In this document: positions 1-64,000 of the stretch, piece by piece
Position numbering within the stretch: position 1 is the first letter of the stretch
Layout: each line of letters opens with the position of its first letter
NCBI RefSeq assembly: GCF_965204195.1
Contig: NZ_OZ241975.1
Span: 1,401,184 to 1,465,183, forward strand
Reading direction: 5' to 3'
From: Candidatus Poriferisodalis sp.
Lineage (GTDB): Bacteria; Actinomycetota; Acidimicrobiia; Acidimicrobiales; Poriferisodalaceae
DNA: 64,000 bases
Notes under the pieces: generated by a model
Told to the model about the DNA's origin: nothing
The model's database searches: none
What the model saw: the letters and a program-made list of their open reading frames with translations, nothing else
Program-made: the position numbers and the translations under genes

Positions 1-504
1 CCCACGATGATCCCCATGGGCACCTACGAGGCGGCGGACGGGCGCATCAACATCGCAGCACCCGGCGGGCGGCTGTGGCGGGCGTTCTGTGCCGAGATCG
101 GCCGCGCCGATCTAGTCGACGACGAGCGATTCTCGTCGACCAAGCTGCGCTCAGCCAACCGGACCGAGCTGAACAAGCTCATCAGCGAGCAGCTCGCCAC
201 CGCGGGCTGCGACGAATGGGTGGAGCGGCTCAACGCCGTCGGCATCCCGTGCGGGCGCGTCAACACCGTGGCCGAGGCATTTGCCGATCCGCAGGTTCAG
301 CACCTGGGCATGGCCGCGCCGGTGCATCACCCGGTGATGGGCGACATCCGCATCGTGCGCAATGCCACCCAGATCGACGGGGTGCCCGGTGACATCCGAC
401 GGCCCAGCCCGGTGCAGGGCGAGCACACCGACGAGATCCTCACCCAGTTCGGCTTGGACCCCGACGAGATTGCCGCCCTGCGCAACGCAGGCGCCGTTTG
501 CTGA
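1..504 (+). CDS. Family III CoA-transferase (CaiB/BaiF-like), C-terminal part; 5' end outside window
   Basis: ORF 7..504 stays open to position 1 in the same frame. C-terminal sequence (GIPCGRVNTV...GEHTDEIL) is typical of CaiB/BaiF CoA-transferases. Confidence 0.8.
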   Translation, partial: PTMIPMGTYEAADGRINIAAPGGRLWRAFCAEIGRADLVDDERFSSTKLRSANRTELNKLISEQLATAGCDEWVERLNAVGIPCGRVNTVAEAFADPQVQHLGMAAPVHHPVMGDIRIVRNATQIDGVPGDIRRPSPVQGEHTDEILTQFGLDPDEIAALRNAGAVC

Positions 505-563
505 GGCAACCCGCGAAAACCGGCAGGAATTACCCGGCGATTTCCCGCATGAATTGCATCAGG

Positions 564-598
564 CGGCGGGCCGGCAACCTTGAGCCGCCAGCCCGCCG
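564..598. terminator. GC-rich hairpin between convergent genes (possible bidirectional terminator)
   Basis: CGGCGGGC (564..571) pairs with GCCCGCCG (591..598). Inner CGGC/GCCG pairing. Lies between the stop codons at 504 and 616. No clear U-tract. Confidence 0.3.
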
Positions 599-615
599 GC
601 CATTGATGTCAAGCG

Positions 616-1962
616 TCAGATGCTGGCTGCGGCCTCGAAGCCGATGTCGAGGTCGGCGATGATGTCGTCGATCGTCTCGATGCCGACCGACAGGCGCACC
701 AGGTTCGGCTCGACGCCGGTGTCGGATTGCTCCTGCGGCGTGAGCTGGCTGTGCGTGGTGCTGGCCGGGTGGATCGCCAGGCTGCGCACATCGCCGATGT
801 TGGCGACGTGGCTGTGCAGCCGCAGGCTCTCCACGAACTTCTGGCCGGCCTTGGTGCCGCCGTCGATCCCGAAGGCCAGCACCGAGCCGGCCCCCTTGGG
901 CAGGTACTTGCGTGCCCGCTCGTTGTACGGACTCGACTCCAGCCCTGCGTACAGCACCCAGTCGACCTGCGGGTGGCCTTCGAGGTAGTCGGCCACCGCC
1001 ACGGCGTTGGCCACGTGCCGCTCCATGCGCAGCGACAGCGTCTCGATGCCCTGCAGGAACAGGAACGCATTCATCGGGGACACGGCAGCGCCGATGTCAC
1101 GCAGCAGCTGCACCCGAGCCTTGAGGATGAACGATCCTGCGCCGAGCGCGGGCCAGTAGGCCAGCCCGTGGTAGCTGGGATCGGGCTCGGTGAACATCGG
1201 GTGCCGTCCCGAAGCGCCGAAGTCGAACGTGCCGCCATCCACGATGAGGCCGCCGATCGACGTGCCATGGCCGCCGATGAACTTGGTGGCCGAGTGAACC
1301 ACGATGTCCGCACCGTGCGCCAGCGGCTGGCACAGGTATGGCGAGGGCACCGTGTTGTCCACGATCAGCGGGACGTTCACGCTGTGCGCCGCTTCGGCGA
1401 CCGCTTCGAAGTCCAAGATGTCGTTCTTGGGGTTGCCGATGGTCTCGCCGTAGAACGCCTTGGTGTTGTCACGCACCGCGCCGCGCCACGAATCGATGTC
1501 GTCAGGGTCCTCCACGAAGGAGACCTCGATGCCCATCTTCGGCAGCGTGTAATGGAACAGGTTGTAGGTGCCCCCGTACAGCGACGGGCTGGCCACGATG
1601 TGGTCGCCTGCCTCTGCCAGGTTGAGCACCGCCAAGGTCTCGGCCGCTTGGCCCGAGGCCACTGCCAACGCGCCCGGAAGCCCGACCGCTGTGCGCACGC
1701 CGCCCTCGAGCGCGCTGATGCGCTCTTCGAGCACGTGCTGGGTCGGGTTCATGATCCGGGTGTAGATGTTGCCGATCTCCGCCAGCCCGAACAGGTTCTG
1801 AGCATGCTCGGAGCTGTCGAAGGTGAACGACGTGGTCTGGTAGATGGGCACCGCGCGGGCGTTGGTGGCGCTGTCAGGCGCTTGGCCCGCGTGGATCATT
1901 CGTGTTTCGAATCCCAGCTCGGCGAGTGGGTCTGTGGGTGTTTCGCTCATGTTGAGCTCCAT
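616..1962 (-). CDS. metY: O-acetylhomoserine sulfhydrylase / aminocarboxypropyltransferase (PLP-dependent, Cys/Met metabolism family)
   Basis: 448-aa ORF with full-length similarity to MetY/MetZ-type enzymes ([21 protein letters not shown] with the PLP lysine). Start may be ATG 1962 or 1950. Confidence 0.9.
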
Positions 1963-2121
1963 TTCTTACGCCCCATAAGGCGGGCTGTGCCTGACCCGGC
2001 GGGATTGCCGAGCGCGCCGCACTGTACCGGCAAAACCCGACCTGTCCAGTCGGATTTTCTGTGACAGATCTATTGCAGTGCAGGCCGCAGTTATCGGCTC
2101 TGCTTCTTGCGCTTCGGGTCG
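1963..2121 (-). promoter_or_regulatory. Long 5' leader of metY; candidate SAM-responsive riboswitch (unconfirmed)
   Basis: 159-nt non-coding leader with several GC stems (CCGAC..GTCGG, GCCG..CGGC) and a CGGCAAUCCCGCC element reminiscent of the SAM-I/SAM-IV core. No covariance search was possible. Confidence 0.2.
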
Positions 2122-3147
2122 TCAGAAGCCGGTTTGCTTGTCGACGACGCCTTCTAGCGGGCGGCCTTCGCGTAGGGCGACGAGGTTGCGGCAGAAGCGT
2201 TCCAGGTTGCGCCGTGCGCGGTGCTGGCTCGCCCCCGCCGTGTGGGGTGTCATGACGCAGTTGTCGAACCTCCACAGCGGGCTGTCAGCAGGCAGCGGCT
2301 CGATCGGTGCGACGTCGAGGGCGGCCCCGCCGATCCGGCCCTCGGCCAGCGCCCGCTCTAGCGACGGGCCGTCGATGATCTCGCCGCGGGTCACGTTGAG
2401 CAGGATGGCGCCGTCGGGCATGAGGGCAAACATCTCGTCGTCGAACATCGATCGGGTGTCGGCAGTGAGCGGCAGCCCCACCGCCAGCACGTCGCTGCTG
2501 GCCACGACGTCCCGCAGCGATTCGGGGCCGCCGACCGTTTCGACGCCCTCGCCGGGTGGCACCGGGTACAGGTCCATGGCCTGCACTTCCATGCCGAACG
2601 CGGCTGCGCGGCGGGCGATGTGCCGGCCCGTGCCGCCGAACCCCAAGATGCCCATCGTGAGGCCTTCCAGCTCCAGCTCGCTGTAGCGCATCTGCTCGCG
2701 GAGATCGTTGTCCCAGCCCTCGGGACCCAGCTTCACGGCGGTTGCGATGCGCCTGACCAGTGCGAGCAGCAGGCCGAACGCGTGGTCGGCCAGGTGGCTG
2801 CCGACCAGTCCCTTCTCGCCGGTGAGCACCACATCGCTGGCGAGGAACTTCGGGTACATGAACATGTCCACACCCGAGGCCGTCGCATGGATCCAGCGCA
2901 GGCTCGGGGCTGCGTCGAACAGCCACTCGGGCACGATGCCAAGGATCACCTGCGCATCGGCGGCCAGCGGAACGCCGTCTCGCACACGGTCCACGATGTT
3001 CACGACGGCGCCCGACCCTGCTGCGTTGCGGATGGCAGCTTCGTCGGCGGGGCTGACATCGGGCAGCGTGAGCGTTTTGGTGACCAGCACGTTGAGCGGC
3101 CCGTCGGGCACGTCGAGGACGGTCGGGCCGGGTGGTGTAGTACTCAC
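2122..3147 (-). CDS. D-isomer-specific 2-hydroxyacid dehydrogenase family protein
   Basis: NAD-binding GFGGTGRHIA motif and conserved R/E/H catalytic region. GTG 3147 overlaps the upstream stop (GTGA). The upstream 73 codons of the ORF are Arg-rich and judged non-coding. Confidence 0.85.
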   Translation of the reverse strand: MSTTPPGPTVLDVPDGPLNVLVTKTLTLPDVSPADEAAIRNAAGSGAVVNIVDRVRDGVPLAADAQVILGIVPEWLFDAAPSLRWIHATASGVDMFMYPKFLASDVVLTGEKGLVGSHLADHAFGLLLALVRRIATAVKLGPEGWDNDLREQMRYSELELEGLTMGILGFGGTGRHIARRAAAFGMEVQAMDLYPVPPGEGVETVGGPESLRDVVASSDVLAVGLPLTADTRSMFDDEMFALMPDGAILLNVTRGEIIDGPSLERALAEGRIGGAALDVAPIEPLPADSPLWRFDNCVMTPHTAGASQHRARRNLERFCRNLVALREGRPLEGVVDKQTGF

Positions 3148-3923
3148 GAGATCGTCGCCTCCACGTCTCCAATGCCGCTGTAGCTGGTCACCCAGCGTTG
3201 ACCGGGTTCGGCCCGGAAGCGGGCATACGCGCCGGTGATCACGCTCTGGCCCGGTTCCAGTGCCATGCCGTGCCGGTGCAGCGTGGCCGCGAGCCGGGCG
3301 ATCGACAGGTAGGGGTTGTCGACCTCGGCGGCGGCGGTGCAGCTGAACTGTTCCTCGCCGTCGCATGACACCGTCACCACGCAGCGGTCGAGCTCGGGCG
3401 CAGGAGGTGCGTCAACACCCGAGCCCCGCACGATGGCCCAGTTCGTCAGGTTGTCGGCGACGAGCATCGCGAGATTGCCCGCAACGGCCACCCGCGCCTC
3501 GTTCACCTCGTAGCCGGCGCAGACCTGCGCGATCCGGGCGGGCACCGAGGCCGGATCGACATCGTCGCCGGCGATGCGCTCACCGATCACGAAGCACATC
3601 TCGGGTTCGATGCTCACTTTTCGGATCTCTGCCGATGGCAGATCAGCGGGCGATGTGAGCACCCGGTTGACATGCCCGAACGGCCGGTCGTCGATGCCTA
3701 CGGTCGTGCGAGCCCGGTCCGAGGTGAGCCCCACCTTCCAGCCGGCGTGCACTGCGCCGGCTGCGACAGCTCGTCGCTGCATCTCGCACTGGATGGCAAG
3801 CCCATCCTCGAAGCCCAAGTCGGCGAACGCCTCGACCGGCGCCTCGCCTCCATCGGCGAAGTAGGCGGTCAGGGCGTCTGCAGCCGCAAGCTGGTCGGGG
3901 TTGAGCGGTCGTGGCGGAGTCAC
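3144..3923 (-). CDS. 2-keto-4-pentenoate hydratase / 2-oxohepta-3-ene-1,7-dioate hydratase-like (MhpD/HpcG family)
   Basis: 259-aa ORF; GWKVGLTS, FGH, EPE.CFV motifs typical of the MhpD-type hydratase family. Confidence 0.7.
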   Translation of the reverse strand: MTPPRPLNPDQLAAADALTAYFADGGEAPVEAFADLGFEDGLAIQCEMQRRAVAAGAVHAGWKVGLTSDRARTTVGIDDRPFGHVNRVLTSPADLPSAEIRKVSIEPEMCFVIGERIAGDDVDPASVPARIAQVCAGYEVNEARVAVAGNLAMLVADNLTNWAIVRGSGVDAPPAPELDRCVVTVSCDGEEQFSCTAAAEVDNPYLSIARLAATLHRHGMALEPGQSVITGAYARFRAEPGQRWVTSYSGIGDVEATIS

Positions 3924-4012
3924 AGCGGCGCACCTTAGAGGCAGCGCAGCACCCGGGTCACATGTCCGGGATCGTCCTTTGCGGCAGAGGGTGCTCGCCG
4001 TAGTGTGAGCTC

Positions 4013-4456
4013 ATGAGGTTGCAACTGGCACTCAACGTGGACGACATCGACGATGCGGTCGACTTCTACTCGCGGCTCTTCGGCGCCGAGCCTGCCAAGC
4101 GGCGCGAGGGCTATGCCAATTTCGCTATCGACGAGCCGCCTCTCAAGCTGGTGCTGTTCGAGTCGTCCGGCGACGGGGGCACCATCAACCATCTCGGGGT
4201 CGAGACCGAGTCCGCCAGCGAGGTGGAGCAGGCTCATGCCCGCATGGTCGAGGCCGGCCTCACCGCCTCCACCATCGACGAGACGATGTGCTGCTACGCC
4301 GAGAAGGTGGAGACCTGGGCCACCGATCCGCACGGCATCGACTGGGAGTGGTACGTGAAGCAGGGTGACGTCGAAGTGATGAACAACGTGGTGCTGTCAC
4401 GACGCGGTGACGGCGTCGAACGGCCCAGCGACACTGAAGACGCCTGCTGCGCGTAG
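4013..4456 (+). CDS. ArsI/CadI-family glyoxalase/VOC metalloenzyme
   Basis: N-terminus MRLQLALNVDDIDDAVDFYSRLFG and the CC pair (ETMCCYA) are typical of CadI/ArsI-like VOC proteins. Confidence 0.75.
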   Translation: MRLQLALNVDDIDDAVDFYSRLFGAEPAKRREGYANFAIDEPPLKLVLFESSGDGGTINHLGVETESASEVEQAHARMVEAGLTASTIDETMCCYAEKVETWATDPHGIDWEWYVKQGDVEVMNNVVLSRRGDGVERPSDTEDACCA

Positions 4457-4471
4457 CGGCGCCCGCAGTCG

Positions 4472-5299
4472 CTATTTCTGAGGTCGGCGCTCGCGCAGCA
4501 GCACTTCCTGGGCGATCGTTGCGACGTGGCTGCCGTCGGGAGCGAACAGGTTGCCCACGGTCATGCCGCGAGCGCTCGTGAGACCGTGGCAGTCGAACTG
4601 GTACAGGTGCCACTCATCGGCGCGCATCGGGCGGTGGAACCACATTGCGTGATCCAGTGACGCGCCCATGAACGACTCCTGGTACTGCTCGCGGGGCACT
4701 TGCAGCGGGTGCAGCGAGCGGGCGGCGTTGAACTGGATGGCATCGGAGGTGAACGCCAGCCCGCAGATGTGCAGCCGGGGGTCATCGTCGATGGGATCGA
4801 TGATGCGCACCCAGCCCATCGACTGGCCCGCCCCCGGATGGCTCGGCAGCGGGCGGCGCTCCATGATCCACGGCCAACGCTCCTCGTCGATGTTGCGACA
4901 GTCCTGCGGGTCGGGGGCGAGGGGGATGCGTGCCGTCTGCACCTCGGCGTCCTGCTCGGCCACATGGAACGAGCACGACAGGTTCAAGATGGCGCCGCCG
5001 CTCTGGCGGGCCACGACGGCCCGGGTGCAGAACGAGCGGCCGTTGCGCAGGCGGTCCACCTCGTAGCGGACCGGCTCGTCGAGCGTGCCCCCGCGGATGA
5101 AGTAGGCGTGCACCGAGTGCGGCACGAACGCCTCGTCGACGGTCTGGAACGCCGCCCACAGGCCCTGGGCAATGACCTGCCCGCCGTAGATCCGGCCCCA
5201 CATGTACTCGGGGCTGACGCCGACATAGGTGTCGGGGCCGTGCTGCTCGAGGAACATGACCTCGCCGTACGTGGTCGGCGCCGAGATGCCGCTGGTCAC
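4472..5299 (-). CDS. tesB: Acyl-CoA thioesterase II
   Basis: Double-hotdog TesB-like sequence (YGGQVIAQ, RNGRSF, HSLH-type C-terminal half). GTG 5299 gives a GTGA overlap with the upstream ACAD stop. The track ORF extends to 5326. Confidence 0.85.
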   Translation of the reverse strand: MTSGISAPTTYGEVMFLEQHGPDTYVGVSPEYMWGRIYGGQVIAQGLWAAFQTVDEAFVPHSVHAYFIRGGTLDEPVRYEVDRLRNGRSFCTRAVVARQSGGAILNLSCSFHVAEQDAEVQTARIPLAPDPQDCRNIDEERWPWIMERRPLPSHPGAGQSMGWVRIIDPIDDDPRLHICGLAFTSDAIQFNAARSLHPLQVPREQYQESFMGASLDHAMWFHRPMRADEWHLYQFDCHGLTSARGMTVGNLFAPDGSHVATIAQEVLLRERRPQK

Positions 5300-6546
5300 A
5301 GCAATCCCTTGCGCGACTGCCGCCAAGGCACATCACGGTCGAGGCGGGGTTCGCCAGGGAGGCCGAGCACTCGCTCGCCCAGGATGTTGCGCTGGATCTC
5401 GTCGGTGCCGCCCCGTATCGACATCGACGGTGCCGTCACCGTCTCGATGTAGCCGTGACCGTCTTCGAGCATGCCTGCGGCTCCCGCGGAGCGATTCGCC
5501 AGATAGGCGCGCCGCTTGTACGACGACACCGTCCTCAGCTTTGCACCGCTGCCTGCCGGTCCCGGACTGCCGCCCGACCGCGCCTCGTCCGCCGCCCGCT
5601 GGGCGGTCCAGCGCGATGCCATGTCGGCGGCGTAGATCGACATGGCTTCGTCGCGTCTCACCTTGTCGTCGAGTGCCCCGAGCGCGGCCAGATCGGTGAT
5701 CCATGTGGGAACGCGGGCGCCACGCTTCGCACCGTCGCCCCCGCCGCGGCTGCCGGCGCCGGCACGCTCGTGCGAGAGGATCGTCATCGCAACCCGCCAA
5801 CCCTCACCCACATCGCCAACCCGCCAGGCATCCGGAACAACAGCGCCGTCCACGAACACCTCGCTGAAATGGGCGTCGTTGTTCATCTGCCGCAATGGCC
5901 GCACGTCGACGCCGGGTGCGTCCATGGCGATCACGAACATCGTGAGTCCCTTGTGCTTGGGCTGTTCCGGGTCGGTACGGGCCAGGCAGATGGCCCACTC
6001 AGACCACATCGCCCGACTGGTCCAGGTCTTCTGGCCGCCGAGCCGCCATACCTCGCCGTCCTGTGCAGCGCTCAGGGCCACGTTGGCAAGGTCCGATCCG
6101 GCCTCGGGCTCGGAGAACATCTGGCACCAGATCTCGGCGCCCGATGCAATCGGCCGCAGCCAGCGATCCTGCTGCTCTGCCGTTCCGTGCGCCAGCAGGG
6201 CAGGGCCCACCATGCCGAGACCGATCGCGAACGGGTAGAGGTCGGGCACCACGTACTCACGCAGCACCGAGCCGATGAGCTGGTTCTCGGCCACCGAAGC
6301 ATCTCGGCCGCCATGGGTGGCGGGCCAGGTCGGCACATGCCAGCCGCCGTCCACGGTCGCTGCTAGGTAAGCCCGGCCCTCGTCGAGGTCGTCGCTTCCC
6401 GCCCCCATCGACGTCAGGCGCGTCTGGTCAGTGCGACGTTCGAGCAGCCCGTCGAGAGCCGCCCGGATGTTGTTTGCGGTGAGCTTCGTTGCGGCGCCGT
6501 CGGTGCCGACCGTCGCTGCTGGCGTCTCCGATGAAGTTGGCATCAC
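5296..6546 (-). CDS. Acyl-CoA dehydrogenase
   Basis: 416-aa ORF with ACAD N, middle and C domains (GSD, KTWTS, GGTDEIQRN). Confidence 0.9.
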   Translation of the reverse strand: MMPTSSETPAATVGTDGAATKLTANNIRAALDGLLERRTDQTRLTSMGAGSDDLDEGRAYLAATVDGGWHVPTWPATHGGRDASVAENQLIGSVLREYVVPDLYPFAIGLGMVGPALLAHGTAEQQDRWLRPIASGAEIWCQMFSEPEAGSDLANVALSAAQDGEVWRLGGQKTWTSRAMWSEWAICLARTDPEQPKHKGLTMFVIAMDAPGVDVRPLRQMNNDAHFSEVFVDGAVVPDAWRVGDVGEGWRVAMTILSHERAGAGSRGGGDGAKRGARVPTWITDLAALGALDDKVRRDEAMSIYAADMASRWTAQRAADEARSGGSPGPAGSGAKLRTVSSYKRRAYLANRSAGAAGMLEDGHGYIETVTAPSMSIRGGTDEIQRNILGERVLGLPGEPRLDRDVPWRQSRKGLL

Positions 6547-6619
6547 GTGTCTGCGCTGGAAGCCGTCCGTGCCGAGAGTGCCGCGTCCAGCGTGCGTGCG
6601 GCGGCAGCGAGGTTTGGCA

Positions 6620-7438
6620 TCAGCTGCGGGTGAAGTTGGGCGTCCGGCGCTCGTTCATGGCGTTGACTCCCTCGCGCCAGTCGTTGGTGGTGCGCAGGCG
6701 ATCCTGCTCGGCCTTCTCGTTGTCGGTGGCCACCTTGATGGCATCGGTCAGGTGGCCGCGCATGGTGTAGCGGATCGACTCGACAGCCAGCGGCGCCGAA
6801 CCGGCGATCTCGCAGGCGAAGTCGTAGGCGACTTGGCGCAGGTCGTCGAGCGGCACCAGCTTGTCGGCCAGCCCGATGTCGACGGCTTCGTCGCCCTTGA
6901 CGCGCCGGCCGGTGTAGAGCAGATCCAGCGCCTGCTGGTTGCCGACGAGCCGGGGGAGCGTCACGGTCAGCCCGAATCCGTGGTGGAAGCCGAGCCGGGC
7001 GAAGTTGGCGGTGAATCGGGCCTCCGGTGCCGCGATGCGAAAGTCCGGGAAGCAGGCCACGCCCAAGCCGCCGCCGACTGCCGCTCCCTGGATCGCGCCG
7101 ACCACCGGCTTGCGCTTGGAGAACAGGTCGAAGGCTGCGTCGTAGAGGTGACGGGGACTGCCGTCGGCGTTGGTAGCGGTGATCTCGCCGCCCCGCCGCC
7201 CGTCGCTGCCGAACTGGGCGCCCGCGCAGAAGTTCTTGCCCTCCGAGCACAGCACGCTGGCCCGGCAGCCGTCCTCTTCGTCGAGGTCGCCGAATGCGGC
7301 AACGAGCCCGTCGATCAGCTCCAGATCGAAGAAGTTGTTCGGCGGTCGGTGAATTTCCACGACCGCCACGTGGTCATCGCTCAGCTTGACCGAGACATCC
7401 CCGTACTCGCCGAATTCGTCAAAGGTGCTCTCATCCAT
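6620..7438 (-). CDS. Enoyl-CoA hydratase/isomerase (crotonase family)
   Basis: From ATG 7438 (MDESTFDEF...). Crotonase signature FCAGAQF and GGG oxyanion region. The upstream part of the 463-aa ORF is Ser/Arg/Pro-rich and non-homologous. Confidence 0.85.
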   Translation of the reverse strand: MDESTFDEFGEYGDVSVKLSDDHVAVVEIHRPPNNFFDLELIDGLVAAFGDLDEEDGCRASVLCSEGKNFCAGAQFGSDGRRGGEITATNADGSPRHLYDAAFDLFSKRKPVVGAIQGAAVGGGLGVACFPDFRIAAPEARFTANFARLGFHHGFGLTVTLPRLVGNQQALDLLYTGRRVKGDEAVDIGLADKLVPLDDLRQVAYDFACEIAGSAPLAVESIRYTMRGHLTDAIKVATDNEKAEQDRLRTTNDWREGVNAMNERRTPNFTRS

Positions 7439-7577
7439 GCGGCGAGCGTAGATGCGCCGCCCCCAGAGCGCTCCGCTCAGGCCAGGGTGCCTACGGCGCG
7501 CACCTCGGCAGGAGACGGCGAGGCTCGGCCCCGCCGCAGCGCGAAGCAACTCAAAGTCACACACATCAGAATGAGAA

Positions 7578-7853
7578 TTATCGGTTGTAGTAGCGCTGTT
7601 GCATCTCGGCGACCATGTCCTCGTCGACCGGACCTGACTCGGCCTCCCAGTCCCGCAGCAGGGCGACGCTGGGACGGGGCGACGCGTCGTCGAAGTAGCA
7701 CTCGACCGCTTCGCGGATGTTGTCGCGGATCTCCTCGATGGTCTCCGCTTGGGTGTGGATGCCGAAGTCGAGAGCGCTGGCGGAGTAGCCGCCATCGACG
7801 TCGTCATTGCTGACCTCGAAGTTGATCTCGGAGTTCGTGGGCGACACAACCAC
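7578..7853 (-). CDS. HicB-like / UPF0150-family antitoxin-like protein (no DNA-binding tail)
   Basis: INFEVSNDDVDGGYSASALDFGIHTQAETIEEIRDNIREAVECYF matches the HicB N-terminal fold pattern. No HicA partner found. Confidence 0.6.
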   Translation of the reverse strand: MVVSPTNSEINFEVSNDDVDGGYSASALDFGIHTQAETIEEIRDNIREAVECYFDDASPRPSVALLRDWEAESGPVDEDMVAEMQQRYYNR

Positions 7854-7892
7854 CTCCCTTCTGGCGCCTGTTGCCAGTCACGGTCGAGTACT

Positions 7893-8216
7893 TCAGGCGG
7901 GGGTGCGCACGCCGCGTCGCTCGGCGAAGTCGACGGTGAGCACGACATCGAGAGCTTGAGCGGCGCGTTGCAGCGTGGACAGCGTCGCGGCGACCATGCC
8001 GGCCTCGACACGTGCCACCTGTGCTTGGCTCGTTCTCATCCGCCGCGCCAGCGCACGCTGGCTCAGGCCTGCAGCCTCTCGGAGTTCCCGGATGGAATTG
8101 CCGATCTGGAAGGCGAGTTCGACGGCCTGACGGCCCTCCTCGAACTCGGCTCTCTCTTCAGCGCTCATCTCGTTGAGACGACGCTCGGCAATCTGGTCAA
8201 TGGTCGATCTGCTCAT
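7893..8216 (-). CDS. higA: XRE-family HTH antitoxin (HigA-like)
   Basis: HTH segment IRELREAAGLSQRALARRMRTSQAQVARVE. ATG 8216 overlaps the toxin stop (ATGA). Confidence 0.8.
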   Translation of the reverse strand: MSRSTIDQIAERRLNEMSAEERAEFEEGRQAVELAFQIGNSIRELREAAGLSQRALARRMRTSQAQVARVEAGMVAATLSTLQRAAQALDVVLTVDFAERRGVRTPA

Positions 8217-8548
8217 AATGACTCCTCTTCTTCGGAGGCAATGCTCCGCTGCATCGCCTTTCGCGCCCTGCGGATCTCGGGCTGCTCGCGCCGCCGCTGC
8301 TTGCGAAACACCGTCATCAGCACGATTTGTTCGCGAGACGCGAATCGGAACGTGATGCGCCATGAGACGCTTCGAAGGTCGAATCGAAGTTCGAAGAGAC
8401 CCTCGCCCAGCGATCTTGTCGCAGGCGGTCGCAGCTTGTTGCCTTGCGCCTCCAATCGCTGAATATGGGCTAGGGCGGTGGCGAACTCTCGCGGTTGTAA
8501 TGAGTCAAGCCAGGACTCGGCCTCATCCTCGACCTCCACCACCCACAT
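8213..8548 (-). CDS. higB: RelE/ParE-superfamily toxin (HigB / phage Gp49-like)
   Basis: 111-aa ORF resembling Gp49-like addiction-module killers (LGEGLFELRF...WRITF). Toxin-first order with a downstream XRE antitoxin. Confidence 0.8.
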   Translation of the reverse strand: MWVVEVEDEAESWLDSLQPREFATALAHIQRLEAQGNKLRPPATRSLGEGLFELRFDLRSVSWRITFRFASREQIVLMTVFRKQRRREQPEIRRARKAMQRSIASEEEESL

Positions 8549-8627
8549 GACACCAAAGATGGTATCAGCAGGATCGTCCGCCGCCGGGCCACGCGACGAG
8601 GCGACGGTGCCAACCGGGGGAGGGGGT

Positions 8628-9749
8628 TCAGCCCAGGGCGGCGGTGCCGCTGGTGATGAGGGGGTAGAGGCCGTCGGCGCCGACGCCGGTGGCCATCTCG
8701 CCGAGCACGGCCGACCAGTGCGCGTCAGAGCCGTATTCCTTGCGCCAGCTCCACAGCCGGCGGCTGAAGTGGTGCAGCGGGTATTCCTGGGTCATGCCCA
8801 TGGCGCCGTGTGCCTGGTGGCAGGCCTTGGTGGCCCGGGCCGCCGCCTGGTTGGCGACGAGCTTGGCAGCGGCGATCTCGAACGGCGCGTCGCCCCGGGT
8901 GGCTTCGCGGGCGGCGACCTCGGCGGCCATGCGCACCAGCGCCGCGTCCTGCGCTGCCCAGACCAGATGCTGCTGGACTGCCTGGAAGCGCGCCACCGGT
9001 CGGCCGAATTGGACCCGCTCGTTGGTGTAGCTGACGGTGAGCTGGCACATCTTCTCGATTGCGCCGGCCATCAGCGCCACCCTCGACAGCGCGCCGCGCT
9101 GCGCCAGCGCGCTGGCGTCGACGCCTTCGGGCGCAGGCGCTGCTCGTCCGGTCGCTCCATCGAAACTGACGGTGTCGCGGGGCTCGCCCGCCATGTTCGG
9201 CAGCGGTGTGATCGTGCACACCGATGCTGGAACCGACACGACCATCGACGTGCCGTCGCATTCACAGACGCACACGATCGCCTCGGCACTGCGTGCCCAC
9301 GGCACGCGGTGGGTTTCGCCGCTCAGCACCGCAGTGCCGTCGCCGTTGAGGCTCGCCGAGCACGTTCCGCCACCCGACCAGCCGCCGTCGGTTGCTCGGG
9401 GCGGGACGACCGTGACGAGGCCATCGGGGCGTTCGAGGCCGGCTTCGGCCAGCAGCCAGCCGCCGAGGATGCCGTTCTCGGCAGCGGGGATCGGCGCCGA
9501 GTGGTAGCCGACGAGCCGCAGCACCTCGATGGCCTCTGCGAGCGTGCCGCCCGATCCGCCAGCATCCTCGGGCACTGCGATGAGGTCGAAGCCGGTCTCG
9601 CAGAATGCCTCCCAGATGTCGGGTGCGCCGCCGCTGTCCTCGGCGGCCTGCACCGCTTCGTGCGTGCACAACTCGCCGAACAGCCGGTCGGCCGTCTCGG
9701 TGATCAACTCGTCGACCACGACTGGCTCGGGTACCGTCGTGGCGGTCAT
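8628..9749 (-). CDS. Acyl-CoA dehydrogenase family protein (second subunit of an overlapping pair)
   Basis: From ATG 9749 (MTATTVPEP...), ATGA overlap with the upstream ACAD. ACAD C-terminal domain similarity. The upstream 95 codons of the ORF are Gly/Arg-rich. Confidence 0.85.
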   Translation of the reverse strand: MTATTVPEPVVVDELITETADRLFGELCTHEAVQAAEDSGGAPDIWEAFCETGFDLIAVPEDAGGSGGTLAEAIEVLRLVGYHSAPIPAAENGILGGWLLAEAGLERPDGLVTVVPPRATDGGWSGGGTCSASLNGDGTAVLSGETHRVPWARSAEAIVCVCECDGTSMVVSVPASVCTITPLPNMAGEPRDTVSFDGATGRAAPAPEGVDASALAQRGALSRVALMAGAIEKMCQLTVSYTNERVQFGRPVARFQAVQQHLVWAAQDAALVRMAAEVAAREATRGDAPFEIAAAKLVANQAAARATKACHQAHGAMGMTQEYPLHHFSRRLWSWRKEYGSDAHWSAVLGEMATGVGADGLYPLITSGTAALG

Positions 9750-10897
9750 GCCGGCAACCCCTCGAGACCCTTTGAGGCGACAGAGCGCAGGATCTCGATG
9801 GTGCCGCCCCGGATTGTGTTGCCCGGGAACGTCACCACACACTGCGCCAGCAGCCGCTCGAACAGCGATTCGGATTCCGGCGAGTACTCCTCGTCGATGA
9901 GCTGCACCAGCTTCTCCACGACCTCTTGCTCGTAGCGAGTCCCCATTTCCTTCACCAGCGCCGACTCCACCGACGGCGCCTCGCCCTCGTCGATCAGCCG
10001 CGCCACCGACAGCGACAGGTTCCGGATGCCCCACCAGCGAGCTGCCAGCTCGCCGAACAGGTCAGACACGGCATCTTCCATCGGCGTGCCGGCGGCCTCG
10101 CGCAACAGCTGCTCCACCGTCGAGAAGGGCGACAGCCAGCGGTCGGGGCCGCCCCGTTCGTAGGCCATCTCGGTGGTATTCTGGTGCCAGCCCATCCCCG
10201 GCTGGCCCACCACGTTGATGTCGGGCACGAACACGTCGTGGAACGTCACCTCGTTGAAGTGGTGGCTGCCGTCCAGAAACGGGATCGGGCTGATTTCGAG
10301 ACCCGGCGAACGCAGATCGATGAGGAACTGCGACAGGCCAGCGTGCTTGTTGCCGTCTTCCATCGGCGCCGTGCGCAGCAGGCAGATGAACCAGTCGTTC
10401 ATGTGCGCGTTCGACGTCCAGATCTTGGTGCCGTTCACGACCCACCCGTCATCGCATCGCTCGGCCCGGGTCGACACCGAGGCCAGATCCGAGCCGCTGT
10501 CGGGCTCGCTCATGCCGATCGAGAAGCCCAGCTCGCCCCGGCAGATCGGCGGCAGGAACCGCTCCCGCTGCTCGTCGGTGCCGAACTTGAGGATCACGTT
10601 GCCGGTCTGGCGGTCGGCAACCCAGTGGTGCCCTACCGGTGCACCCCAGCGCAGCATCTCCTCCACCACGATGAAGCGCTGCACGGCGGTCCGGTCCGAG
10701 CCGCCCCAACGTGACGGCAGCGCCATGCCCACCCAGCCACGGGCGGCCATTTTGGCCGAGAACTCCCGGTCGTGGTCGGCGGCCATGCCCAGGCACGGCT
10801 CGTGGGTGCCGGGCGGCAGCTCCCTTGCCAGGAACTCGCGAACCTCGGTCTGGAGGTCAAGCTCGGGACCGGTCAGTTCGGTGGGCGTGAATCTCAT
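9746..10897 (-). CDS. Acyl-CoA dehydrogenase
   Basis: From ATG 10897 (MRFTPTEL...) preceded by GGAGG. Typical ACAD motifs (GSDLAS, KIWTSNAH, GGTIEILR). Confidence 0.9.
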   Translation of the reverse strand: MRFTPTELTGPELDLQTEVREFLARELPPGTHEPCLGMAADHDREFSAKMAARGWVGMALPSRWGGSDRTAVQRFIVVEEMLRWGAPVGHHWVADRQTGNVILKFGTDEQRERFLPPICRGELGFSIGMSEPDSGSDLASVSTRAERCDDGWVVNGTKIWTSNAHMNDWFICLLRTAPMEDGNKHAGLSQFLIDLRSPGLEISPIPFLDGSHHFNEVTFHDVFVPDINVVGQPGMGWHQNTTEMAYERGGPDRWLSPFSTVEQLLREAAGTPMEDAVSDLFGELAARWWGIRNLSLSVARLIDEGEAPSVESALVKEMGTRYEQEVVEKLVQLIDEEYSPESESLFERLLAQCVVTFPGNTIRGGTIEILRSVASKGLEGLPA

Positions 10898-10925
10898 CGG
10901 CAGGCCTCCGCAGGAGTTCGCGTGA

Positions 10926-12551
10926 TTAAGCCAGGGCGAAGCCGCGGTAGTTGTCGGACGCCACGTCCTCGCACACCTCGACATAGGGCGGGAAGCCCGG
11001 CAGCGGCATGAACACCCGGGTTTTGCCGGGAATGTTCGCCCCGAGGTACCACGAGTTGCATGTGGGATACAGCGTCAGGTCGGCCACGGCATTGACGTAG
11101 TCGACCCAGTAGGCCTCGGCATCGGCTTCGGGCTCGATGGTGGCGGTGCCGCGCTCGCGAAGTTCGACCAAGCATCGCGAGATCCAATCGACGTGCTGCT
11201 CGATGGACGGGATCATGTTGGTCAGCACCGACGGGCTGCCGGGCCCAGACACGGTGAACATGTTCGGGAAGCCCGCTACACCCAAGCCGAGGTAAGTGCG
11301 CGGGCCGGCGTCCCAGTGATCGGCCAGCCGCACGCCGCCGCGACCGGTGATGTTCATGCGCAGCAGCGTTCCGGTCATCGCATCGAAGCCGGTGGCGTAC
11401 ACGATCGCATCGACCGGGTACTCCCGGCCGTCGACCACCACCCCAGCTGCCGAGATGCGCTCGATCGGCGTCTCGGACACGTCCACTAGCTGCACGTGCG
11501 GCTGGTTGAACGTCTCGTAGTAGTTGGTGTCGAGACACGGGCGCTTGCAGGCGATCGTGTTGTGCGGGGTGAGCTTGGCCGCAGTCTCTGGATCGTCGAC
11601 AACCTCGGCAATTTTGCCGCGCACGAACTCTGCTACCCGGTCGTTCGACTCGGCGTCCAAGGCGATATCGCCGTAGGCCCGGTAGAAGGTGAAGCCGCCC
11701 ACATCCCACCGTTGCTGCATGCGCTCGTGGAACTCCTCCGCGTCCGCTTCCTTTGCGAGGTCTTCACCGTCTGGCAGCCGCTGCACCATTGCGGCGTTCT
11801 GTTCGAGCATCTTGGCCCGCAAGTCGCGATAGTTGGACTTCCAGCGAGCCTGCTCGCCAGGGTCGAGCGGCTCGTTGCGCGCCGGAACCGAGTAGTTCGG
11901 CGTGCGCTGGAACACTGTCAGCTCCCGGCACTCCGCGGCGATGACCGGGATGGCCTGCACGGCCGACGAGCCGGTGCCGATGACGCCGACCGACAGGCCG
12001 CTGAAGTCGACGCCTTCGTGCGGCCAATTGCCGGTGTGGTACGTGGGCCCGGCGAAAGTATCTGCGCCGTCGAAGTTGGGCATGTTCGTGGTCGACAGGC
12101 AGCCGGTGGCCATCACCACGAAGCGGGCCCGGTAGAGGCCTCGATCGGTCTGCAGCCGCCAATGGCGGGCATCGTCGTCCCAGTCGACGCGCTCGACGGT
12201 GGTCTCGAAGCGGATGTCACGCCGCAGGTCGTAGCGGTCGGCGACGTGGTTTGCGTAGCGCAGGATCTCGGGCTGGCCGGAGTATCGCTCGGACCATTCC
12301 CATTCCTGTTCGAGCTCGGGATCGAACGAGTAGGAGTACTGCATCGACTCGACATCGCATCGGGCGCCCGGGTAGCGGTTCCAGTACCAGGTGCCGCCCA
12401 CGCCGTCGGCTCGCTCGACCACCACCACGTCGAAGCCGAGCCCGCGCAGCTTGTGCAGCGAGTACATCCCGGCGAAGCCGGCACCCACGACGACGACGTC
12501 ATGGACCTTCGGCACGTTGCCGTTCGAACTGACCCCGTCGGTGCTGCTCAT
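10926..12551 (-). CDS. Baeyer-Villiger (flavin-containing) monooxygenase, cyclohexanone-monooxygenase-like
   Basis: From ATG 12551. GAGFAG FAD motif, BVMO fingerprint FAGPTYHTGNWP, second GTGSSA dinucleotide motif. Confidence 0.9.
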   Translation of the reverse strand: MSSTDGVSSNGNVPKVHDVVVVGAGFAGMYSLHKLRGLGFDVVVVERADGVGGTWYWNRYPGARCDVESMQYSYSFDPELEQEWEWSERYSGQPEILRYANHVADRYDLRRDIRFETTVERVDWDDDARHWRLQTDRGLYRARFVVMATGCLSTTNMPNFDGADTFAGPTYHTGNWPHEGVDFSGLSVGVIGTGSSAVQAIPVIAAECRELTVFQRTPNYSVPARNEPLDPGEQARWKSNYRDLRAKMLEQNAAMVQRLPDGEDLAKEADAEEFHERMQQRWDVGGFTFYRAYGDIALDAESNDRVAEFVRGKIAEVVDDPETAAKLTPHNTIACKRPCLDTNYYETFNQPHVQLVDVSETPIERISAAGVVVDGREYPVDAIVYATGFDAMTGTLLRMNITGRGGVRLADHWDAGPRTYLGLGVAGFPNMFTVSGPGSPSVLTNMIPSIEQHVDWISRCLVELRERGTATIEPEADAEAYWVDYVNAVADLTLYPTCNSWYLGANIPGKTRVFMPLPGFPPYVEVCEDVASDNYRGFALA

Positions 12552-12599
12552 CGCCGCAGAGACTACTGATGCCGGTCCAGCGCAGTCTGAGGTGCGGCG

Positions 12600-14141
12600 A
12601 TGTGCCACGCTCCGGGGATGGCCGAGCCGTGCGAACTCACCGCGACAGGGGCACGACAGCTGATGGCGGCCGGCGAGCTGTCGGCGATGGAACTGCTGGG
12701 GTCGTGCCTGCTGCGGGCCGATGCGACCGACGGTGCCGTGAACGCGCTCGTCGTTCGCGACGACGACAGCGCGATGTCGACGGCTCAAGCCATCGATGAT
12801 GCCCGAGCCCGGGGCGAGCCTCTGGGTCCGCTGGCGGGCCTGCCGGTGGCGATCAAGGACATCCAGGCCACGGCCGGGCTCACCACTACCTACGGCGCCG
12901 TGCCATTCGCAAGCAACGTGCCAACTGCCGACGACGGCATCGTGGCCCGAGTCAGAGCGGCAGATGCGGTCATCATCGGCAAGACCAACACGCCCGAGCT
13001 GAGCATCGGCGCCAACACCGTCAACCGGCTCTTCGGCGCCACCGGCAACCCGTTCGATCCGTCGCTGACGTGCGGCGGCAGCTCCGGGGGCTCAGCGGTG
13101 GCGCTGTCCTGCGGGATGGCGCCGCTGGCCACCGGGTCCGACCACGGCGGCAGCCTGCGCATCCCGGCCTCGTACTGCGGTGTGGTCGCGCACCGTTCCA
13201 CGCCTGGGACCGTGGCTCACGACGAGCGCACGATCGGTCGCACCAACTACAGCGTGTCGGGACCGATGGCCCGCACAGTCGCCGACGCGGCACTGCTGCT
13301 GTCAGTGGTGGCGGGCCGTGATCGCGATGCCCGGCGCGATCCCATGGCGTTCCCGCTCGATGCCGCTGCGTTCGCCGAACTCCCGGCGGCCGATGCGGCC
13401 TCGCTGCGGGTCGGCGTGAGCGCCGACCTCGGCGGGCTGCTGGTCTCCGAGGTCGTACGGACTGTGTTTGCTGACCGCGTCGAACGGCTCGCCGCGGTCG
13501 TGGGCTCAATCGACGAGGCCGACATCGATCTCAGCGATGCGCTGGACGTGGACTGGCAACTCCGGTCGGACATCTTCGCCACCAACTACCACCGCAGCAT
13601 CCACAAGTTCGACCCCGACACCGCCGGGCCCGACGGGGGGTTCAACCCGAACATCCGCGCCACCTACGACGAGGCGCTGAGCACCACCGTGCTCGACATC
13701 GCCAAGGCCCGGCGGCGCCAGGTGGAGCTGTTCCGCGCCACCGACGCACTGTTCGACACCTACGACGTGCTGATCTGCCCGGGGGTGAGCGTGCCGCCCT
13801 TCGACTGGCACGAGCTGTACCCCGCCGAGATCGACGGTCAGCCCGTGCGCAACTACATGGCTTGGCTCGGGCTGTCGGCCGCGCTCACGGTCGTGGGCCA
13901 CCCCACCACCGCGCTGCCGTGCGGCCTCGACGGCCAGGGCACGCCCTTCGGCCTGCAGCTCGTCGGGCCGAGCTACAGCGACCGGCGGCTGCTGGGCATC
14001 GCCGCGGCACTCGAAGCAGCCTTCGCCGACGACCCGGTCACGGCCCGCCCCGTGCCGGATGTAGAGCTGCTCAGCACGCTCGAGACCGCCTGTCGCACCG
14101 AAGGCAGGTTGGTTCACGCCTCCGCGCCGCCCCAATCGTGA
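12600..14141 (+). CDS. Amidase (amidase-signature family)
   Basis: GGSSGGSAVA signature and the conserved Ser-cisSer-Lys region. Start ATG 12600 (GAGGTG upstream) or 12618. Confidence 0.9.
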   Translation: MCHAPGMAEPCELTATGARQLMAAGELSAMELLGSCLLRADATDGAVNALVVRDDDSAMSTAQAIDDARARGEPLGPLAGLPVAIKDIQATAGLTTTYGAVPFASNVPTADDGIVARVRAADAVIIGKTNTPELSIGANTVNRLFGATGNPFDPSLTCGGSSGGSAVALSCGMAPLATGSDHGGSLRIPASYCGVVAHRSTPGTVAHDERTIGRTNYSVSGPMARTVADAALLLSVVAGRDRDARRDPMAFPLDAAAFAELPAADAASLRVGVSADLGGLLVSEVVRTVFADRVERLAAVVGSIDEADIDLSDALDVDWQLRSDIFATNYHRSIHKFDPDTAGPDGGFNPNIRATYDEALSTTVLDIAKARRRQVELFRATDALFDTYDVLICPGVSVPPFDWHELYPAEIDGQPVRNYMAWLGLSAALTVVGHPTTALPCGLDGQGTPFGLQLVGPSYSDRRLLGIAAALEAAFADDPVTARPVPDVELLSTLETACRTEGRLVHASAPPQS

Positions 14142-14161
14142 GCCGTTGGCTGCGAAGCCGG

Positions 14162-16654
14162 TTACTGCTGTAGCGGGCGGCCGGTGGCGGTGACGCGCAG
14201 CGTTGCTTCCACGAAGAGCTCGCGGCCGTTGCTCGGCGCAGTGCGTGTTTGGAAGTCGACGGTGATGGCGGCGTCGCTGGCACCCGCAGCGTCGGCTTCG
14301 GCGCGGACGGCCTCGGTTGCCTGCGCTGTCGCCCACTCGCGGGCTTCGTCGAGGCTGTGCCAGATCGGCGGGTCGTCGCCCCAGTGGGCCCGGTAGCTGC
14401 CGCGGCGCGGCGCTGTCACCGTGATCTGCTTGGTGATCCTGACCCCGGCGACCGCGGCGCCGACGGCGTTCGCCACCTCGGCGTGGTCCGGAACGATCGC
14501 CGCAGTGCCGAGCAGTGCAGCGACGAGCGGGGCGTACGTGGGGGCCGGGGCGCCGATGGCAACGATGGGAACCCCGACGCCGGCATCGACCCGAGCGAGC
14601 GGAGCGCGATCGGCCCGGGTTTCGGCGGCATCGGTCGCGAGCGGGACACTGGCCGACTCGCTGGAATCGAGCAAGCCCCACAGCGGGTTTGCGGGGCGCT
14701 CGTCAGTGGCGTCGCTGGGCACATCAGCGACGGTTCTCTCCAGCTCCCGATGCCTGCGGTCAAGGGCGGTCTGTGCGAGCTGCCGCCGGGTTTCGCCAGG
14801 GGCTATCCCATCTGCACCGAGCGCGACGCTGAGCAATGCTTCGGTAGCGCTGCGCAGCGCGACGTTTATGACCCGTCGGCAGAGATCGACCGCGCCGGTG
14901 CCGACGTCAACGCCATAGCGATCGCGCTGTCGGCTGAACAGCTCGGCACCGGTCCGGGCGGCTGCCGCATCCCACGGTGCGCTCTGCTCTTGTTTCCCAT
15001 GCCTAAGGGAGTCGGGCTCACGGGCCGCTCGGGCCCCGGCCCCGGCATCGATCAAGCCGAGCACAACGCAGGCGTCGGTCGGTGTCAGTGCGCCGCGCCG
15101 CACGCGGCCACTGCGTTCGAGTCGCTCGAGGGCGCCGCGCCAGCGAGCCGATCGCTTGAGGTCCTCCAGCGGAAGTGCACCGCCGGCGCCGTCGACGAGT
15201 CGCATGATCTCGCTGTCGAGGCTGTTCTGGCCTGCGCGGCCGCTGAGGTGCCCGGTGAATACCCCGGTTGCCTCCAGCAGCACCTGCCCGAACTCGGCAA
15301 GTGGCCGCTCGGCTTCGAGCTGGCGTCGCAGCATCGGCAGGACCACGTCGGGATGTTGCAGGGCCGCGACGCACAGCGGCACCACCCTGCGCGGCCCGAC
15401 GGCGAGTTCGCCTCGACTTCCGTCAACCGGGACGCGGATCTCGCTGTCGCCGCCCAGACCCACGGTCACGGTCGGCAGGGCAGTGACCATCGTGGCGTGA
15501 CCGCCCACCGTGGCCGTGTCGGCATCTTCGTTGCCGTCAGCAGCGACGACTGCGCCGTTGCGAATCGCCGCAATGTCCGTGGTCGTGCCGCCGATGTCGA
15601 CCACCAAGAGATCGGCGTCGAGCATCTCCTGATCCGCAGCCGTAGATCTTGCGAGGTGGCGGGCGCCGAGGACGCTGGCCGCGGGACCCGACAACACGGT
15701 CTCGATGGGGCGCTGAGTCATAAAATCCGCCGAGACCAGCGAGCCGTCTCCCCTCACCACCATGAGACGGGCGTCGAGCTGGAGGGATTCCATTGCTGTT
15801 CGGATCGCCTCGGTGAAGCGGGCGGTCACCGAGATGAGCTGTGCGTTGAGCAGCGTTGTCACCGCCCGGCGAGGACCGCCGAGTCGAGGAGACAGCTCGT
15901 GGCTGCAGGTCACGGGCTTGCCGGTGCGTTCGCGGACGGCATCTCGTGCCTGCAGTTCGTGGGCAGCATTGCGAACGCTGAACTGAGCCGCAACGGCGTA
16001 CGCCTCGACTGAGGCATCGACGCGGTCGAGCGCGCGCTCCAGCTCGTCGACGTCGAGCGGGCCTCGCTCGTCGCCGTGGGCGCCGTGGCCACCGCCGACG
16101 ACCACGACCGGCGCCGACGCGAGACTGCCGGTCAGCCGATCACGCCCATTGCCGGCGGGGGGCATGCCGGCTCGCTCACTCGTCACCTCGCCAGCGCCGG
16201 CACGCAGCCCGACGCGGGCCAGGGTCTCGGGTTCGAAGCCGATGGCCACGAGCGCAGCAGGACGCCCAGCGCCCTCGACGAGCGCGTTGGTTGCCAGCGT
16301 CGTGGAGACCGCCACGAGCCCGACGTCGGCCGCGCCGATCGCGTCGGCCGAAGCGCCGCGACCGCCGTTCAGCACACTCGTCATCGCCTCCACCACGCAG
16401 CCGTAGAGATCTTCGTGCCGTGTCGGCGTCTTGGCGGCCGCGATGACCCGGTCGGTGCCGTGGTCGTACACGACGGCGTCGGTGAACGTGCCGCCGGTGT
16501 CAATGCCTAGACAGAAGCGGCCTGACGCCGGCCGGAACGGTGTCGTCACCGCTGAAAGTGTGCCAGCGGGAGCCGCGTGGGCGCGTAGATCTGCCGGTCG
16601 AGTGGACTCGAACGCTCGCGTCGGTGAGACTGCGGGCACGGCGACCGGCCGCAC
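14162..16654 (-). CDS. Hydantoinase/oxoprolinase-family protein with a long C-terminal extension
   Basis: GIDTGGTFTDAV and DIGGTTTDIA motifs of HyuA-type ATPases in the N-terminal ~480 aa. About 350 further residues have no motif I recognise. Start uncertain (GTG 16654, 16639 or ~16546). Confidence 0.75.
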   Translation of the reverse strand: MRPVAVPAVSPTRAFESTRPADLRAHAAPAGTLSAVTTPFRPASGRFCLGIDTGGTFTDAVVYDHGTDRVIAAAKTPTRHEDLYGCVVEAMTSVLNGGRGASADAIGAADVGLVAVSTTLATNALVEGAGRPAALVAIGFEPETLARVGLRAGAGEVTSERAGMPPAGNGRDRLTGSLASAPVVVVGGGHGAHGDERGPLDVDELERALDRVDASVEAYAVAAQFSVRNAAHELQARDAVRERTGKPVTCSHELSPRLGGPRRAVTTLLNAQLISVTARFTEAIRTAMESLQLDARLMVVRGDGSLVSADFMTQRPIETVLSGPAASVLGARHLARSTAADQEMLDADLLVVDIGGTTTDIAAIRNGAVVAADGNEDADTATVGGHATMVTALPTVTVGLGGDSEIRVPVDGSRGELAVGPRRVVPLCVAALQHPDVVLPMLRRQLEAERPLAEFGQVLLEATGVFTGHLSGRAGQNSLDSEIMRLVDGAGGALPLEDLKRSARWRGALERLERSGRVRRGALTPTDACVVLGLIDAGAGARAAREPDSLRHGKQEQSAPWDAAAARTGAELFSRQRDRYGVDVGTGAVDLCRRVINVALRSATEALLSVALGADGIAPGETRRQLAQTALDRRHRELERTVADVPSDATDERPANPLWGLLDSSESASVPLATDAAETRADRAPLARVDAGVGVPIVAIGAPAPTYAPLVAALLGTAAIVPDHAEVANAVGAAVAGVRITKQITVTAPRRGSYRAHWGDDPPIWHSLDEAREWATAQATEAVRAEADAAGASDAAITVDFQTRTAPSNGRELFVEATLRVTATGRPLQQ

Positions 16655-16713
16655 CGCTTCGGGCAGTGCGACGGCCGACCGGCCAGGGAATGCAGCGCCA
16701 CTAGGAGGAACCG

Positions 16714-17166
16714 ATGGGCGTCAAGTCAGTGAACGAGATGGTCGCCGAGGCCAAGACCCGTATCGACAACATCTCGCCGGCGGAGGCTCACCGTCGTGCC
16801 ACCGAAGAGGGCGCGCTGATCGTGGACATTCGAGATGTGCGCGAGCTGCAGCGAGACGGCGCCATCCCGGGCTCGATGCATACACCGCGGGGGATGCTCG
16901 AGTTCTGGGTCTCACCCGACTCGCCCTATACGAAGCAGGAGTTCCTAGAGGACCGGGAGTTCATCCTGTGCTGCGCCGGCGGCGCCCGCTCGGCCCTGTC
17001 TGCCGACACCATGCAGGACATGGGCGTTCAGAGAGTCAGTCATGTCGAGACCGGCTTCGGCGGCTGGCGGGCAGACGGCATGCCGGTGACCGACTACGAC
17101 ACGTTCAGGTCACGGGCTGAGCACCGCACGCAGCCAAGCCTGCTGAGCAAGCAACCTCATGACTGA
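16714..17166 (+). CDS. Rhodanese-domain sulfurtransferase
   Basis: 150-aa ORF with active-site loop CCAGGARS and typical rhodanese flanks. Confidence 0.85.
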   Translation: MGVKSVNEMVAEAKTRIDNISPAEAHRRATEEGALIVDIRDVRELQRDGAIPGSMHTPRGMLEFWVSPDSPYTKQEFLEDREFILCCAGGARSALSADTMQDMGVQRVSHVETGFGGWRADGMPVTDYDTFRSRAEHRTQPSLLSKQPHD

Positions 17167-19453
17167 GTCAGCCGCGCCTGATACGCCCGCGTCCGACCGT
17201 TCCGATGCCGATCCGCCCAAGCAGGTCACCGGGTACTGCGAGCCGTGGACCCTGCGAGCAGGCGAGTCGATCCGGCTGATTGCGTCATCGCACCTGCCCG
17301 GCCCCTCCGAGATCGACATCACGCGGATCGTCTGCGGCGACCCGACTCGCTACGGACCCGGCTACGACGAACGCCCAGCTCCCGCAGCCGGCAGTTGGTC
17401 CGTGACCCTCGACGAGCAGCCGCTCACACCGGGCTCGTACGGAGTCGCCGCGTTGCACGGCGTGCAGGGTGCGCGTCGCCTCGGATTCCGAGTGTGGGTG
17501 ATGCCGACGTTGCCGGATCGGTCAGCGCGCATCGCGACCCTGTGCGCGCGCACCGCAGGCGCGTCGACGGACACAGCAGCGATCGAGGCCTTGTGTCTCG
17601 ATCTCTCCGGGGGATGCGCGGTCGCGTCGACGTCTGCGCTCGGCGACGATGTCCGGGTTGTCGTGGACGAGCTGCCGCTCACGCGCAACCGGTGGTACCT
17701 GCTCGATGCCGAACTGGATCTCGACGCGGGAACCCTGAGCGCAGCGGTGACGACCGCGGCCTCCGATTCTCCGGGGCGCGATGCGGTGGAGGGAAGCCGG
17801 CTCAGCGACCTGACGGTCTCGCAGTTAGCGGCCGAGCCGGCCGGGGCGCCATACGGCGATGCGCTCCGGCACGGCACCGGCGGCGCGGCGAGCGGGACGA
17901 CGCCGGCAGACGCGGCTGACCTCGCCCCGATCGAGCTGTGGCTTGCAGCAGGACCTGCGGCCGAACGGTTCGACGGACGGCTGGCGCGACCGACGCTGCG
18001 GAGCGGTGACGCCACCGTGTCGTGGGATCTTTCCGCCGACATGGCCGGATGCTCAGTGCCTGCTGATGACCCTGTCTGCGGGCCGATCGTTCTGCATCAA
18101 CTGCCGACGCGAGCGATCACGGGGCCTGCGTGGGACGGAGCGGCACACCGGTGGGCCGACAATCCGTCCCACTATGACGCCGTTCATTTCCATCACGACG
18201 ACATGTACGACGCTGGGTGGGAGACCACGGTCGAGGCGACGTTGCCCGATGATCTGCCGAGCGGGATCTACGCCTTCCGGGTGCGAAGCGAGGCGGGCGA
18301 GGACCGGGTGCCGTTCTTCGTGCGGCCAGCGCTCGGTGCGCGCACGGCTGATGTCGCGCTGCTGATGCCGACCGCCACCTATATGGCCTATGCCAATCAC
18401 CGGACGCTCATCGACGGCGCAGATTTCATGCCCACGCGCGCCAAGCTCCGGCCAGAGCATGCCTACGTTCGGGACCACCGAGAGATCGGCCTCAGCCATT
18501 ACGAGAAGCACCCTGATCGCAGCGGCGTCATGTTCAGCTCACGCCGCCGGCCCGTGCTGAACCTGCGCCCCGGCGCCGACGGCTGGAACTTCACGCCCGA
18601 CACCGACATCAACGCCTTCCTCGAGCACCTCGAAGTCGGCCATGACATCGTCACCGACGAGGATCTGCACTTCGAGGGCCTCGAGGCCATCGCGCCCTAC
18701 CGGGTGCTGGTGACCGGTAGCCACCCCGAGTACTGGTCCACCGCCATGCTGGACGCGCTGGCCGACTGGCAGCGCAAGGGCGGGCGGCTCATGTACCTGG
18801 GCGGCAACGGCTTCTACTGGAGGGTCGCGTTCAGCGATGACTGGCCGGGCGCTATGGAGCTGCGCCGGGCTGAAGACGGTGTGCGCAACTGGCAGACCGG
18901 GCCGGGGGAGAGCTACCACGCCTGGGGAGGCGAGTACGGCGGGATGTGGCGGCGCCAAGGGCGGGCGCCCAACGAGATCTGCGGCATCGGGTTTGCCGCG
19001 CAGGGGTTCGACAAGGCCACCTACTTCGTGCGCGATCCCGGCGTGGACGAGTCACGCGCCGCGTGGATCCTCGATGGGGTGCCCGACGAGCGCATCGGCA
19101 CTTCCGGGCTGGGCGGCGGCGCCGCCGGCCAGGAGCTGGACCGCTACGACGTGCGGCTGGGATCGCCGCTCCACGCCGTGCTGCTGGCCTCGGCGACAAC
19201 GTTCGGTCCCGACATGCTGCGCACCAAGGAAGAGTTCGAGAGCTCGGTGCACTTCCCGACGCCCGACCCCATGGTGCGTGCTGACATGGTGTTCTACGAG
19301 ACGCCCAACGGCGGGGCGGTGTTCTCGGTGGGCTCGATCTCGTGGTTCGGCGCGCTGGCCCGCGACGGCTACGACAACGACATCGCGCGCATCACGGCCA
19401 ACGTGGTGCGACGCTTCGCCGATCCTGAGCCCTTCCCGCCGCCAGCTGCGTAG
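17159..19453 (+). CDS. N,N-dimethylformamidase large (beta) subunit-like protein
   Basis: 764-aa ORF. The central/C-terminal region (PTATYMAYAN...GSHPEYWS...GGRLMYLGGNGFYW) resembles the DmfA2 family. ATG overlaps the rhodanese stop by 8 nt. Confidence 0.75.
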   Translation: MTESAAPDTPASDRSDADPPKQVTGYCEPWTLRAGESIRLIASSHLPGPSEIDITRIVCGDPTRYGPGYDERPAPAAGSWSVTLDEQPLTPGSYGVAALHGVQGARRLGFRVWVMPTLPDRSARIATLCARTAGASTDTAAIEALCLDLSGGCAVASTSALGDDVRVVVDELPLTRNRWYLLDAELDLDAGTLSAAVTTAASDSPGRDAVEGSRLSDLTVSQLAAEPAGAPYGDALRHGTGGAASGTTPADAADLAPIELWLAAGPAAERFDGRLARPTLRSGDATVSWDLSADMAGCSVPADDPVCGPIVLHQLPTRAITGPAWDGAAHRWADNPSHYDAVHFHHDDMYDAGWETTVEATLPDDLPSGIYAFRVRSEAGEDRVPFFVRPALGARTADVALLMPTATYMAYANHRTLIDGADFMPTRAKLRPEHAYVRDHREIGLSHYEKHPDRSGVMFSSRRRPVLNLRPGADGWNFTPDTDINAFLEHLEVGHDIVTDEDLHFEGLEAIAPYRVLVTGSHPEYWSTAMLDALADWQRKGGRLMYLGGNGFYWRVAFSDDWPGAMELRRAEDGVRNWQTGPGESYHAWGGEYGGMWRRQGRAPNEICGIGFAAQGFDKATYFVRDPGVDESRAAWILDGVPDERIGTSGLGGGAAGQELDRYDVRLGSPLHAVLLASATTFGPDMLRTKEEFESSVHFPTPDPMVRADMVFYETPNGGAVFSVGSISWFGALARDGYDNDIARITANVVRRFADPEPFPPPAA

Positions 19454-19474
19454 ACGGCTGCACGAGGCGGGCGG

Positions 19475-20191
19475 TCAGCCGTCTTTGCGTGCCTCGGAGA
19501 TGAGCTCGCTCACCCGATTCGCCGCCGGGGCGTAGTCGGGATCGACCTCGGGGCCCGGCACGAACTCCGGTATCTCGACGCGCTCGGGACCAGACGGCGG
19601 CGCTGAACGCTCCGGCGCGGCTGCAGGTGCCGGTGGGGGTGCAGCGGGCTCGGCCGCGGGTGCCGGCGTCGGCTCGGCAGCTGAGCTCTCTGCCGCGTCT
19701 GTCGAACTCTCCGCCGCTGGGGCCGGACTGCTCTCGGGGGCCGGGACACCGGTTGCCTCGCGTGCGGACTTGGAACGGGCGAGTATCGCTGCAAGTCGGG
19801 GATCCGCTCCGCCGTCATCGGCGGCCGGTGCCTCGGGCGCGGGTGCATCGGCTGCCGCGGCCTCGGCGGGTTCCGCCGCCGGTTCGTCGGTGCTCGCTGC
19901 CGGCAGCCCGCGCGACTCTGCAGCCGCAGCGCGGGCTTCGGCGATGCGCGCTCGTTCCTGCGCGGCCTCGATCTCTTCTCGCGCTCTGCGGGCCAGAAAC
20001 TGCGGCCACTCGTCCTCGGGCACCAGCTTGCTGTGGGCCACCGAGATGACTTCGATGTCGTTGTCGAAGCGCACGCGGTAACGCTTGATGGCGAAGCCGA
20101 GGCCCCGGCCGCATTTGCCTGGCGTGCCTTCGGGGACGCCGGGGAGGTCCTCGTTGACTACTACCCGGGTGCCGCGCTTGTACTCGCTCAT
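19475..20191 (-). CDS. Hypothetical protein: small N-terminal domain plus Ala/Pro/Glu-rich low-complexity region
   Basis: High-GC3 ORF. No recognisable family. Divergent from the epimerase gene. Confidence 0.55.
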   Translation of the reverse strand: MSEYKRGTRVVVNEDLPGVPEGTPGKCGRGLGFAIKRYRVRFDNDIEVISVAHSKLVPEDEWPQFLARRAREEIEAAQERARIAEARAAAAESRGLPAASTDEPAAEPAEAAAADAPAPEAPAADDGGADPRLAAILARSKSAREATGVPAPESSPAPAAESSTDAAESSAAEPTPAPAAEPAAPPPAPAAAPERSAPPSGPERVEIPEFVPGPEVDPDYAPAANRVSELISEARKDG

Positions 20192-20284
20192 GACCCGGTT
20201 CCGCTGACGCTCGCGCTCATCGTTGCGGGAGCGTACCGGCGAATGAGGCCAGCTTCACCGGCACCCGTCGTAGATTCAGAGGGC

Positions 20285-21439
20285 GTGAGCGAGCAGACAG
20301 CCTTGGTGGTGGGCGGCACCGGTCCGACTGGGCCCCACGTGGTGAAGGGCTTGCTGGAGCGCGGCTACCGGGTGACGATCCTGCACACGGGACGCCATGA
20401 GGTCGACGAGATCACCGATCTGGTCGAGCACATCCACACGGACCCGTTCGATGCCGACCGGTTCACCGCTGCCATCGGATCGGCCACGTATGACCTGTCA
20501 GTGGTCATGTACGGCCGGCTGCGCGAGATCGCGCGAGTAATGGCCGGCCGCGTGTCCAAGTTCGTGAGCATCGGTGGCTTTCCCGTCTACAGCGGCTGGG
20601 GCGACGCCGATGCACTGTGGCCCGCTGGCATGCGGGTGCCGACGCGCGAGCACGATCGTCTGGTTTCCGATGAGCCGCCTGAGTTCCGCGTCAACAACAA
20701 GGTTCGCCAGATCGCCAACACGGAGCTCGTCGTGTTCCGCGAGCACCCCACGGCATCGCACCTGCGCTACCCGTGGATCTACGGCCCCGGGCAGATCAGC
20801 CCGCGCGAGTGGAAGATCGTGCGCCGCGTGCTCGATGGCCGTACTCGCATCGTGCTGCCCGACGGTGGCGTGACATTGCAGGCGTCTGCGGACGCCCGCA
20901 ATGCCGCAGCGATGGTGCTGGCCGCGGTCGATGCCGGCGCACGGTCGTCCGGTGAGGCATACAACGTGTCTGACGAGTGGACTCCCACGCTGCTGCAGTG
21001 GGTGGAGATCATTGCTGCGGCGCTCGACCACAGCTTCGAGATCGTGTCGATCCCGTGGGAGCACGCAGCCGTGTCGCACCATCTCACGCAGCGCAGCACG
21101 CCCCACCACCGCGTCATCAACTGCGACAAGGCGATCTACCAGCTCGGGTATCGCGATGTCGTGGATCCGGTGGAGGGGTTGACGGACACCGCACGTTGGC
21201 TCGCTCGTGAAGAGAACCACCCAGAGCCCGGGGGTGCCATGGAGCGTTCGATCGTGGATCGCTTCGACTACGAGGCCGAGGATCGGCTGATGGACGCTTG
21301 GCAGGCCGCCATCGCCCGCGACGACATCGCCGCTGCTGCGGCTGCGGCCGACCCGGGTTTCTTCGATCGCTACGCCGCCGAATTCGACGACCGGCCCGGC
21401 GCCGGCAAGGGGTGGACTTCCGTCAGCCGCTCCGGCTGA
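20285..21439 (+). CDS. NAD-dependent epimerase/dehydratase family protein
   Basis: VVGGTGPTGPHVV Rossmann motif directly after GTG 20285 (GAGGG upstream). ATG 20243 is an alternative start. The track ORF start 20033 overlaps the divergent gene. Confidence 0.8.
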   Translation: MSEQTALVVGGTGPTGPHVVKGLLERGYRVTILHTGRHEVDEITDLVEHIHTDPFDADRFTAAIGSATYDLSVVMYGRLREIARVMAGRVSKFVSIGGFPVYSGWGDADALWPAGMRVPTREHDRLVSDEPPEFRVNNKVRQIANTELVVFREHPTASHLRYPWIYGPGQISPREWKIVRRVLDGRTRIVLPDGGVTLQASADARNAAAMVLAAVDAGARSSGEAYNVSDEWTPTLLQWVEIIAAALDHSFEIVSIPWEHAAVSHHLTQRSTPHHRVINCDKAIYQLGYRDVVDPVEGLTDTARWLAREENHPEPGGAMERSIVDRFDYEAEDRLMDAWQAAIARDDIAAAAAAADPGFFDRYAAEFDDRPGAGKGWTSVSRSG

Positions 21440-21500
21440 GCGATGGGCACAGTCAGCCGCTCCGGCTGAGCGATGGGCACAGTCAGCCGTTCCGGCTGAT
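21422..21500. repeat. 30-bp tandem repeat, 2.6 copies, each unit carrying a CAGCCG-CTC-CGGCTG hairpin
   Basis: Units 21422..21451 and 21452..21481 are identical; 21482..21500 is a partial, diverged unit. Unit 1 encodes the last codons and the TGA of the epimerase gene. The partial unit supplies the modC stop on the other strand. Confidence 0.9.
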
Positions 21501-22678
21501 CAGTCGCGGCTGTCGGGGGCGAGATCGACCTCGGTGGCTTTGACGGAGACCCACAAGGTGGTGCCGGGCCGGATCAGAAGCTCGTGAGCAGCACCCGGCG
21601 TGATGTCGGCCGTGAGCGGCAGGGGAGAGCCGAGCAGCACACGGGTGATGTCGCCCAGCGGCTCGACGGCTTCGGCGGTGGTGCGCCAGACGTTGCGGGG
21701 GCTGCCGCTGGGTCGCTCCCGGTGCAGGGCGATCGCCCGCGGGTGGATCGTGGCCAAGACCGCCCCGAACATCGATGTGTCCGCAGCGTGCAGCACCACA
21801 GCCGGGCGACGGCCGGTCGGCGACGGCGTCGGGTCGTCGTCCGCCACGGTGATCTCACCGTCGCGGGCGGTGCCGCGCACCAGGTTGATGCCCGACAGAT
21901 CGGCGGCGTACGCGGTAGCCGGCGCGCGTCGCAGCTCGTCCGGCGTTCCCGATTGGGTGAGGCGACCGTTCTCGAGGATGTGCACGTGATCGGCCAGCAC
22001 GAAGGCGTCGGTGGGATCGTGGGTGATCAGCAGGCGCGGCACACCGCCCGCGCCGTGGCGCGGCGCCGCGGGCGACGCACTGCCGCCGTTGCGCCCGCTG
22101 CTGAGATGGGCGGCCAGGTTGCGCCGCAGACGGTTGCGAGCGGTGACGTCCAACGAGCCCAGCGGCTCATCGGCAACCAGCAGGTCCGGCTCGCAGGCGA
22201 GAGCGCGGGCGAGCGCCACCCGTTGGCGCTGGCCGCCTGACAGCGCACGAGGCCGTCGATGGCCCAGATCGCCGAGATCCATGGCATCCAGCCAGTCCTG
22301 TGCCCGCTCGCGAGCGAGGGCTCGACGCATGCCGCGAGATGTCAGCCCGAACGCCACGTTGTCGAGCGCGTTGAGATGCCGGAACAGCACTTGGTCTTGG
22401 AACACGACGCCGATGCGGCGCCCTTCAGGCGGAACGAAGACACCGGCGGCGGGATCGTCGAGGACGCTGCCTGCCAGTCGGACGCTGCCGCCGTCCAGCG
22501 GCAACAACCCGGCAATCGCAGCCACGATCGTGGACTTGCCGGCGCCGTTGGGTCCGAGCAGGGCAGCGGTCTCGCCCGCTTCGACGCTCAGCGACACGTC
22601 CAGCTCGAACTCGCCGCGCCGCAGCCGGATGTCGGCCTGCAATCCGCTGACTGCCGCGCCGGTGTCGTCGAAGCTCAT
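21500..22678 (-). CDS. modC: Molybdate ABC transporter ATP-binding protein with C-terminal TOBE/Mop-like domain
   Basis: From ATG 22678 (ATGA overlap with modB). Walker A GPNGAGKST, LSGGQRQRVALARAL. Operon context modA-modB-modC. Confidence 0.85.
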   Translation of the reverse strand: MSFDDTGAAVSGLQADIRLRRGEFELDVSLSVEAGETAALLGPNGAGKSTIVAAIAGLLPLDGGSVRLAGSVLDDPAAGVFVPPEGRRIGVVFQDQVLFRHLNALDNVAFGLTSRGMRRALARERAQDWLDAMDLGDLGHRRPRALSGGQRQRVALARALACEPDLLVADEPLGSLDVTARNRLRRNLAAHLSSGRNGGSASPAAPRHGAGGVPRLLITHDPTDAFVLADHVHILENGRLTQSGTPDELRRAPATAYAADLSGINLVRGTARDGEITVADDDPTPSPTGRRPAVVLHAADTSMFGAVLATIHPRAIALHRERPSGSPRNVWRTTAEAVEPLGDITRVLLGSPLPLTADITPGAAHELLIRPGTTLWVSVKATEVDLAPDSRD

Positions 22679-23514
22679 CGGCTCGGCCACCAGCGGTCCC
22701 GCAGGGCGATCAACAAACCCAGCGACAGTGCGACAAGCACCAGGCTGATAGCCACCGCCGCATCCCGGTTCGACTCCAGCGCCACAAACACCGCCAGCGG
22801 CAGCGTCTGGGTCCGCCCGCCGAGACTGCCTGCAAACGTGACGGTCGCGCCGAACTCGCCGAGCGCTCGCGCCCACGCCACCACCACCGCGACGCCCAGC
22901 GCGGGCCCGATCATCGGCAGCGTCACCCGCCACAGCACCCGCAGCCGCGAGGCACCCAGCGTGGCGGCTGCGTGCTCGTAGCGACGGTCGAGATTCCTCA
23001 GGGCACCCTCGACCGTCAGGATCACAAGCGGGGTGGCCACAAAGGCGTTCGCCAGGATGACGCCCCCGATCGAGTACGGCAGCAGCAGGCCGGTGGCGTC
23101 ATGCAGCGGCCCGCCGACCACGCCCCGACGCCCGAGCGCGAACAGCAGCGCGGCGCCGCCCACGACAGGCGGCAGCACCATCGGCAGCGTCACCAGCGCC
23201 CGTATCGCCGAGCGGCCCGGGAATGACACCCGCGCCAGCACCCATGCCAGCGGCACGCCGACCAGCGCGGCCACCGCAGCAGCCGCGATCGAGGACACCA
23301 CAGAGAGCACGGCAGCATCCACCACGAACCGGCTCGACAGGTGCGTCCACAGCCCTGTCCAGGGCGCACGCGCAACAAGGCCCACGAGTGGCAGTGCGAA
23401 CAGCACGACGCCGATACAGGCGAGCAGCGCGACCGGCCAAGGCGGCAGGTCACGCGCCGTCCGCCGCGCGCCGCTGTCGTCGCTCCTAGGAGTTGCGGTC
23501 GATGCGTCGGTCAT
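22675..23514 (-). CDS. modB: Molybdate ABC transporter permease
   Basis: Multi-TM ORF with the EAA-loop region typical of ModB/CysT permeases. Confidence 0.9.
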   Translation of the reverse strand: MTDASTATPRSDDSGARRTARDLPPWPVALLACIGVVLFALPLVGLVARAPWTGLWTHLSSRFVVDAAVLSVVSSIAAAAVAALVGVPLAWVLARVSFPGRSAIRALVTLPMVLPPVVGGAALLFALGRRGVVGGPLHDATGLLLPYSIGGVILANAFVATPLVILTVEGALRNLDRRYEHAAATLGASRLRVLWRVTLPMIGPALGVAVVVAWARALGEFGATVTFAGSLGGRTQTLPLAVFVALESNRDAAVAISLVLVALSLGLLIALRDRWWPSR

Positions 23515-24365
23515 GGCGTTGCGAATCCGAAATCGGCGAATGCGCCGCGTGCTGTGTCCGTCTGCAGGTAAGCGATAAACGCACCGGCTGCCGCGCCGTT
23601 GGGGGCATCTGCCAGAACAGCCGCTTCATATGTCACCTCCGGCTGTTGCCCGCTGGGCCAGCCCAGGCTCGTGATGCGATCGGATTCGGCGATCACATCG
23701 CTGGCGTACACAACTGCAGCGTCGAGTTCTCCTGCACCCAGCTTGGTGGCCAGCGCGCGGACATTGGGCTCTTCGGTGTCTGGGGCAGGCTCAATCTGCA
23801 TGCCCGACAACCCGGCTCGAGCATGTGCACCACACGGCACCTCTGACGCGCACAGCCCGATCAACAGATCGGGCCGGGACAGGTCGGCGAGCGAATCGAC
23901 GCCGGCATTGTTGCCGACGGGCACGGCGAGCACGAGCGAGTTGCGTGCCACAACGACGGGTTGGCCGTCGATGCCGACTCCGTTGCGGATCGTGCGTACA
24001 TGACTCGGGTCCGCCGGGATGAAGACATCTGCTGGCGCACCGGCGAGTACCTGCTCGCGCAGTGCCGAACTGCCGGCGCCCGAGATCTGCACCTCGACTG
24101 CGGGATGCTGCCGCTCGAAGCTCGCGGCGATTGCTTCGGTGACCGGCAACAAGGATGCGGCGACCAGGACATGCAGGCTGCCTTCGAGCGTCGCGCCGCT
24201 GACGGATGCGCTGGAGCGGTCGGCCGCATCGGCGTCTCCTTCAGACGCCGCGCAGCCTGCTGCAAGCGGCGCCATTGCCAGCAGCGTCAGTGCCGCACAG
24301 CGGCGTGTCCACGCCGCACGGTGCGCGACTTCCGTGTCGTGCGTCGCCGCGCGGATGCCGCCCAT
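23511..24365 (-). CDS. modA: Molybdate-binding periplasmic/lipoprotein component
   Basis: Signal/lipobox-like N-terminus (LAAGC), ModA-like body. ATGA overlap with modB. Confidence 0.85.
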   Translation of the reverse strand: MGGIRAATHDTEVAHRAAWTRRCAALTLLAMAPLAAGCAASEGDADAADRSSASVSGATLEGSLHVLVAASLLPVTEAIAASFERQHPAVEVQISGAGSSALREQVLAGAPADVFIPADPSHVRTIRNGVGIDGQPVVVARNSLVLAVPVGNNAGVDSLADLSRPDLLIGLCASEVPCGAHARAGLSGMQIEPAPDTEEPNVRALATKLGAGELDAAVVYASDVIAESDRITSLGWPSGQQPEVTYEAAVLADAPNGAAAGAFIAYLQTDTARGAFADFGFATP

Positions 24366-24445
24366 AGCTTCGCCAGTGTGCCCGACGCTCGTGGTTGTCG
24401 AAAATCCGGCGCGATGTCCAGCAGCAAGCGTTCTATGGTGAAGTC

Positions 24446-24709
24446 ATGATCGCTGGCGTCCTCGCCGCCACTCCGATCGTGGTTGACGCGTGGGTGCTGC
24501 TGGTGGCAGCTGCAAGCATCGTCGTCACCGTGCTTGTCACGGTCTTGGGTACGGGCTTGACGATCACGTTCCATCTCGCCGGTCGCATCGACCATCAGTC
24601 CGAGGAGATCGTGCTGGTGCGCGAACGCGTCGCGCGCTTGGAGGCCCTCTTCGCCCGTCTCGGTGACTCATCGGGGCCAGCAACGGAGTCGCCACCAGCG
24701 GACGAATAG
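24446..24709 (+). CDS. Hypothetical small membrane protein
   Basis: Two hydrophobic helices followed by a short coiled segment. ATG 24446 chosen inside the TTG-initiated track ORF 24395..24709. No homology recognised. Confidence 0.4.
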   Translation: MIAGVLAATPIVVDAWVLLVAAASIVVTVLVTVLGTGLTITFHLAGRIDHQSEEIVLVRERVARLEALFARLGDSSGPATESPPADE

Positions 24710-24719
24710 GGTCCCCGGC

Positions 24720-25631
24720 ATGGCTACGACGCTCGACTGGTACGGGTGCGCAACGTTCCGGCTGCGCACGGCCGGCCTCACGGTCTTTCTCGACGCCTAC
24801 ATCGACCGGGCTGACAACGCGGTGGGTCCGGGCCTGACCGCTGACGATGTCACCGAAGCGGACTGGGTGCTGGTGGGCCATTCGCACTTCGACCACCTCT
24901 ACGGGGCCGAGCGCATCGTGGCCAACACCGACGCCACCCTGATCGCGTCGTACGAGTCGGTGCGGGTGATGGCCGAGGCCGGAGTGCCCGAAGAGCGGAT
25001 GATCTGCGTGGCCGGCGGCGAGACGGTGGATCTCGCTCGGGGAGACCGCGGAGCTGGCGTGCGGGTGTCGGTGTATCCGAGCCAGCACTCCTGCGTCTGG
25101 TCGCACACCCAGATGGACCAGCCCGACCACGTCTGCCTGGGCGACCTCGGCGTGACCTGGCAGGAGCAGCAGCAGAAGTTCGCCGAGCTGATGAAGTACT
25201 TGGCGACGGAAGTCGATGCCGACACCAGCGCGCACATCGCTGCGTCGGCCGCCGGCCACAGCGACCGGGGCGACGGGGGAGCGCTGCTGTTCCTGATCGA
25301 GGCGCCGGACGGCTCGGTGCTGTTCCAGGACACCTCGGGTCACTGGTCGGGCGTGATGCGCGACCTGCGCCCCGACGTGGCGATCCTCGCGGCGGCGGGT
25401 CGCGGCAACATCGACGGCGAGCCCATCCAAGGCTCGCTGGCACAGTTCATCGGCCGCCAGGCCGACCTGCTGCGGCCCCGCAAGGTCATCCTCGGACACC
25501 ACGACAACTGGCTGCCGGGCTTCTCGGTGCCGACCGACACGACGTCCATAGCGGCCGAGCTGGCACGGGTCACGCCGAACGTCGAGTTCCTCGAACCCGG
25601 CTACATGGAAGCCACGCCCATCCTCCCGTAG
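24720..25631 (+). CDS. MBL-fold metallo-hydrolase
   Basis: From ATG 24720 (MATTLDWYG...). HSHFDH (HxHxDH) motif. Confidence 0.8.
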   Translation: MATTLDWYGCATFRLRTAGLTVFLDAYIDRADNAVGPGLTADDVTEADWVLVGHSHFDHLYGAERIVANTDATLIASYESVRVMAEAGVPEERMICVAGGETVDLARGDRGAGVRVSVYPSQHSCVWSHTQMDQPDHVCLGDLGVTWQEQQQKFAELMKYLATEVDADTSAHIAASAAGHSDRGDGGALLFLIEAPDGSVLFQDTSGHWSGVMRDLRPDVAILAAAGRGNIDGEPIQGSLAQFIGRQADLLRPRKVILGHHDNWLPGFSVPTDTTSIAAELARVTPNVEFLEPGYMEATPILP

Positions 25632-25641
25632 AGCGGCCTGC

Positions 25642-28600
25642 TCACGCAGGAAGCGGCATCTTCAAGAGTTCCGCGACGGCGTGCTCGATCTTGGGGCCGA
25701 GATCGCTCGACGCGAGGCTCTCTCTGACCCGGGAGCGCATTCTGCCGTGGGCCTTCATCTCCGGAATCTCGAGTTCTGCCACGAATCGCTCTGCTTCGGC
25801 GCCGAGAGATGCCAGATTGCGATGCAGGCGGTCGAGACTGTCGTAGAGCGGTATCGGCAGCTTCCAGAGGTGCGACCCGATGTGGCGGCCGCCTCCTTTT
25901 CCCGAAACCATGTACGGCTCAACGGCCTTGGTGACAGCCGCGCAGTTCAGGACAGCGCACAGATACTGGGCTTCTTCGACTGAACGCATCGGTGCCCAGT
26001 CGAGTTGATGCTCGACCAGCGCATATGGGGCAGTCACCCTGCACGCTGTGACGTGCATGCCCGAGACAGCGCATACGACTCGTGTTCCCGAGAGGGGGTA
26101 TTGCGACGAGAGCTTGCCGTAATGGTCCAACGACTCTTGCAAGCTCAGTGATGAGACGGCGTGCTCATCCCAGAGAGATGTCGCTGCCTGCCACCATCGT
26201 GCGAGGCCTTCATGAGCGTCGATATCCGCGTCGTCCAGCATCTTTCTTCCGTCGAATGGGAGCAGCGCTTCCATCGGCTGCCGTTGCATGAATGGAAGGA
26301 CCGACTCGCCCATCAGGAGAGGAAACACAAACTCCTGCTCCACTACTCCGCGTAGATCAGGCAGCTTCTTCCATGCATACTTGGCATATATCCCACGGTC
26401 CGAACGCACGGCCCGTCGGCCGGACCCGACGCCGAGCGGCGGTGCCACGTCTGGTTTGACGGTCGTCAAGAGACGTGGGTAAATGTTGGCCCCGTTTCGA
26501 AATATCGGCTTGTAGGGCGACGACGGCTGGGTTGCTTCGACAGGTTCGTCAACCTGAACAGTGCGCGAGAGCGCGGCGCGAACGGAATCCCAATCGGCGT
26601 TCGGGTTGTGCAGCTTGCCTGTCCACCGCTCGAACTGGGGAGTGAGCGTCTGGGCTTCGCGAGATCTGGTGCCGAACACGACACACGCTGTGCGAGGAAA
26701 AAAGGTATGACTGATGTCCGACAGCTCCCAAGGCATCCGCCAGTTGATGCACACGTTGTCACTCTTCCCGACCGCGTACCGACCTGCGCGAAGCCCGTCG
26801 GACTGTGCCCTCGTTCGCACTCCGGCCGGCATGACAAACGCCAGGTGCCCGTCGACTCGCAGGTATTGCTCCACAGCCCTGACGACGAACAAGTCGGCGA
26901 GGTCCTGATGCGTCGCGACATGCCTGCCCGACCACAGACCACGTGTGGTCGACATTTCGCGAAAAATCATCTTCATGGACTCTGTCATGTGCCGGTACGC
27001 CAGCCACGGCGGATTGCCAATCAAGACATCGCAACGATTGTCCGGCAGCGCCAGCCAAGCGGGGCGGGCCAGATTGCGGACGTAGTAGCCCCAGATGTGG
27101 TCGCGGCGCTCATCGTGAAGGCGGCACATGGCCTCGAAGGTGGCGCGCACGGTGACGGCATCGGCTTCAGAGAGGCCATGTCGATTCGCAATCGAAGCAA
27201 AGACCGTCGGACGAGAGCTGGGTTCGCGTGTCGTGGCCGTCTCCGCAAGGTCAGAAACGAGCGCGTCGAACCGATCGGCATCGGCCAGGAGGGCCTGAGG
27301 GAATCGAAGCTGGTCGGCAAACAGGTGTGCACCGTCACTCGTGGTCACGTTGAGCGTCTCTGACGCAAAGATGTCGCCGCGTTGGCCCCATTGGAGCGCG
27401 TCGCCGAGAAACACGGGAATTCTCAACGGCCCTCTGTCGGACGCTGACAGCCGCTCGGCGCCGATTGCGAGCAGATAGGTGACGCGGGCCAGAGTCACCG
27501 CCACCGGATGCACGTCAACGCCGAAGACCCGCCGAGCAACTCCTGCCACAGCATCACCGTTCGCGATGCCCGCGCGCTCGGCAGCGGCCAGGTAGCCGCG
27601 CACTGCGTGAAAGAGGAACGTGCCAGACCCGCAGCTGGGATCCAAGACCGTCATCTGGATGGGGTCGGTGACGACTTCTTGGATCATCGCTTCGGCCAGA
27701 AAGTCAGGCGTGTAGTACTCACCGAGCCGCTTTCGGGTGTCAACGCCGATGACCGACTCGTAGATCGTCTTCATGACGTCATGCGTTACGTTCGACCAAT
27801 CGAACTGTTGCAGGCGTCTCGCGAGAGCTGCGACCCACACGGTTCCAGGCTCGCCACAGTTGAGGGGCCAGTCGAAGAAATCGTGATCCACGACTCCGTG
27901 TATCTGTGACTGCTGTCCGAACAGCTCGCCCCGCAGCAGGCTGGCCGGCGTGAGCTGGGTGATCGGATAGCCGAGCACTGCGTGTGCCACGCACTCGGCG
28001 GTGGCAACGAGCAGGGTGTGCTCGACGAAGAGATCGTCTTCGTTGTCGCCGAATTGCGTACCGAGCGCCGTCGTCAGGAGCTTTGCCCAAAGTTCTCGCT
28101 TGATCTGGATTTCTGGATTGTCTCGGTTCGCTTCGTACATCCCGCGCAGTGCAGCGCGTTCGAGTTCATGCCCGGGGCTGTCGGCACCGAGCCGACTTGA
28201 GAGCGCCTCACGGGTCGGAATGACCTCGTGCTGCGTGGCCAGTACGGCGGCGAGCCACGTGATCAGTGGCTCGGGTTCCGGGGATGTGGGATCCACCTCG
28301 TGCACGGCCACCGGCCCGAGGCCGTCTTCGACGCGGTGGAAGAGGTGCCAGTCGCGGCCGTCCGTCACGATTCCGACGTAGCGCTGGCTGAGTTGGCGCT
28401 CGCGTTCGGCGACGTAGCCGCTCAACTGCGCAGTCGCATCTTCGAGCGACGCACCGCTGGCGAGCGATCTCTTGACCTCGATAACGGTTCGACCGATCTC
28501 GATGTCAATCCTGCGGCGGTCGCCGAGGGGGGCTTCCAAGGTCACATCGATGATGTCGTCGTCGGAAATGTTGAGTCCCGAGGCGATCAGCAGGAGGCGG

Positions 28601-28698
28601 ATGTCCGACTGGACGGTGGCCTCGGTCCGGCCTGGAGCGCTGCGGTCGCAGAGCCGGCCGACGACGGCCCCCAAGTCGACCGCGGCCTCTGGATTCAC
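25642..28698 (-). CDS. Single-polypeptide Type IIG/IIL-like restriction-modification enzyme (N-terminal PD-(D/E)xK nuclease, gamma-class N6-adenine methyltransferase, C-terminal specificity region)
   Basis: N-terminus RIDIEIGRTVIEVKR (D-x8-E-x-K, HSDR_N-like). Motif I VLDPSCGSGTFL followed by motif IV NPPW. About 400 aa of unassigned C-terminal sequence. Visibly AT-richer than its flanks. Confidence 0.75.
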   Translation of the reverse strand: MNPEAAVDLGAVVGRLCDRSAPGRTEATVQSDIRLLLIASGLNISDDDIIDVTLEAPLGDRRRIDIEIGRTVIEVKRSLASGASLEDATAQLSGYVAERERQLSQRYVGIVTDGRDWHLFHRVEDGLGPVAVHEVDPTSPEPEPLITWLAAVLATQHEVIPTREALSSRLGADSPGHELERAALRGMYEANRDNPEIQIKRELWAKLLTTALGTQFGDNEDDLFVEHTLLVATAECVAHAVLGYPITQLTPASLLRGELFGQQSQIHGVVDHDFFDWPLNCGEPGTVWVAALARRLQQFDWSNVTHDVMKTIYESVIGVDTRKRLGEYYTPDFLAEAMIQEVVTDPIQMTVLDPSCGSGTFLFHAVRGYLAAAERAGIANGDAVAGVARRVFGVDVHPVAVTLARVTYLLAIGAERLSASDRGPLRIPVFLGDALQWGQRGDIFASETLNVTTSDGAHLFADQLRFPQALLADADRFDALVSDLAETATTREPSSRPTVFASIANRHGLSEADAVTVRATFEAMCRLHDERRDHIWGYYVRNLARPAWLALPDNRCDVLIGNPPWLAYRHMTESMKMIFREMSTTRGLWSGRHVATHQDLADLFVVRAVEQYLRVDGHLAFVMPAGVRTRAQSDGLRAGRYAVGKSDNVCINWRMPWELSDISHTFFPRTACVVFGTRSREAQTLTPQFERWTGKLHNPNADWDSVRAALSRTVQVDEPVEATQPSSPYKPIFRNGANIYPRLLTTVKPDVAPPLGVGSGRRAVRSDRGIYAKYAWKKLPDLRGVVEQEFVFPLLMGESVLPFMQRQPMEALLPFDGRKMLDDADIDAHEGLARWWQAATSLWDEHAVSSLSLQESLDHYGKLSSQYPLSGTRVVCAVSGMHVTACRVTAPYALVEHQLDWAPMRSVEEAQYLCAVLNCAAVTKAVEPYMVSGKGGGRHIGSHLWKLPIPLYDSLDRLHRNLASLGAEAERFVAELEIPEMKAHGRMRSRVRESLASSDLGPKIEHAVAELLKMPLPA

Positions 28699-28781
28699 TC
28701 GTTCGACTGTAACGGCGCACTGCGGCGACCCTCTTGCAATTCGGCCGACTAACGGGTCCCCGTCAGTAGCTCAGCGGTTCG

Positions 28782-29904
28782 CTAGCGAGCATGTATTGGC
28801 TGCCAGCGGCGGTAGGTGGCGCAGCGCCACAGCCATTCGACGGGACCGAAGGCGAATCGGTCCAGCCAGGCCTTCGACCACCACAGCTGCACCGCCCACA
28901 CGGCCACCACGAACATGGCGATCCCGCTGCGGCTCAGATCCAGATCGTCGAGCAGAACGCCCAGCACCAGCAGGCCGAATGCTGTCTGGGTGAGGTAGTT
29001 GGTGAGCGCCATGCGTCCCGCGGCGCGGATGCGCTGTCGCAGGCCCCCCTCCCTCGCCGAGTTCCACAGGGCGATCAGGCTGAGGTAGCCCAGGCACAGC
29101 GGCACAGTCGCCAGCGTGTTGGGGATGGTGCCCGCCACGGCCCAGTCGATATCGAAGCCCGTGGCGGCCATCAGTGCGAACCCGGCAGTCGACAGCGGCA
29201 AGCCGACGCCGAGGCCCCATGCGGCCATGCGGCAGTAGAACGACGGCGTCTGGTTGCCGCTGATGACACCTGTCCGGTAGAGCGCCGCCCCGATGAGCAT
29301 GGCGCCCAAGGCTCGACCGAAGTAGTCGGCCAGGAACCACGTCTCGATGACGCCGTAGTAGTCGCCGTAGTGCCAGAAGTCGATCAGCACGCTGGAGAAG
29401 CTGCGCAGCGACGACTGCACGACCCACGATAACTGCCACTGCGACGTAGCACGTGCCGCCCAGCGCAAGGAGCACCTTGGCGGGCAGGCGTCGCAGTGCG
29501 AGCACGACCGGCGCGCACAAGGCGTAGGCGAACAGCACGTCGCCGTCCCAGAACGACAGGTGCACGATGCCGATGCCCAGCAGCAGCGCGTTGCGCCACA
29601 GGCTCAGCAGCACGCTGCGCCTGCCCTTCGCCGCGGCCCGCTCGGCGAACAGCACTACGCCTGCGCCGAACAGCATCGAGAACAGGCCCATGAACTTCTG
29701 GTCGGCGAAGATCTCTCCGGCGCCGCCGACAACCCAGTCCAGCGCCGTCCGCGAGCCGCCGGCATCGAGGTTGGCGTAGGCGGCGGCGGGCAGGCCGAAT
29801 GCCACGGCATTCATCGTCAAGATGCCGAGCACGGCCACGCCGCGCACGGCGTCGAGCGTCGTGATGCGTTCAGCGGCCCGCGTTGCCAGCGGACCCGACG
29901 TCAT
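28782..29904 (-). pseudogene. DUF418/YeiB-like membrane protein, disrupted by a frameshift near 29420..29435
   Basis: The N-terminal ~160 aa (frame of ORF 28771..29904) and the C-terminal ~215 aa (frame of ORF 28782..29468, with GRMALTNYLTQ and GPVEWLWR motifs) belong to one family but lie in different frames. Confidence 0.7.
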
Positions 29905-29947
29905 GGCAGTCGGGCGAGGACTGCAGGCTCGCGGGCCGGCAGCGACC

Positions 29948-31039
29948 TCAGTCGAAGGTGATGACGGTGCGGTTGGATTCGCCGGCCTTCATCCAGCCGT
30001 AGCCCTCGTTGATCTGTTCGAGGTCGATGCGTGCCGAGATCATCTCATCGAGCATGAGACGGCCATCGAGGTACAGGTCGATCATCATCGGGATGTCGCT
30101 GCGGAACTGGTTCGAGCCCATCATCGAGCCCTGCAGCTTCTTCTCAGACAGGAAGTCGATGCCGCGCAGCTCGACCTTGGTTTTCGAGGGCACCATGCCG
30201 ATCACGGTGGCGGTGCCGCCGATGTCGAGCATGTTGAACGCCTGCTGCACCGTCTCGGCCAAGCCGATGGCTTCGAAGCTGTACTCCACGCCGCCCTTGG
30301 TCATGTCCTTCACGGCGGTCACCACGTCGTCCACCTCGGCGGCATTGACGGTGTCGGTGGCGCCCATCTGGCGGGCGGTCTCAAGCTTCGTCTCGGTCAT
30401 GTCCACTGCAATGATCCGACCGGCGCCGGCCACGCGGGCGCCTTGCACGGCCGACAGGCCGATGCCCCCGCAGCCGATCACGCACACCACGCTGCCCACG
30501 CCGACGCCTGCGGTATTCACCGCCGCACCGAAGCCCGTCGTGACGCCGCAACCGATCAGGCATGCCCGGTCGAGCGGCATGTCGGGCCGCACCTTCACGA
30601 CGGCGTTCTGATGCACCAGCATCTGCTCGGCGAAGCCACCGAGCCGAGCCATCTGGCCCACCTCAGTGCTGTCGTCACGCTCCAGTCGGGCTGCGGCGCC
30701 CTTGGCCCGCGAGGTGGCCCGGATGTTGGTGCAGCGGTGCGGGTTGCCCGACAGGCAGCGGTGGCATTGGCCGCAGAAAATCGACAGGCACGCCACCACA
30801 TGGTCACCGGGCTTCACGTAGCTCACGTCGCTGCCCACGGCCTCCACCACGCCGGCCGACTCGTGGCCCATCACCATGGGCAGAGGCGTGCGGAACAGGC
30901 CTTCCATGAAGTGCAAGTCGCTGTGGCACAGACCAGCGCCCACGGTCTGGATGAGCACTTCCTGCGGTCCGGGCGCGTCGATGCGCAGGTCCTCGATCTC
31001 CAGATCGCCCGGCTGTTCGCAGAGCACAGCTGCCTTCAT
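29948..31039 (-). CDS. Zinc-dependent alcohol dehydrogenase (class III / formaldehyde-DH-like)
   Basis: GHESAGVV, structural-zinc Cys cluster CGQCHRCLSGNPHRC, GCGGIG NAD motif. Confidence 0.9.
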   Translation of the reverse strand: MKAAVLCEQPGDLEIEDLRIDAPGPQEVLIQTVGAGLCHSDLHFMEGLFRTPLPMVMGHESAGVVEAVGSDVSYVKPGDHVVACLSIFCGQCHRCLSGNPHRCTNIRATSRAKGAAARLERDDSTEVGQMARLGGFAEQMLVHQNAVVKVRPDMPLDRACLIGCGVTTGFGAAVNTAGVGVGSVVCVIGCGGIGLSAVQGARVAGAGRIIAVDMTETKLETARQMGATDTVNAAEVDDVVTAVKDMTKGGVEYSFEAIGLAETVQQAFNMLDIGGTATVIGMVPSKTKVELRGIDFLSEKKLQGSMMGSNQFRSDIPMMIDLYLDGRLMLDEMISARIDLEQINEGYGWMKAGESNRTVITFD

Positions 31040-31218
31040 GTGACGCCCCCTCGCGTTGTACGGCCACGACAGTGGCTTCGCTTGACATTGCCGAGATTAG
31101 GCGCGCAGCGGAAAGTGCGTGCCCGCCGACGCCCTTCGCGTCCGGGCTGCCATCGGCCGCCCAGGTGGAGGGTGCGGTAGCGTCGTTCCCAGCGAGCCAC
31201 GGCCGTCGAGGGGGAGTC

Positions 31219-31815
31219 ATGGCGAATGAGCACGGCTACTTGCCGAAGGTGACCGAGCTGGACGACAAGCAGCAACGCCGCTTGGACACTTGGTATGCGA
31301 AGGCCTACACCGACGACAACCTCTTCCGGACGCTGGCTGCCGACGAGACCACCATCGACCTGTTCCTCGGTTGGGTCGGTGCTGTGTACGGCGGCCATCC
31401 CGACGAGGATCCCGGTGCACTCGACCGGCACATGATCGAGCTGTGCCGCATCCGTATGGCCAACCGGAACGAGTGCTTCCACTGAAGCCTCGTGCGCAGC
31501 GCATCGTTGGTGCGCACCGGACTGACCGACGAAGTCGTGGCCCAGCTCGTCGACTACGAGGCTTCGGACCTGCCCGAGTCGTGGAAGGCAGCCCTCGCGC
31601 TGTGCGATCGGCTCTCGGGATACGAGCACAAGGGCGTGATCCCACCTGAGCTGTACGAACGGCTGGGGGATCACTTCAACGAGCAGCAGATACTGCGCTT
31701 GGGCGCATTGCTCGCGTCTGCGAGCGGGTGGCATCGCATGATCGAGGCATTCGGCATCCGGCCCGACCACTACCAGGCCCAACAATCTGCCCCTTGGGCC
31801 GCAGCAGCGGGTTGA
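31219..31815 (+). CDS. Carboxymuconolactone decarboxylase/AhpD-family protein with in-frame TGA (31483..31485) at the second Cys of CxxC; candidate selenoprotein (or nonsense pseudogene)
   Basis: ORFs 31072..31485 and 31492..31815 share one frame and are separated only by TGA. Read-through gives ...RMANRNECFH[TGA]SLVRSASLVRTGLTDEVV..., the CMD/AhpD core. ATG 31219 is preceded by GAGGGGGAG. Confidence 0.6.
31492..31517 (+). promoter_or_regulatory. SECIS-like hairpin immediately downstream of the in-frame TGA
   Basis: GTGCGCA (31492..31498) pairs perfectly with TGCGCAC (31511..31517). Extendable by C-G and G-U pairs over one G-G mismatch. The stem starts 6 nt after the TGA. Confidence 0.45.
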
Positions 31816-31878
31816 GCGCGGGCCCGCTGGGGCGCGTCGCGAGATCAGGCTTGACAGCACTCGTCTAGCTTCGGCGCG

Positions 31879-32739
31879 GTGACCCCAGAGGCACCCGACA
31901 CCGAACCGCTGTCGCCGGGCAGCCGGCTCGCAGAGGTCGTCGAGTTCTTCGGCGTGCAGGCCACCGACGACGAGTTGCGCTGGCTTCTGCCCATCTCGCC
32001 GAACGTTGCCAACTATCTCGGTGTGATGCACGGCGGCTGCGCGCTCGCGTCGGTCACTGCCGCTGCCGAGACATGGAGCGAACGGCCGGTTGCATCGGCT
32101 TCGGCGCAGTTCATGTCCCGTGTCCCTCTCGGTGGCAGCGCAGAGATCACGTTTGACATCGGGTCGGCCGGCAAGCGGATGACCCAGGTGCTCGCGCGGG
32201 TCGTCGATGCAGCCGACGGCAGCGTGCTGATGCTAGCGCTGCTGTCGCTGGGCGGTCGGCGGCTCGGCATCGACCAGGACTGGGTGCAGCCGCCGGATGT
32301 TCCGGCGCCGGAGGAGTTGGCGCGCCGTTCTGTGCCGGACAACGCCGTTCCATCGTTCAGCACAGAGGCCGACATCCGGTTTGCGCCCTACAGCGCCGGC
32401 GATCGCAGGATCCTCTGCTGGGCGCGACTCGCTGGCACGCTGGCGTCCACCCGCCAGGGTCTGATTGCGTTGGCGGACACGCTCGCAACGGGGATGCACC
32501 TGAGCCTCGGCCGCAAGTGGCGTGGCGCGAGCCTCGACAACACTGTGCGCATCGCAGGCGACGCCGACTGCGAATGGGTGCTACTCGACATCGAGACCGA
32601 CGGCTTCCACAACGCTGTCGGTCACGGCGTCGTGCGGATCTTCGCCCCCCATGGCGCTTTGCTGGCGACAGGGAATCAGTCATTCGCCGTGGCGCGGGTG
32701 GCCGGCCCCTCGAGGGCTTCCGGCTGTAGTCAGCACTAG
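31879..32739 (+). CDS. Acyl-CoA thioesterase-like (double hotdog) protein, paralogue 1
   Basis: GTG start. GVMHGGCALA and the C-terminal half resemble TesB-like/PaaI-like hotdog thioesterases. Tandem paralogue downstream. Confidence 0.65.
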   Translation: MTPEAPDTEPLSPGSRLAEVVEFFGVQATDDELRWLLPISPNVANYLGVMHGGCALASVTAAAETWSERPVASASAQFMSRVPLGGSAEITFDIGSAGKRMTQVLARVVDAADGSVLMLALLSLGGRRLGIDQDWVQPPDVPAPEELARRSVPDNAVPSFSTEADIRFAPYSAGDRRILCWARLAGTLASTRQGLIALADTLATGMHLSLGRKWRGASLDNTVRIAGDADCEWVLLDIETDGFHNAVGHGVVRIFAPHGALLATGNQSFAVARVAGPSRASGCSQH

Positions 32740-32750
32740 CTTTCGGCTCC

Positions 32751-33602
32751 GTGAGCGCCGAAGCTGCCACAAGCGACGCTGCGCCGCAGGACCCGCACGT
32801 CGGCGAGGTGATCGAGTGGTTCGGCCTCCAGTCGACGGCCGAAGAGCTGCGTTGGCTGCTGCCGGTGACCTACGACGTGGCTGGTGCCACCGGCACGTTG
32901 CATGGCGGGTGTGCGCTCGCGGCCGCCGTGGCGGCTCTCGAGAGCGTCACCGGCCGGCCCATGGCCGCTGCATCGGCGCAATACCTGGCGCGGCTGCCGG
33001 TGGGCGGCTGTGCGGCCGTCGCTCTCGACATCGGCGCCAGCGGCAACCGGATGACCCAAGCCTCCGCTGAGATCACCGATGCCGCCGACGGCCGGGTCAT
33101 TCTGCGTGCGCTCGTGTCCCTCGGCGGTCGGCAGCTAGGCATCGACCAGACGTGGACGACCGCACCCGACGTGCCGCCGCCGGACTCGTGCGAGCCCCGC
33201 GGCTCGACGTCGATCGAGGGCCGCTCGTTCACCGACCACGCAGACATCAGGCTCGCCGGGCAGCAGCCGGGCGAGCGCCACGTCCGGTACTGGGCGCGCC
33301 TCGACGACACGCTGGCATCGACCGGGCCGGGCCTGACGGCGCTGGCCGACCTGCTGCCGAGCGGCATGCGCGTCAGCCTCGATGCCGGATTCAGGGGATC
33401 CAGCCTCGACAACACGGTGCGGATCTCCGGCGAAGCCGAGAGCGAATGGGTGCTCCTCGACATCGAATCCGACGCCGTCCACAACGCCATCGGCAACGGC
33501 ATCGTTCGCATCTATGCCTCCGACGGGGGGCTGCTGGCGACCGGCACCCAGTCGTTCGCGATCACCCGCATCACTGGTCCCCTGGGCTCGCCGCAGCAAT
33601 GA
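32751..33602 (+). CDS. Acyl-CoA thioesterase-like (double hotdog) protein, paralogue 2
   Basis: Collinear with 31879..32739 along its whole length (GTLHGGCALA, SLDNTVRI, WVLLDIE). Similar upstream context (TAGCTT(T)CGGC..GTGA). Confidence 0.65.
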   Translation: MSAEAATSDAAPQDPHVGEVIEWFGLQSTAEELRWLLPVTYDVAGATGTLHGGCALAAAVAALESVTGRPMAAASAQYLARLPVGGCAAVALDIGASGNRMTQASAEITDAADGRVILRALVSLGGRQLGIDQTWTTAPDVPPPDSCEPRGSTSIEGRSFTDHADIRLAGQQPGERHVRYWARLDDTLASTGPGLTALADLLPSGMRVSLDAGFRGSSLDNTVRISGEAESEWVLLDIESDAVHNAIGNGIVRIYASDGGLLATGTQSFAITRITGPLGSPQQ

Positions 33603-34477
33603 CGGGCGCACGCACGTGGCTGGCCGGAGCACGGCCACGTACCTGGCCGGCGTCGCTGGTGCCGCCGTTCGTGGGCACTGCAGCGTCCGACGCCGTGGCA
33701 GACGGCGGCATCGTGTGGTGGCGAGCCGCCTTCGCGCTCTTCGTGTCGTTGTGCATCCAGATTGCTGTCAACTACGCCAACGACTACAGCGATGGGGTGA
33801 GAGGCACCGACGTGGCCCGGGTAGGTCCGCAGCGTTTGGTGGCCTCGGGAGCGGCGTCGCCGGCTGCGGTGCGGAATGCGGCGTTCGCAGCCTTCGGCGT
33901 GGCTGCCGTGTTCGGCATCGTGGTGGCCGCCGCGGTGTCGTGGTGGCTCGTCGTGGCCGGCGGAGCGTCGATGCTCGCAGCGTGGTACTACACCGGCGGT
34001 CGGCGTCCATACGGCTACCGGGGCCTCGGCGAGCTGTTCGTGTTCATCTTCTTCGGGCTGGTGGCGACGGCGGGATCGGCGTTCGTCCAGGACGCCCGCC
34101 TCACGATGCTGGGCATTGCTGCCTCGGTCCCGGTGGGCTTGGGCTCGGTGGCCCTGCTCATATCGAACAATCTGCGCGACCTGCCGACCGACGCACAGGC
34201 CGGCAAGCGCACGCTGGCGGTGCGGATGGGCGACGGGCCGACCCGTGCCATGTACGCAGTGGTCGTGGTGTTGATGGTGTTCTCGCCGATGTACCTGTCG
34301 CTGCTGCGACCGTGGACGATGCTGGGGCTCGCCGCCATCGCGTTCGCTGTTGCGCCCGTTCGCGCGGTGGTCCGCGGCGCCAGCGGTGCTGCGCTGGTGA
34401 CGGTGCTCGCAGCAACCGGTCGCCTGCAGATCGTCGTGGGCGCCCTGCTGACCGTCGGCCTCGCCCTCGGACCATGA
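33599..34477 (+). CDS. menA: 1,4-dihydroxy-2-naphthoate polyprenyltransferase
   Basis: From ATG 33599 (ATGA overlap with the upstream stop). UbiA-family NYANDYSDGVRGTD motif, multiple TM helices. Confidence 0.9.
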   Translation: MTGARTWLAGARPRTWPASLVPPFVGTAASDAVADGGIVWWRAAFALFVSLCIQIAVNYANDYSDGVRGTDVARVGPQRLVASGAASPAAVRNAAFAAFGVAAVFGIVVAAAVSWWLVVAGGASMLAAWYYTGGRRPYGYRGLGELFVFIFFGLVATAGSAFVQDARLTMLGIAASVPVGLGSVALLISNNLRDLPTDAQAGKRTLAVRMGDGPTRAMYAVVVVLMVFSPMYLSLLRPWTMLGLAAIAFAVAPVRAVVRGASGAALVTVLAATGRLQIVVGALLTVGLALGP

Positions 34478-34537
34478 CATCGGCAACACCCTGCTGCCAC
34501 CCGTGGCTGTGCCCATGCGATCCGCAATGATGTCCCG

Positions 34538-35041
34538 ATGAGCACAGAAGCAAGTTCGGGGGCAGTGCTGGAGCATCTCGCCGCGCTGGGCGTGGCCTAC
34601 GAGGTCGTGGAGTGCGACCCCGACTTCGCCGACACGGCGCAATTCTGCGAGCGCTACGGCTATTCGATGGATGCGTCGGCGAACGCCATCTGCGTGGTGG
34701 GCAAGTCGGCCGAGCGACCGATGGCGTGCTGCTTGGTGCTGGCGTCAACGCGGCTCGATGTGAACGGCGTGGTGCGGCGGCGGTTGGGCACCCGCAAGGC
34801 GTCCTTTGCCGATGCCGACGAGACCATCGCACGCACCGGGATGATGATCGGCGGCGTGACGCCGTTCGGGCTTCCCCCGGCCATCCCGGTCTGGATCGAC
34901 AGCCGGGTGATGGACTGCACCGAAGTCATCGTGGGCGGCGGCTCCCGCGATTGCAAGATCCTCTGTCCACCGGCTTCGCTCGCCGAGCTTCCCACGGCCG
35001 AGGTCGTCACCGATCTGGCCAAGACGATCCCGCCGGCCTAA
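34538..35041 (+). CDS. YbaK/EbsC-family aminoacyl-tRNA deacylase
   Basis: 167-aa ORF with YbaK/ProX editing-domain similarity (GGVTPFGLP). Confidence 0.85.
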   Translation: MSTEASSGAVLEHLAALGVAYEVVECDPDFADTAQFCERYGYSMDASANAICVVGKSAERPMACCLVLASTRLDVNGVVRRRLGTRKASFADADETIARTGMMIGGVTPFGLPPAIPVWIDSRVMDCTEVIVGGGSRDCKILCPPASLAELPTAEVVTDLAKTIPPA

Positions 35042-35053
35042 ACGGTGCTGAGT

Positions 35054-36592
35054 TCACGGCGATGGCGGATGTGCGCCGCCGGCCCAAACACCGCGTACGC
35101 CTGTGCCCTCGGGCCGGTGGACAGCCCAATCGACTTGGAAGATACCCCCGAAATGGGTCGCGTTCTCGACAGCGGGAATGGGATAGCGGGTTGTTTCGAT
35201 GCGGCGCACCTGGTCGACGTCGGGCGTGCCGTCGGGGAAGTAGTAGACCCCGTACAGGGGGATACGAATCACGTCGACAATGGCGCCGGGTTCGTCTGAG
35301 GAGCCGAGCGCGGCGTAGCCGCGCAGGTCGGGGATGGCGACGAGGTGTGCTACATCGGCGAGGCTGGGATGGCTCAGTCTTTGGGCCACTTTGTTCGGCA
35401 AGCTGTAGTGGGCACGCGCGTATCCGTGCAGGATGAGGACCTGCTCTTCGGGAGGGAACGACTCGTACATCTCGGCCGGGAAGCCGCTATTGCGAAGCCC
35501 GTGGGGCCAGTGCCACCGCAACCCCGGAGATGCTATGACGAACCAAGCGCGCGAGACGTCGATCTCGGGTGAGAACTCCGCCTCGACGATGAACTGGGCG
35601 GGTTCTGGCGGTTCGCCGGTCCAGCCTTCGATCTCGAAAGGCGCGATCTCGCCGGGCTGGATCGACAGCGGCCAGTGCCACGTTCCGACGCTGACGCTGA
35701 CGCTGACGCTGTACGCCCACATGGTGCGTGACCAGTTGCGGACCAGGCCGCGCACCACCCCGTCGATGACCGACACCGAGCCGGGCTCCACCCGCAACTC
35801 CTCCACAGCCTGCTCGGCAACGGGCAGCACCACATCGCTGTGGAACGGGCTGTAGATGCCCAGCGGAAGTTCACCGTCGGGCAGGGAATGAGCAAGGCGT
35901 TCCTCGGCGGCTGCTTCTCTGCTCGCGATCGCTTCGCGTGCCTGTTCGGGCGTGTGGTACCAGCTGATGTTGTACACAGACCACAGCGCATAGCGCGGGT
36001 CGTAGTCGCCGGGCTGCGCGTCGGGATCGTCGCATCCCATCAGTCCCCGCTGCTGGATCATTCTCGGGATCCGCTCGCGGAACAGCAGCGTCGGCATCGA
36101 CCGCGGCCCTTCGAGACGGGCCTCGGCGAGCAGATCGTCCGGGTCGCACATGTCGAATACCCGGTTCAGCACCGGCTGACGGGCATGCTGGCCGACTCGG
36201 GAAGGACCATCGCGCAGCGGGCCGAGCGGCTCACCTTCAGCGGGAAGCACCCGCATGTCCTCAAGATCGGCCAACCGATCGGAGTCGAACGTCACGTACA
36301 TGTCAGTGAACCAGAACGGGTCGCCCTCTGCGAGGCTCAACCTGACCGTCGCATCAGCCGCAGCGGGGCGGTCACTCGCAACGCTTGGCTGTGTCGTCTC
36401 GGCAGCGAGCAGCCCGTCGACGGTCGTCGGTGTGGCTGATGCCGCCGCCGCCGCTGTCGCCGCCGGCCGAATCGCCGGCGCCGCGCTGTCCGCTGCTGGC
36501 AGCTCATGCAAGGCCGCGCCGCTGCATCCCTGCGCGAGCAGCAGGCCGGCACACATCACCCAGCCCACAACGCAGCAGGGCGTGCGCCTCAT
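35054..36592 (-). CDS. Secreted/lipoprotein-like protein, uncharacterised family (partner B2)
   Basis: From ATG 36592. Signal-like MRRTPCCVVGWVMCAGLLLAQGC. Shares the VVRGLVRNWSR...W.WPLSIQPGEIAPFEIEGW block with 36859..38298 and 60474..61811. Confidence 0.65.
   Translation of the reverse strand: MRRTPCCVVGWVMCAGLLLAQGCSGAALHELPAADSAAPAIRPAATAAAAASATPTTVDGLLAAETTQPSVASDRPAAADATVRLSLAEGDPFWFTDMYVTFDSDRLADLEDMRVLPAEGEPLGPLRDGPSRVGQHARQPVLNRVFDMCDPDDLLAEARLEGPRSMPTLLFRERIPRMIQQRGLMGCDDPDAQPGDYDPRYALWSVYNISWYHTPEQAREAIASREAAAEERLAHSLPDGELPLGIYSPFHSDVVLPVAEQAVEELRVEPGSVSVIDGVVRGLVRNWSRTMWAYSVSVSVSVGTWHWPLSIQPGEIAPFEIEGWTGEPPEPAQFIVEAEFSPEIDVSRAWFVIASPGLRWHWPHGLRNSGFPAEMYESFPPEEQVLILHGYARAHYSLPNKVAQRLSHPSLADVAHLVAIPDLRGYAALGSSDEPGAIVDVIRIPLYGVYYFPDGTPDVDQVRRIETTRYPIPAVENATHFGGIFQVDWAVHRPEGTGVRGVWAGGAHPPSP
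35687..35710. repeat. Hexanucleotide microsatellite (GACGCT)x4 inside a CDS (encodes SVSVSVSV)
   Basis: Direct reading of 35687..35710. The paralogues lack the repeat at the equivalent position. Confidence 0.9.
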
Positions 36593-36858
36593 TGCTCGCC
36601 CGGCGGCGGCTGCGGATTGTTCGGAAACTCCTTGGTGCGGCCGGTCCATCGGAGCGTGTCGATCGCACTGAGAAACCGACTGCTGTTGACGCTGGGCCAC
36701 GGCGATGCGCGCCGGTAGTTGAATGGCCGGTGCTTCTGAGTCCCGCACGCCTTCACATGGAGCTTGAGACCCGGGCGTCGTCTCTCTACTGGGGAATCCT
36801 TCTGAAACGGCTTTCTTCACTCCCCGGTTTCCTTTGGACCAACACTGTTCAAGATAGA

Positions 36859-45353: not shown

Positions 45354-46165
45354 GCGCCGTCATTGCTGCGGGACTGCTCTTCTTCAGCGGAATCGCTCTG
45401 CTGGTCGTTGCCGCTGTTGGGCCGCGCTTGAGACGGCAGACAGGAACGGGTGCGAGGCTGTCCGCCACGAGACTGCCGGGCGTCAAGGACAGCGACATCG
45501 CAGACCTGCGTCTCGCAGGCACAGTGGCCCAGCACTATGCCGTGCAAAGACTCGCGGGCCTATTCGTGGGCATTGTTGCCGGCACGGCAATAGCTGCGCT
45601 GTGGCTCGACGACCTCGCTGCCACGCTCGGACTCGCAGCACTGCTGGGCTTCGCAGGCTGGCAACTGCCCCGGCAGGGAGCTCGCGATACGGCCCGCAAG
45701 GTGCGATCCGAGCTCGATCATGTCATTCGCCTCTGGATCGTGCTGGTCGCCCAGCAGGTCAGCGCCGGCGTCGAGCCCGCGTCTGCGATGCTCACTGCCG
45801 CTGAAGCCGGCACACGGCCCACCTGGCGCCTGCTGCACCGCCACCTGCTGACGGCCCAGAACGAACGACGTCCGGCCTGGGAAGGGCTCGTCGACCTCGT
45901 CGAGCGCTACGGGCTTCACAACCACGCGCCGGCTGTGGCCGCGTTCGGGCTGGCGGCCGAGCGGGGTACTCGCATCTCCGATGCCGTGTTGGTCGCGGCC
46001 GAGACGCTGTGGCGCGACAACCTTCAGCGCGAACGCGAAGCGGCCGAGCGGCGCAACCAGATCATCGTGCTGCCCGCGACTGGCGTCGCGCTGGCGCTCG
46101 CGGCGATCCTGGTGTACCCGCCGTTCGTATCGCTCACCGGCGGCATCATCGCCGGCGGGCCCTGA
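45350..46165 (+). CDS. tadC: TadC-like pilus assembly membrane protein (T2SSF family)
   Basis: From ATG 45350 (ATGA overlap with tadB). Same architecture as tadB. Confidence 0.75.
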   Translation: MSAVIAAGLLFFSGIALLVVAAVGPRLRRQTGTGARLSATRLPGVKDSDIADLRLAGTVAQHYAVQRLAGLFVGIVAGTAIAALWLDDLAATLGLAALLGFAGWQLPRQGARDTARKVRSELDHVIRLWIVLVAQQVSAGVEPASAMLTAAEAGTRPTWRLLHRHLLTAQNERRPAWEGLVDLVERYGLHNHAPAVAAFGLAAERGTRISDAVLVAAETLWRDNLQREREAAERRNQIIVLPATGVALALAAILVYPPFVSLTGGIIAGGP

Positions 46166-46168
46166 GGC

Positions 46169-46600
46169 ATGGCCCCCAGCTCGCCGCGGCCCGCCCGACG
46201 ACGAGTTCGGCCGTGCGCCGCGCCGCGGCAGTGTCGTTCCAGCAGCGGGCTCGCGTCGCTGGAGTGGCTCCTGATCATCGCTGCTGTCGGCGGCCTCGCA
46301 GCCGTCATGGTGGTGGCGGTGCAGCGGCTCTTGGATGATGCTGCCGAAGTCAATCCTGATCAGTCGGTGCGCCTGCTCGAAGCCACTGTGCTGGCCGCAG
46401 AACTCTCCAGCGAAGCCGCTGCTGCGGCGCGTGACGGCGAGCTAGATCCTGCCGGGACGGTGCTCACCAGGCTTCGCAACCAGTGCGAGCAGATTGCCTC
46501 GGACTACGGAGGCGCAGTCAGGTCTGCAGAGTGGACTCAAGTGCCGATGGCAGACGCGACAGCAGCATGGACATGTCGGCTGACTGCCCGGTCGGCATGA
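46169..46600 (+). CDS. Long Flp-like prepilin (G/LASLEWLLI class III signal motif), paralogue 1
   Basis: Arg-rich leader, SSG-LASLEWLLIIAAVGGLAAV hydrophobic segment. Canonical position after tadC. C-terminal C-x-Q-I..DY motif shared with 49694..50213 and 50288..50761. Confidence 0.55.
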   Translation: MAPSSPRPARRRVRPCAAPRQCRSSSGLASLEWLLIIAAVGGLAAVMVVAVQRLLDDAAEVNPDQSVRLLEATVLAAELSSEAAAAARDGELDPAGTVLTRLRNQCEQIASDYGGAVRSAEWTQVPMADATAAWTCRLTARSA

Positions 46601-46646
46601 CGAACCCGGCATGTCGTGTCGCTGGCACGTGTCGTCCGGTGTGCGT

Positions 46647-47252
46647 TCAGCACTCCGGGAGCTCGACTGGCACGGCTGGAACCGGCTCGTTGCTGACCGA
46701 CGCGGCTTGTTGTGTGAGTACCGCCGGACCCGCTGCAGCGGCGTGGACCCGGTCGAGACGCCCAGGCCACAAGGCACTGAACGGCCCGAAGACCTCCCCG
46801 GTCACCTCCACGCGAACCCACCCGTGCTCACCCGCTGCTGGCCGCAGATCTGACGAAGCGCCGCTGTGGCACCAGTCGCTGCGCACGGTTGCTGCACCTG
46901 GCGTCCACCAACGCCAGCCGTCGCCTGCGGCTGCGCTGCGTGCGACGGCATCGTGCGCGGCGGCGACCATCTGCTGCGTGCGCGGCGGTGGATCGAGACC
47001 TGTGTGCTCGGTGCCATCGTCTGCATACGCCAGACCCGAGGTGCCAATGGCGTGCCACGCAGCGCGCAGCCCAGCAGAAGCAGCGGCCTCGGCTTGGGAC
47101 CGTGCGCCCGTGACGATGAACGCGTGCACCACCAGCAGCAACATGAGGACAATCAGCGCTGGCCACAGGATCAAGAAGGGGAGCACCTCCGCGCGCTCGT
47201 CGCGCTCCCGTCCGCACGCCGATTTCAGCACTGGCTCACGATGACGGGGCAC
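46647..47252 (-). CDS. TadE-like pseudopilin/pilus assembly protein (opposite strand)
   Basis: ERAEVLPFLILWPALIVLMLLLV N-terminus followed by an AAASAGLRAA segment, typical of actinobacterial TadE-like proteins. The competing plus-strand ORF is Ser/Arg/Cys-rich. Confidence 0.6.
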   Translation of the reverse strand: MPRHREPVLKSACGRERDERAEVLPFLILWPALIVLMLLLVVHAFIVTGARSQAEAAASAGLRAAWHAIGTSGLAYADDGTEHTGLDPPPRTQQMVAAAHDAVARSAAAGDGWRWWTPGAATVRSDWCHSGASSDLRPAAGEHGWVRVEVTGEVFGPFSALWPGRLDRVHAAAAGPAVLTQQAASVSNEPVPAVPVELPEC

Positions 47253-48050
47253 AAGTCACGCTCGCAGTCCCCACGAGCGCGAACCCTAGCTGTGAGGTTC
47301 CCACGGCTGTCATGGCACGCCGAGCACCGGACGGCTCGCTCGACCGACCACGCGGGCGGGGCAGTCAGCCTGGTCGTGATCCTGATGGTGCCCGTAGCGG
47401 CATTCGCGGCCGTCGTCGCGATGGCGGTGCCGCAGCGTCTAGCCGCCGAATCGTCGCTGGAGGACACAGCCGCTGATTTGGCCACGATGGCTGCGGCTTG
47501 GCGTGATGCGCAAGGCCGCGATGACGCACCGCTCGATACCTTCCCCGGTGACTGCGCCGATGTGGCGCTGACAGGTGTCAGCCAGCGCACGGACATTCCG
47601 GAGGATTTCACCGGCAGGCTGAGAAACCTCTGCGAAGCCATGAGCGAGGCAGTGCTTCGCGACCTGGGCGAGCACGGCTTCGACCCCAGCACATTGCGGG
47701 GCTTCTACAGCGGCTCGTACGCAACCGCCACCGGTGCGCCCGCAGGTTGGAGCCTGCCCTGCAGTACCGGCAATGGCACCGTGGTCACCAACGCTGTGCA
47801 CGCCGGCGTCGTCGCGCACTGGGAAGGTCCGGGCTGGGCTGCCGCACAAGCAATGCCTGATGGGATCCCGATGGGTGCCGAAGCCGTCGGACATGTCGTG
47901 CGCACCGACAGCGGCGACACGGCACTGCCGCCATGTGGCTCCCTGCTCAGCTTGGTGCCCCATCGCCTTCGCTCGGCTGGTCAGGAAGGCCAATCAGGCG
48001 CGCGAGAGCTCGCTGAGGCCGTACCGGCACGAATCCCCTTTGCGGGATGA
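47241..48050 (+). CDS. TadE/TadG-like pilus assembly protein
   Basis: GGAVSLVVILMVPVAAFAAVVAMA hydrophobic N-terminal segment. Start uncertain (ATG 47241 or GTG 47292). Confidence 0.55.
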   Translation: MTGHKSRSQSPRARTLAVRFPRLSWHAEHRTARSTDHAGGAVSLVVILMVPVAAFAAVVAMAVPQRLAAESSLEDTAADLATMAAAWRDAQGRDDAPLDTFPGDCADVALTGVSQRTDIPEDFTGRLRNLCEAMSEAVLRDLGEHGFDPSTLRGFYSGSYATATGAPAGWSLPCSTGNGTVVTNAVHAGVVAHWEGPGWAAAQAMPDGIPMGAEAVGHVVRTDSGDTALPPCGSLLSLVPHRLRSAGQEGQSGARELAEAVPARIPFAG

Positions 48051-48062
48051 TCTGGCGCCACG

Positions 48063-49049
48063 ATGAACACCACCGCGCTCGCCGACCCCTCTTCCGAGCT
48101 GCCCGTCGCTCAGACGATGGCCGAGCCGCCTCGGATGCGCCGCTGCAGCCGGGCGCGTGACGAGGCCGGAGCGACGGCGTCGCTCGAATTGCTCGCGTTG
48201 ACGCCGCTGCTCGCCTTGCTGGTGCTCTTCGTGCTGTGGACCGGCAACAGCGCCCGAGCGGGGCTCGTCGCTGACCTTGCAGCAGAGGAGGCCGCCATCG
48301 CCGCAGCACTGTGCTGCGACGATGCCGGACCGCCGGCAGGCGCCGGCAGCCCGGATGCCTCCTTGCAGCGCGAGTACATGGCCGAGGCAGTAGTGGCCTC
48401 CCGTCCCGGCCTGGACTACCTGTGCCTCGGCGGACCACGGCCTGAAGGCGACCGCGGATTCGTCACCGAGACCGATGCCAGCTTCGCCGGTGCTCCCGCG
48501 CCGACAGGGTTTGCCCACAGCGCACGCGTGATCGAGGTGCACTTCGTCTGCGAAACCGACGGAGCTGTCGCACCGTTGCGAGGCCTGTTCCCCACAGTGA
48601 CGATGCGCGGTCGCGCATCAGAACTGACGGTCTTTGCCGATGGGCCCAGGCTCACCATCGCGCCGGTGACAGTCATGGAGGGAGACGAGATTGTCTTGGT
48701 CGCCAAGCTCAACGAAGCTACGACTGACGACATCGAGTTGGCGTATTTCACAGAGGACCGCACAGCCACATCCAACGCCGAGTCACCGGAACCGACCGAT
48801 CTGGACTTCGATGCCATACCCGAAGACCTCGGTCTTCTCGCGACGATCCCGGCCGGTGAGACGACCGCGGAGATGCGCATCACAACCCGAGACGACCAAG
48901 TCTGCGAAGGCGATGAGACGCTCGCCCTGATTGTCAGCGCTAACGGCCCGACTCTGCCACCGTCGATGGATGCTGTCGATGGCATCCGATTCACCGCCAT
49001 TGCCACGATCACCGACCAAGCTGATTGCCCGGTGCAGCCCGATCAATGA
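48063..49049 (+). CDS. TadE-like N-terminus fused to a C-terminal Calx-beta domain
   Basis: DEAG-ATASLELLALTPLLALLVLFVLW. C-terminus VMEGDEIVLVAKL...AYFTEDRTAT...DFDAI...IPAGETTAEMRITTRDDQVCEGDETLALIV fits the Calx-beta pattern. Confidence 0.65.
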   Translation: MNTTALADPSSELPVAQTMAEPPRMRRCSRARDEAGATASLELLALTPLLALLVLFVLWTGNSARAGLVADLAAEEAAIAAALCCDDAGPPAGAGSPDASLQREYMAEAVVASRPGLDYLCLGGPRPEGDRGFVTETDASFAGAPAPTGFAHSARVIEVHFVCETDGAVAPLRGLFPTVTMRGRASELTVFADGPRLTIAPVTVMEGDEIVLVAKLNEATTDDIELAYFTEDRTATSNAESPEPTDLDFDAIPEDLGLLATIPAGETTAEMRITTRDDQVCEGDETLALIVSANGPTLPPSMDAVDGIRFTAIATITDQADCPVQPDQ

Positions 49050-49531
49050 CGGCGGAGATACTGGTGTGGACCGCAATCGGGGCATGGGCGTGTCTCAGCG
49101 CGCACGCCGGCTACACCGATCTGCGCGCGGCGAGGATCTCGCGACGCACATGTTGGGCAGCTGGTGTTGCGATCGCAGTGCTGCTCGCTAGCGCTGGCGC
49201 ACTGCTGGGCGACCCGCTCAGGTGGCTGTGGACTCTGGCGGGCGCCGCGGCCGTGGCACTGCTGCTCGAAGTTGTTTACCGGTGGCAGCCCGACAAGCTG
49301 GGCTACGGCGACGTACGGCTGATCATCGTCAACAGCTTGCTTGCGGCGTGGTGGGGCCCGGCGTGGCCGTGGTGGGCGCTGCTGGCCGGTGCCGTCGCAG
49401 CTTGGCCCGCCGCAGCGCTTTCGGCGGCACGCGAGGGGCGACACGGTCGGGTGAAGTGGGCACCGGGTCTCGCCATCGGAACCGGTGCTGTGGTGGCGTG
49501 GCGCGTCGCCGCTGTTGGGCCGCTCGGCTGA
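49046..49531 (+). CDS. tadV: Prepilin peptidase (A24 family, TadV/CpaA-like)
   Basis: From ATG 49046 (ATGA overlap). Two catalytic Asp contexts (YTDLRAARI and GYGDVRL), multi-TM. Confidence 0.75.
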   Translation: MTAEILVWTAIGAWACLSAHAGYTDLRAARISRRTCWAAGVAIAVLLASAGALLGDPLRWLWTLAGAAAVALLLEVVYRWQPDKLGYGDVRLIIVNSLLAAWWGPAWPWWALLAGAVAAWPAAALSAAREGRHGRVKWAPGLAIGTGAVVAWRVAAVGPLG

Positions 49532-49693
49532 TATTCGGCGCACGCAGATCGGCCGCCGAAGCGAAGTGTGGCTGAGCATGTGTGAAATGCGAGCATTCAC
49601 GCGGCACACTTCACGTGCACACTTCTTCACGATCTGTCTCGGACGCCAATCGAGCAGCGCACATTTGACCCGCCGAACGACAGGAACGCCAGC

Positions 49694-50213
49694 ATGCGAA
49701 CACACGCGAACACCACCAGCACGTGCGCACGCCGTGAGCGCCTATCGGCGCTGCGCATCGCGCGCAGGCGGGAGGATGAGCGTGGGCTGACGACGCTGGA
49801 ATGGCTGCTCATCGTCGCAGCGGTAGCGGGCTTGGCAGCGTTGGCCGTTGTACTCGTCCAAAACGTCGTGGACGACACCGCTGAACAGCTCGGTGGCGCC
49901 AGCGCCCGCGGAGACCGCCGCCAATGTCGCCGCGGACACCGTCGTCCGCGAGGCGAAGACAGCGCAACCAAGCGACGCTCGCTTCAACACATGGCAGAAG
50001 TGGGAGCTGTACTTCACCGCTCGCTGCGAACGACTTGAGATCCTCTACAGCGACACCAACCTCGACGTGGATGCGAACTTCCGTCGAATAAGCAGTGGGG
50101 CGAACGGCGACGGTGACGAACCTACCGCTGAGCTACTCAACGCAGCCCACAGTGGCGTTCCGACGCCGACTAAACCCCAGGCAAGCTGTCAGCGGGCGAC
50201 GCCTACGTCTTAG
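49694..50213 (+). pseudogene. Long Flp-like prepilin, paralogue 2, with a +1 frameshift near 49895..49910
   Basis: The N-terminal frame (ERG-LTTLEWLLIVAAVAGLAALAV) and the frame of ORF 49848..50213 (AANVAADTVVRE...ARCERLEILYSD) together are collinear and equal in length with paralogue 3 if one nt is removed in GCGCCCGCG. Confidence 0.5.
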
Positions 50214-50287
50214 CTGCCTTGCGCCCTCTGCGCCTGCCACGCGGTTGACGAAGGCTTTCGTGTCCATGCTGGCTCGCCCCGGCGCGC

Positions 50288-50761
50288 CTATTCGCCGGGT
50301 TCGAATGTGCCGAATCGCTCCCGCTCGCCCCGCACATCACGCAGATAGCAGACCGGCACCTTGTGACGCTCGCGCCAGCCACCGCCCGATGCCAGCAAGC
50401 CGTCTTTCCAATACGGGCGTGCCTCACTGTCGGCGTAGGTGATGCCCAATCGAGCGCAGCGTTCGCCGTAGCGCCGGTTGATCTGCTCGACCTCGAACTC
50501 GGTCTCGGGCGATTGCGCCCGCCACTCACGCGTCAGCGCGTCCGCCGCTATCTCGGCCGTGCGATACCGCGCTTGGTGCCTGCCGGCGTCGATGCCGATG
50601 TCCCGAACTGTCGCTTGGACGACAACCACCGCCGACCCCACGAGCACCGCGACCGCTGCAGTCACCAGCAGCCACTCCAGCGTCGTCATGCCAGCCTCGC
50701 ATCTACGACGACGTAGCGACAGATGGGCCACGCAGCGCACCGTACCGGCCGCCGCAAGCAC
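50288..50761 (-). CDS. Long Flp-like prepilin, paralogue 3
   Basis: EAG-MTTLEWLLVTAAVAVLVGSAVVVV. C-terminal ERCARLGITYAD motif. Start GTG 50761 or GTG 50731. Confidence 0.55.
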   Translation of the reverse strand: MLAAAGTVRCVAHLSLRRRRCEAGMTTLEWLLVTAAVAVLVGSAVVVVQATVRDIGIDAGRHQARYRTAEIAADALTREWRAQSPETEFEVEQINRRYGERCARLGITYADSEARPYWKDGLLASGGGWRERHKVPVCYLRDVRGERERFGTFEPGE

Positions 50762-50799
50762 AGCACCTCAACCGTGAACAGCATGGAGCACCGGGCGGC

Positions 50800-51006
50800 G
50801 TGGCTAACGTGCCGCGGGTGATCAGCGCGGCGGAGCTGTCGTCGATCGAGACAGCGGTGGGCGAACTCGGCAACCGCGTCGCGCAAGCCGCCGACGAGCT
50901 GATGGGCACGCCGCATGAGGATGTCGGCGTGGAGCTCTATGAGGTGGAGCGCTCGTTGCGGATGGCGCGCCGCCGCTTGGCTCAGGCCACCGAAGCGCTG
51001 CGCTGA
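50800..51006 (+). CDS. Hypothetical small helical protein
   Basis: 68-aa GTG-initiated ORF with high GC3. No recognised family. Confidence 0.35.
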   Translation: MANVPRVISAAELSSIETAVGELGNRVAQAADELMGTPHEDVGVELYEVERSLRMARRRLAQATEALR

Positions 51007-51048
51007 GGCCTGCGAGCCGCTCCAGAAGCAGCTACGGCGCGGAGACGG

Positions 51049-51966
51049 TCAGCGCCGCTCGGCGATGGCTTCTGCGGTCGCGACGATCTTGCGCGCCCGC
51101 GTCAAGTGCGGCACATCCACCATCTGACCCTTGTGGGCGAATGCCATGAGGCCAGCGGCCTCGGCCTCGGCGAACGCTTCCAGCAGCTCACGGGCGTCGG
51201 CCAACTCGGCATCGCTCGGCGTGAACGCTGCGTTGACGATGTCGATCTGGGCAGGATGGATGGTGATCTTGCCGGTGAAGCCCATAGCGGCCGACGTGGC
51301 GCACTCGGCAGCCAGCCCCTCGTCGTCGCGGAAATCCACGAACACCGTGTCGAGCGGCTGCTTGCCCCATGCCGTGGCACCCACCAGGCACATCACCCGG
51401 GCGTACTCGAAGACGGGCAGATAGGCGCCTGTGGCGTCCCGGTTGGCCTTCGAGCCCATGGCCGCAGAGAGGTCCTCGGCACCCCAGCTCAGCGCATCAA
51501 CCCGGTCGTGGCGGGCGAGTTCGCCGATGTTCAGCAGCCCCTGCGGGGTCTCGGTTCCCAGCACCAGCATCACCACGCCGCCGGGCGAGTGGCCGTGCTC
51601 CAGCTCCCAGCGGGTGATCATGCTGTCCAGCTCGGCGACCTCTGCTGCATTGTTCACCTTCGGCACCAGGTAGGCGTCGGGCGGCGAGACCATCGTCTCG
51701 GCGACATCGGCAGCGCACCACGGCGTGTCGAGCGGATTGATGCGCACTACCCGCTCCTTGGCGCCGAAGTCGACATCGGCCAGCCAGCCCGCAACCGTGG
51801 CGCGGGCGCTGTCCTTGTTGTCGGGGGTGACGGCGTCCTCGAGATCGAGCACGAGGCTGTCGGCATCGGTTGCGATCGATTTCTCCAGCATGCGCTCGTT
51901 CGCACCGGGCACGAAATGCGATGACCTCCGCACGGTCCCGCCGGCGGGGCTCGGTGACTCGTCCAT
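51049..51966 (-). CDS. citE: HpcH/HpaI aldolase / citrate lyase beta subunit-like (CitE, acyl-CoA lyase) protein
   Basis: FVPGANERMLEKS...DSLVLDLEDAV motif region typical of CitE/malyl-CoA-lyase-like proteins. Confidence 0.85.
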   Translation of the reverse strand: MDESPSPAGGTVRRSSHFVPGANERMLEKSIATDADSLVLDLEDAVTPDNKDSARATVAGWLADVDFGAKERVVRINPLDTPWCAADVAETMVSPPDAYLVPKVNNAAEVAELDSMITRWELEHGHSPGGVVMLVLGTETPQGLLNIGELARHDRVDALSWGAEDLSAAMGSKANRDATGAYLPVFEYARVMCLVGATAWGKQPLDTVFVDFRDDEGLAAECATSAAMGFTGKITIHPAQIDIVNAAFTPSDAELADARELLEAFAEAEAAGLMAFAHKGQMVDVPHLTRARKIVATAEAIAERR

Positions 51967-52020
51967 TCAGTCAAACCTCCTGTGTCTCGCATTCGCGCCG
52001 AAGCCGGCGTCGGTGCCGGT

Positions 52021-52662
52021 TCAGGCCGCGAAGGCGCTCGGGCAGAAGTCGTTGAGCACGCAGTCGTCGCACGCGGGCTTGCGAGCCGAGCAGACGCGCC
52101 TGCCGTGCAGGATCAGCCGCAGGCTGAAATCGCCTCGCTCGTACTGGGGGATCATCGGGTTCAAGGCCAGCTCCACCTTCACCGGATCCTCCTCGGCGGT
52201 GATGCCGAGGCGCCGCACCAAGCGGCCGACATGGGTGTCCACTGGCAGCCCCGGCAGGTCGAACGCCACCGAACGGATGACGTTGGCGGTCTTGCGGCCG
52301 ACGCCGGGCAGCTTCACGAGGTCTTTGAGGCTCGTCGGCACCTCGCCGCCATAGTCGGCCAGCAGCCGGCGGGCCATCCCCTGCAGATTGCGCGCCTTGC
52401 TGCGGAAGAAGCCAGTGGGATGCACCAATTCCTCGAGATCGCCGAGATCGGCGGAAGCCAGAGCCTCGGCGTCGGGATACTTCGCGAACACCGCCGGAAC
52501 AGTGGCATTGACACGTGCATCGGTGCACTGTGCAGACAGGATCGTGGCCACCAGCAGCTCGAACGGGTTGCGATGCTCCAGTTCGCAGACGGCTTCGTAT
52601 TCGTCCTTGAGTCGCTCGTGGGTGCGCTGGGCGCGCCCCTTCGGCGATCGCGGCTTGGCCAT
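52021..52662 (-). CDS. nth: Endonuclease III
   Basis: HhH-GPD motif LPGVGRKTANV and the 4Fe-4S cluster loop CSARKPACDDCVLNDFC. Confidence 0.95.
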   Translation of the reverse strand: MAKPRSPKGRAQRTHERLKDEYEAVCELEHRNPFELLVATILSAQCTDARVNATVPAVFAKYPDAEALASADLGDLEELVHPTGFFRSKARNLQGMARRLLADYGGEVPTSLKDLVKLPGVGRKTANVIRSVAFDLPGLPVDTHVGRLVRRLGITAEEDPVKVELALNPMIPQYERGDFSLRLILHGRRVCSARKPACDDCVLNDFCPSAFAA

Positions 52663-52671
52663 GGCGAGTGT

Positions 52672-53868
52672 CTAGCGCTCCGCCCGAGCGCGTGCGCCGC
52701 GACCGTCCCTGCGAACCGAGACGAGCTTGTCGGCGCGCAACTGGCCGCACGCGGCGTCGATCGACGTGCCGCGGTTCTGGCGCACGGTGGCGTTCACGCC
52801 AAGGGACGACAGCTCGGCTGCGAAATGCTCGATCCGCCCGGCCGGCGAGGGCTGGTGGCCGTATCCCGGTGTGGGATTCAGCGGAATGAGGTTGACGTGG
52901 GCCGCCAGCGGACGCGCATACGCAGCAAGCTCGGCAGCGTCGCGGTCGGTGTCGTTGATGCCGTCGATCATCGCCCACTCGAGGCTGATGCGCCGTCGCT
53001 TGGCGCGGCGATAGTCGGCCAGCGAGCGCGCCAGGTCGCGCAGCGGGTACGTGCGATTGATGGGCGCAATCCGGTTGCGCAGTCGGTCGTTGGCGGCATG
53101 CAGCGACACTGCCAGGTTGACCGGCAGCGCCTCCGCTGCAAGGCGCGTGATGCCGGGAATGACTCCGACGGTCGACACCGTGATGTGCCTGGCACCGATG
53201 CCCATGTCGCCGTGGAACCGCTCCACCGCTGCCCACACCGCGTCATAGTTGGCGAGCGGCTCGCCCATGCCCATGAACACGATATTGATGGCTCTGCCGG
53301 GGGCGGCTTCGCTGTTGATGGCTCGGCCGGGGGCGGCTTCGATGTTGATGGCTCGGCCGGGGGCGGCTTCGATGTTGATGGCTCGGCCGGGGGCGGCTTC
53401 GCTGTCGATGGCTCGTTCGTCTGGGCCTGCCTCCTGCAGCGTGCTCAGCACTTGCTCGACGATCTCGCCCACGCTCAGGTTGCGGTCGAATCCCACTTGG
53501 CCGGTGGCGCAGAAACTGCACGCCATCGCGCAGCCGGCCTGGCTGCTGATGCACAGCGTCGTCCGGTTCCGGTAGCGCATCAACACCGACTCCACCAGGT
53601 GACCATCACGCAGCGACCACAAGTGCTTCGTGGTGGTGCCCCGGTCTGCGGACTGGGTGCGGACGAGCGCCAGCGCAGGCGGCAGCAGCTCGCCGATGGC
53701 CTGTCGCAGGCTCTTGGGCACATTGGTGAGCTCAGACAGCGGACGGCGCTGGCGGTACAGGCCGTTCCACACCTGGTCCAGCCGGTATGTGGGCTCGCCG
53801 TCGAGCAGTTCCCCGAGTTCCGCCCGGCTCAGATCGCCGAGCGAAGGATCGGCGCCGGGGGCTGTCAC
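52672..53868 (-). CDS. rlmN: 23S rRNA (adenine2503-C2)/tRNA methyltransferase, radical SAM, with in-frame repeat insertion
   Basis: CAMACSFCATG radical-SAM cluster, MGMGEPLAN, C-terminal catalytic Cys region. Full-length RlmN similarity. Confidence 0.9.
   Translation of the reverse strand: MTAPGADPSLGDLSRAELGELLDGEPTYRLDQVWNGLYRQRRPLSELTNVPKSLRQAIGELLPPALALVRTQSADRGTTTKHLWSLRDGHLVESVLMRYRNRTTLCISSQAGCAMACSFCATGQVGFDRNLSVGEIVEQVLSTLQEAGPDERAIDSEAAPGRAINIEAAPGRAINIEAAPGRAINSEAAPGRAINIVFMGMGEPLANYDAVWAAVERFHGDMGIGARHITVSTVGVIPGITRLAAEALPVNLAVSLHAANDRLRNRIAPINRTYPLRDLARSLADYRRAKRRRISLEWAMIDGINDTDRDAAELAAYARPLAAHVNLIPLNPTPGYGHQPSPAGRIEHFAAELSSLGVNATVRQNRGTSIDAACGQLRADKLVSVRRDGRGARARAER
53285..53417. 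repeat. 30-bp in-frame tandem repeat, 4.4 copies, inside rlmN (encodes EAAPGRAIN[IS] units)
   Basis: Units 53285..53314, 53315..53344, 53345..53374 and 53375..53404, plus a partial unit. Units differ at 1-2 positions. Confidence 0.9.
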
Positions 53869-53882
53869 GGCCGCTCAGCCTG

Positions 53883-54758
53883 CTACGAGTTCAGCGGGCC
53901 GGTGCCGGTGAACAGACGCCGCACCACGGCCACCTCGAGGCCGAGGTCGAGGTAGAGCGTGACGGCGGGCGTGTTGTCGGCGTCGACGTACAGCATCGCC
54001 CGTGTCAGACCTGCATCGGTGAGATGCTCATAGCCGGCCAGCGTGAGAGCCCGGCCCAGGCCGCGGCCGTGATACTGCGGGTCGACCGCGATGACGTACA
54101 CCTCGCCGATCGGCGGGTCCTCATCGGCGTGCACCTTGGTCCAGCAGTAGGCGGCGATATCGCCGTCGATGTCGTACACCCGGAAGCCGTCGGCGTCGAA
54201 CCATGGCTCCGCCTGGCGCTCGGCTACCTGTTCCAGCGTCCAGCCGCCCTGCTCGCGGTGCCACGAGAATGCCCGGTTGTTGACCTTCACCCACGCCTGC
54301 TCGTCCTGGCCGACCACGAACGAACGGGTGTCGATGCCGCTGGGCTGATCCATCGGCAGCGATCGCTCCATGCGGTAGAGGTCGCGCTCGAACGTCAGGC
54401 CGAGCTCGGCGAGCCCTCGCCCGAACTCGGTCTCGTTCGGCGCAAGGTCGCCTCCGTCTGTTTCGCCGTGGTCCGGGTGGTCGATCCAGACCGACACGGG
54501 CCCAGAGATGTCGCGGAGTTGCAGGCGCAGTGCCGCGAGCAGCGCGCCCGGCGGCCAATGTGCGGCATTGGCCTCCACCACGGCGCCGTGCTGATCGGCA
54601 CCGATCGAAATGATCGGGTCGGCACTCGCTGCACCACTCACTCGGGGCAGGCTAATGCTGCTTGGCTGCACCCCTGTCGAGTGGCCTGCCCTCGCGCGGA
54701 TGGGATCGTGCAGGCCCAGGTGCCACACTTGCCCGGTGAACCAGATGCGGTGGCTCAA
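53883..54758 (-). CDS. mshD: Mycothiol synthase (MshD-like double GNAT acetyltransferase)
   Basis: VNNRAFSWHREQGGWT...EPWFDADG...WTKVH...GEVYVIAVDPQYHGRGLG matches MshD. The true start is probably internal (GTG 54671 or 54641) because the maximal ORF overlaps the divergent gene start. Confidence 0.7.
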   Translation of the reverse strand: MSHRIWFTGQVWHLGLHDPIRARAGHSTGVQPSSISLPRVSGAASADPIISIGADQHGAVVEANAAHWPPGALLAALRLQLRDISGPVSVWIDHPDHGETDGGDLAPNETEFGRGLAELGLTFERDLYRMERSLPMDQPSGIDTRSFVVGQDEQAWVKVNNRAFSWHREQGGWTLEQVAERQAEPWFDADGFRVYDIDGDIAAYCWTKVHADEDPPIGEVYVIAVDPQYHGRGLGRALTLAGYEHLTDAGLTRAMLYVDADNTPAVTLYLDLGLEVAVVRRLFTGTGPLNS

Positions 54759-55182
54759 CCGCAGCCAGCCACAAACGCTGCTCAGCGCAGTGCTGCTCTG
54801 CTACTTCTCCGCGGGGCTGCTGTTCCTGTTCGGAACCCGCGTCGACTCGCAACTGGCGTACGACATCTTCAAGGGCATCGTCTCGCTGTTTGCCAGCGAC
54901 CGCACAGCAGCCGATCTCGGCGACAGCATTGTTCCGCCGGCTGTCACCGTTCTGCTCGCCGGCGGGTACATCGCAGGCGGCGCCGGCACTGCCAATGAGC
55001 GTCGTTGGGGTCATTGGCTGTGCTCCACGGCCGCGATCTACGCGGCCATAGCGACGCTGTGGTGGGGTGCCCGCGTGAGCTTCGGGCTGGGCATGATCAT
55101 GCGTCTCATGTTCGACGCACTGCTGCTGGTGCTGCTGTTTCACCCGATGAGCCGCAGCCACCGCCGCGCCTGGTTCACGTGA
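54754..55182 (+). CDS. Hypothetical integral membrane protein
   Basis: From ATG 54754. Four predicted hydrophobic helices. The stop overlaps the menG GTG (GTGA). Confidence 0.5.
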   Translation, partial: LNRSQPQTLLSAVLLCYFSAGLLFLFGTRVDSQLAYDIFKGIVSLFASDRTAADLGDSIVPPAVTVLLAGGYIAGGAGTANERRWGHWLCSTAAIYAAIATLWWGARVSFGLGMIMRLMFDALLLVLLFHPMSRSHRRAWFT

Positions 55183-55865
55183 CTCGGCTGCCCAGCCCCG
55201 AGAACAAAGCCCAAGCCGTCGAGGAGATGTTCGACGAGATCGCACCTCGCTACGACCTGCTGAACCGGTTGCTGACCTTCCGCCTCGATACTCGCTGGCG
55301 TCGCCGCACGGTTGCCGCACTCGGCTTGCAGCCGGGCGAAACCGTGATCGACGTGGCCTGCGGAACCGGCGACCTGTGCAATGAGCTCGCATCGGCCGGA
55401 CTGCGGCCCGTGGGCGTCGACTTCTCCGCGGGAATGCTCGCGGCCGCCAGCACGGCTGCTCCCCTGCTGCGCTCCGATGCGCTCAGGCTCGGCGTGCGCG
55501 ACGCGTCGCTCGACGGCGCGACGTGCGGATTCGCACTGCGGAACTTCACGAGCCTCGATCCATTCTTCGCTGAGCTGGCCCGGGTGCTCCGGCCCGGTGC
55601 CCGGGTGGCACTGCTCGAGGTGGCCGAGCCGGCCAATCCGCTGCTGCGGGCCGGTCACCGGGTGTACTTCGGCAAGGTGGTGCCGGCGGTGGGCAGCCTG
55701 CTCTCCAGCCGATCTGCCTACCGGTACCTGCCCGAGTCGGTGGCGTACCTGCCGGAGGTGCCGGTGCTGCTGACCCAGCTCGCCGACGCCGGATTCCGCG
55801 ACGTCGACCGGACGCTGCTCAGCGGCGGTATCGCCCAACTGATCACGGCCACGCGAGCGGGTTAA
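55179..55865 (+). CDS. menG: Demethylmenaquinone methyltransferase (UbiE/MenG)
   Basis: From GTG 55179. VEEMFDEIAPRYDLLN and SAM motif VIDVACGTGD. Confidence 0.85.
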   Translation: MTRLPSPENKAQAVEEMFDEIAPRYDLLNRLLTFRLDTRWRRRTVAALGLQPGETVIDVACGTGDLCNELASAGLRPVGVDFSAGMLAAASTAAPLLRSDALRLGVRDASLDGATCGFALRNFTSLDPFFAELARVLRPGARVALLEVAEPANPLLRAGHRVYFGKVVPAVGSLLSSRSAYRYLPESVAYLPEVPVLLTQLADAGFRDVDRTLLSGGIAQLITATRAG

Positions 55866-55936
55866 TCGCAGGGCACGTCGCGACAACAAAGACAGTCGGC
55901 GTGGTGACGGCTTCGGCTGGGCAGGCGTCGGGTGGG

Positions 55937-57340
55937 GGGCCTGTCAGGAATTTTGTGTATCGGGCGTGATCTGAGGGTCCGCAGCCGGGGGCTGTGGGCT
56001 GGAGAGGATCATGTCTGTGACTGATCATGACATGCCGGCTGTGCCGGCGAGCGAGGCTGCCGGCGAGGCGGCGATGGCCGACTGGGCCGAGCAGCTGGTG
56101 GCCCAGGCCCGCGCTGAGGGCGTGGAGCTGACCGGTGACGGTGGCCTGTTGACCGGGCTGGTGCGCCAGGTGCTCCAGACCGGTCTCGAGGTCGAGATGA
56201 CCGAGCATCTGGGCTATGAGCGTCACGCTCCTGAGGGCCGCGGCACCCCGAACTCGCGCAACGGGTCGACGCCCAAGCGGGTGACGACCGAGATCGGCGA
56301 GGTCGACCTGGCGGTGCCGCGTGACCGGGCGGGCACCTTCGAGCCGACCACGGTGCCCAAGCACCGGCGCCGTCTCGACGGGCTGTCGGGCAACGTGATC
56401 AGCCTCTATGCGAAGGGGCTCACCACCGGGGAGATCCAGGACCATCTAGCAGAGATCTACGACACCTCGGTGAGCCGGGAGACGATCTCGAAGATCACCG
56501 ACGAGATCGTCGCCGACATGGCGGTGTGGCAGAACCGGCCCCTTGAGCCGGTCTACGCCGTGCTGCTGATCGACGCGATCGTCATCAAGGTCCGCGACTC
56601 CCAGGTCGCCAACCGGCCCGTCTATGTCGCCATCGGCGTCGATCTCGCCGGCGAGCGCGACGTGCTGGGCCTGTGGCTGGGCCCCGCAGGCGGCGAGGGC
56701 GCCAAGCAGTGGGCAGCGATGCTGACCGAGCTGAGAAACCGAGGCCTCGCTGACGCGTTGATCGTGTGCTGCGACGGGCTGCGGGGCCTGCCCGAGTCGA
56801 TCCGGGCGACCTGGCCCCAGGCCACGGTGCAGACCTGCGTGGTGCACATGGTCCGCAACAGCCTCCGCTACGCCTCCAAACGGCACTGGGGGCCGATCAC
56901 CAAGGCAATGCGGGAGATCTACACGTCGCCCACCGCCGAGGCCGCCGAGGCACGCTTCGAGAGCTTCGCCGAGGACTGGGAGCACACCTACCCCGCCATG
57001 ATCGGCTCCTGGCGGCAGGCCTGGGACGAATTCGTGCCGTTCCTGGAGTTCCCCGCTGAGCTGCGCAGAGTCGTCTACACCACCAACGCCATCGAGAGCC
57101 TCAACGCCAGATTCCGACGGGCCGTGCGCCATCGAGGCCACTTCCCCAACGAGCAGGCCGCGATGAAGGTCCTCTACCTTGTCGCCAACGCCAGACGCAA
57201 AAACCGCAGCAACCTGACCGGAAAGACCAACGGCTGGAAGACCATCCTGAACACCCTGACCGTCCACTACGGCGACCGGATCGCCGACCACATCCGATGA
57301 ACACCATCACGGCCGGTTACACAAAAAATCTGACAGTCCC
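55937..57340 (+). mobile_element. IS256-family insertion sequence, copy 2 (1404 bp)
   Basis: Same ends and same encoded transposase as copy 1. Flanking 8-mers (CGGGTGGG / CTGCACCG) do not match, so there is no target-site duplication. Confidence 0.9.
56011..57300 (+). CDS. IS256-family (mutator-type) transposase
   Basis: 429-aa ORF identical to 39763..41052. Confidence 0.95.
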   Translation: MSVTDHDMPAVPASEAAGEAAMADWAEQLVAQARAEGVELTGDGGLLTGLVRQVLQTGLEVEMTEHLGYERHAPEGRGTPNSRNGSTPKRVTTEIGEVDLAVPRDRAGTFEPTTVPKHRRRLDGLSGNVISLYAKGLTTGEIQDHLAEIYDTSVSRETISKITDEIVADMAVWQNRPLEPVYAVLLIDAIVIKVRDSQVANRPVYVAIGVDLAGERDVLGLWLGPAGGEGAKQWAAMLTELRNRGLADALIVCCDGLRGLPESIRATWPQATVQTCVVHMVRNSLRYASKRHWGPITKAMREIYTSPTAEAAEARFESFAEDWEHTYPAMIGSWRQAWDEFVPFLEFPAELRRVVYTTNAIESLNARFRRAVRHRGHFPNEQAAMKVLYLVANARRKNRSNLTGKTNGWKTILNTLTVHYGDRIADHIR

Positions 57341-60300
57341 CTGCACCGCGGACGGGCGCGCCGACGGAACCGAAGAAGTCGATCTGGCCGTGGTGGTGCC
57401 GCGGGTGACCTCGGTGACGGTCACCGCGACCTCGGGCGGGTCGTGTGCCGTGTCGTCGTCGCCGCTGCCTGCGGGCGCGGACGCGGCGTACGGGTGCACG
57501 GCGACGCGCGGCGCCGATCTGGTGGTGTCGGTCGCGGCGGACGCAAACGTCAACGGGCCGTCGCTGGGATGGGACGCCAGCGGCGCGGTGCGCGTTGTGC
57601 ACAGCGCACAAGCCCGGCGTACTGTTCCGCTGATCGCGCCGGGAGGATCGCTGAACGGCTGGCGGCGCACCGGCACCGCGACGCTGAGCTGCACCGCCGG
57701 CGGCGCTGCGACGGTCACGACAGCCCTGCCGGGCGCGGCCGACTATGTGACCCGTCTCGATGTCGCCTGCGGGCAGCAGGTGCGCATCGGCGGTCTCGAC
57801 GACACGGTTGCTGCGGGCACTGCGACGGTGGCCGTGTCGGACACGTTCGCGGTCACGCCCGCCGCCGCGCAGTGCACCGCGACAGCCACCGCGGGCACGC
57901 CGGTCGTGTCGGCTGGTGTGGGCGGGGTGCGCGCTGTGCAGTTGAGTGTCGGTGTGGGGGCGTCTGCTGTGGTGACGGTCACGTGCACCCACAGCGGCCA
58001 CGACCCCGCCACGGCGACAGCGACGTTCGCGGCCGCCGCAGCAGGCGGCTGCGGGGATCCGCTGGGAACGCTGAGCGTCGGCAGCGTGACGCGCAGCGGC
58101 ACGATCGCCGCCGATACGGCGTGCACCTCGCCTCAGCGTGTGCGCGACGGCGGCGACGCCAAGCGGTACTGGGCGCGCCGTCACACCTTCACGCTGGCCG
58201 CCCCGACGAAGATCACCATCGACGCCGGCTCGCCGACACGACGCGGCCTCGACGCCTATGTGGTGCTGCTGGAAGGCCACAGCAGCGACGGCACCGGCAC
58301 CGTGGCAGGCCGCGACAACAACTCAGGGCCCCGCCGCGACGCCCGCCTGGCCGCACTGGTGCTGCCCGCAGGCGACTACACCATCGAGGTCACCACCGCC
58401 AACAAACGCCGCACCGGCAACTACCGGCTCCAGGTCACCACAGCGGCCGCGTCCGCGGCATGCACCGACGACCTAGGCACGCTGGCCGCGGGCCGCTACA
58501 CACGCACCGGCACCATCACCGACACCTGCGTGTCCACACGCCGCGGCACCCCCACAGGCCGACCCGGGGCGCGCTGGCACACCTTCACCCTCGACGCCCC
58601 CGCCTGGGTCGACATCGACCTCGCCAAAACAACCGGCAGCCCCCTGGACCCCTACCTGGCGCTCATCGGCACCGACAACGGCACACCCACCACCATCGAA
58701 CAAGACGACAACAGCGGCACCGGCAACACAGCACACATACAAGGCCGGTATCTCGAAGCCGGCACCTACACCATCGAAACCACCGGCACAGCTGCGACCG
58801 GCACCACCGCCGCCGGCGACTACACCCTCACCGTCACCGTGCCCATCCACGGCCTCGCCCAGTCATACGACGCCACCGTCGACGAGCAAACCACCATCAA
58901 CTTCACCTACTGGCCCACCAACGCAAGAATCGACGCACAGTCGGCGGAACTACTGACAGAACCAGCGGGACGAAATGGAAAGGGATCGGTCACCGCTACG
59001 CCGACGGTCGTGAAACAGCACTCGGTCTCGGTGTTGTTGACCACCAGTTCGGCTGCGAACGGCGAAACTTCTTCTAGGTTTTATCAGCGCAGTTCCTCGC
59101 CTTCGGCGACGTCCACCAGGGTGTTCCCTTCAGGACTTGGCGCTGGCTGTCCGGATGGCAAAGTACTGAGTGAGGTCAATGGGATCCTGTGCGTGAATCC
59201 TAGGACTCAACCGCTGCCAGCGAAGCTTCATGAGGTGGTGCCCGATCCAAGCAGCGGTGTCAAATACCGGGGTCCGTACCTAGTGACGCCGGGTGCCCTT
59301 AGAGGTATCAGCCACGCATCTGCGCGGGCGCTCAATCCGTACGGCACGACTTGCGGCATCACCGTACATGAGCTGACGGCGCTTCTTTTGGGTATCGGAT
59401 TCCGGGAAATACCCAACAAGGTCTGGGTTGACACGAATGAGAACGGCGATGACGACGGCCCGGTCGACGACAACGGCAAGGAGTTCGAACGTGAGAACGC
59501 CCGTTACGACGCGAGATCGCTGATGACGCTGTCGCGCAAAGACCACAAATGGACGCCTGTCGGCGCAGGTGAAGACAATTCGCGGCTGTACTCGAACGAC
59601 TCGCTTACCGATGGCCCATCGCGGGCGTTCTGGCACCCCGGTGTGGGAATGTGGCAGATCGATAAGTTCAGTTCGACAGACCTGAATCACGGCCAGCGGG
59701 CATCCACTCGGTTCGGGGCTCTCCGGGTCGCCCAAGTGTTACTCAACGCGTATTGCGGGCCGTCATCAGCGCCGCTCCCGGAGCCTTCGCTCAAGGAGTT
59801 GACCAATCTGATGTCCAAACAGTGGCACGCGTGTAGGCACCTCGGTGAGGAGAACCTCTGCTGGATAACGAAGAAGAACCTGATGCTCCACAACGATGAT
59901 CTGTTCGTGCGGGTCAGCGCCAATGCGGACGATGACAGCACCATCGGCGGTGCCTTAGCCCGGAATTGCAGATGGAATACCCAAGACGGTCGGTCGCCTA
60001 CTGCCCCTCTTGCGTGCTACTTCTACGACACGGCACATCCGGAAGGAGCCGTGCATAACAGCTTGCCATACGGGCATAAGTCCAAAGCGGCCCGTGAGGA
60101 CTGGATGGACAAGAGCAGTCCGTATGCGGCACCGTTTGTTTCTCTGAATTACCAAAAGGGTAGGTTTGCCGTTTTTCCGAAGTCGTTGCTGCCGGGTTCA
60201 ACCAAAACGCTGATCAAGCGGGTTCCCCTGAACCCTCGTCCTGGCAGAGATGCTACGACGGAGAAGATGTTCCAAGTTCGCCGAATAACGCACACGACAT

Positions 60301-60464
60301 GGCACGAGAACGATCATTTCGACGGGCTCCAACTGGAGATGCTGATCTGTATCCGTCGTGCGCGTTCCTATTTCCCGTTGTGCGATTGGGTCAGTGTCAA
60401 TGCCGACTCAGGATCGGTGGGTGGCAGTTTTGGCACACGTATCGCTCCCCAAAGAGGCCGCTGA
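57341..60464 (+). CDS. Large PPC-domain protein A, 5'-truncated by IS copy 2: Ig-like Thr/Ala-rich region, two pre-peptidase C-terminal (PPC) domains, unassigned ~440-aa C-terminal domain
   Basis: Track ORF 57297..60464 starts at an IS-borne ATG. PPC pattern HTFTL..ITID..LDAYVVLL..DN..LPAGDYTIEVT..GNYRLQV occurs twice. The C-terminal domain is shared with 38351..39722. Confidence 0.75.
57894..58945. repeat. Dispersed repeat copy 1 (PPC-domain region), paired with 61911..62962
   Basis: Offset 4017 nt. No differences seen from 57894 to 58670 (first mismatch 58671 A vs 62688 G). Increasingly diverged after about 58785. Confidence 0.85.
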
Positions 60465-60473
60465 GGCTGCCAC

Positions 60474-61811
60474 ATGTTCTTTCGTCGGCGTTCCTTCCTG
60501 TCCGTCGTTGCCGCGGCCACGGTCGTGGCGGGCGGGCTGTGCTTATGGTTTGTCGTGCCTCGTGCTAAGACGGTCGAGACGCCAGATTCAGCTCCCATCA
60601 AGACTGATCTGCCCTCAATGATCTTCGATGACCGAAGTCGGTGGCGGCTGACGCCAAGTACCGGTTCGCTTGCACCGGGAGAAATCGACGGCACGAGAGC
60701 AGGGATCGCATGGACAGACGCTACCGGGCCCCTCAGGGCAACGACCTTCACGGTGCTCAGCGAGGCCATCGGCGAGATCCTCGACCTGTGCGTCACGGAA
60801 GATGCCGTTGCGGCCTTCTCGGGTGCCCGCGATATGCCTGCGGAGTCCGACATCGTCCAAGTCGTCACAGAGACTCAATACGCCTTGGGCTGCCGTGGCT
60901 CTGGCCCGGTCGTGATGAAGGGCCGCTACGCATATGTCCCGCCGTTCGGCGGGGAGCTTCAGTTCTTCGAGAGTCGGCACCAGGCCGTCATCTATGGCGA
61001 GGATCTTCAACGCCGCCTAGGCGTCGGTTGGCACGAGAATCCGTCGATTGGCTCGCCGTTGGGGTTCCACAGCGGAACCATGGGAACGGCAAGCTACGGC
61101 ACCGGCGTAACGGCGGGTGCAGAAGATCTGCGCGTTATCCCCGGATCGGTGAGCGCCAACGCAGGAGTCTTGCGTGGCTTAGTCCGCAACCGGTCGGCAA
61201 CCCACTTCGCGTATCGGGTTGAGGTTGCTGTTGGTGACCTAGCGTGGGAGTGGCCGTTGTCGGTGCAACCTGGCGAACTGGCACCTTTCGAGATTCAGGG
61301 GTGGAGATCCGACGAGATTCCACAGATGACAGAACTCGTCGTCTCTGCGGAGATGTCGACTGACGTGGACCTGTCGCGGCAATTCCAGTTCCACGAGATG
61401 TGGCAGCGCGGTGTCATAGCGAGGCAGGATTTCGCGACCTACTTGCCGCGCAGCGTGATCGCCGAGTTCCCAGCCGAGACCGAGGTAGCCACGTTCCTGA
61501 CCGCGAACGATGTAGTCGCCTCATCGCACCCAAGCCTCGCGGAACCAACAAGGAACTTGGAGACGTTTCCGGTAGCGGCATATGTCGCTTGGGTTCGCAG
61601 CGACGGCAGCATCGCTGATATCGACCAGCTCATTCTCTCTGAATACGACGATTTCGTCGATTCGGATGGCCACTCGAGGATACGTCCCTTCGAGGTCCAC
61701 CTCTACTCCAGAGCCGTCCATGCTGGCACCGTCAACCTCGCGTTTGCGGCGGACCCACGCGACCCCTTCCTTGATGGCTACCTGCTGTGGATCGGCGGCA
61801 TCCACGAGTGA
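60474..61811 (+). CDS. Secreted/membrane-anchored protein, uncharacterised family (partner A)
   Basis: N-terminal hydrophobic anchor SFLSVVAAATVVAGGLCLWFVV. Shares the GVLRGLVRNRS..FAYR...WEWPLSVQPGELAPFEIQGW block with 35054..36592 and 36859..38298. Confidence 0.7.
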   Translation: MFFRRRSFLSVVAAATVVAGGLCLWFVVPRAKTVETPDSAPIKTDLPSMIFDDRSRWRLTPSTGSLAPGEIDGTRAGIAWTDATGPLRATTFTVLSEAIGEILDLCVTEDAVAAFSGARDMPAESDIVQVVTETQYALGCRGSGPVVMKGRYAYVPPFGGELQFFESRHQAVIYGEDLQRRLGVGWHENPSIGSPLGFHSGTMGTASYGTGVTAGAEDLRVIPGSVSANAGVLRGLVRNRSATHFAYRVEVAVGDLAWEWPLSVQPGELAPFEIQGWRSDEIPQMTELVVSAEMSTDVDLSRQFQFHEMWQRGVIARQDFATYLPRSVIAEFPAETEVATFLTANDVVASSHPSLAEPTRNLETFPVAAYVAWVRSDGSIADIDQLILSEYDDFVDSDGHSRIRPFEVHLYSRAVHAGTVNLAFAADPRDPFLDGYLLWIGGIHE

Positions 61812-61910
61812 GTCTGTGGTAGGTCGATGGGCAGTCTGCACTTGCGTCGGCAGATCGACGCTGTCGTACAGCACCGGGCTGGCGTGGCCGCGCTGAGCCG
61901 CACCGGAGGC

Positions 61911-62962
61911 GGCACGCCGGTCGTGTCGGCTGGTGTGGGCGGGGTGCGCGCTGTGCAGTTGAGTGTCGGTGTGGGGGCGTCTGCTGTGGTGACGGTCACG
62001 TGCACCCACAGCGGCCACGACCCCGCCACGGCGACAGCGACGTTCGCGGCCGCCGCAGCAGGCGGCTGCGGGGATCCGCTGGGAACGCTGAGCGTCGGCA
62101 GCGTGACGCGCAGCGGCACGATCGCCGCCGATACGGCGTGCACCTCGCCTCAGCGTGTGCGCGACGGCGGCGACGCCAAGCGGTACTGGGCGCGCCGTCA
62201 CACCTTCACGCTGGCCGCCCCGACGAAGATCACCATCGACGCCGGCTCGCCGACACGACGCGGCCTCGACGCCTATGTGGTGCTGCTGGAAGGCCACAGC
62301 AGCGACGGCACCGGCACCGTGGCAGGCCGCGACAACAACTCAGGGCCCCGCCGCGACGCCCGCCTGGCCGCACTGGTGCTGCCCGCAGGCGACTACACCA
62401 TCGAGGTCACCACCGCCAACAAACGCCGCACCGGCAACTACCGGCTCCAGGTCACCACAGCGGCCGCGTCCGCGGCATGCACCGACGACCTAGGCACGCT
62501 GGCCGCGGGCCGCTACACACGCACCGGCACCATCACCGACACCTGCGTGTCCACACGCCGCGGCACCCCCACAGGCCGACCCGGGGCGCGCTGGCACACC
62601 TTCACCCTCGACGCCCCCGCCTGGGTCGACATCGACCTCGCCAAAACAACCGGCAGCCCCCTGGACCCCTACCTGGCGCTCATCGGCGCCGACAACGGCA
62701 CACCCACCACCATCGAGCAAGACGACAACAGCGGCACCGGCAACACAGCACACATACAAGGCCGGTATCTCGAAGCCGGCACCTACACCATCGAAACCAC
62801 CGCCGCCACACCCACCGGCACCACCAGCACCGGGGCATACACCCTCACCGTCACCATCCCCATCCACGGCCTCCCCCAAACCATCAACGCCACCGTCGAC
62901 GAGCAAACCACCATCAACTTCACCTACTGGCCCACCAACGCCAGAATCGACGCACGATCAGA
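61911..62962. repeat. Dispersed repeat copy 2 (PPC-domain region), paired with 57894..58945
   Basis: See copy 1. Alternative-frame ORFs (58138..58476 vs 62155..62493) are also identical, which supports nucleotide identity. Confidence 0.85.
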
Positions 62963-63046
62963 AGACCTCGCGTTTGCGTTTCGGGCAACGAATGGAGTGT
63001 CGGTGCTCGCGCCGTCAATCACGGCACCAGACCGTCACACAATCGC

Positions 63047-63054
63047 GTTGACTA
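63047..63054. repeat. Target-site duplication half (GTTGACTA) next to IRL of IS copy 3
   Basis: Matches the 8-mer flanking IRR of IS copy 1 (39715..39722, reverse complement). Confidence 0.8.
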
Positions 63055-64000
63055 GGGCCTGTCAGGAATTTTGTGTATCGGGCGTGATCTGAGGGTCCGC
63101 AGCCGGGGGCTGTGGGCTGGAGAGGATCATGTCTGTGACTGATCATGACATGCCGGCTGTGCCGGCGAGCGAGGCTGCCGGCGAGGCGGCGATGGCCGAC
63201 TGGGCCGAGCAGCTGGTGGCCCAGGCCCGCGCTGAGGGCGTGGAGCTGACCGGTGACGGTGGCCTGTTGACCGGGCTGGTGCGCCAGGTGCTCCAGACCG
63301 GTCTCGAGGTCGAGATGACCGAGCATCTGGGCTATGAGCGTCACGCTCCTGAGGGCCGCGGCACCCCGAACTCGCGCAACGGGTCGACGCCCAAGCGGGT
63401 GACGACCGAGATCGGCGAGGTCGACCTGGCGGTGCCGCGTGACCGGGCGGGCACCTTCGAGCCGACCACGGTGCCCAAGCACCGGCGCCGTCTCGACGGG
63501 CTGTCGGGCAACGTGATCAGCCTCTATGCGAAGGGGCTCACCACCGGGGAGATCCAGGACCATCTAGCAGAGATCTACGACACCTCGGTGAGCCGGGAGA
63601 CGATCTCGAAGATCACCGACGAGATCGTCGCCGACATGGCGGTGTGGCAGAACCGGCCCCTTGAGCCGGTCTACGCCGTGCTGCTGATCGACGCGATCGT
63701 CATCAAGGTCCGCGACTCCCAGGTCGCCAACCGGCCCGTCTATGTCGCCATCGGCGTCGATCTCGCCGGCGAGCGCGACGTGCTGGGCCTGTGGCTGGGC
63801 CCCGCAGGCGGCGAGGGCGCCAAGCAGTGGGCAGCGATGCTGACCGAGCTGAGAAACCGAGGCCTCGCTGACGCGTTGATCGTGTGCTGCGACGGGCTGC
63901 GGGGCCTGCCCGAGTCGATCCGGGCGACCTGGCCCCAGGCCACGGTGCAGACCTGCGTGGTGCACATGGTCCGCAACAGCCTCCGCTACGCCTCCAAACG
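63055..64000 (+). mobile_element. IS256-family insertion sequence, copy 3 (partial; runs off the window)
   Basis: Identical to copy 2 from the IRL onward for all 946 nt visible. Confidence 0.9.
63129..64000 (+). CDS. IS256-family transposase, 5' part (3' end outside window)
   Basis: ATG 63129 at the same offset (74 nt) from the IRL as in copy 2. Absent from the ORF track because it has no stop within the window. Confidence 0.9.
   Translation, partial: MSVTDHDMPAVPASEAAGEAAMADWAEQLVAQARAEGVELTGDGGLLTGLVRQVLQTGLEVEMTEHLGYERHAPEGRGTPNSRNGSTPKRVTTEIGEVDLAVPRDRAGTFEPTTVPKHRRRLDGLSGNVISLYAKGLTTGEIQDHLAEIYDTSVSRETISKITDEIVADMAVWQNRPLEPVYAVLLIDAIVIKVRDSQVANRPVYVAIGVDLAGERDVLGLWLGPAGGEGAKQWAAMLTELRNRGLADALIVCCDGLRGLPESIRATWPQATVQTCVVHMVRNSLRYASK

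Follow-up and report, generated by a model that had tools for sequence, protein, structure and literature searches.

Does the TGA at positions 31483-85 end a gene, or is it read as selenocysteine (Sec) inside a longer one? The window, by which we mean the whole 64,000-nucleotide stretch of Candidatus Poriferisodalis DNA that was analysed, contains two forward-strand open reading frames, 31072..31485 and 31492..31815, in a common frame. Between the ATG at 31219 and the terminal TGA at 31813-15, the TGA at 31483-85 is the sole stop. An earlier sequence-only reading had noticed that nothing but this TGA splits the two frames and that read-through gives one product of 198 codons. Both statements were confirmed on the window sequence, with the in-frame TGA counted among the 198 codons. 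The read-through peptide carries ...ELCRIRMANRNECFH directly before the TGA and SLVRSASLVRTGLTDE... directly after it, and the wider context is ...NRNE-C-F-H-[TGA]-S-L-V-R-S-A-S-L-V-R-T-G-L-T-D-E. A Shine-Dalgarno-like GAGGGGGAG was read directly from the sequence at 31208..31216 (+), upstream of the start codon. Related loci with a comparable upstream region keep the pre-ATG motif GAGGGGGAGT[CT], or a GGGGGAG/GAGAGGAG variant of it, and the N-terminus MAN(E/K/Q/D)HG is present in all orthologues. Judged from the sequence of the gene and of its relatives, the locus at 31219-31815 is almost certainly a real selenoprotein gene with UGA read as Sec.

Species-representative genomes were scanned with the family alignment. 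The scan yielded 24 loci, each from another Acidimicrobiia species, and all of them from metagenome-assembled genomes (Candidatus Poriferisodalis, Poriferisodalaceae, Microthrixaceae and Acidimicrobiales). The window protein shares 96-98% identity with its closest counterparts among them. The frame first meets a stop at the same codon in all 24 loci, and there it is always TGA. Its immediate context is NECFH-TGA-S in 23 loci and DCGY-TGA-K in the distant locus L024. TGA also occupies this codon in two further relatives (L027 and L030), and TGC occupies it in the Cys-form locus L026. Past the TGA the frame runs on to a terminal TGA or TAG, which gives 192-208 codons in the 23 close-family loci. 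Pairwise dN/dS ranged from 0.03 to 0.29 for the N-terminal part and from 0.05 to 0.39 for the C-terminal part, pairs with dS > 1 included. Purifying selection acts on both halves, even between species with saturated synonymous sites, and so the downstream half has to be translated within one protein. The sequence-only reading had taken the appearance of the downstream half as an argument against an old pseudogene, and the C-terminal dN/dS values and the invariant TGA bear this out. The full coding sequence (31219..31815, +) is accordingly annotated here, from the single frame, the orthologues, dN/dS and the family profile, as a predicted AhpD-like selenoprotein of 198 codons including Sec89. 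Its proposed Sec codon is the in-frame UGA at 31483..31485 (+).

The family profile was compared with the PDB. The best match was Pseudomonas aeruginosa AhpD PA0269 (2ijc, 7xw1) at E = 5.5e-16, followed by 2gmy (E = 2.3e-10) and 2prr (E = 2.9e-10). In the profile alignment C86-F-H-U89 lies on C-A-Y-C of PA0269, and U89 takes the place of the second Cys of CxxC. The redox codons TGC TTC CAC TGA (31474..31485, +), predicted to encode Cys86-Phe-His-Sec89 (CxxU), likewise align to CVHC, CHHC and CAYC of the Cys-form homologues. The profile match and the TGA in all 24 loci thus support the initial proposal of an AhpD/CMD gene with a Sec-UGA for the second Cys. An AlphaFold model of the Cys homologue P0006, which served as a stand-in for the window protein, is all-helical (pLDDT 70, pTM 0.71). 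Each of the model's top 25 Foldseek matches was an AhpD-like or CMD-family protein, but the TM-scores stayed modest, at 0.42-0.52. A role as a Bmp8-like debrominase was considered, since Bmp8 is one of the PDB matches, and rejected, the match to Bmp8 being weak (profile E = 8e-5, fold rank 24) and unaccompanied by other support.

Scored as a single sequence, the read-through protein stayed below the thresholds of the curated family models. The Pfam model CMD (PF02627) reached 19 bits, below its gathering threshold of 23, TIGR00778 (ahpD_dom) 13.3 bits against a cutoff of 27.8, and TIGR01926 19.5 bits against 81.8. Among NCBIfam models the best matches, both of them families of selenoproteins with this fold, were NF053654, 'YciW-related (seleno)protein', and NF041238, 'AhpD_rel_CFYUT alkylhydroperoxidase-related (seleno)protein', the latter being the 'hypothetical protein 1' of the Sargasso Sea data. 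The active-site motifs of NF041238 and of the window protein are near-identical (CFYUT versus CFHUS). NF041238 proteins are, however, ~357 aa long, and only their C-terminal domain aligns with the window protein. With scores of 33 bits against a cutoff of 310 for NF053654 and about 22 against 175 for NF041238, the window protein belongs to neither. The Cys homologues P0006 and P0015 likewise fell under the NCBIfam cutoffs. On these comparisons the predicted protein is a member of the AhpD/CMD superfamily that stands outside every curated selenoprotein family.

Among 5.8 billion proteins searched, nearly all matches were of half length. These were C-terminal pieces of ~110 aa beginning just past the TGA position. 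Apart from them the search gave P0006 (...NNGCVHCSLARSA...), a full-length Cys form, and a protein whose residue at the site is W. The codon at the site in the P0006 contig is TGC. The Sec position is held by Cys in P0006, P0014 and P0015, which read C-V/H-H-C-S, as well as in CxxC homologues that are more distant. A Cys codon in relatives, the Sec/Cys pair that the sequence-only reading had suggested looking for, is therefore present. When 1.84 billion representatives were searched exhaustively, 19 significant clusters consisted of N-terminal fragments ending exactly at ...C-x-H, and three were Cys forms. From this ratio of fragments to Cys forms, the family is predominantly Sec-form. The exact C-terminal ORF of the window was also found in independent sponge-metagenome assemblies, where gene callers split the gene into 88-aa and 107-aa pieces. 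Public annotation consists of fragments only, and one of them (P0009) is named 'hypothetical protein' by NCBI.

Insertion of Sec in bacteria calls for a SECIS hairpin downstream of the UGA. RNAalifold gave a consensus hairpin, GCGCAUC-GUU-GGUGCGC (31499..31515, +), whose loop at 31506-31508 lies 20 nt past the UGA, and we regard it as the candidate bacterial SECIS. Its stem forms in 17 of 17 sequences, and the only change seen in it is one from G-C to G-U. The published bSECIS model has a stem of 4-16 bp located 16-37 nt from the UGA, a folding energy of -7.5 kcal/mol or lower and a loop of 3-9 nt with a G within the first two positions and, as a rule, G or U next to it on the 3' side (PMC13188914). 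The conserved hairpin fits this model in 22 of the 24 loci, with 20-nt spacing, a GUU loop, a 7-bp stem and -8.8 kcal/mol. In the window, with its 67% GC, a hairpin that satisfies the model also follows ~11% of positions taken at random, and the fold of the region is no better than that of dinucleotide shuffles (z = -0.25). The synonymous sites are more telling. The conserved stretch AGCGCATCGTTGGTGCGC covers 31498-31515, and codons 94-98 (AGC GCA TCG TTG GTG) are invariant in 24/24 sequences, each being 4- to 6-fold degenerate. Nowhere else in the gene do five invariant degenerate codons stand in a row (permutation p = 0.0007), and mean synonymous heterozygosity over the whole gene is 0.36. 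Two of the frozen five are codons that this genome disfavours: GCA accounts for 12.6% of its Ala codons, and TTG for 6.6% of its Leu codons.

Compensatory covariation was not detected by RNAalifold among 17 sequences within the clade, since the hairpin is invariant there. Analogous hairpins occur in other subfamilies. L030, with the context CVH-TGA-S, has CCUCGGC-CGUGA-GCCGGGG at a spacing of 23, and L024 has CUCGCU-CGUGA-AGCGGG at a spacing of 24. Two rare relatives have lost the UGA but still carry the hairpin. In L028 the codon is GGA and the window-type hairpin is kept with a U·G to U-A change; in L029 the codon is TGG and the gene is broken. The weight of the candidate SECIS lies in the synonymous-site freeze and in these analogous hairpins of other subfamilies, not in the fold alone. 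A Rfam search gave no match in the window at the gathering threshold and none in 31400-31650 at E <= 10. The hairpin motif itself has a single occurrence in the 64-kb window, where further copies were not found. As in the E. coli fdhF-type element and the bSECIS consensus, the hairpin is itself part of the coding sequence, directly 3' of the UGA, and has a small apical loop starting with G-U. It differs from the fdhF element in having no sequence similarity to it and in the size of its loop, a minimal 3-nt GUU.

A different hairpin had been put forward in the sequence-only reading, namely a 7-bp stem GUGCGCA/UGCGCAC with two additional inner pairs (31492..31517, +). Its 3' arm is common with the conserved hairpin. 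The stem exists: GTGCGCA/TGCGCAC (31492-98 / 31511-17) pairs perfectly and is the minimum free energy fold of the window region, at -13.2 kcal/mol. Its interpretation as the SECIS did not hold. Its four central pairs are lost in 10-11 of 17 orthologues, where the 5' arm reads GUCAAGA or GUGAAAA owing to an exchange of Arg93 for Lys, and the larger hairpin is thus confined to Arg93 variants. Taken over pairs 33-36 with 51-54, the number of orthologues with a broken pair is 8-11 of 17. Its loop, CAUCGU, also has no G at the first two positions, as the SECIS model requires. The 7-bp stem was therefore rejected as the SECIS. We noticed that in the window this larger hairpin, without the loop G, competes with the conserved hairpin as a more stable fold. 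A third, small hairpin, GCUUC-CAC-UGAAGC (31475..31488, +), includes the UGA itself. It was obtained from the alifold analysis and shows wobble-compatible changes only, and its significance is uncertain. The Ser codon right after the UGA is AGY in 24/24 sequences and TCN in none.

The TGA might be a true stop, with an 88-aa polypeptide and one of ~100-107 aa made separately and then assembling, or a near-cognate tRNA (Trp, Cys or Arg) might read through the UGA without any Sec. We consider either of these improbable. An invariant GTG downstream (codon 98) is a possible restart codon, but no GGAGG-type Shine-Dalgarno sequence was seen by eye just 5' of it, and the GTG at codon 92 is unconserved, being GTC, GTA or GTT in 14 of 24 sequences. 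Gene callers readily call the C-terminal ORF, and L029 shows that TGG is one mutation away. Yet every internal stop is TGA and none is TAA or TAG, while the same genes end in either TGA or TAG. The internal TGA also coincides exactly with the second, catalytic Cys of CxxC, so that a split would remove the active residue. A SECIS-type hairpin conserved at canonical spacing, with analogous hairpins in other subfamilies, speaks against both arrangements as well.

The fallback of the sequence-only reading was a nonsense pseudogene, in which an AhpD-like gene was inactivated by a TGC to TGA change and the hairpin is there by chance. Such an origin would agree with the failure to find Sec machinery within the window and the related loci (~480 kb), with the fragments and the name 'hypothetical protein' that gene callers and NCBI provide, and with the frameshift in the adjacent DUF418 gene. 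It is effectively refuted by the comparative data, and we give it hardly any chance. The same TGA recurs in the genomes of 24 species whose gene halves are free of further stops and frameshifts, dN/dS stays well below 1 past the TGA even at dS > 1, and the synonymous sites of the hairpin are frozen. One relative, P0002 (L025), the closest in the database, appears frameshifted, through one extra G in a CCC/GGG run. Its contig, whose name suggests 2x coverage, has the TGA, the hairpin and the downstream frame intact. We rejected this frameshift as a sign of decay, as it is a 1-nt homopolymer insertion in a contig of such apparent coverage. P0013 likewise looks frameshifted, as judged from its protein sequence.

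A sequencing or assembly artefact, or a lineage-wide code change that makes TGA a sense codon, has a vanishingly small probability and is refuted, for although some database translations have W or G at the site (P0001, P0016, P0028 and P0037), the W of P0001 is a TGA called under another genetic code, the TGA is repeated in 24 independent genomes and several independent metagenome assemblies, and TGA is the ordinary stop in 16 of 25 confident window genes and the terminator of this gene as well, so that the genome is not recoded.

Reading of the UGA as Sec requires selA, selB, selD and tRNA-Sec elsewhere in the genome. ARAGORN and Rfam gathering-threshold scans did not find tRNA-Sec in the 64-kb window, and ARAGORN found no tRNAs in the 24 related loci. 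Approximate E. coli probes for selA, selB and selD gave no tblastn match in the 64-kb window or in ~480 kb of related loci. This covers <2% of a genome, too little to inform on the genome as a whole. A second selenoprotein gene, defined as a GC3-supported frame through a TGA, was not found in the window and all loci either; the frames seen were gene ends and antisense frames. The machinery is known from the class. All 84 complete genomes of Actinomarina (Acidimicrobiia) encode selA, selB, selC and selD (bioRxiv 10.64898/2026.04.03.716425). A study of sponge microbiomes found symbionts to be enriched in SelA and SelB, with SelA, SelB and SelD all present in the Acidimicrobiia bin76 (PMC5649159 Table S4). 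Literature under the name 'Poriferisodalis' was searched for and nothing was found. The present gene would imply that UGA is decoded as Sec in Candidatus Poriferisodalis and related Acidimicrobiia, which agrees with the SelA/SelB-enriched sponge symbionts.

With Sec at the UGA, 31219-31815 (+) very probably encodes one 198-residue thiol-selenol oxidoreductase of the AhpD/CMD superfamily with a predicted Cys86-Phe-His-Sec89 centre. As the ribosome reaches the UGA, the complex SelB·GTP·Sec-tRNA(Sec) would bind the apical G-U of the hairpin at 31499-31515. Sec would then be inserted at 31483-85 and termination avoided. The nucleophile of M. tuberculosis AhpD is its second Cys. Analogy with AhpD suggests that the U89 selenolate may attack a peroxide, a sulfenic acid or a disulfide substrate. 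U89 would subsequently form a selenenylsulfide with C86 as the resolving residue, and a cellular thiol system could re-reduce U89.

M. tuberculosis AhpD (PDB 1knc), which reduces AhpC, belongs to the same superfamily, has a CxxC-type redox centre and is the mechanistic template for this proposed chemistry. Its fold match to the P0006 model is weak (rank 37, E = 6.3). A genomic association with ahpC would mark an AhpC/AhpD system of this type. The window gene has no adjacent ahpC: a peroxiredoxin-like gene was not found among the immediate neighbours of the selenoprotein gene. By profile and fold, the closest solved structures are PA0269 (PDB 2ijc, 2o4d, 7xw1) and the 'peroxidase-related' AhpD-core proteins (2prr, 3c1l, 2pfx; TIGR01926), with profile E-values of 5.5e-16 to 2.9e-10. 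They share a CxxC at the aligned position, a length of ~145-190 aa and an all-alpha fold like that predicted from the P0006 model. They differ in having Cys, not Sec, and the sequence identity is ~20-22%.

Sec-containing AhpD-like proteins had already been reported, as the sequence-only reading correctly stated. AhpD-like or CMD-domain CxxU selenoproteins have been catalogued since 2005, when they were first reported from the Sargasso Sea, and in ocean metagenomes they are one of the top-ranking groups of selenoproteins by abundance. The surveys list them as 'AhpD-like 1' (COG2128), 'AhpD-like 2' (PF02627) and 'CMD domain-containing protein', and a 2026 review counts at least five AhpD-like/CMD selenoprotein sub-families (PMC1088965, PMC2398784, PMC13188914). 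The window protein resembles these survey members in its superfamily, in the Sec that is second in CxxU and aligns to the CxxC of Cys homologues, in the SECIS-like hairpin just 3' of the UGA and in its occurrence in marine and environmental bacteria. Unlike them, the window clade scores far under every curated model for those groups and has its own N-terminal signature, MANxHGxLPK...DDNLF, together with the C-F-H-U motif. All 24 of its genome loci are Acidimicrobiia, and in public annotation it is present as fragments only. The predicted product is, on its sequence, a further AhpD-like CxxU selenoprotein that is covered by no curated model.

For annotation the consequence is direct. The split into 88-aa and 107-aa pieces was found in every assembly examined, and merging the two 'hypothetical protein' calls would put this gene right in at least 24 genomes at species level. 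The candidate SECIS is very short (17 nt, GUU triloop) and invariant over deep divergence, and could help to study recognition by actinobacterial SelB. General knowledge of selenoproteins or of AhpD chemistry is unchanged by this gene.

A Zn-dependent, class-III-like alcohol dehydrogenase gene (29948..31039, -; Pfam ADH_N and ADH_zinc_N) is the divergent neighbour of the selenoprotein gene. Its best NCBIfam matches are NDMA-dependent alcohol dehydrogenase and mycothiol-dependent formaldehyde dehydrogenase, both below cutoff. By coordinates and sequence comparison, a 179-bp divergent intergenic region (31040..31218) is common to the two genes. In most loci the dehydrogenase gene adjoins the selenoprotein gene or sits within ~5 kb of it, with 80-99% identity. 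This retention hints at a functional or regulatory link, and the divergent dehydrogenase may have its regulation or pathway in common with the selenoprotein. A more far-reaching proposal can be made, although we think it rather unlikely to be right. The gene would then represent a distinct, mainly Sec-form AhpD-like family (MANxHGxLPK...C-x-H-U-S) in Acidimicrobiia, including Candidatus Poriferisodalis, with its 17-nt GUU-triloop SECIS frozen across >40% protein divergence. Its members might work with the class-III-like (mycothiol/NDMA-type) Zn-dependent dehydrogenase, for example in a selenol-dependent step of the detoxification of aldehyde or thiol adducts in the sponge holobiont.

The other immediate neighbours are two acyl-CoA thioesterase-II-like genes and one gene for a UbiA-family prenyltransferase. 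The frameshift in the neighbouring DUF418 gene of the window points to some local decay or sequencing error.

The Sec-UGA (31483-31485) of the AhpD-like selenoprotein gene is itself part of a predicted local RNA structure. In the window, a mini-hairpin of 5 bp (GCUUC-CAC-UGAAGC, 31475-31488, plus strand) holds the UGA within its stem, and every sequence change found in this hairpin is wobble-compatible. The Ser codon directly following the UGA is AGY in all 24 Acidimicrobiia sequences compared, and TCN was used in none. These features could reflect a context constraint on UGA decoding or be a mere by-product of codon choice at Cys and Phe. Further downstream, two mutually exclusive predicted hairpins compete for one 3' arm in variants with Arg at codon 93, to which the window belongs. 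One is the lineage-specific 7-bp stem described in the sequence-only reading (31492-31517, plus strand), at -13.2 kcal/mol. The other, at -8.8 kcal/mol, is the conserved stem of SECIS type (31499-31515, plus strand). In Lys93 variants, the conserved SECIS-type stem is the only one of the two that can form.

In two family members on database contigs, the Sec position is occupied by a sense codon. The ENA ERZ1758341 contig (L028) has GGA (Gly) and the Logan SRR33230282 contig (L029) has TGG (Trp). Both retain the SECIS-type hairpin, and in L029 the region downstream is frameshifted. These codons may represent recent Sec losses or errors in the sequencing of these short contigs. Selenoprotein scans of the window returned further TGA codons flanked on both sides by GC3-rich frames, at 16010, 22238 and 61809 on the plus strand and at 51051 and 55142 on the minus strand. 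No redox motif was found beside any of these five codons. They resemble gene ends followed by an in-frame neighbouring gene, or antisense frames.

The selenoprotein gene and the divergent alcohol dehydrogenase (ADH) gene are adjacent in the window and lie ∼4.2 kb apart in many Ca. Poriferisodalis genomes. In the related locus L002 this stretch spans 5822-10000, including a 476-aa ORF (5939-7369, plus strand), and it is similar in L004-L009, L011-L013 and L015. Upstream of ADH, a DUF418-family gene (28701-29904, minus strand) is frameshifted in the window. Compared with the intact 403-aa gene of L025, residues 1-159 find their match in frame -2 (29904-29428) and residues 159-402 in frame -3 (29432-28701), reflecting either a true pseudogene or an assembly indel error. 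Directly downstream of the selenoprotein gene, two tandem paralogous acyl-CoA thioesterase-II-like genes (4HBT_3/4HBT_3C) are located at 31879-32739 and 32751-33602 (plus strand). Their copy number, as detectable by tblastn, seems to differ between related genomes. There are two copies in L002-L004 and L007-L009 and apparently a single copy in L005, L006 and L011-L013, while L014 and L016 gave no hit.

Follow-up and report, generated by a model that had tools for sequence, protein, structure and literature searches.

Polymorphic toxins and the locus in Candidatus Poriferisodalis

CdiA-CT/CdiI and Rhs are polymorphic toxin systems with orphan arrays: a conserved carrier ends in a variable C-terminus, the gene for a cognate partner lies downstream, and orphan C-terminal cassettes have a stretch homologous to the main gene. 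Their variable tips are GC-poor beside a GC-rich core, solitary immunity-type genes occur, and cassettes are exchanged between strains. WapA/WapI (Bacillus subtilis, Streptococcus) is a Sec-dependent, wall-associated polymorphic toxin of monoderms, with a large repeat protein, a variable C-terminus and a partner downstream. Pesticin/Pim, colicin M/Cmi, the T6SS pairs Tse/Tsi and Tae/Tai and the T7SS pair TelC/TipC are envelope-targeting toxins with exported immunity; their targets, wall or lipid-linked, lie outside the cytoplasm, and the immunity protein is secreted or anchored on the outer face of the membrane. For the defining pattern of polymorphic toxin systems we follow Zhang et al. 2012 (PMC3482391), in which a single lipoprotein immunity family is given.

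How does the present locus compare? The window is a stretch of 64,000 nt from Candidatus Poriferisodalis sp. (Acidimicrobiia; NZ_OZ241975.1, positions 1,401,184-1,465,183, forward strand, assembly GCF_965204195.1). As read from its sequence, the organisation is that of a polymorphic toxin-immunity system, with every feature just listed for CdiA-CT/CdiI and Rhs, but with new domains. The differences are substantial. The family has no known trafficking domain and is apparently exported by plain Sec; its C-terminal domain (CtD) of ~400 aa is predicted to be disulfide-bonded and lies outside the known toxin families; and its partner is a membrane-tethered, exported protein of 445-600 aa rather than a small cytoplasmic one. 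It resembles WapA in its Sec signal and large repeat protein, whereas WapA carries Rhs/YD repeats and nuclease tips that act in the target cytoplasm, and its immunity protein is cytoplasmic; in the present family the partner lies, and the CtD is predicted to act, on the outer side of the membrane. That location is predicted to be shared with the envelope-targeting toxins, which differ in using other delivery routes and known enzyme folds, and no sequence or structure match was found between those folds and the CtD or partner. We judge it somewhat better than an even bet (about 0.55) that the locus, degraded by IS elements, belongs to a polymorphic, Sec-dependent system of effector/immunity-like cassettes in sponge-associated Acidimicrobiia.

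Anatomy of the locus and its break-up

The first carrier survives as a remnant of geneA (geneA', 57341-60464, forward strand) encoding the C-terminal 1040 codons of a secreted protein of ~2270 aa; the N-terminal ~1229 codons are missing relative to the 2272-aa orthologue at locus L009 of a related genome. The open reading frame starts at 57297, and its initial 15 codons are IS-end sequence, not geneA. After a gap of 10 nt comes partnerA (60474-61811, forward). Its product of 445 aa is exported, starts with a signal-anchor and has a conserved core that is beta-sandwich-like; a hypothetical protein of Ca. Poriferisodalis at NCBI is 100% identical to it. The 5' part of geneB (61827-63054, forward) starts 15 nt past the partnerA stop codon, as it does at L009; it is an orphan cassette that begins at the duplication junction and lacks a signal peptide. 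The 3' part of geneB, with CtD-B, is found at 38351-39722 on the reverse strand. It is followed after 53 nt by partnerB1 (36859-38298, reverse), of 479 aa with the lipoprotein-like signal LLLTLGYSC, and then by partnerB2 (35054-36862, reverse), a solitary extra partner gene; translation probably begins at the ATG at 36592 (MRRTPCC..LLLAQGC, lipobox-like), for a product of 512 aa.

How did geneB come apart? The region carries three copies of a 1404-bp element: IS1 (39723-41126, reverse), IS2 (55937-57340, forward), which truncates geneA, and IS3 (from 63055, forward), which runs off the window end at 64000. A mutator-type transposase (Transposase_mut PF00872, E 6e-123), the ends GGGCCTGTCAGG / CTGACAGTCCC and an 8-bp duplication, GTTGACTA, place it in the IS256 family. 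One copy of the duplication lies at 63047-63054 (forward), the other at 39715-39722 (reverse), within the geneB 3' part. If the IS and one GTTGACTA copy are removed, joining 61827-63054 to 39714-38351 restores an intact ORF of 863 codons; geneB thus took one insertion and was later split by an IS-IS inversion. IS2 is recombinant, because its flanks (CGGGTGGG / CTGCACCG) form no target duplication. On its other side (41127) IS1 borders the upstream region of the tad/CpaB locus, which at L009 immediately precedes geneA.

The sequence-only reading had described carrier-plus-partner units in two copies, broken from an ancestral order geneA-partnerA-geneB-partnerB1-partnerB2, in an AT-richer, IS-ridden region and with both N-termini absent from the window. 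Its factual elements were all reproduced: the same order runs uninterrupted in L009, in agreement with the 8-bp duplication, and the GC content of CtD-A (0.58), partnerA (0.61), CtD-B (0.56) and partnerB1 (0.54) is below that of the carrier (0.72) and the window (0.67). IS elements have inactivated both carriers in this genome, and only the three partner genes are intact. The locus in the window cannot currently work as proposed below; nothing exportable is left.

The carrier and its homology arms

Homology arm A (57894-58900, forward) comprises two PPC-type beta-sandwich repeats (about 58050-58460 and 58572-58778, forward) and the junction preceding the CtD. The carriers had been called nearly identical, and over ~800 nt they are entirely so: from 57894 to about 58690 arm A matches arm B (61911-62707) at 100% of nucleotides, the direct arms being spaced 4017 bp start to start. 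Past ~58690 identity drops to 63% by 58900-59000 and then to 35-60%. The two arms of L009 are likewise 100% identical to each other over 696 nt, and arms differ by ~8% between L009 and the window. The arms are homogenised within each genome.

PPC (PF04151) scores above the gathering threshold in the geneB 5' part (38.7 bits) and in geneA (30.9; cut-off 25.9), and is the only Pfam domain in geneA (2272 aa) and geneB (1191 aa) of L009, as in P0026 and P0051. Pfam finds no TPS/FHA, Rhs/YD, LXG or other known trafficking domain in the two L009 proteins, and the carrier classes CdiA/TPS, Rhs/YD and LXG/T7SS were rejected since their diagnostic domains are absent. How, then, would such a protein leave the cell? 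The N-terminus of geneA-type carriers (L009, P0051) shows no clear signal peptide. The first CtD genes of the arrays L010, L014, L016, L017, L024 and L029 have Sec-type signals; the later CtD ORFs have none, and their N-termini begin inside carrier repeats. Full-length relatives carry Sec signals, and the export route appears to be plain Sec. Orphan cassettes homologous to the main gene are present, besides geneB, in L010, L013, L014 and L015.

Two new protein families outside the membrane

CtD-A (59148-60464, forward) and CtD-B are 46% identical in amino acids, close to the half identity first estimated. The family has invariant residues E87, R130, D132, G165, G167, D172 and W226, four invariant Cys, and the motifs SLMTLSR.D and AFWHPGVGMWQID. 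Its invariant acidic residues and a motif rich in Trp point to a site for catalysis or sugar binding. No significant match was obtained in Pfam, NCBIfam (sub-threshold matches), PHROGs or PDB sequences, and 37 CtD members hit no Pfam family at E<=10. An AF2 model (pLDDT 76.5, pTM 0.81) finds no fold match with Foldseek (best E 0.7 in PDB, 0.5 in BFVD); GH19, MltE and MltF make up ~10 of its top 50 weak matches, at probability <=0.04. The invariant E87 sits at the C-terminal end of a helix in this model, as a Glu of GH23 SLT/lysozyme-like enzymes does, and the downstream G-x-G-hydrophobic-W-Q-x-D recalls the E...GLMQ signature; unlike these, the CtD has an extra beta-rich lobe, four conserved Cys and no significant similarity in sequence, profile or structure. 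By sequence or profile, membership in that group was rejected (hhalign against five E. coli SLT domains: probability 0.5%, E 0.13).

The partners in the window are 35%, 30% and 30% identical pairwise, more diverged than the CtDs except, as had been noticed, for one common block (VLRGLVRNWSR..WPLSVQPGE.APFEI.GW). Across 21 sequences with a mean identity of 24% the core keeps 10 invariant columns, which is unusually strong conservation for an immunity protein. Searches of Pfam, PHROGs and PDB sequences with the window's partners gave nothing significant either, and NCBIfam matches stayed below threshold. By regular expression most partner homologues have a putative lipobox of the form L/V-x-G/A-C (LWGC, VAAC, VTAC, LGAC), partnerA has a signal-anchor, and partnerB1 and partnerB2 have non-canonical boxes. 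Together with the four invariant Cys of the CtD and the signal peptides of its stand-alone members, these signals place both proteins outside the cytoplasm. The three partners have no direct match to FxLYD proteins (NF038353); their link to that family runs only through hhalign to distant relatives, the partner-type proteins encoded upstream of stand-alone CtDs, which are homologous to the partner core (94.5%, E 8e-8) and, at 23.1 bits (E 5e-5), just reach the NF038353 cut-off of 23. The literature searched offered no function for FxLYD. The CtD and the partner are two protein families nobody has described, in line with the earlier failure to name either.

Linkage and movement of cassettes

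Is the pairing of CtD and partner conserved? A partner-family gene lies on the same strand within 1.5 kb of the CtD in 47 of 56 GTDB genome loci, and four of the nine exceptions are interrupted by contig ends; the co-occurrence that the sequence-only reading had proposed as a check thus holds. The partner is downstream of the CtD in 21 fused-type GTDB loci, and it also adjoins the CtD in the metagenome loci L002-L006 and L008. On one chromosome (NZ_OZ240249.1), 16 CtD segments and 21 partner segments are spread over four loci. In L005, the partner that most resembles partnerA is directly preceded by a remnant of a CtD-A-like end (62% over 43 aa). In a set of 25 cassettes, CtD identity rises with partner identity (Spearman 0.59, reached in 0 of 2000 permutations), the partners being more diverged (median identity 28% vs 37% for the CtD).

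Comparison with L009 bears on how cassettes spread. Between the two genomes CtD-A plus partnerA differ at seven positions in 3 kb (99.8% identity). The carrier, about 92% identical, has 17-20 mismatches per 200 nt, and the flanking tad genes are 70-74% identical. The cassette therefore moved in one piece, and the gradient indicates a recent move of end domain plus partner between related genomes. The geneB tail and its partners are unrelated between window and L009. Close strains thus show both differing tails and exchanged cassettes.

A weapon, a housekeeping module or a variable surface?

What would an intact system do? We infer an enzymatic activity, a target and a toxicity for the CtD and its neutralisation by the partner, along the following lines. 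The intact form, as seen in relatives, is a giant secreted carrier with a signal peptide and Cys-rich, Ig-like and PPC beta-sandwich repeats, ending in a disulfide-bonded extracytoplasmic CtD of ~400 aa, with a membrane-tethered, exported partner directly downstream. Further CtD-plus-partner cassettes downstream lack a signal peptide and begin with an arm of 0.8-1.1 kb identical to the main gene, and recombination between the direct arms would swap the displayed CtD and its partner together; cassettes also travel between genomes. The CtD would attack a glycan of neighbours' cell envelopes (peptidoglycan or a secondary wall polymer), and the cognate partner would neutralise it at the producer's membrane surface. 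In the window, the export half of geneA has been lost to an IS, and the geneB orphan has been split by an IS and parted by inversion. The effector-immunity interpretation offered at the outset gains from the conserved linkage, orphan cassettes, homogenised arms, tail replacement, the near-identical CtD-A and partnerA, and the solitary and membrane-tethered partners; it has to be qualified in that both carriers are IS-inactivated, the pair is ancient and single-copy in free-living relatives, and the partner core is unusually conserved.

Those relatives supply a serious rival, a non-antagonistic envelope function at least for the ancestral pair. Nearly all free-living Acidimicrobiia have the pair, in one copy and with the partner gene on the upstream side, within loci for cell-wall polysaccharide export; therefore the CtD probably acts on an envelope glycan. 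A single CtD with a partner-type gene immediately upstream, often overlapping, accounts for 26 of the 56 loci; in 19 of 23 of these a Wzx/SpoVB-like flippase is upstream, and 9-10 of the 23 have Wzm/Wzt ABC exporter genes, along with GT2/GT4 glycosyltransferase genes. Stand-alone CtDs are fused to SLH, FG-GAP or fn3 domains, SLH being wall-binding. Could the CtD simply be a lineage-specific enzyme that trims, ligates or remodels the cell's own wall glycopolymer, with the FxLYD-like partner as regulator, anchor or chaperone, and the symbiont arrays be paralogue expansions for different polymers? The strongly conserved partner core and its homology to the upstream protein also speak for this, and we hold it possible, if rather doubtful: it leaves unexplained the N-terminally truncated orphans with identical arms, the replacement of geneB tail and partners between genomes, a 99.8% identical cassette amid far more diverged flanks, the low cassette GC, the solitary partner genes and the relocation of arrays away from glycan loci.

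Another explanation takes the giant PPC/Ig-repeat protein for an adhesin or fibril whose CtD docks on the partner lipoprotein, with silent cassettes as a source of antigenic or phase-type variation, under pressure from phages or from sponge recognition. An arm conserved at the 5' end, a cassette that varies at the 3' end and silent copies further downstream do resemble cassette-based surface variation, both proteins are extracytoplasmic, and carrier codon differences between window and L009 are mostly non-synonymous (56 vs 37). We find it improbable: the SLH wall anchors of stand-alone CtDs are at the opposite end, so that the CtD looks like a functional head rather than an anchor, its putative catalytic or sugar-binding residues fit poorly with docking, and varying an internal docking pair brings no obvious gain. 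An enzyme that breaks down glycans of the sponge or another eukaryote, as food or as an aid to colonisation, with the partner as inhibitor shielding the producer surface, would suit the Sec-secreted proteins and an expansion largely confined to the sponge-associated genera Poriferisodalis, Poriferisocius and Aldehydirespirator, but is very unlikely given an ancestral context of bacterial wall-polysaccharide loci in non-symbiotic lineages and no need for a co-diversifying, membrane-bound cognate partner in each cassette.

Returning to the cassette system of effector and immunity-like partner, what might it mean for these bacteria? Tentatively, CtD and partner may be an ancient two-protein envelope module, largely specific to Acidimicrobiia, in which an enzyme of unseen fold would act on a wall glycopolymer under the control of an FxLYD-like membrane-tethered partner; sponge symbionts may have made of it a polymorphic weapon that depends on Sec, whose cassettes would recombine inside a genome and pass between species living together.

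Organisation and decay of the locus

The window has a high GC content (0.67) and derives from Candidatus Poriferisodalis sp., a member of the Acidimicrobiia from sponges. It contains three copies of a 1404-bp IS256-family element (transposase PF00872, E 6e-123): IS1 (39723-41126, - strand), IS2 (55937-57340, + strand) and IS3 (from 63055 past the window end at 64000, + strand). The remnant of geneA (57341-60464, +; the ORF starts at 57297 and its first 15 codons are IS sequence) ends in the C-terminal domain CtD-A (59148-60464, +) and is followed by partnerA (60474-61811, +), which matches an NCBI hypothetical protein of Candidatus Poriferisodalis sp. at 100% identity. The 5' part of geneB (61827-63054, +) continues into IS3, and its 3' part, encoding CtD-B (39722-38351, -), lies directly after IS1, followed by partnerB1 (38298-36859, -) and partnerB2 (36862-35054, -; start probably at 36592). 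The NCBI annotation of CtD-B is a 329-aa fragment only (P0027).

How did geneB come to lie in two places? The 8-bp sequence GTTGACTA is found on the left of IS3 and on the right of IS1 as a target duplication, and in silico deletion of the IS with one GTTGACTA copy gives an intact geneB of 863 codons. The matching flanks and the restored ORF indicate a single insertion into geneB whose halves were parted later by inversion between IS copies, and they bear out the order geneA - partnerA - geneB - partnerB1 - partnerB2 reconstructed in the sequence-only reading. Chance duplication or an assembly artefact is ruled out, as the target duplication, the intact rebuilt ORF and the independent assembly of L009, a related Poriferisodalis genome with an uninterrupted locus, all concur. 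IS2 lacks a target duplication (flanks CGGGTGGG, 55929-55936, and CTGCACCG, 57341-57348), and the outer flank of IS1 (41127-41134) is TCAAGGTT. The unmatched IS2 flanks imply at least one additional rearrangement. Two successive inversions between inverted IS copies could account for the present layout; at least one more copy must lie outside the window, and more than one IS-mediated rearrangement must have occurred.

The uninterrupted order in L009 is geneA (2272 aa), partnerA, geneB (1191 aa), two partners and an OpuAC-like gene, with a tad/CpaB locus upstream of geneA. In the window, IS1 borders at 41127 on the same tad/Flp-pilus-type locus (41127-45310, +; a SAF/CpaB-like gene, 41128-42276, followed by ATPase-like genes). 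As this locus lies directly upstream of intact geneA in L009, the junction marks the former site of the lost 5' half of geneA. Compared with L009, geneA is short by ~3.7 kb (~1229 codons); the missing part was sought through the whole window and is absent, so that its N-terminus is missing as first supposed. The locus has no exportable product left, geneA being without its N-terminal half and geneB a split and inverted orphan. All three partner genes are intact, and their retention after loss of the effectors is compatible with a conflict system, without being proof of one.

Three other features of the window may be recorded here. A 1018-aa Eco57I/MmeI-like fused restriction-modification enzyme with N6_Mtase and Eco57I domains is encoded at 25642-28698 (-), where GC drops to 0.60-0.63. 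Tandem paralogues of ~285 aa each (31879-32739 and 32751-33602, +) are 79% identical to each other over 158 nt (repeat family D3). A radical-SAM, rlmN-like ORF (52672-53868, -) carries a 30-nt in-frame tandem repeat (53280-53415, 4.5 copies, 94% matches) encoding (AINIEAAPGR)n, an odd insertion for a housekeeping enzyme.

A uniform carrier with two diverging protein families

PPC (PF04151) is the sole recognised domain of the carrier, the repeat part common to geneA and geneB. The near-identity of the two carriers noted earlier proved to be 100% at the nucleotide level from 57894 to ~58690 (61911-62707 in geneB). The left border of these homology arms is sharp; past ~58690 identity falls to 92%, 85% and 63% per successive 100 nt, and to 35-60% beyond 59000. 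GeneB, which lacks a signal peptide, starts 15 nt past the partnerA stop codon, its first 28 codons being unique. In L009 the two arms are likewise 100% identical to each other (696 nt); this identity within each genome indicates homogenisation of the arms, genome by genome, through gene conversion. The other contrasts drawn in the sequence-only reading also hold: CtD-A and CtD-B, called half identical, share 46%, the partners have diverged further (pairwise 35%, 30% and 30%), and the region is AT-richer, with a GC of 0.58 in CtD-A, 0.56 in CtD-B, 0.61 in partnerA and 0.54 in partnerB1 against 0.72 in the carrier.

Neither the CtD (~400 aa) nor the partner could be named at the outset, and neither can be now. 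For the window CtDs and all 37 aligned members, Pfam, NCBIfam, PHROGs and PDB sequences yielded nothing significant. Three alignments (A1, A2, A3) searched against PDB by sequence and profile gave chance matches only, and the partner likewise matches no family in Pfam, NCBIfam or PHROGs and no PDB entry. Just 7 CtD relatives came up in a word-index search; a full HMMER profile search found far more (453 clusters at 50% identity with E<=1e-3, 287 with E<=1e-30), and all source names on record are "hypothetical protein". The partner is exported and membrane-tethered, by a lipobox in most homologues and a signal-anchor in partnerA; its core (VLRGLVRNWSR..WPLSVQPGE.APFEI.GW) is strongly conserved, and it also has an SHPS motif.

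The CtD family has the motifs SPMTLSR.D and RAFWHPGVGMWQ.D and the invariant columns E87, R130, D132, G165, G167, D172, W226, C229, C238, G267, G268, C274, C290 and P325 (CtD-A numbering). Its four invariant cysteines, together with the signal peptides of stand-alone members, place it outside the cytoplasm. An AlphaFold2 model from the 37-sequence alignment (pLDDT 76.5, pTM 0.81) has a helical lobe (44-245), in which E87 ends helix 73-87, and a beta-rich lobe (250-416); an earlier model from nine sequences was too poor (pLDDT 57.8), and Foldseek returned nothing for it. With the better model, Foldseek gave no significant match in PDB or BFVD, several of the weak matches being lysozyme-like (GH19, MltE, MltF). 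The motif E...G.G.WQ.D (E...GVGMWQ) is reminiscent of the E...GLMQ signature of lysozyme-like/SLT enzymes, but hhalign against a profile built from five E. coli enzymes (Slt70, MltC, MltD, MltE and MltF) gave a non-significant probability of 0.5%. A lysozyme-like CtD is thus a lead rather than an established result.

Linkage of the CtD and its partner in other genomes

Database-wide co-occurrence, proposed earlier as a check, was scanned with HMMs built here, taking one genome per species and counting a partner that lies on the CtD strand no more than 1.5 kb away. The scan gave 56 CtD loci, nearly all from Acidimicrobiia (Poriferisodalis, Poriferisocius, Aldehydirespirator, Microthrixaceae, Iamiaceae, Ilumatobacter). 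The linkage holds: a partner-family gene lies beside the CtD in 47 of them; in four others a contig end cuts the locus, and five are genuinely partner-less. A third partner type upstream of these five was considered and rejected, the genes there being MoeZ-like or flippase. A few pairs of a CtD and an upstream partner beyond the Acidimicrobiia, in L031 (contig binned as Bifidobacterium breve), L022 (Pirellulaceae), L044/L055 (Anaerolineae) and L042 (Haloechinothrix), may stem either from rare transfer or from mis-binning.

Two types can be told apart. The fused type comes mostly from sponge-associated genera; here a 600-2300-aa protein ends in the CtD, and the partner lies downstream. These loci are often arrays, and 4 of them on one chromosome add up to 16 CtD and 21 partner segments. 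Array-first genes have Sec-type signals, and later CtD ORFs are truncated, starting inside the carrier repeats. Locus L005 has 1 CtD gene and 4 partner genes, and directly upstream of the partner closest to partnerA lies what remains of a CtD-A-like end. The four-array chromosome is NZ_OZ240249.1 (Poriferisodalis; L008, L010, L014 and L015), where many segments are frameshifted or truncated and one array adjoins an IS256-type transposase: a large, decaying investment in the system. A gene for an OpuAC-like substrate-binding protein lies beside or inside arrays at three independent loci (L001 2-1156, L008 11554-12873, L009 19446-20798). A conserved Cys-loop, C-x(4-14)-N-G-x-L-C-V/I, precedes fused-type CtDs (geneA, 59148-59195, CPDGKVLSEVNGILCV; P0001, P0026, L005 and L008 at the corresponding position) and is absent from stand-alone CtDs; it may serve as a linker or for processing.

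Proteins of the stand-alone type, from free-living lineages, begin with a signal peptide; the CtD comes next, and SLH, FG-GAP or fn3 domains often follow it. The gene is preceded, often with overlapping stop/start codons, by one for a ~330-aa exported protein, which attains the NCBIfam FxLYD-domain cut-off and whose core is homologous to that of the partner (hhalign 94.5%, E 8e-8). These pairs adjoin a Wzx/SpoVB-like flippase in 19 of 23 loci and Wzm/Wzt ABC exporter genes in 9-10 of 23, as well as GT2/GT4 glycosyltransferases. In L007 a partner-less CtD lies amid YfhO, GT2 and GT4 genes. It belongs to a partner-less subclade (with L036, L043, L045, L051 and L062), some with FG-GAP repeats, whose neighbours are YfhO, flippase, MoeZ-like and glycosyltransferase genes.

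Exchange of the cassette between genomes

Does the pair also move as a unit? Against L009, the carrier has 17-20 mismatches per 200 nt (~8%), the geneB arm again diverges by ~8%, and the flanking tad genes (41417-45310 against 76-3994) are 70-74% identical. CtD-A with partnerA (58941-61940 against 9794-12793) differs by 7 mismatches in 3 kb (99.8% identity), and the sequence beyond 62605 is unrelated. Such identity despite the divergence around it indicates recent transfer between diverged genomes: the CtD-partner cassette is evidently a unit moving between genomes, with breakpoints where the variable region begins and ends. In a set of 25 cassettes, CtD divergence rises with that of the partner (Spearman 0.59, attained in 0 of 2000 permutations), the partners diverging faster; as linked inheritance alone can produce this correlation, it is evidence of cassette integrity and not of interaction.

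Effector and immunity, or an envelope enzyme?

Zhang et al. 2012 (PMC3482391) defined polymorphic toxin systems by a carrier that is conserved up to a variable C-terminal domain, a partner gene next to it, orphan cassettes that bear homology arms, and tails that differ between strains, and the organisation of the locus shows every testable one of these features. Unlike the known carrier classes, it has no TPS/FHA, Rhs/YD or LXG protein, and export of the carrier appears to be by Sec. With an extracytoplasmic CtD, a tethered partner and ancestral loci devoted to wall polysaccharides, the data point to an envelope glycan as putative target. We favour, at a probability of about 0.55, a polymorphic effector/immunity-like system whose effector would derive from a lineage-specific wall-polymer enzyme. 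Of the effector-immunity proposal made earlier, organisation and linkage stand, and orphans, arms and cassette transfer are now seen as well; effector and immunity function itself stays predicted. The pair might instead be, arrays included, a non-antagonistic envelope enzyme with its regulator, the main rival, to which we give a little under half that credence: it accounts well for the ancestral loci but leaves orphans, arms, cassette transfer and solitary partners without explanation. A variable surface fibre is improbable and a host-directed enzyme more so, both having weaker support than these two.

Neither domain family is described in the libraries and literature searched, where nothing was found on Poriferisodalis, FxLYD or polymorphic toxins in sponge Acidimicrobiia; the logic of the system is of an already known kind. 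If the effector/immunity-like reading is right, bacterial conflict systems gain one new effector domain family and one new exported immunity family, in an uncultivated sponge-associated actinobacterial lineage for which that literature describes no comparable system. The locus apparently makes do with plain Sec export and carriers built of PPC repeats, with no dedicated secretion machine. The near-identical cassette in two diverged backbones is a marker of recent exchange among sponge symbionts, and the CtD offers a biochemical lead to a putative new enzyme of Acidimicrobiia wall-polymer biology. On the same reading, the single-copy pair in the wall loci of free-living relatives would offer an uncommon glimpse of how a housekeeping envelope enzyme, together with its partner, became a swappable weapon.
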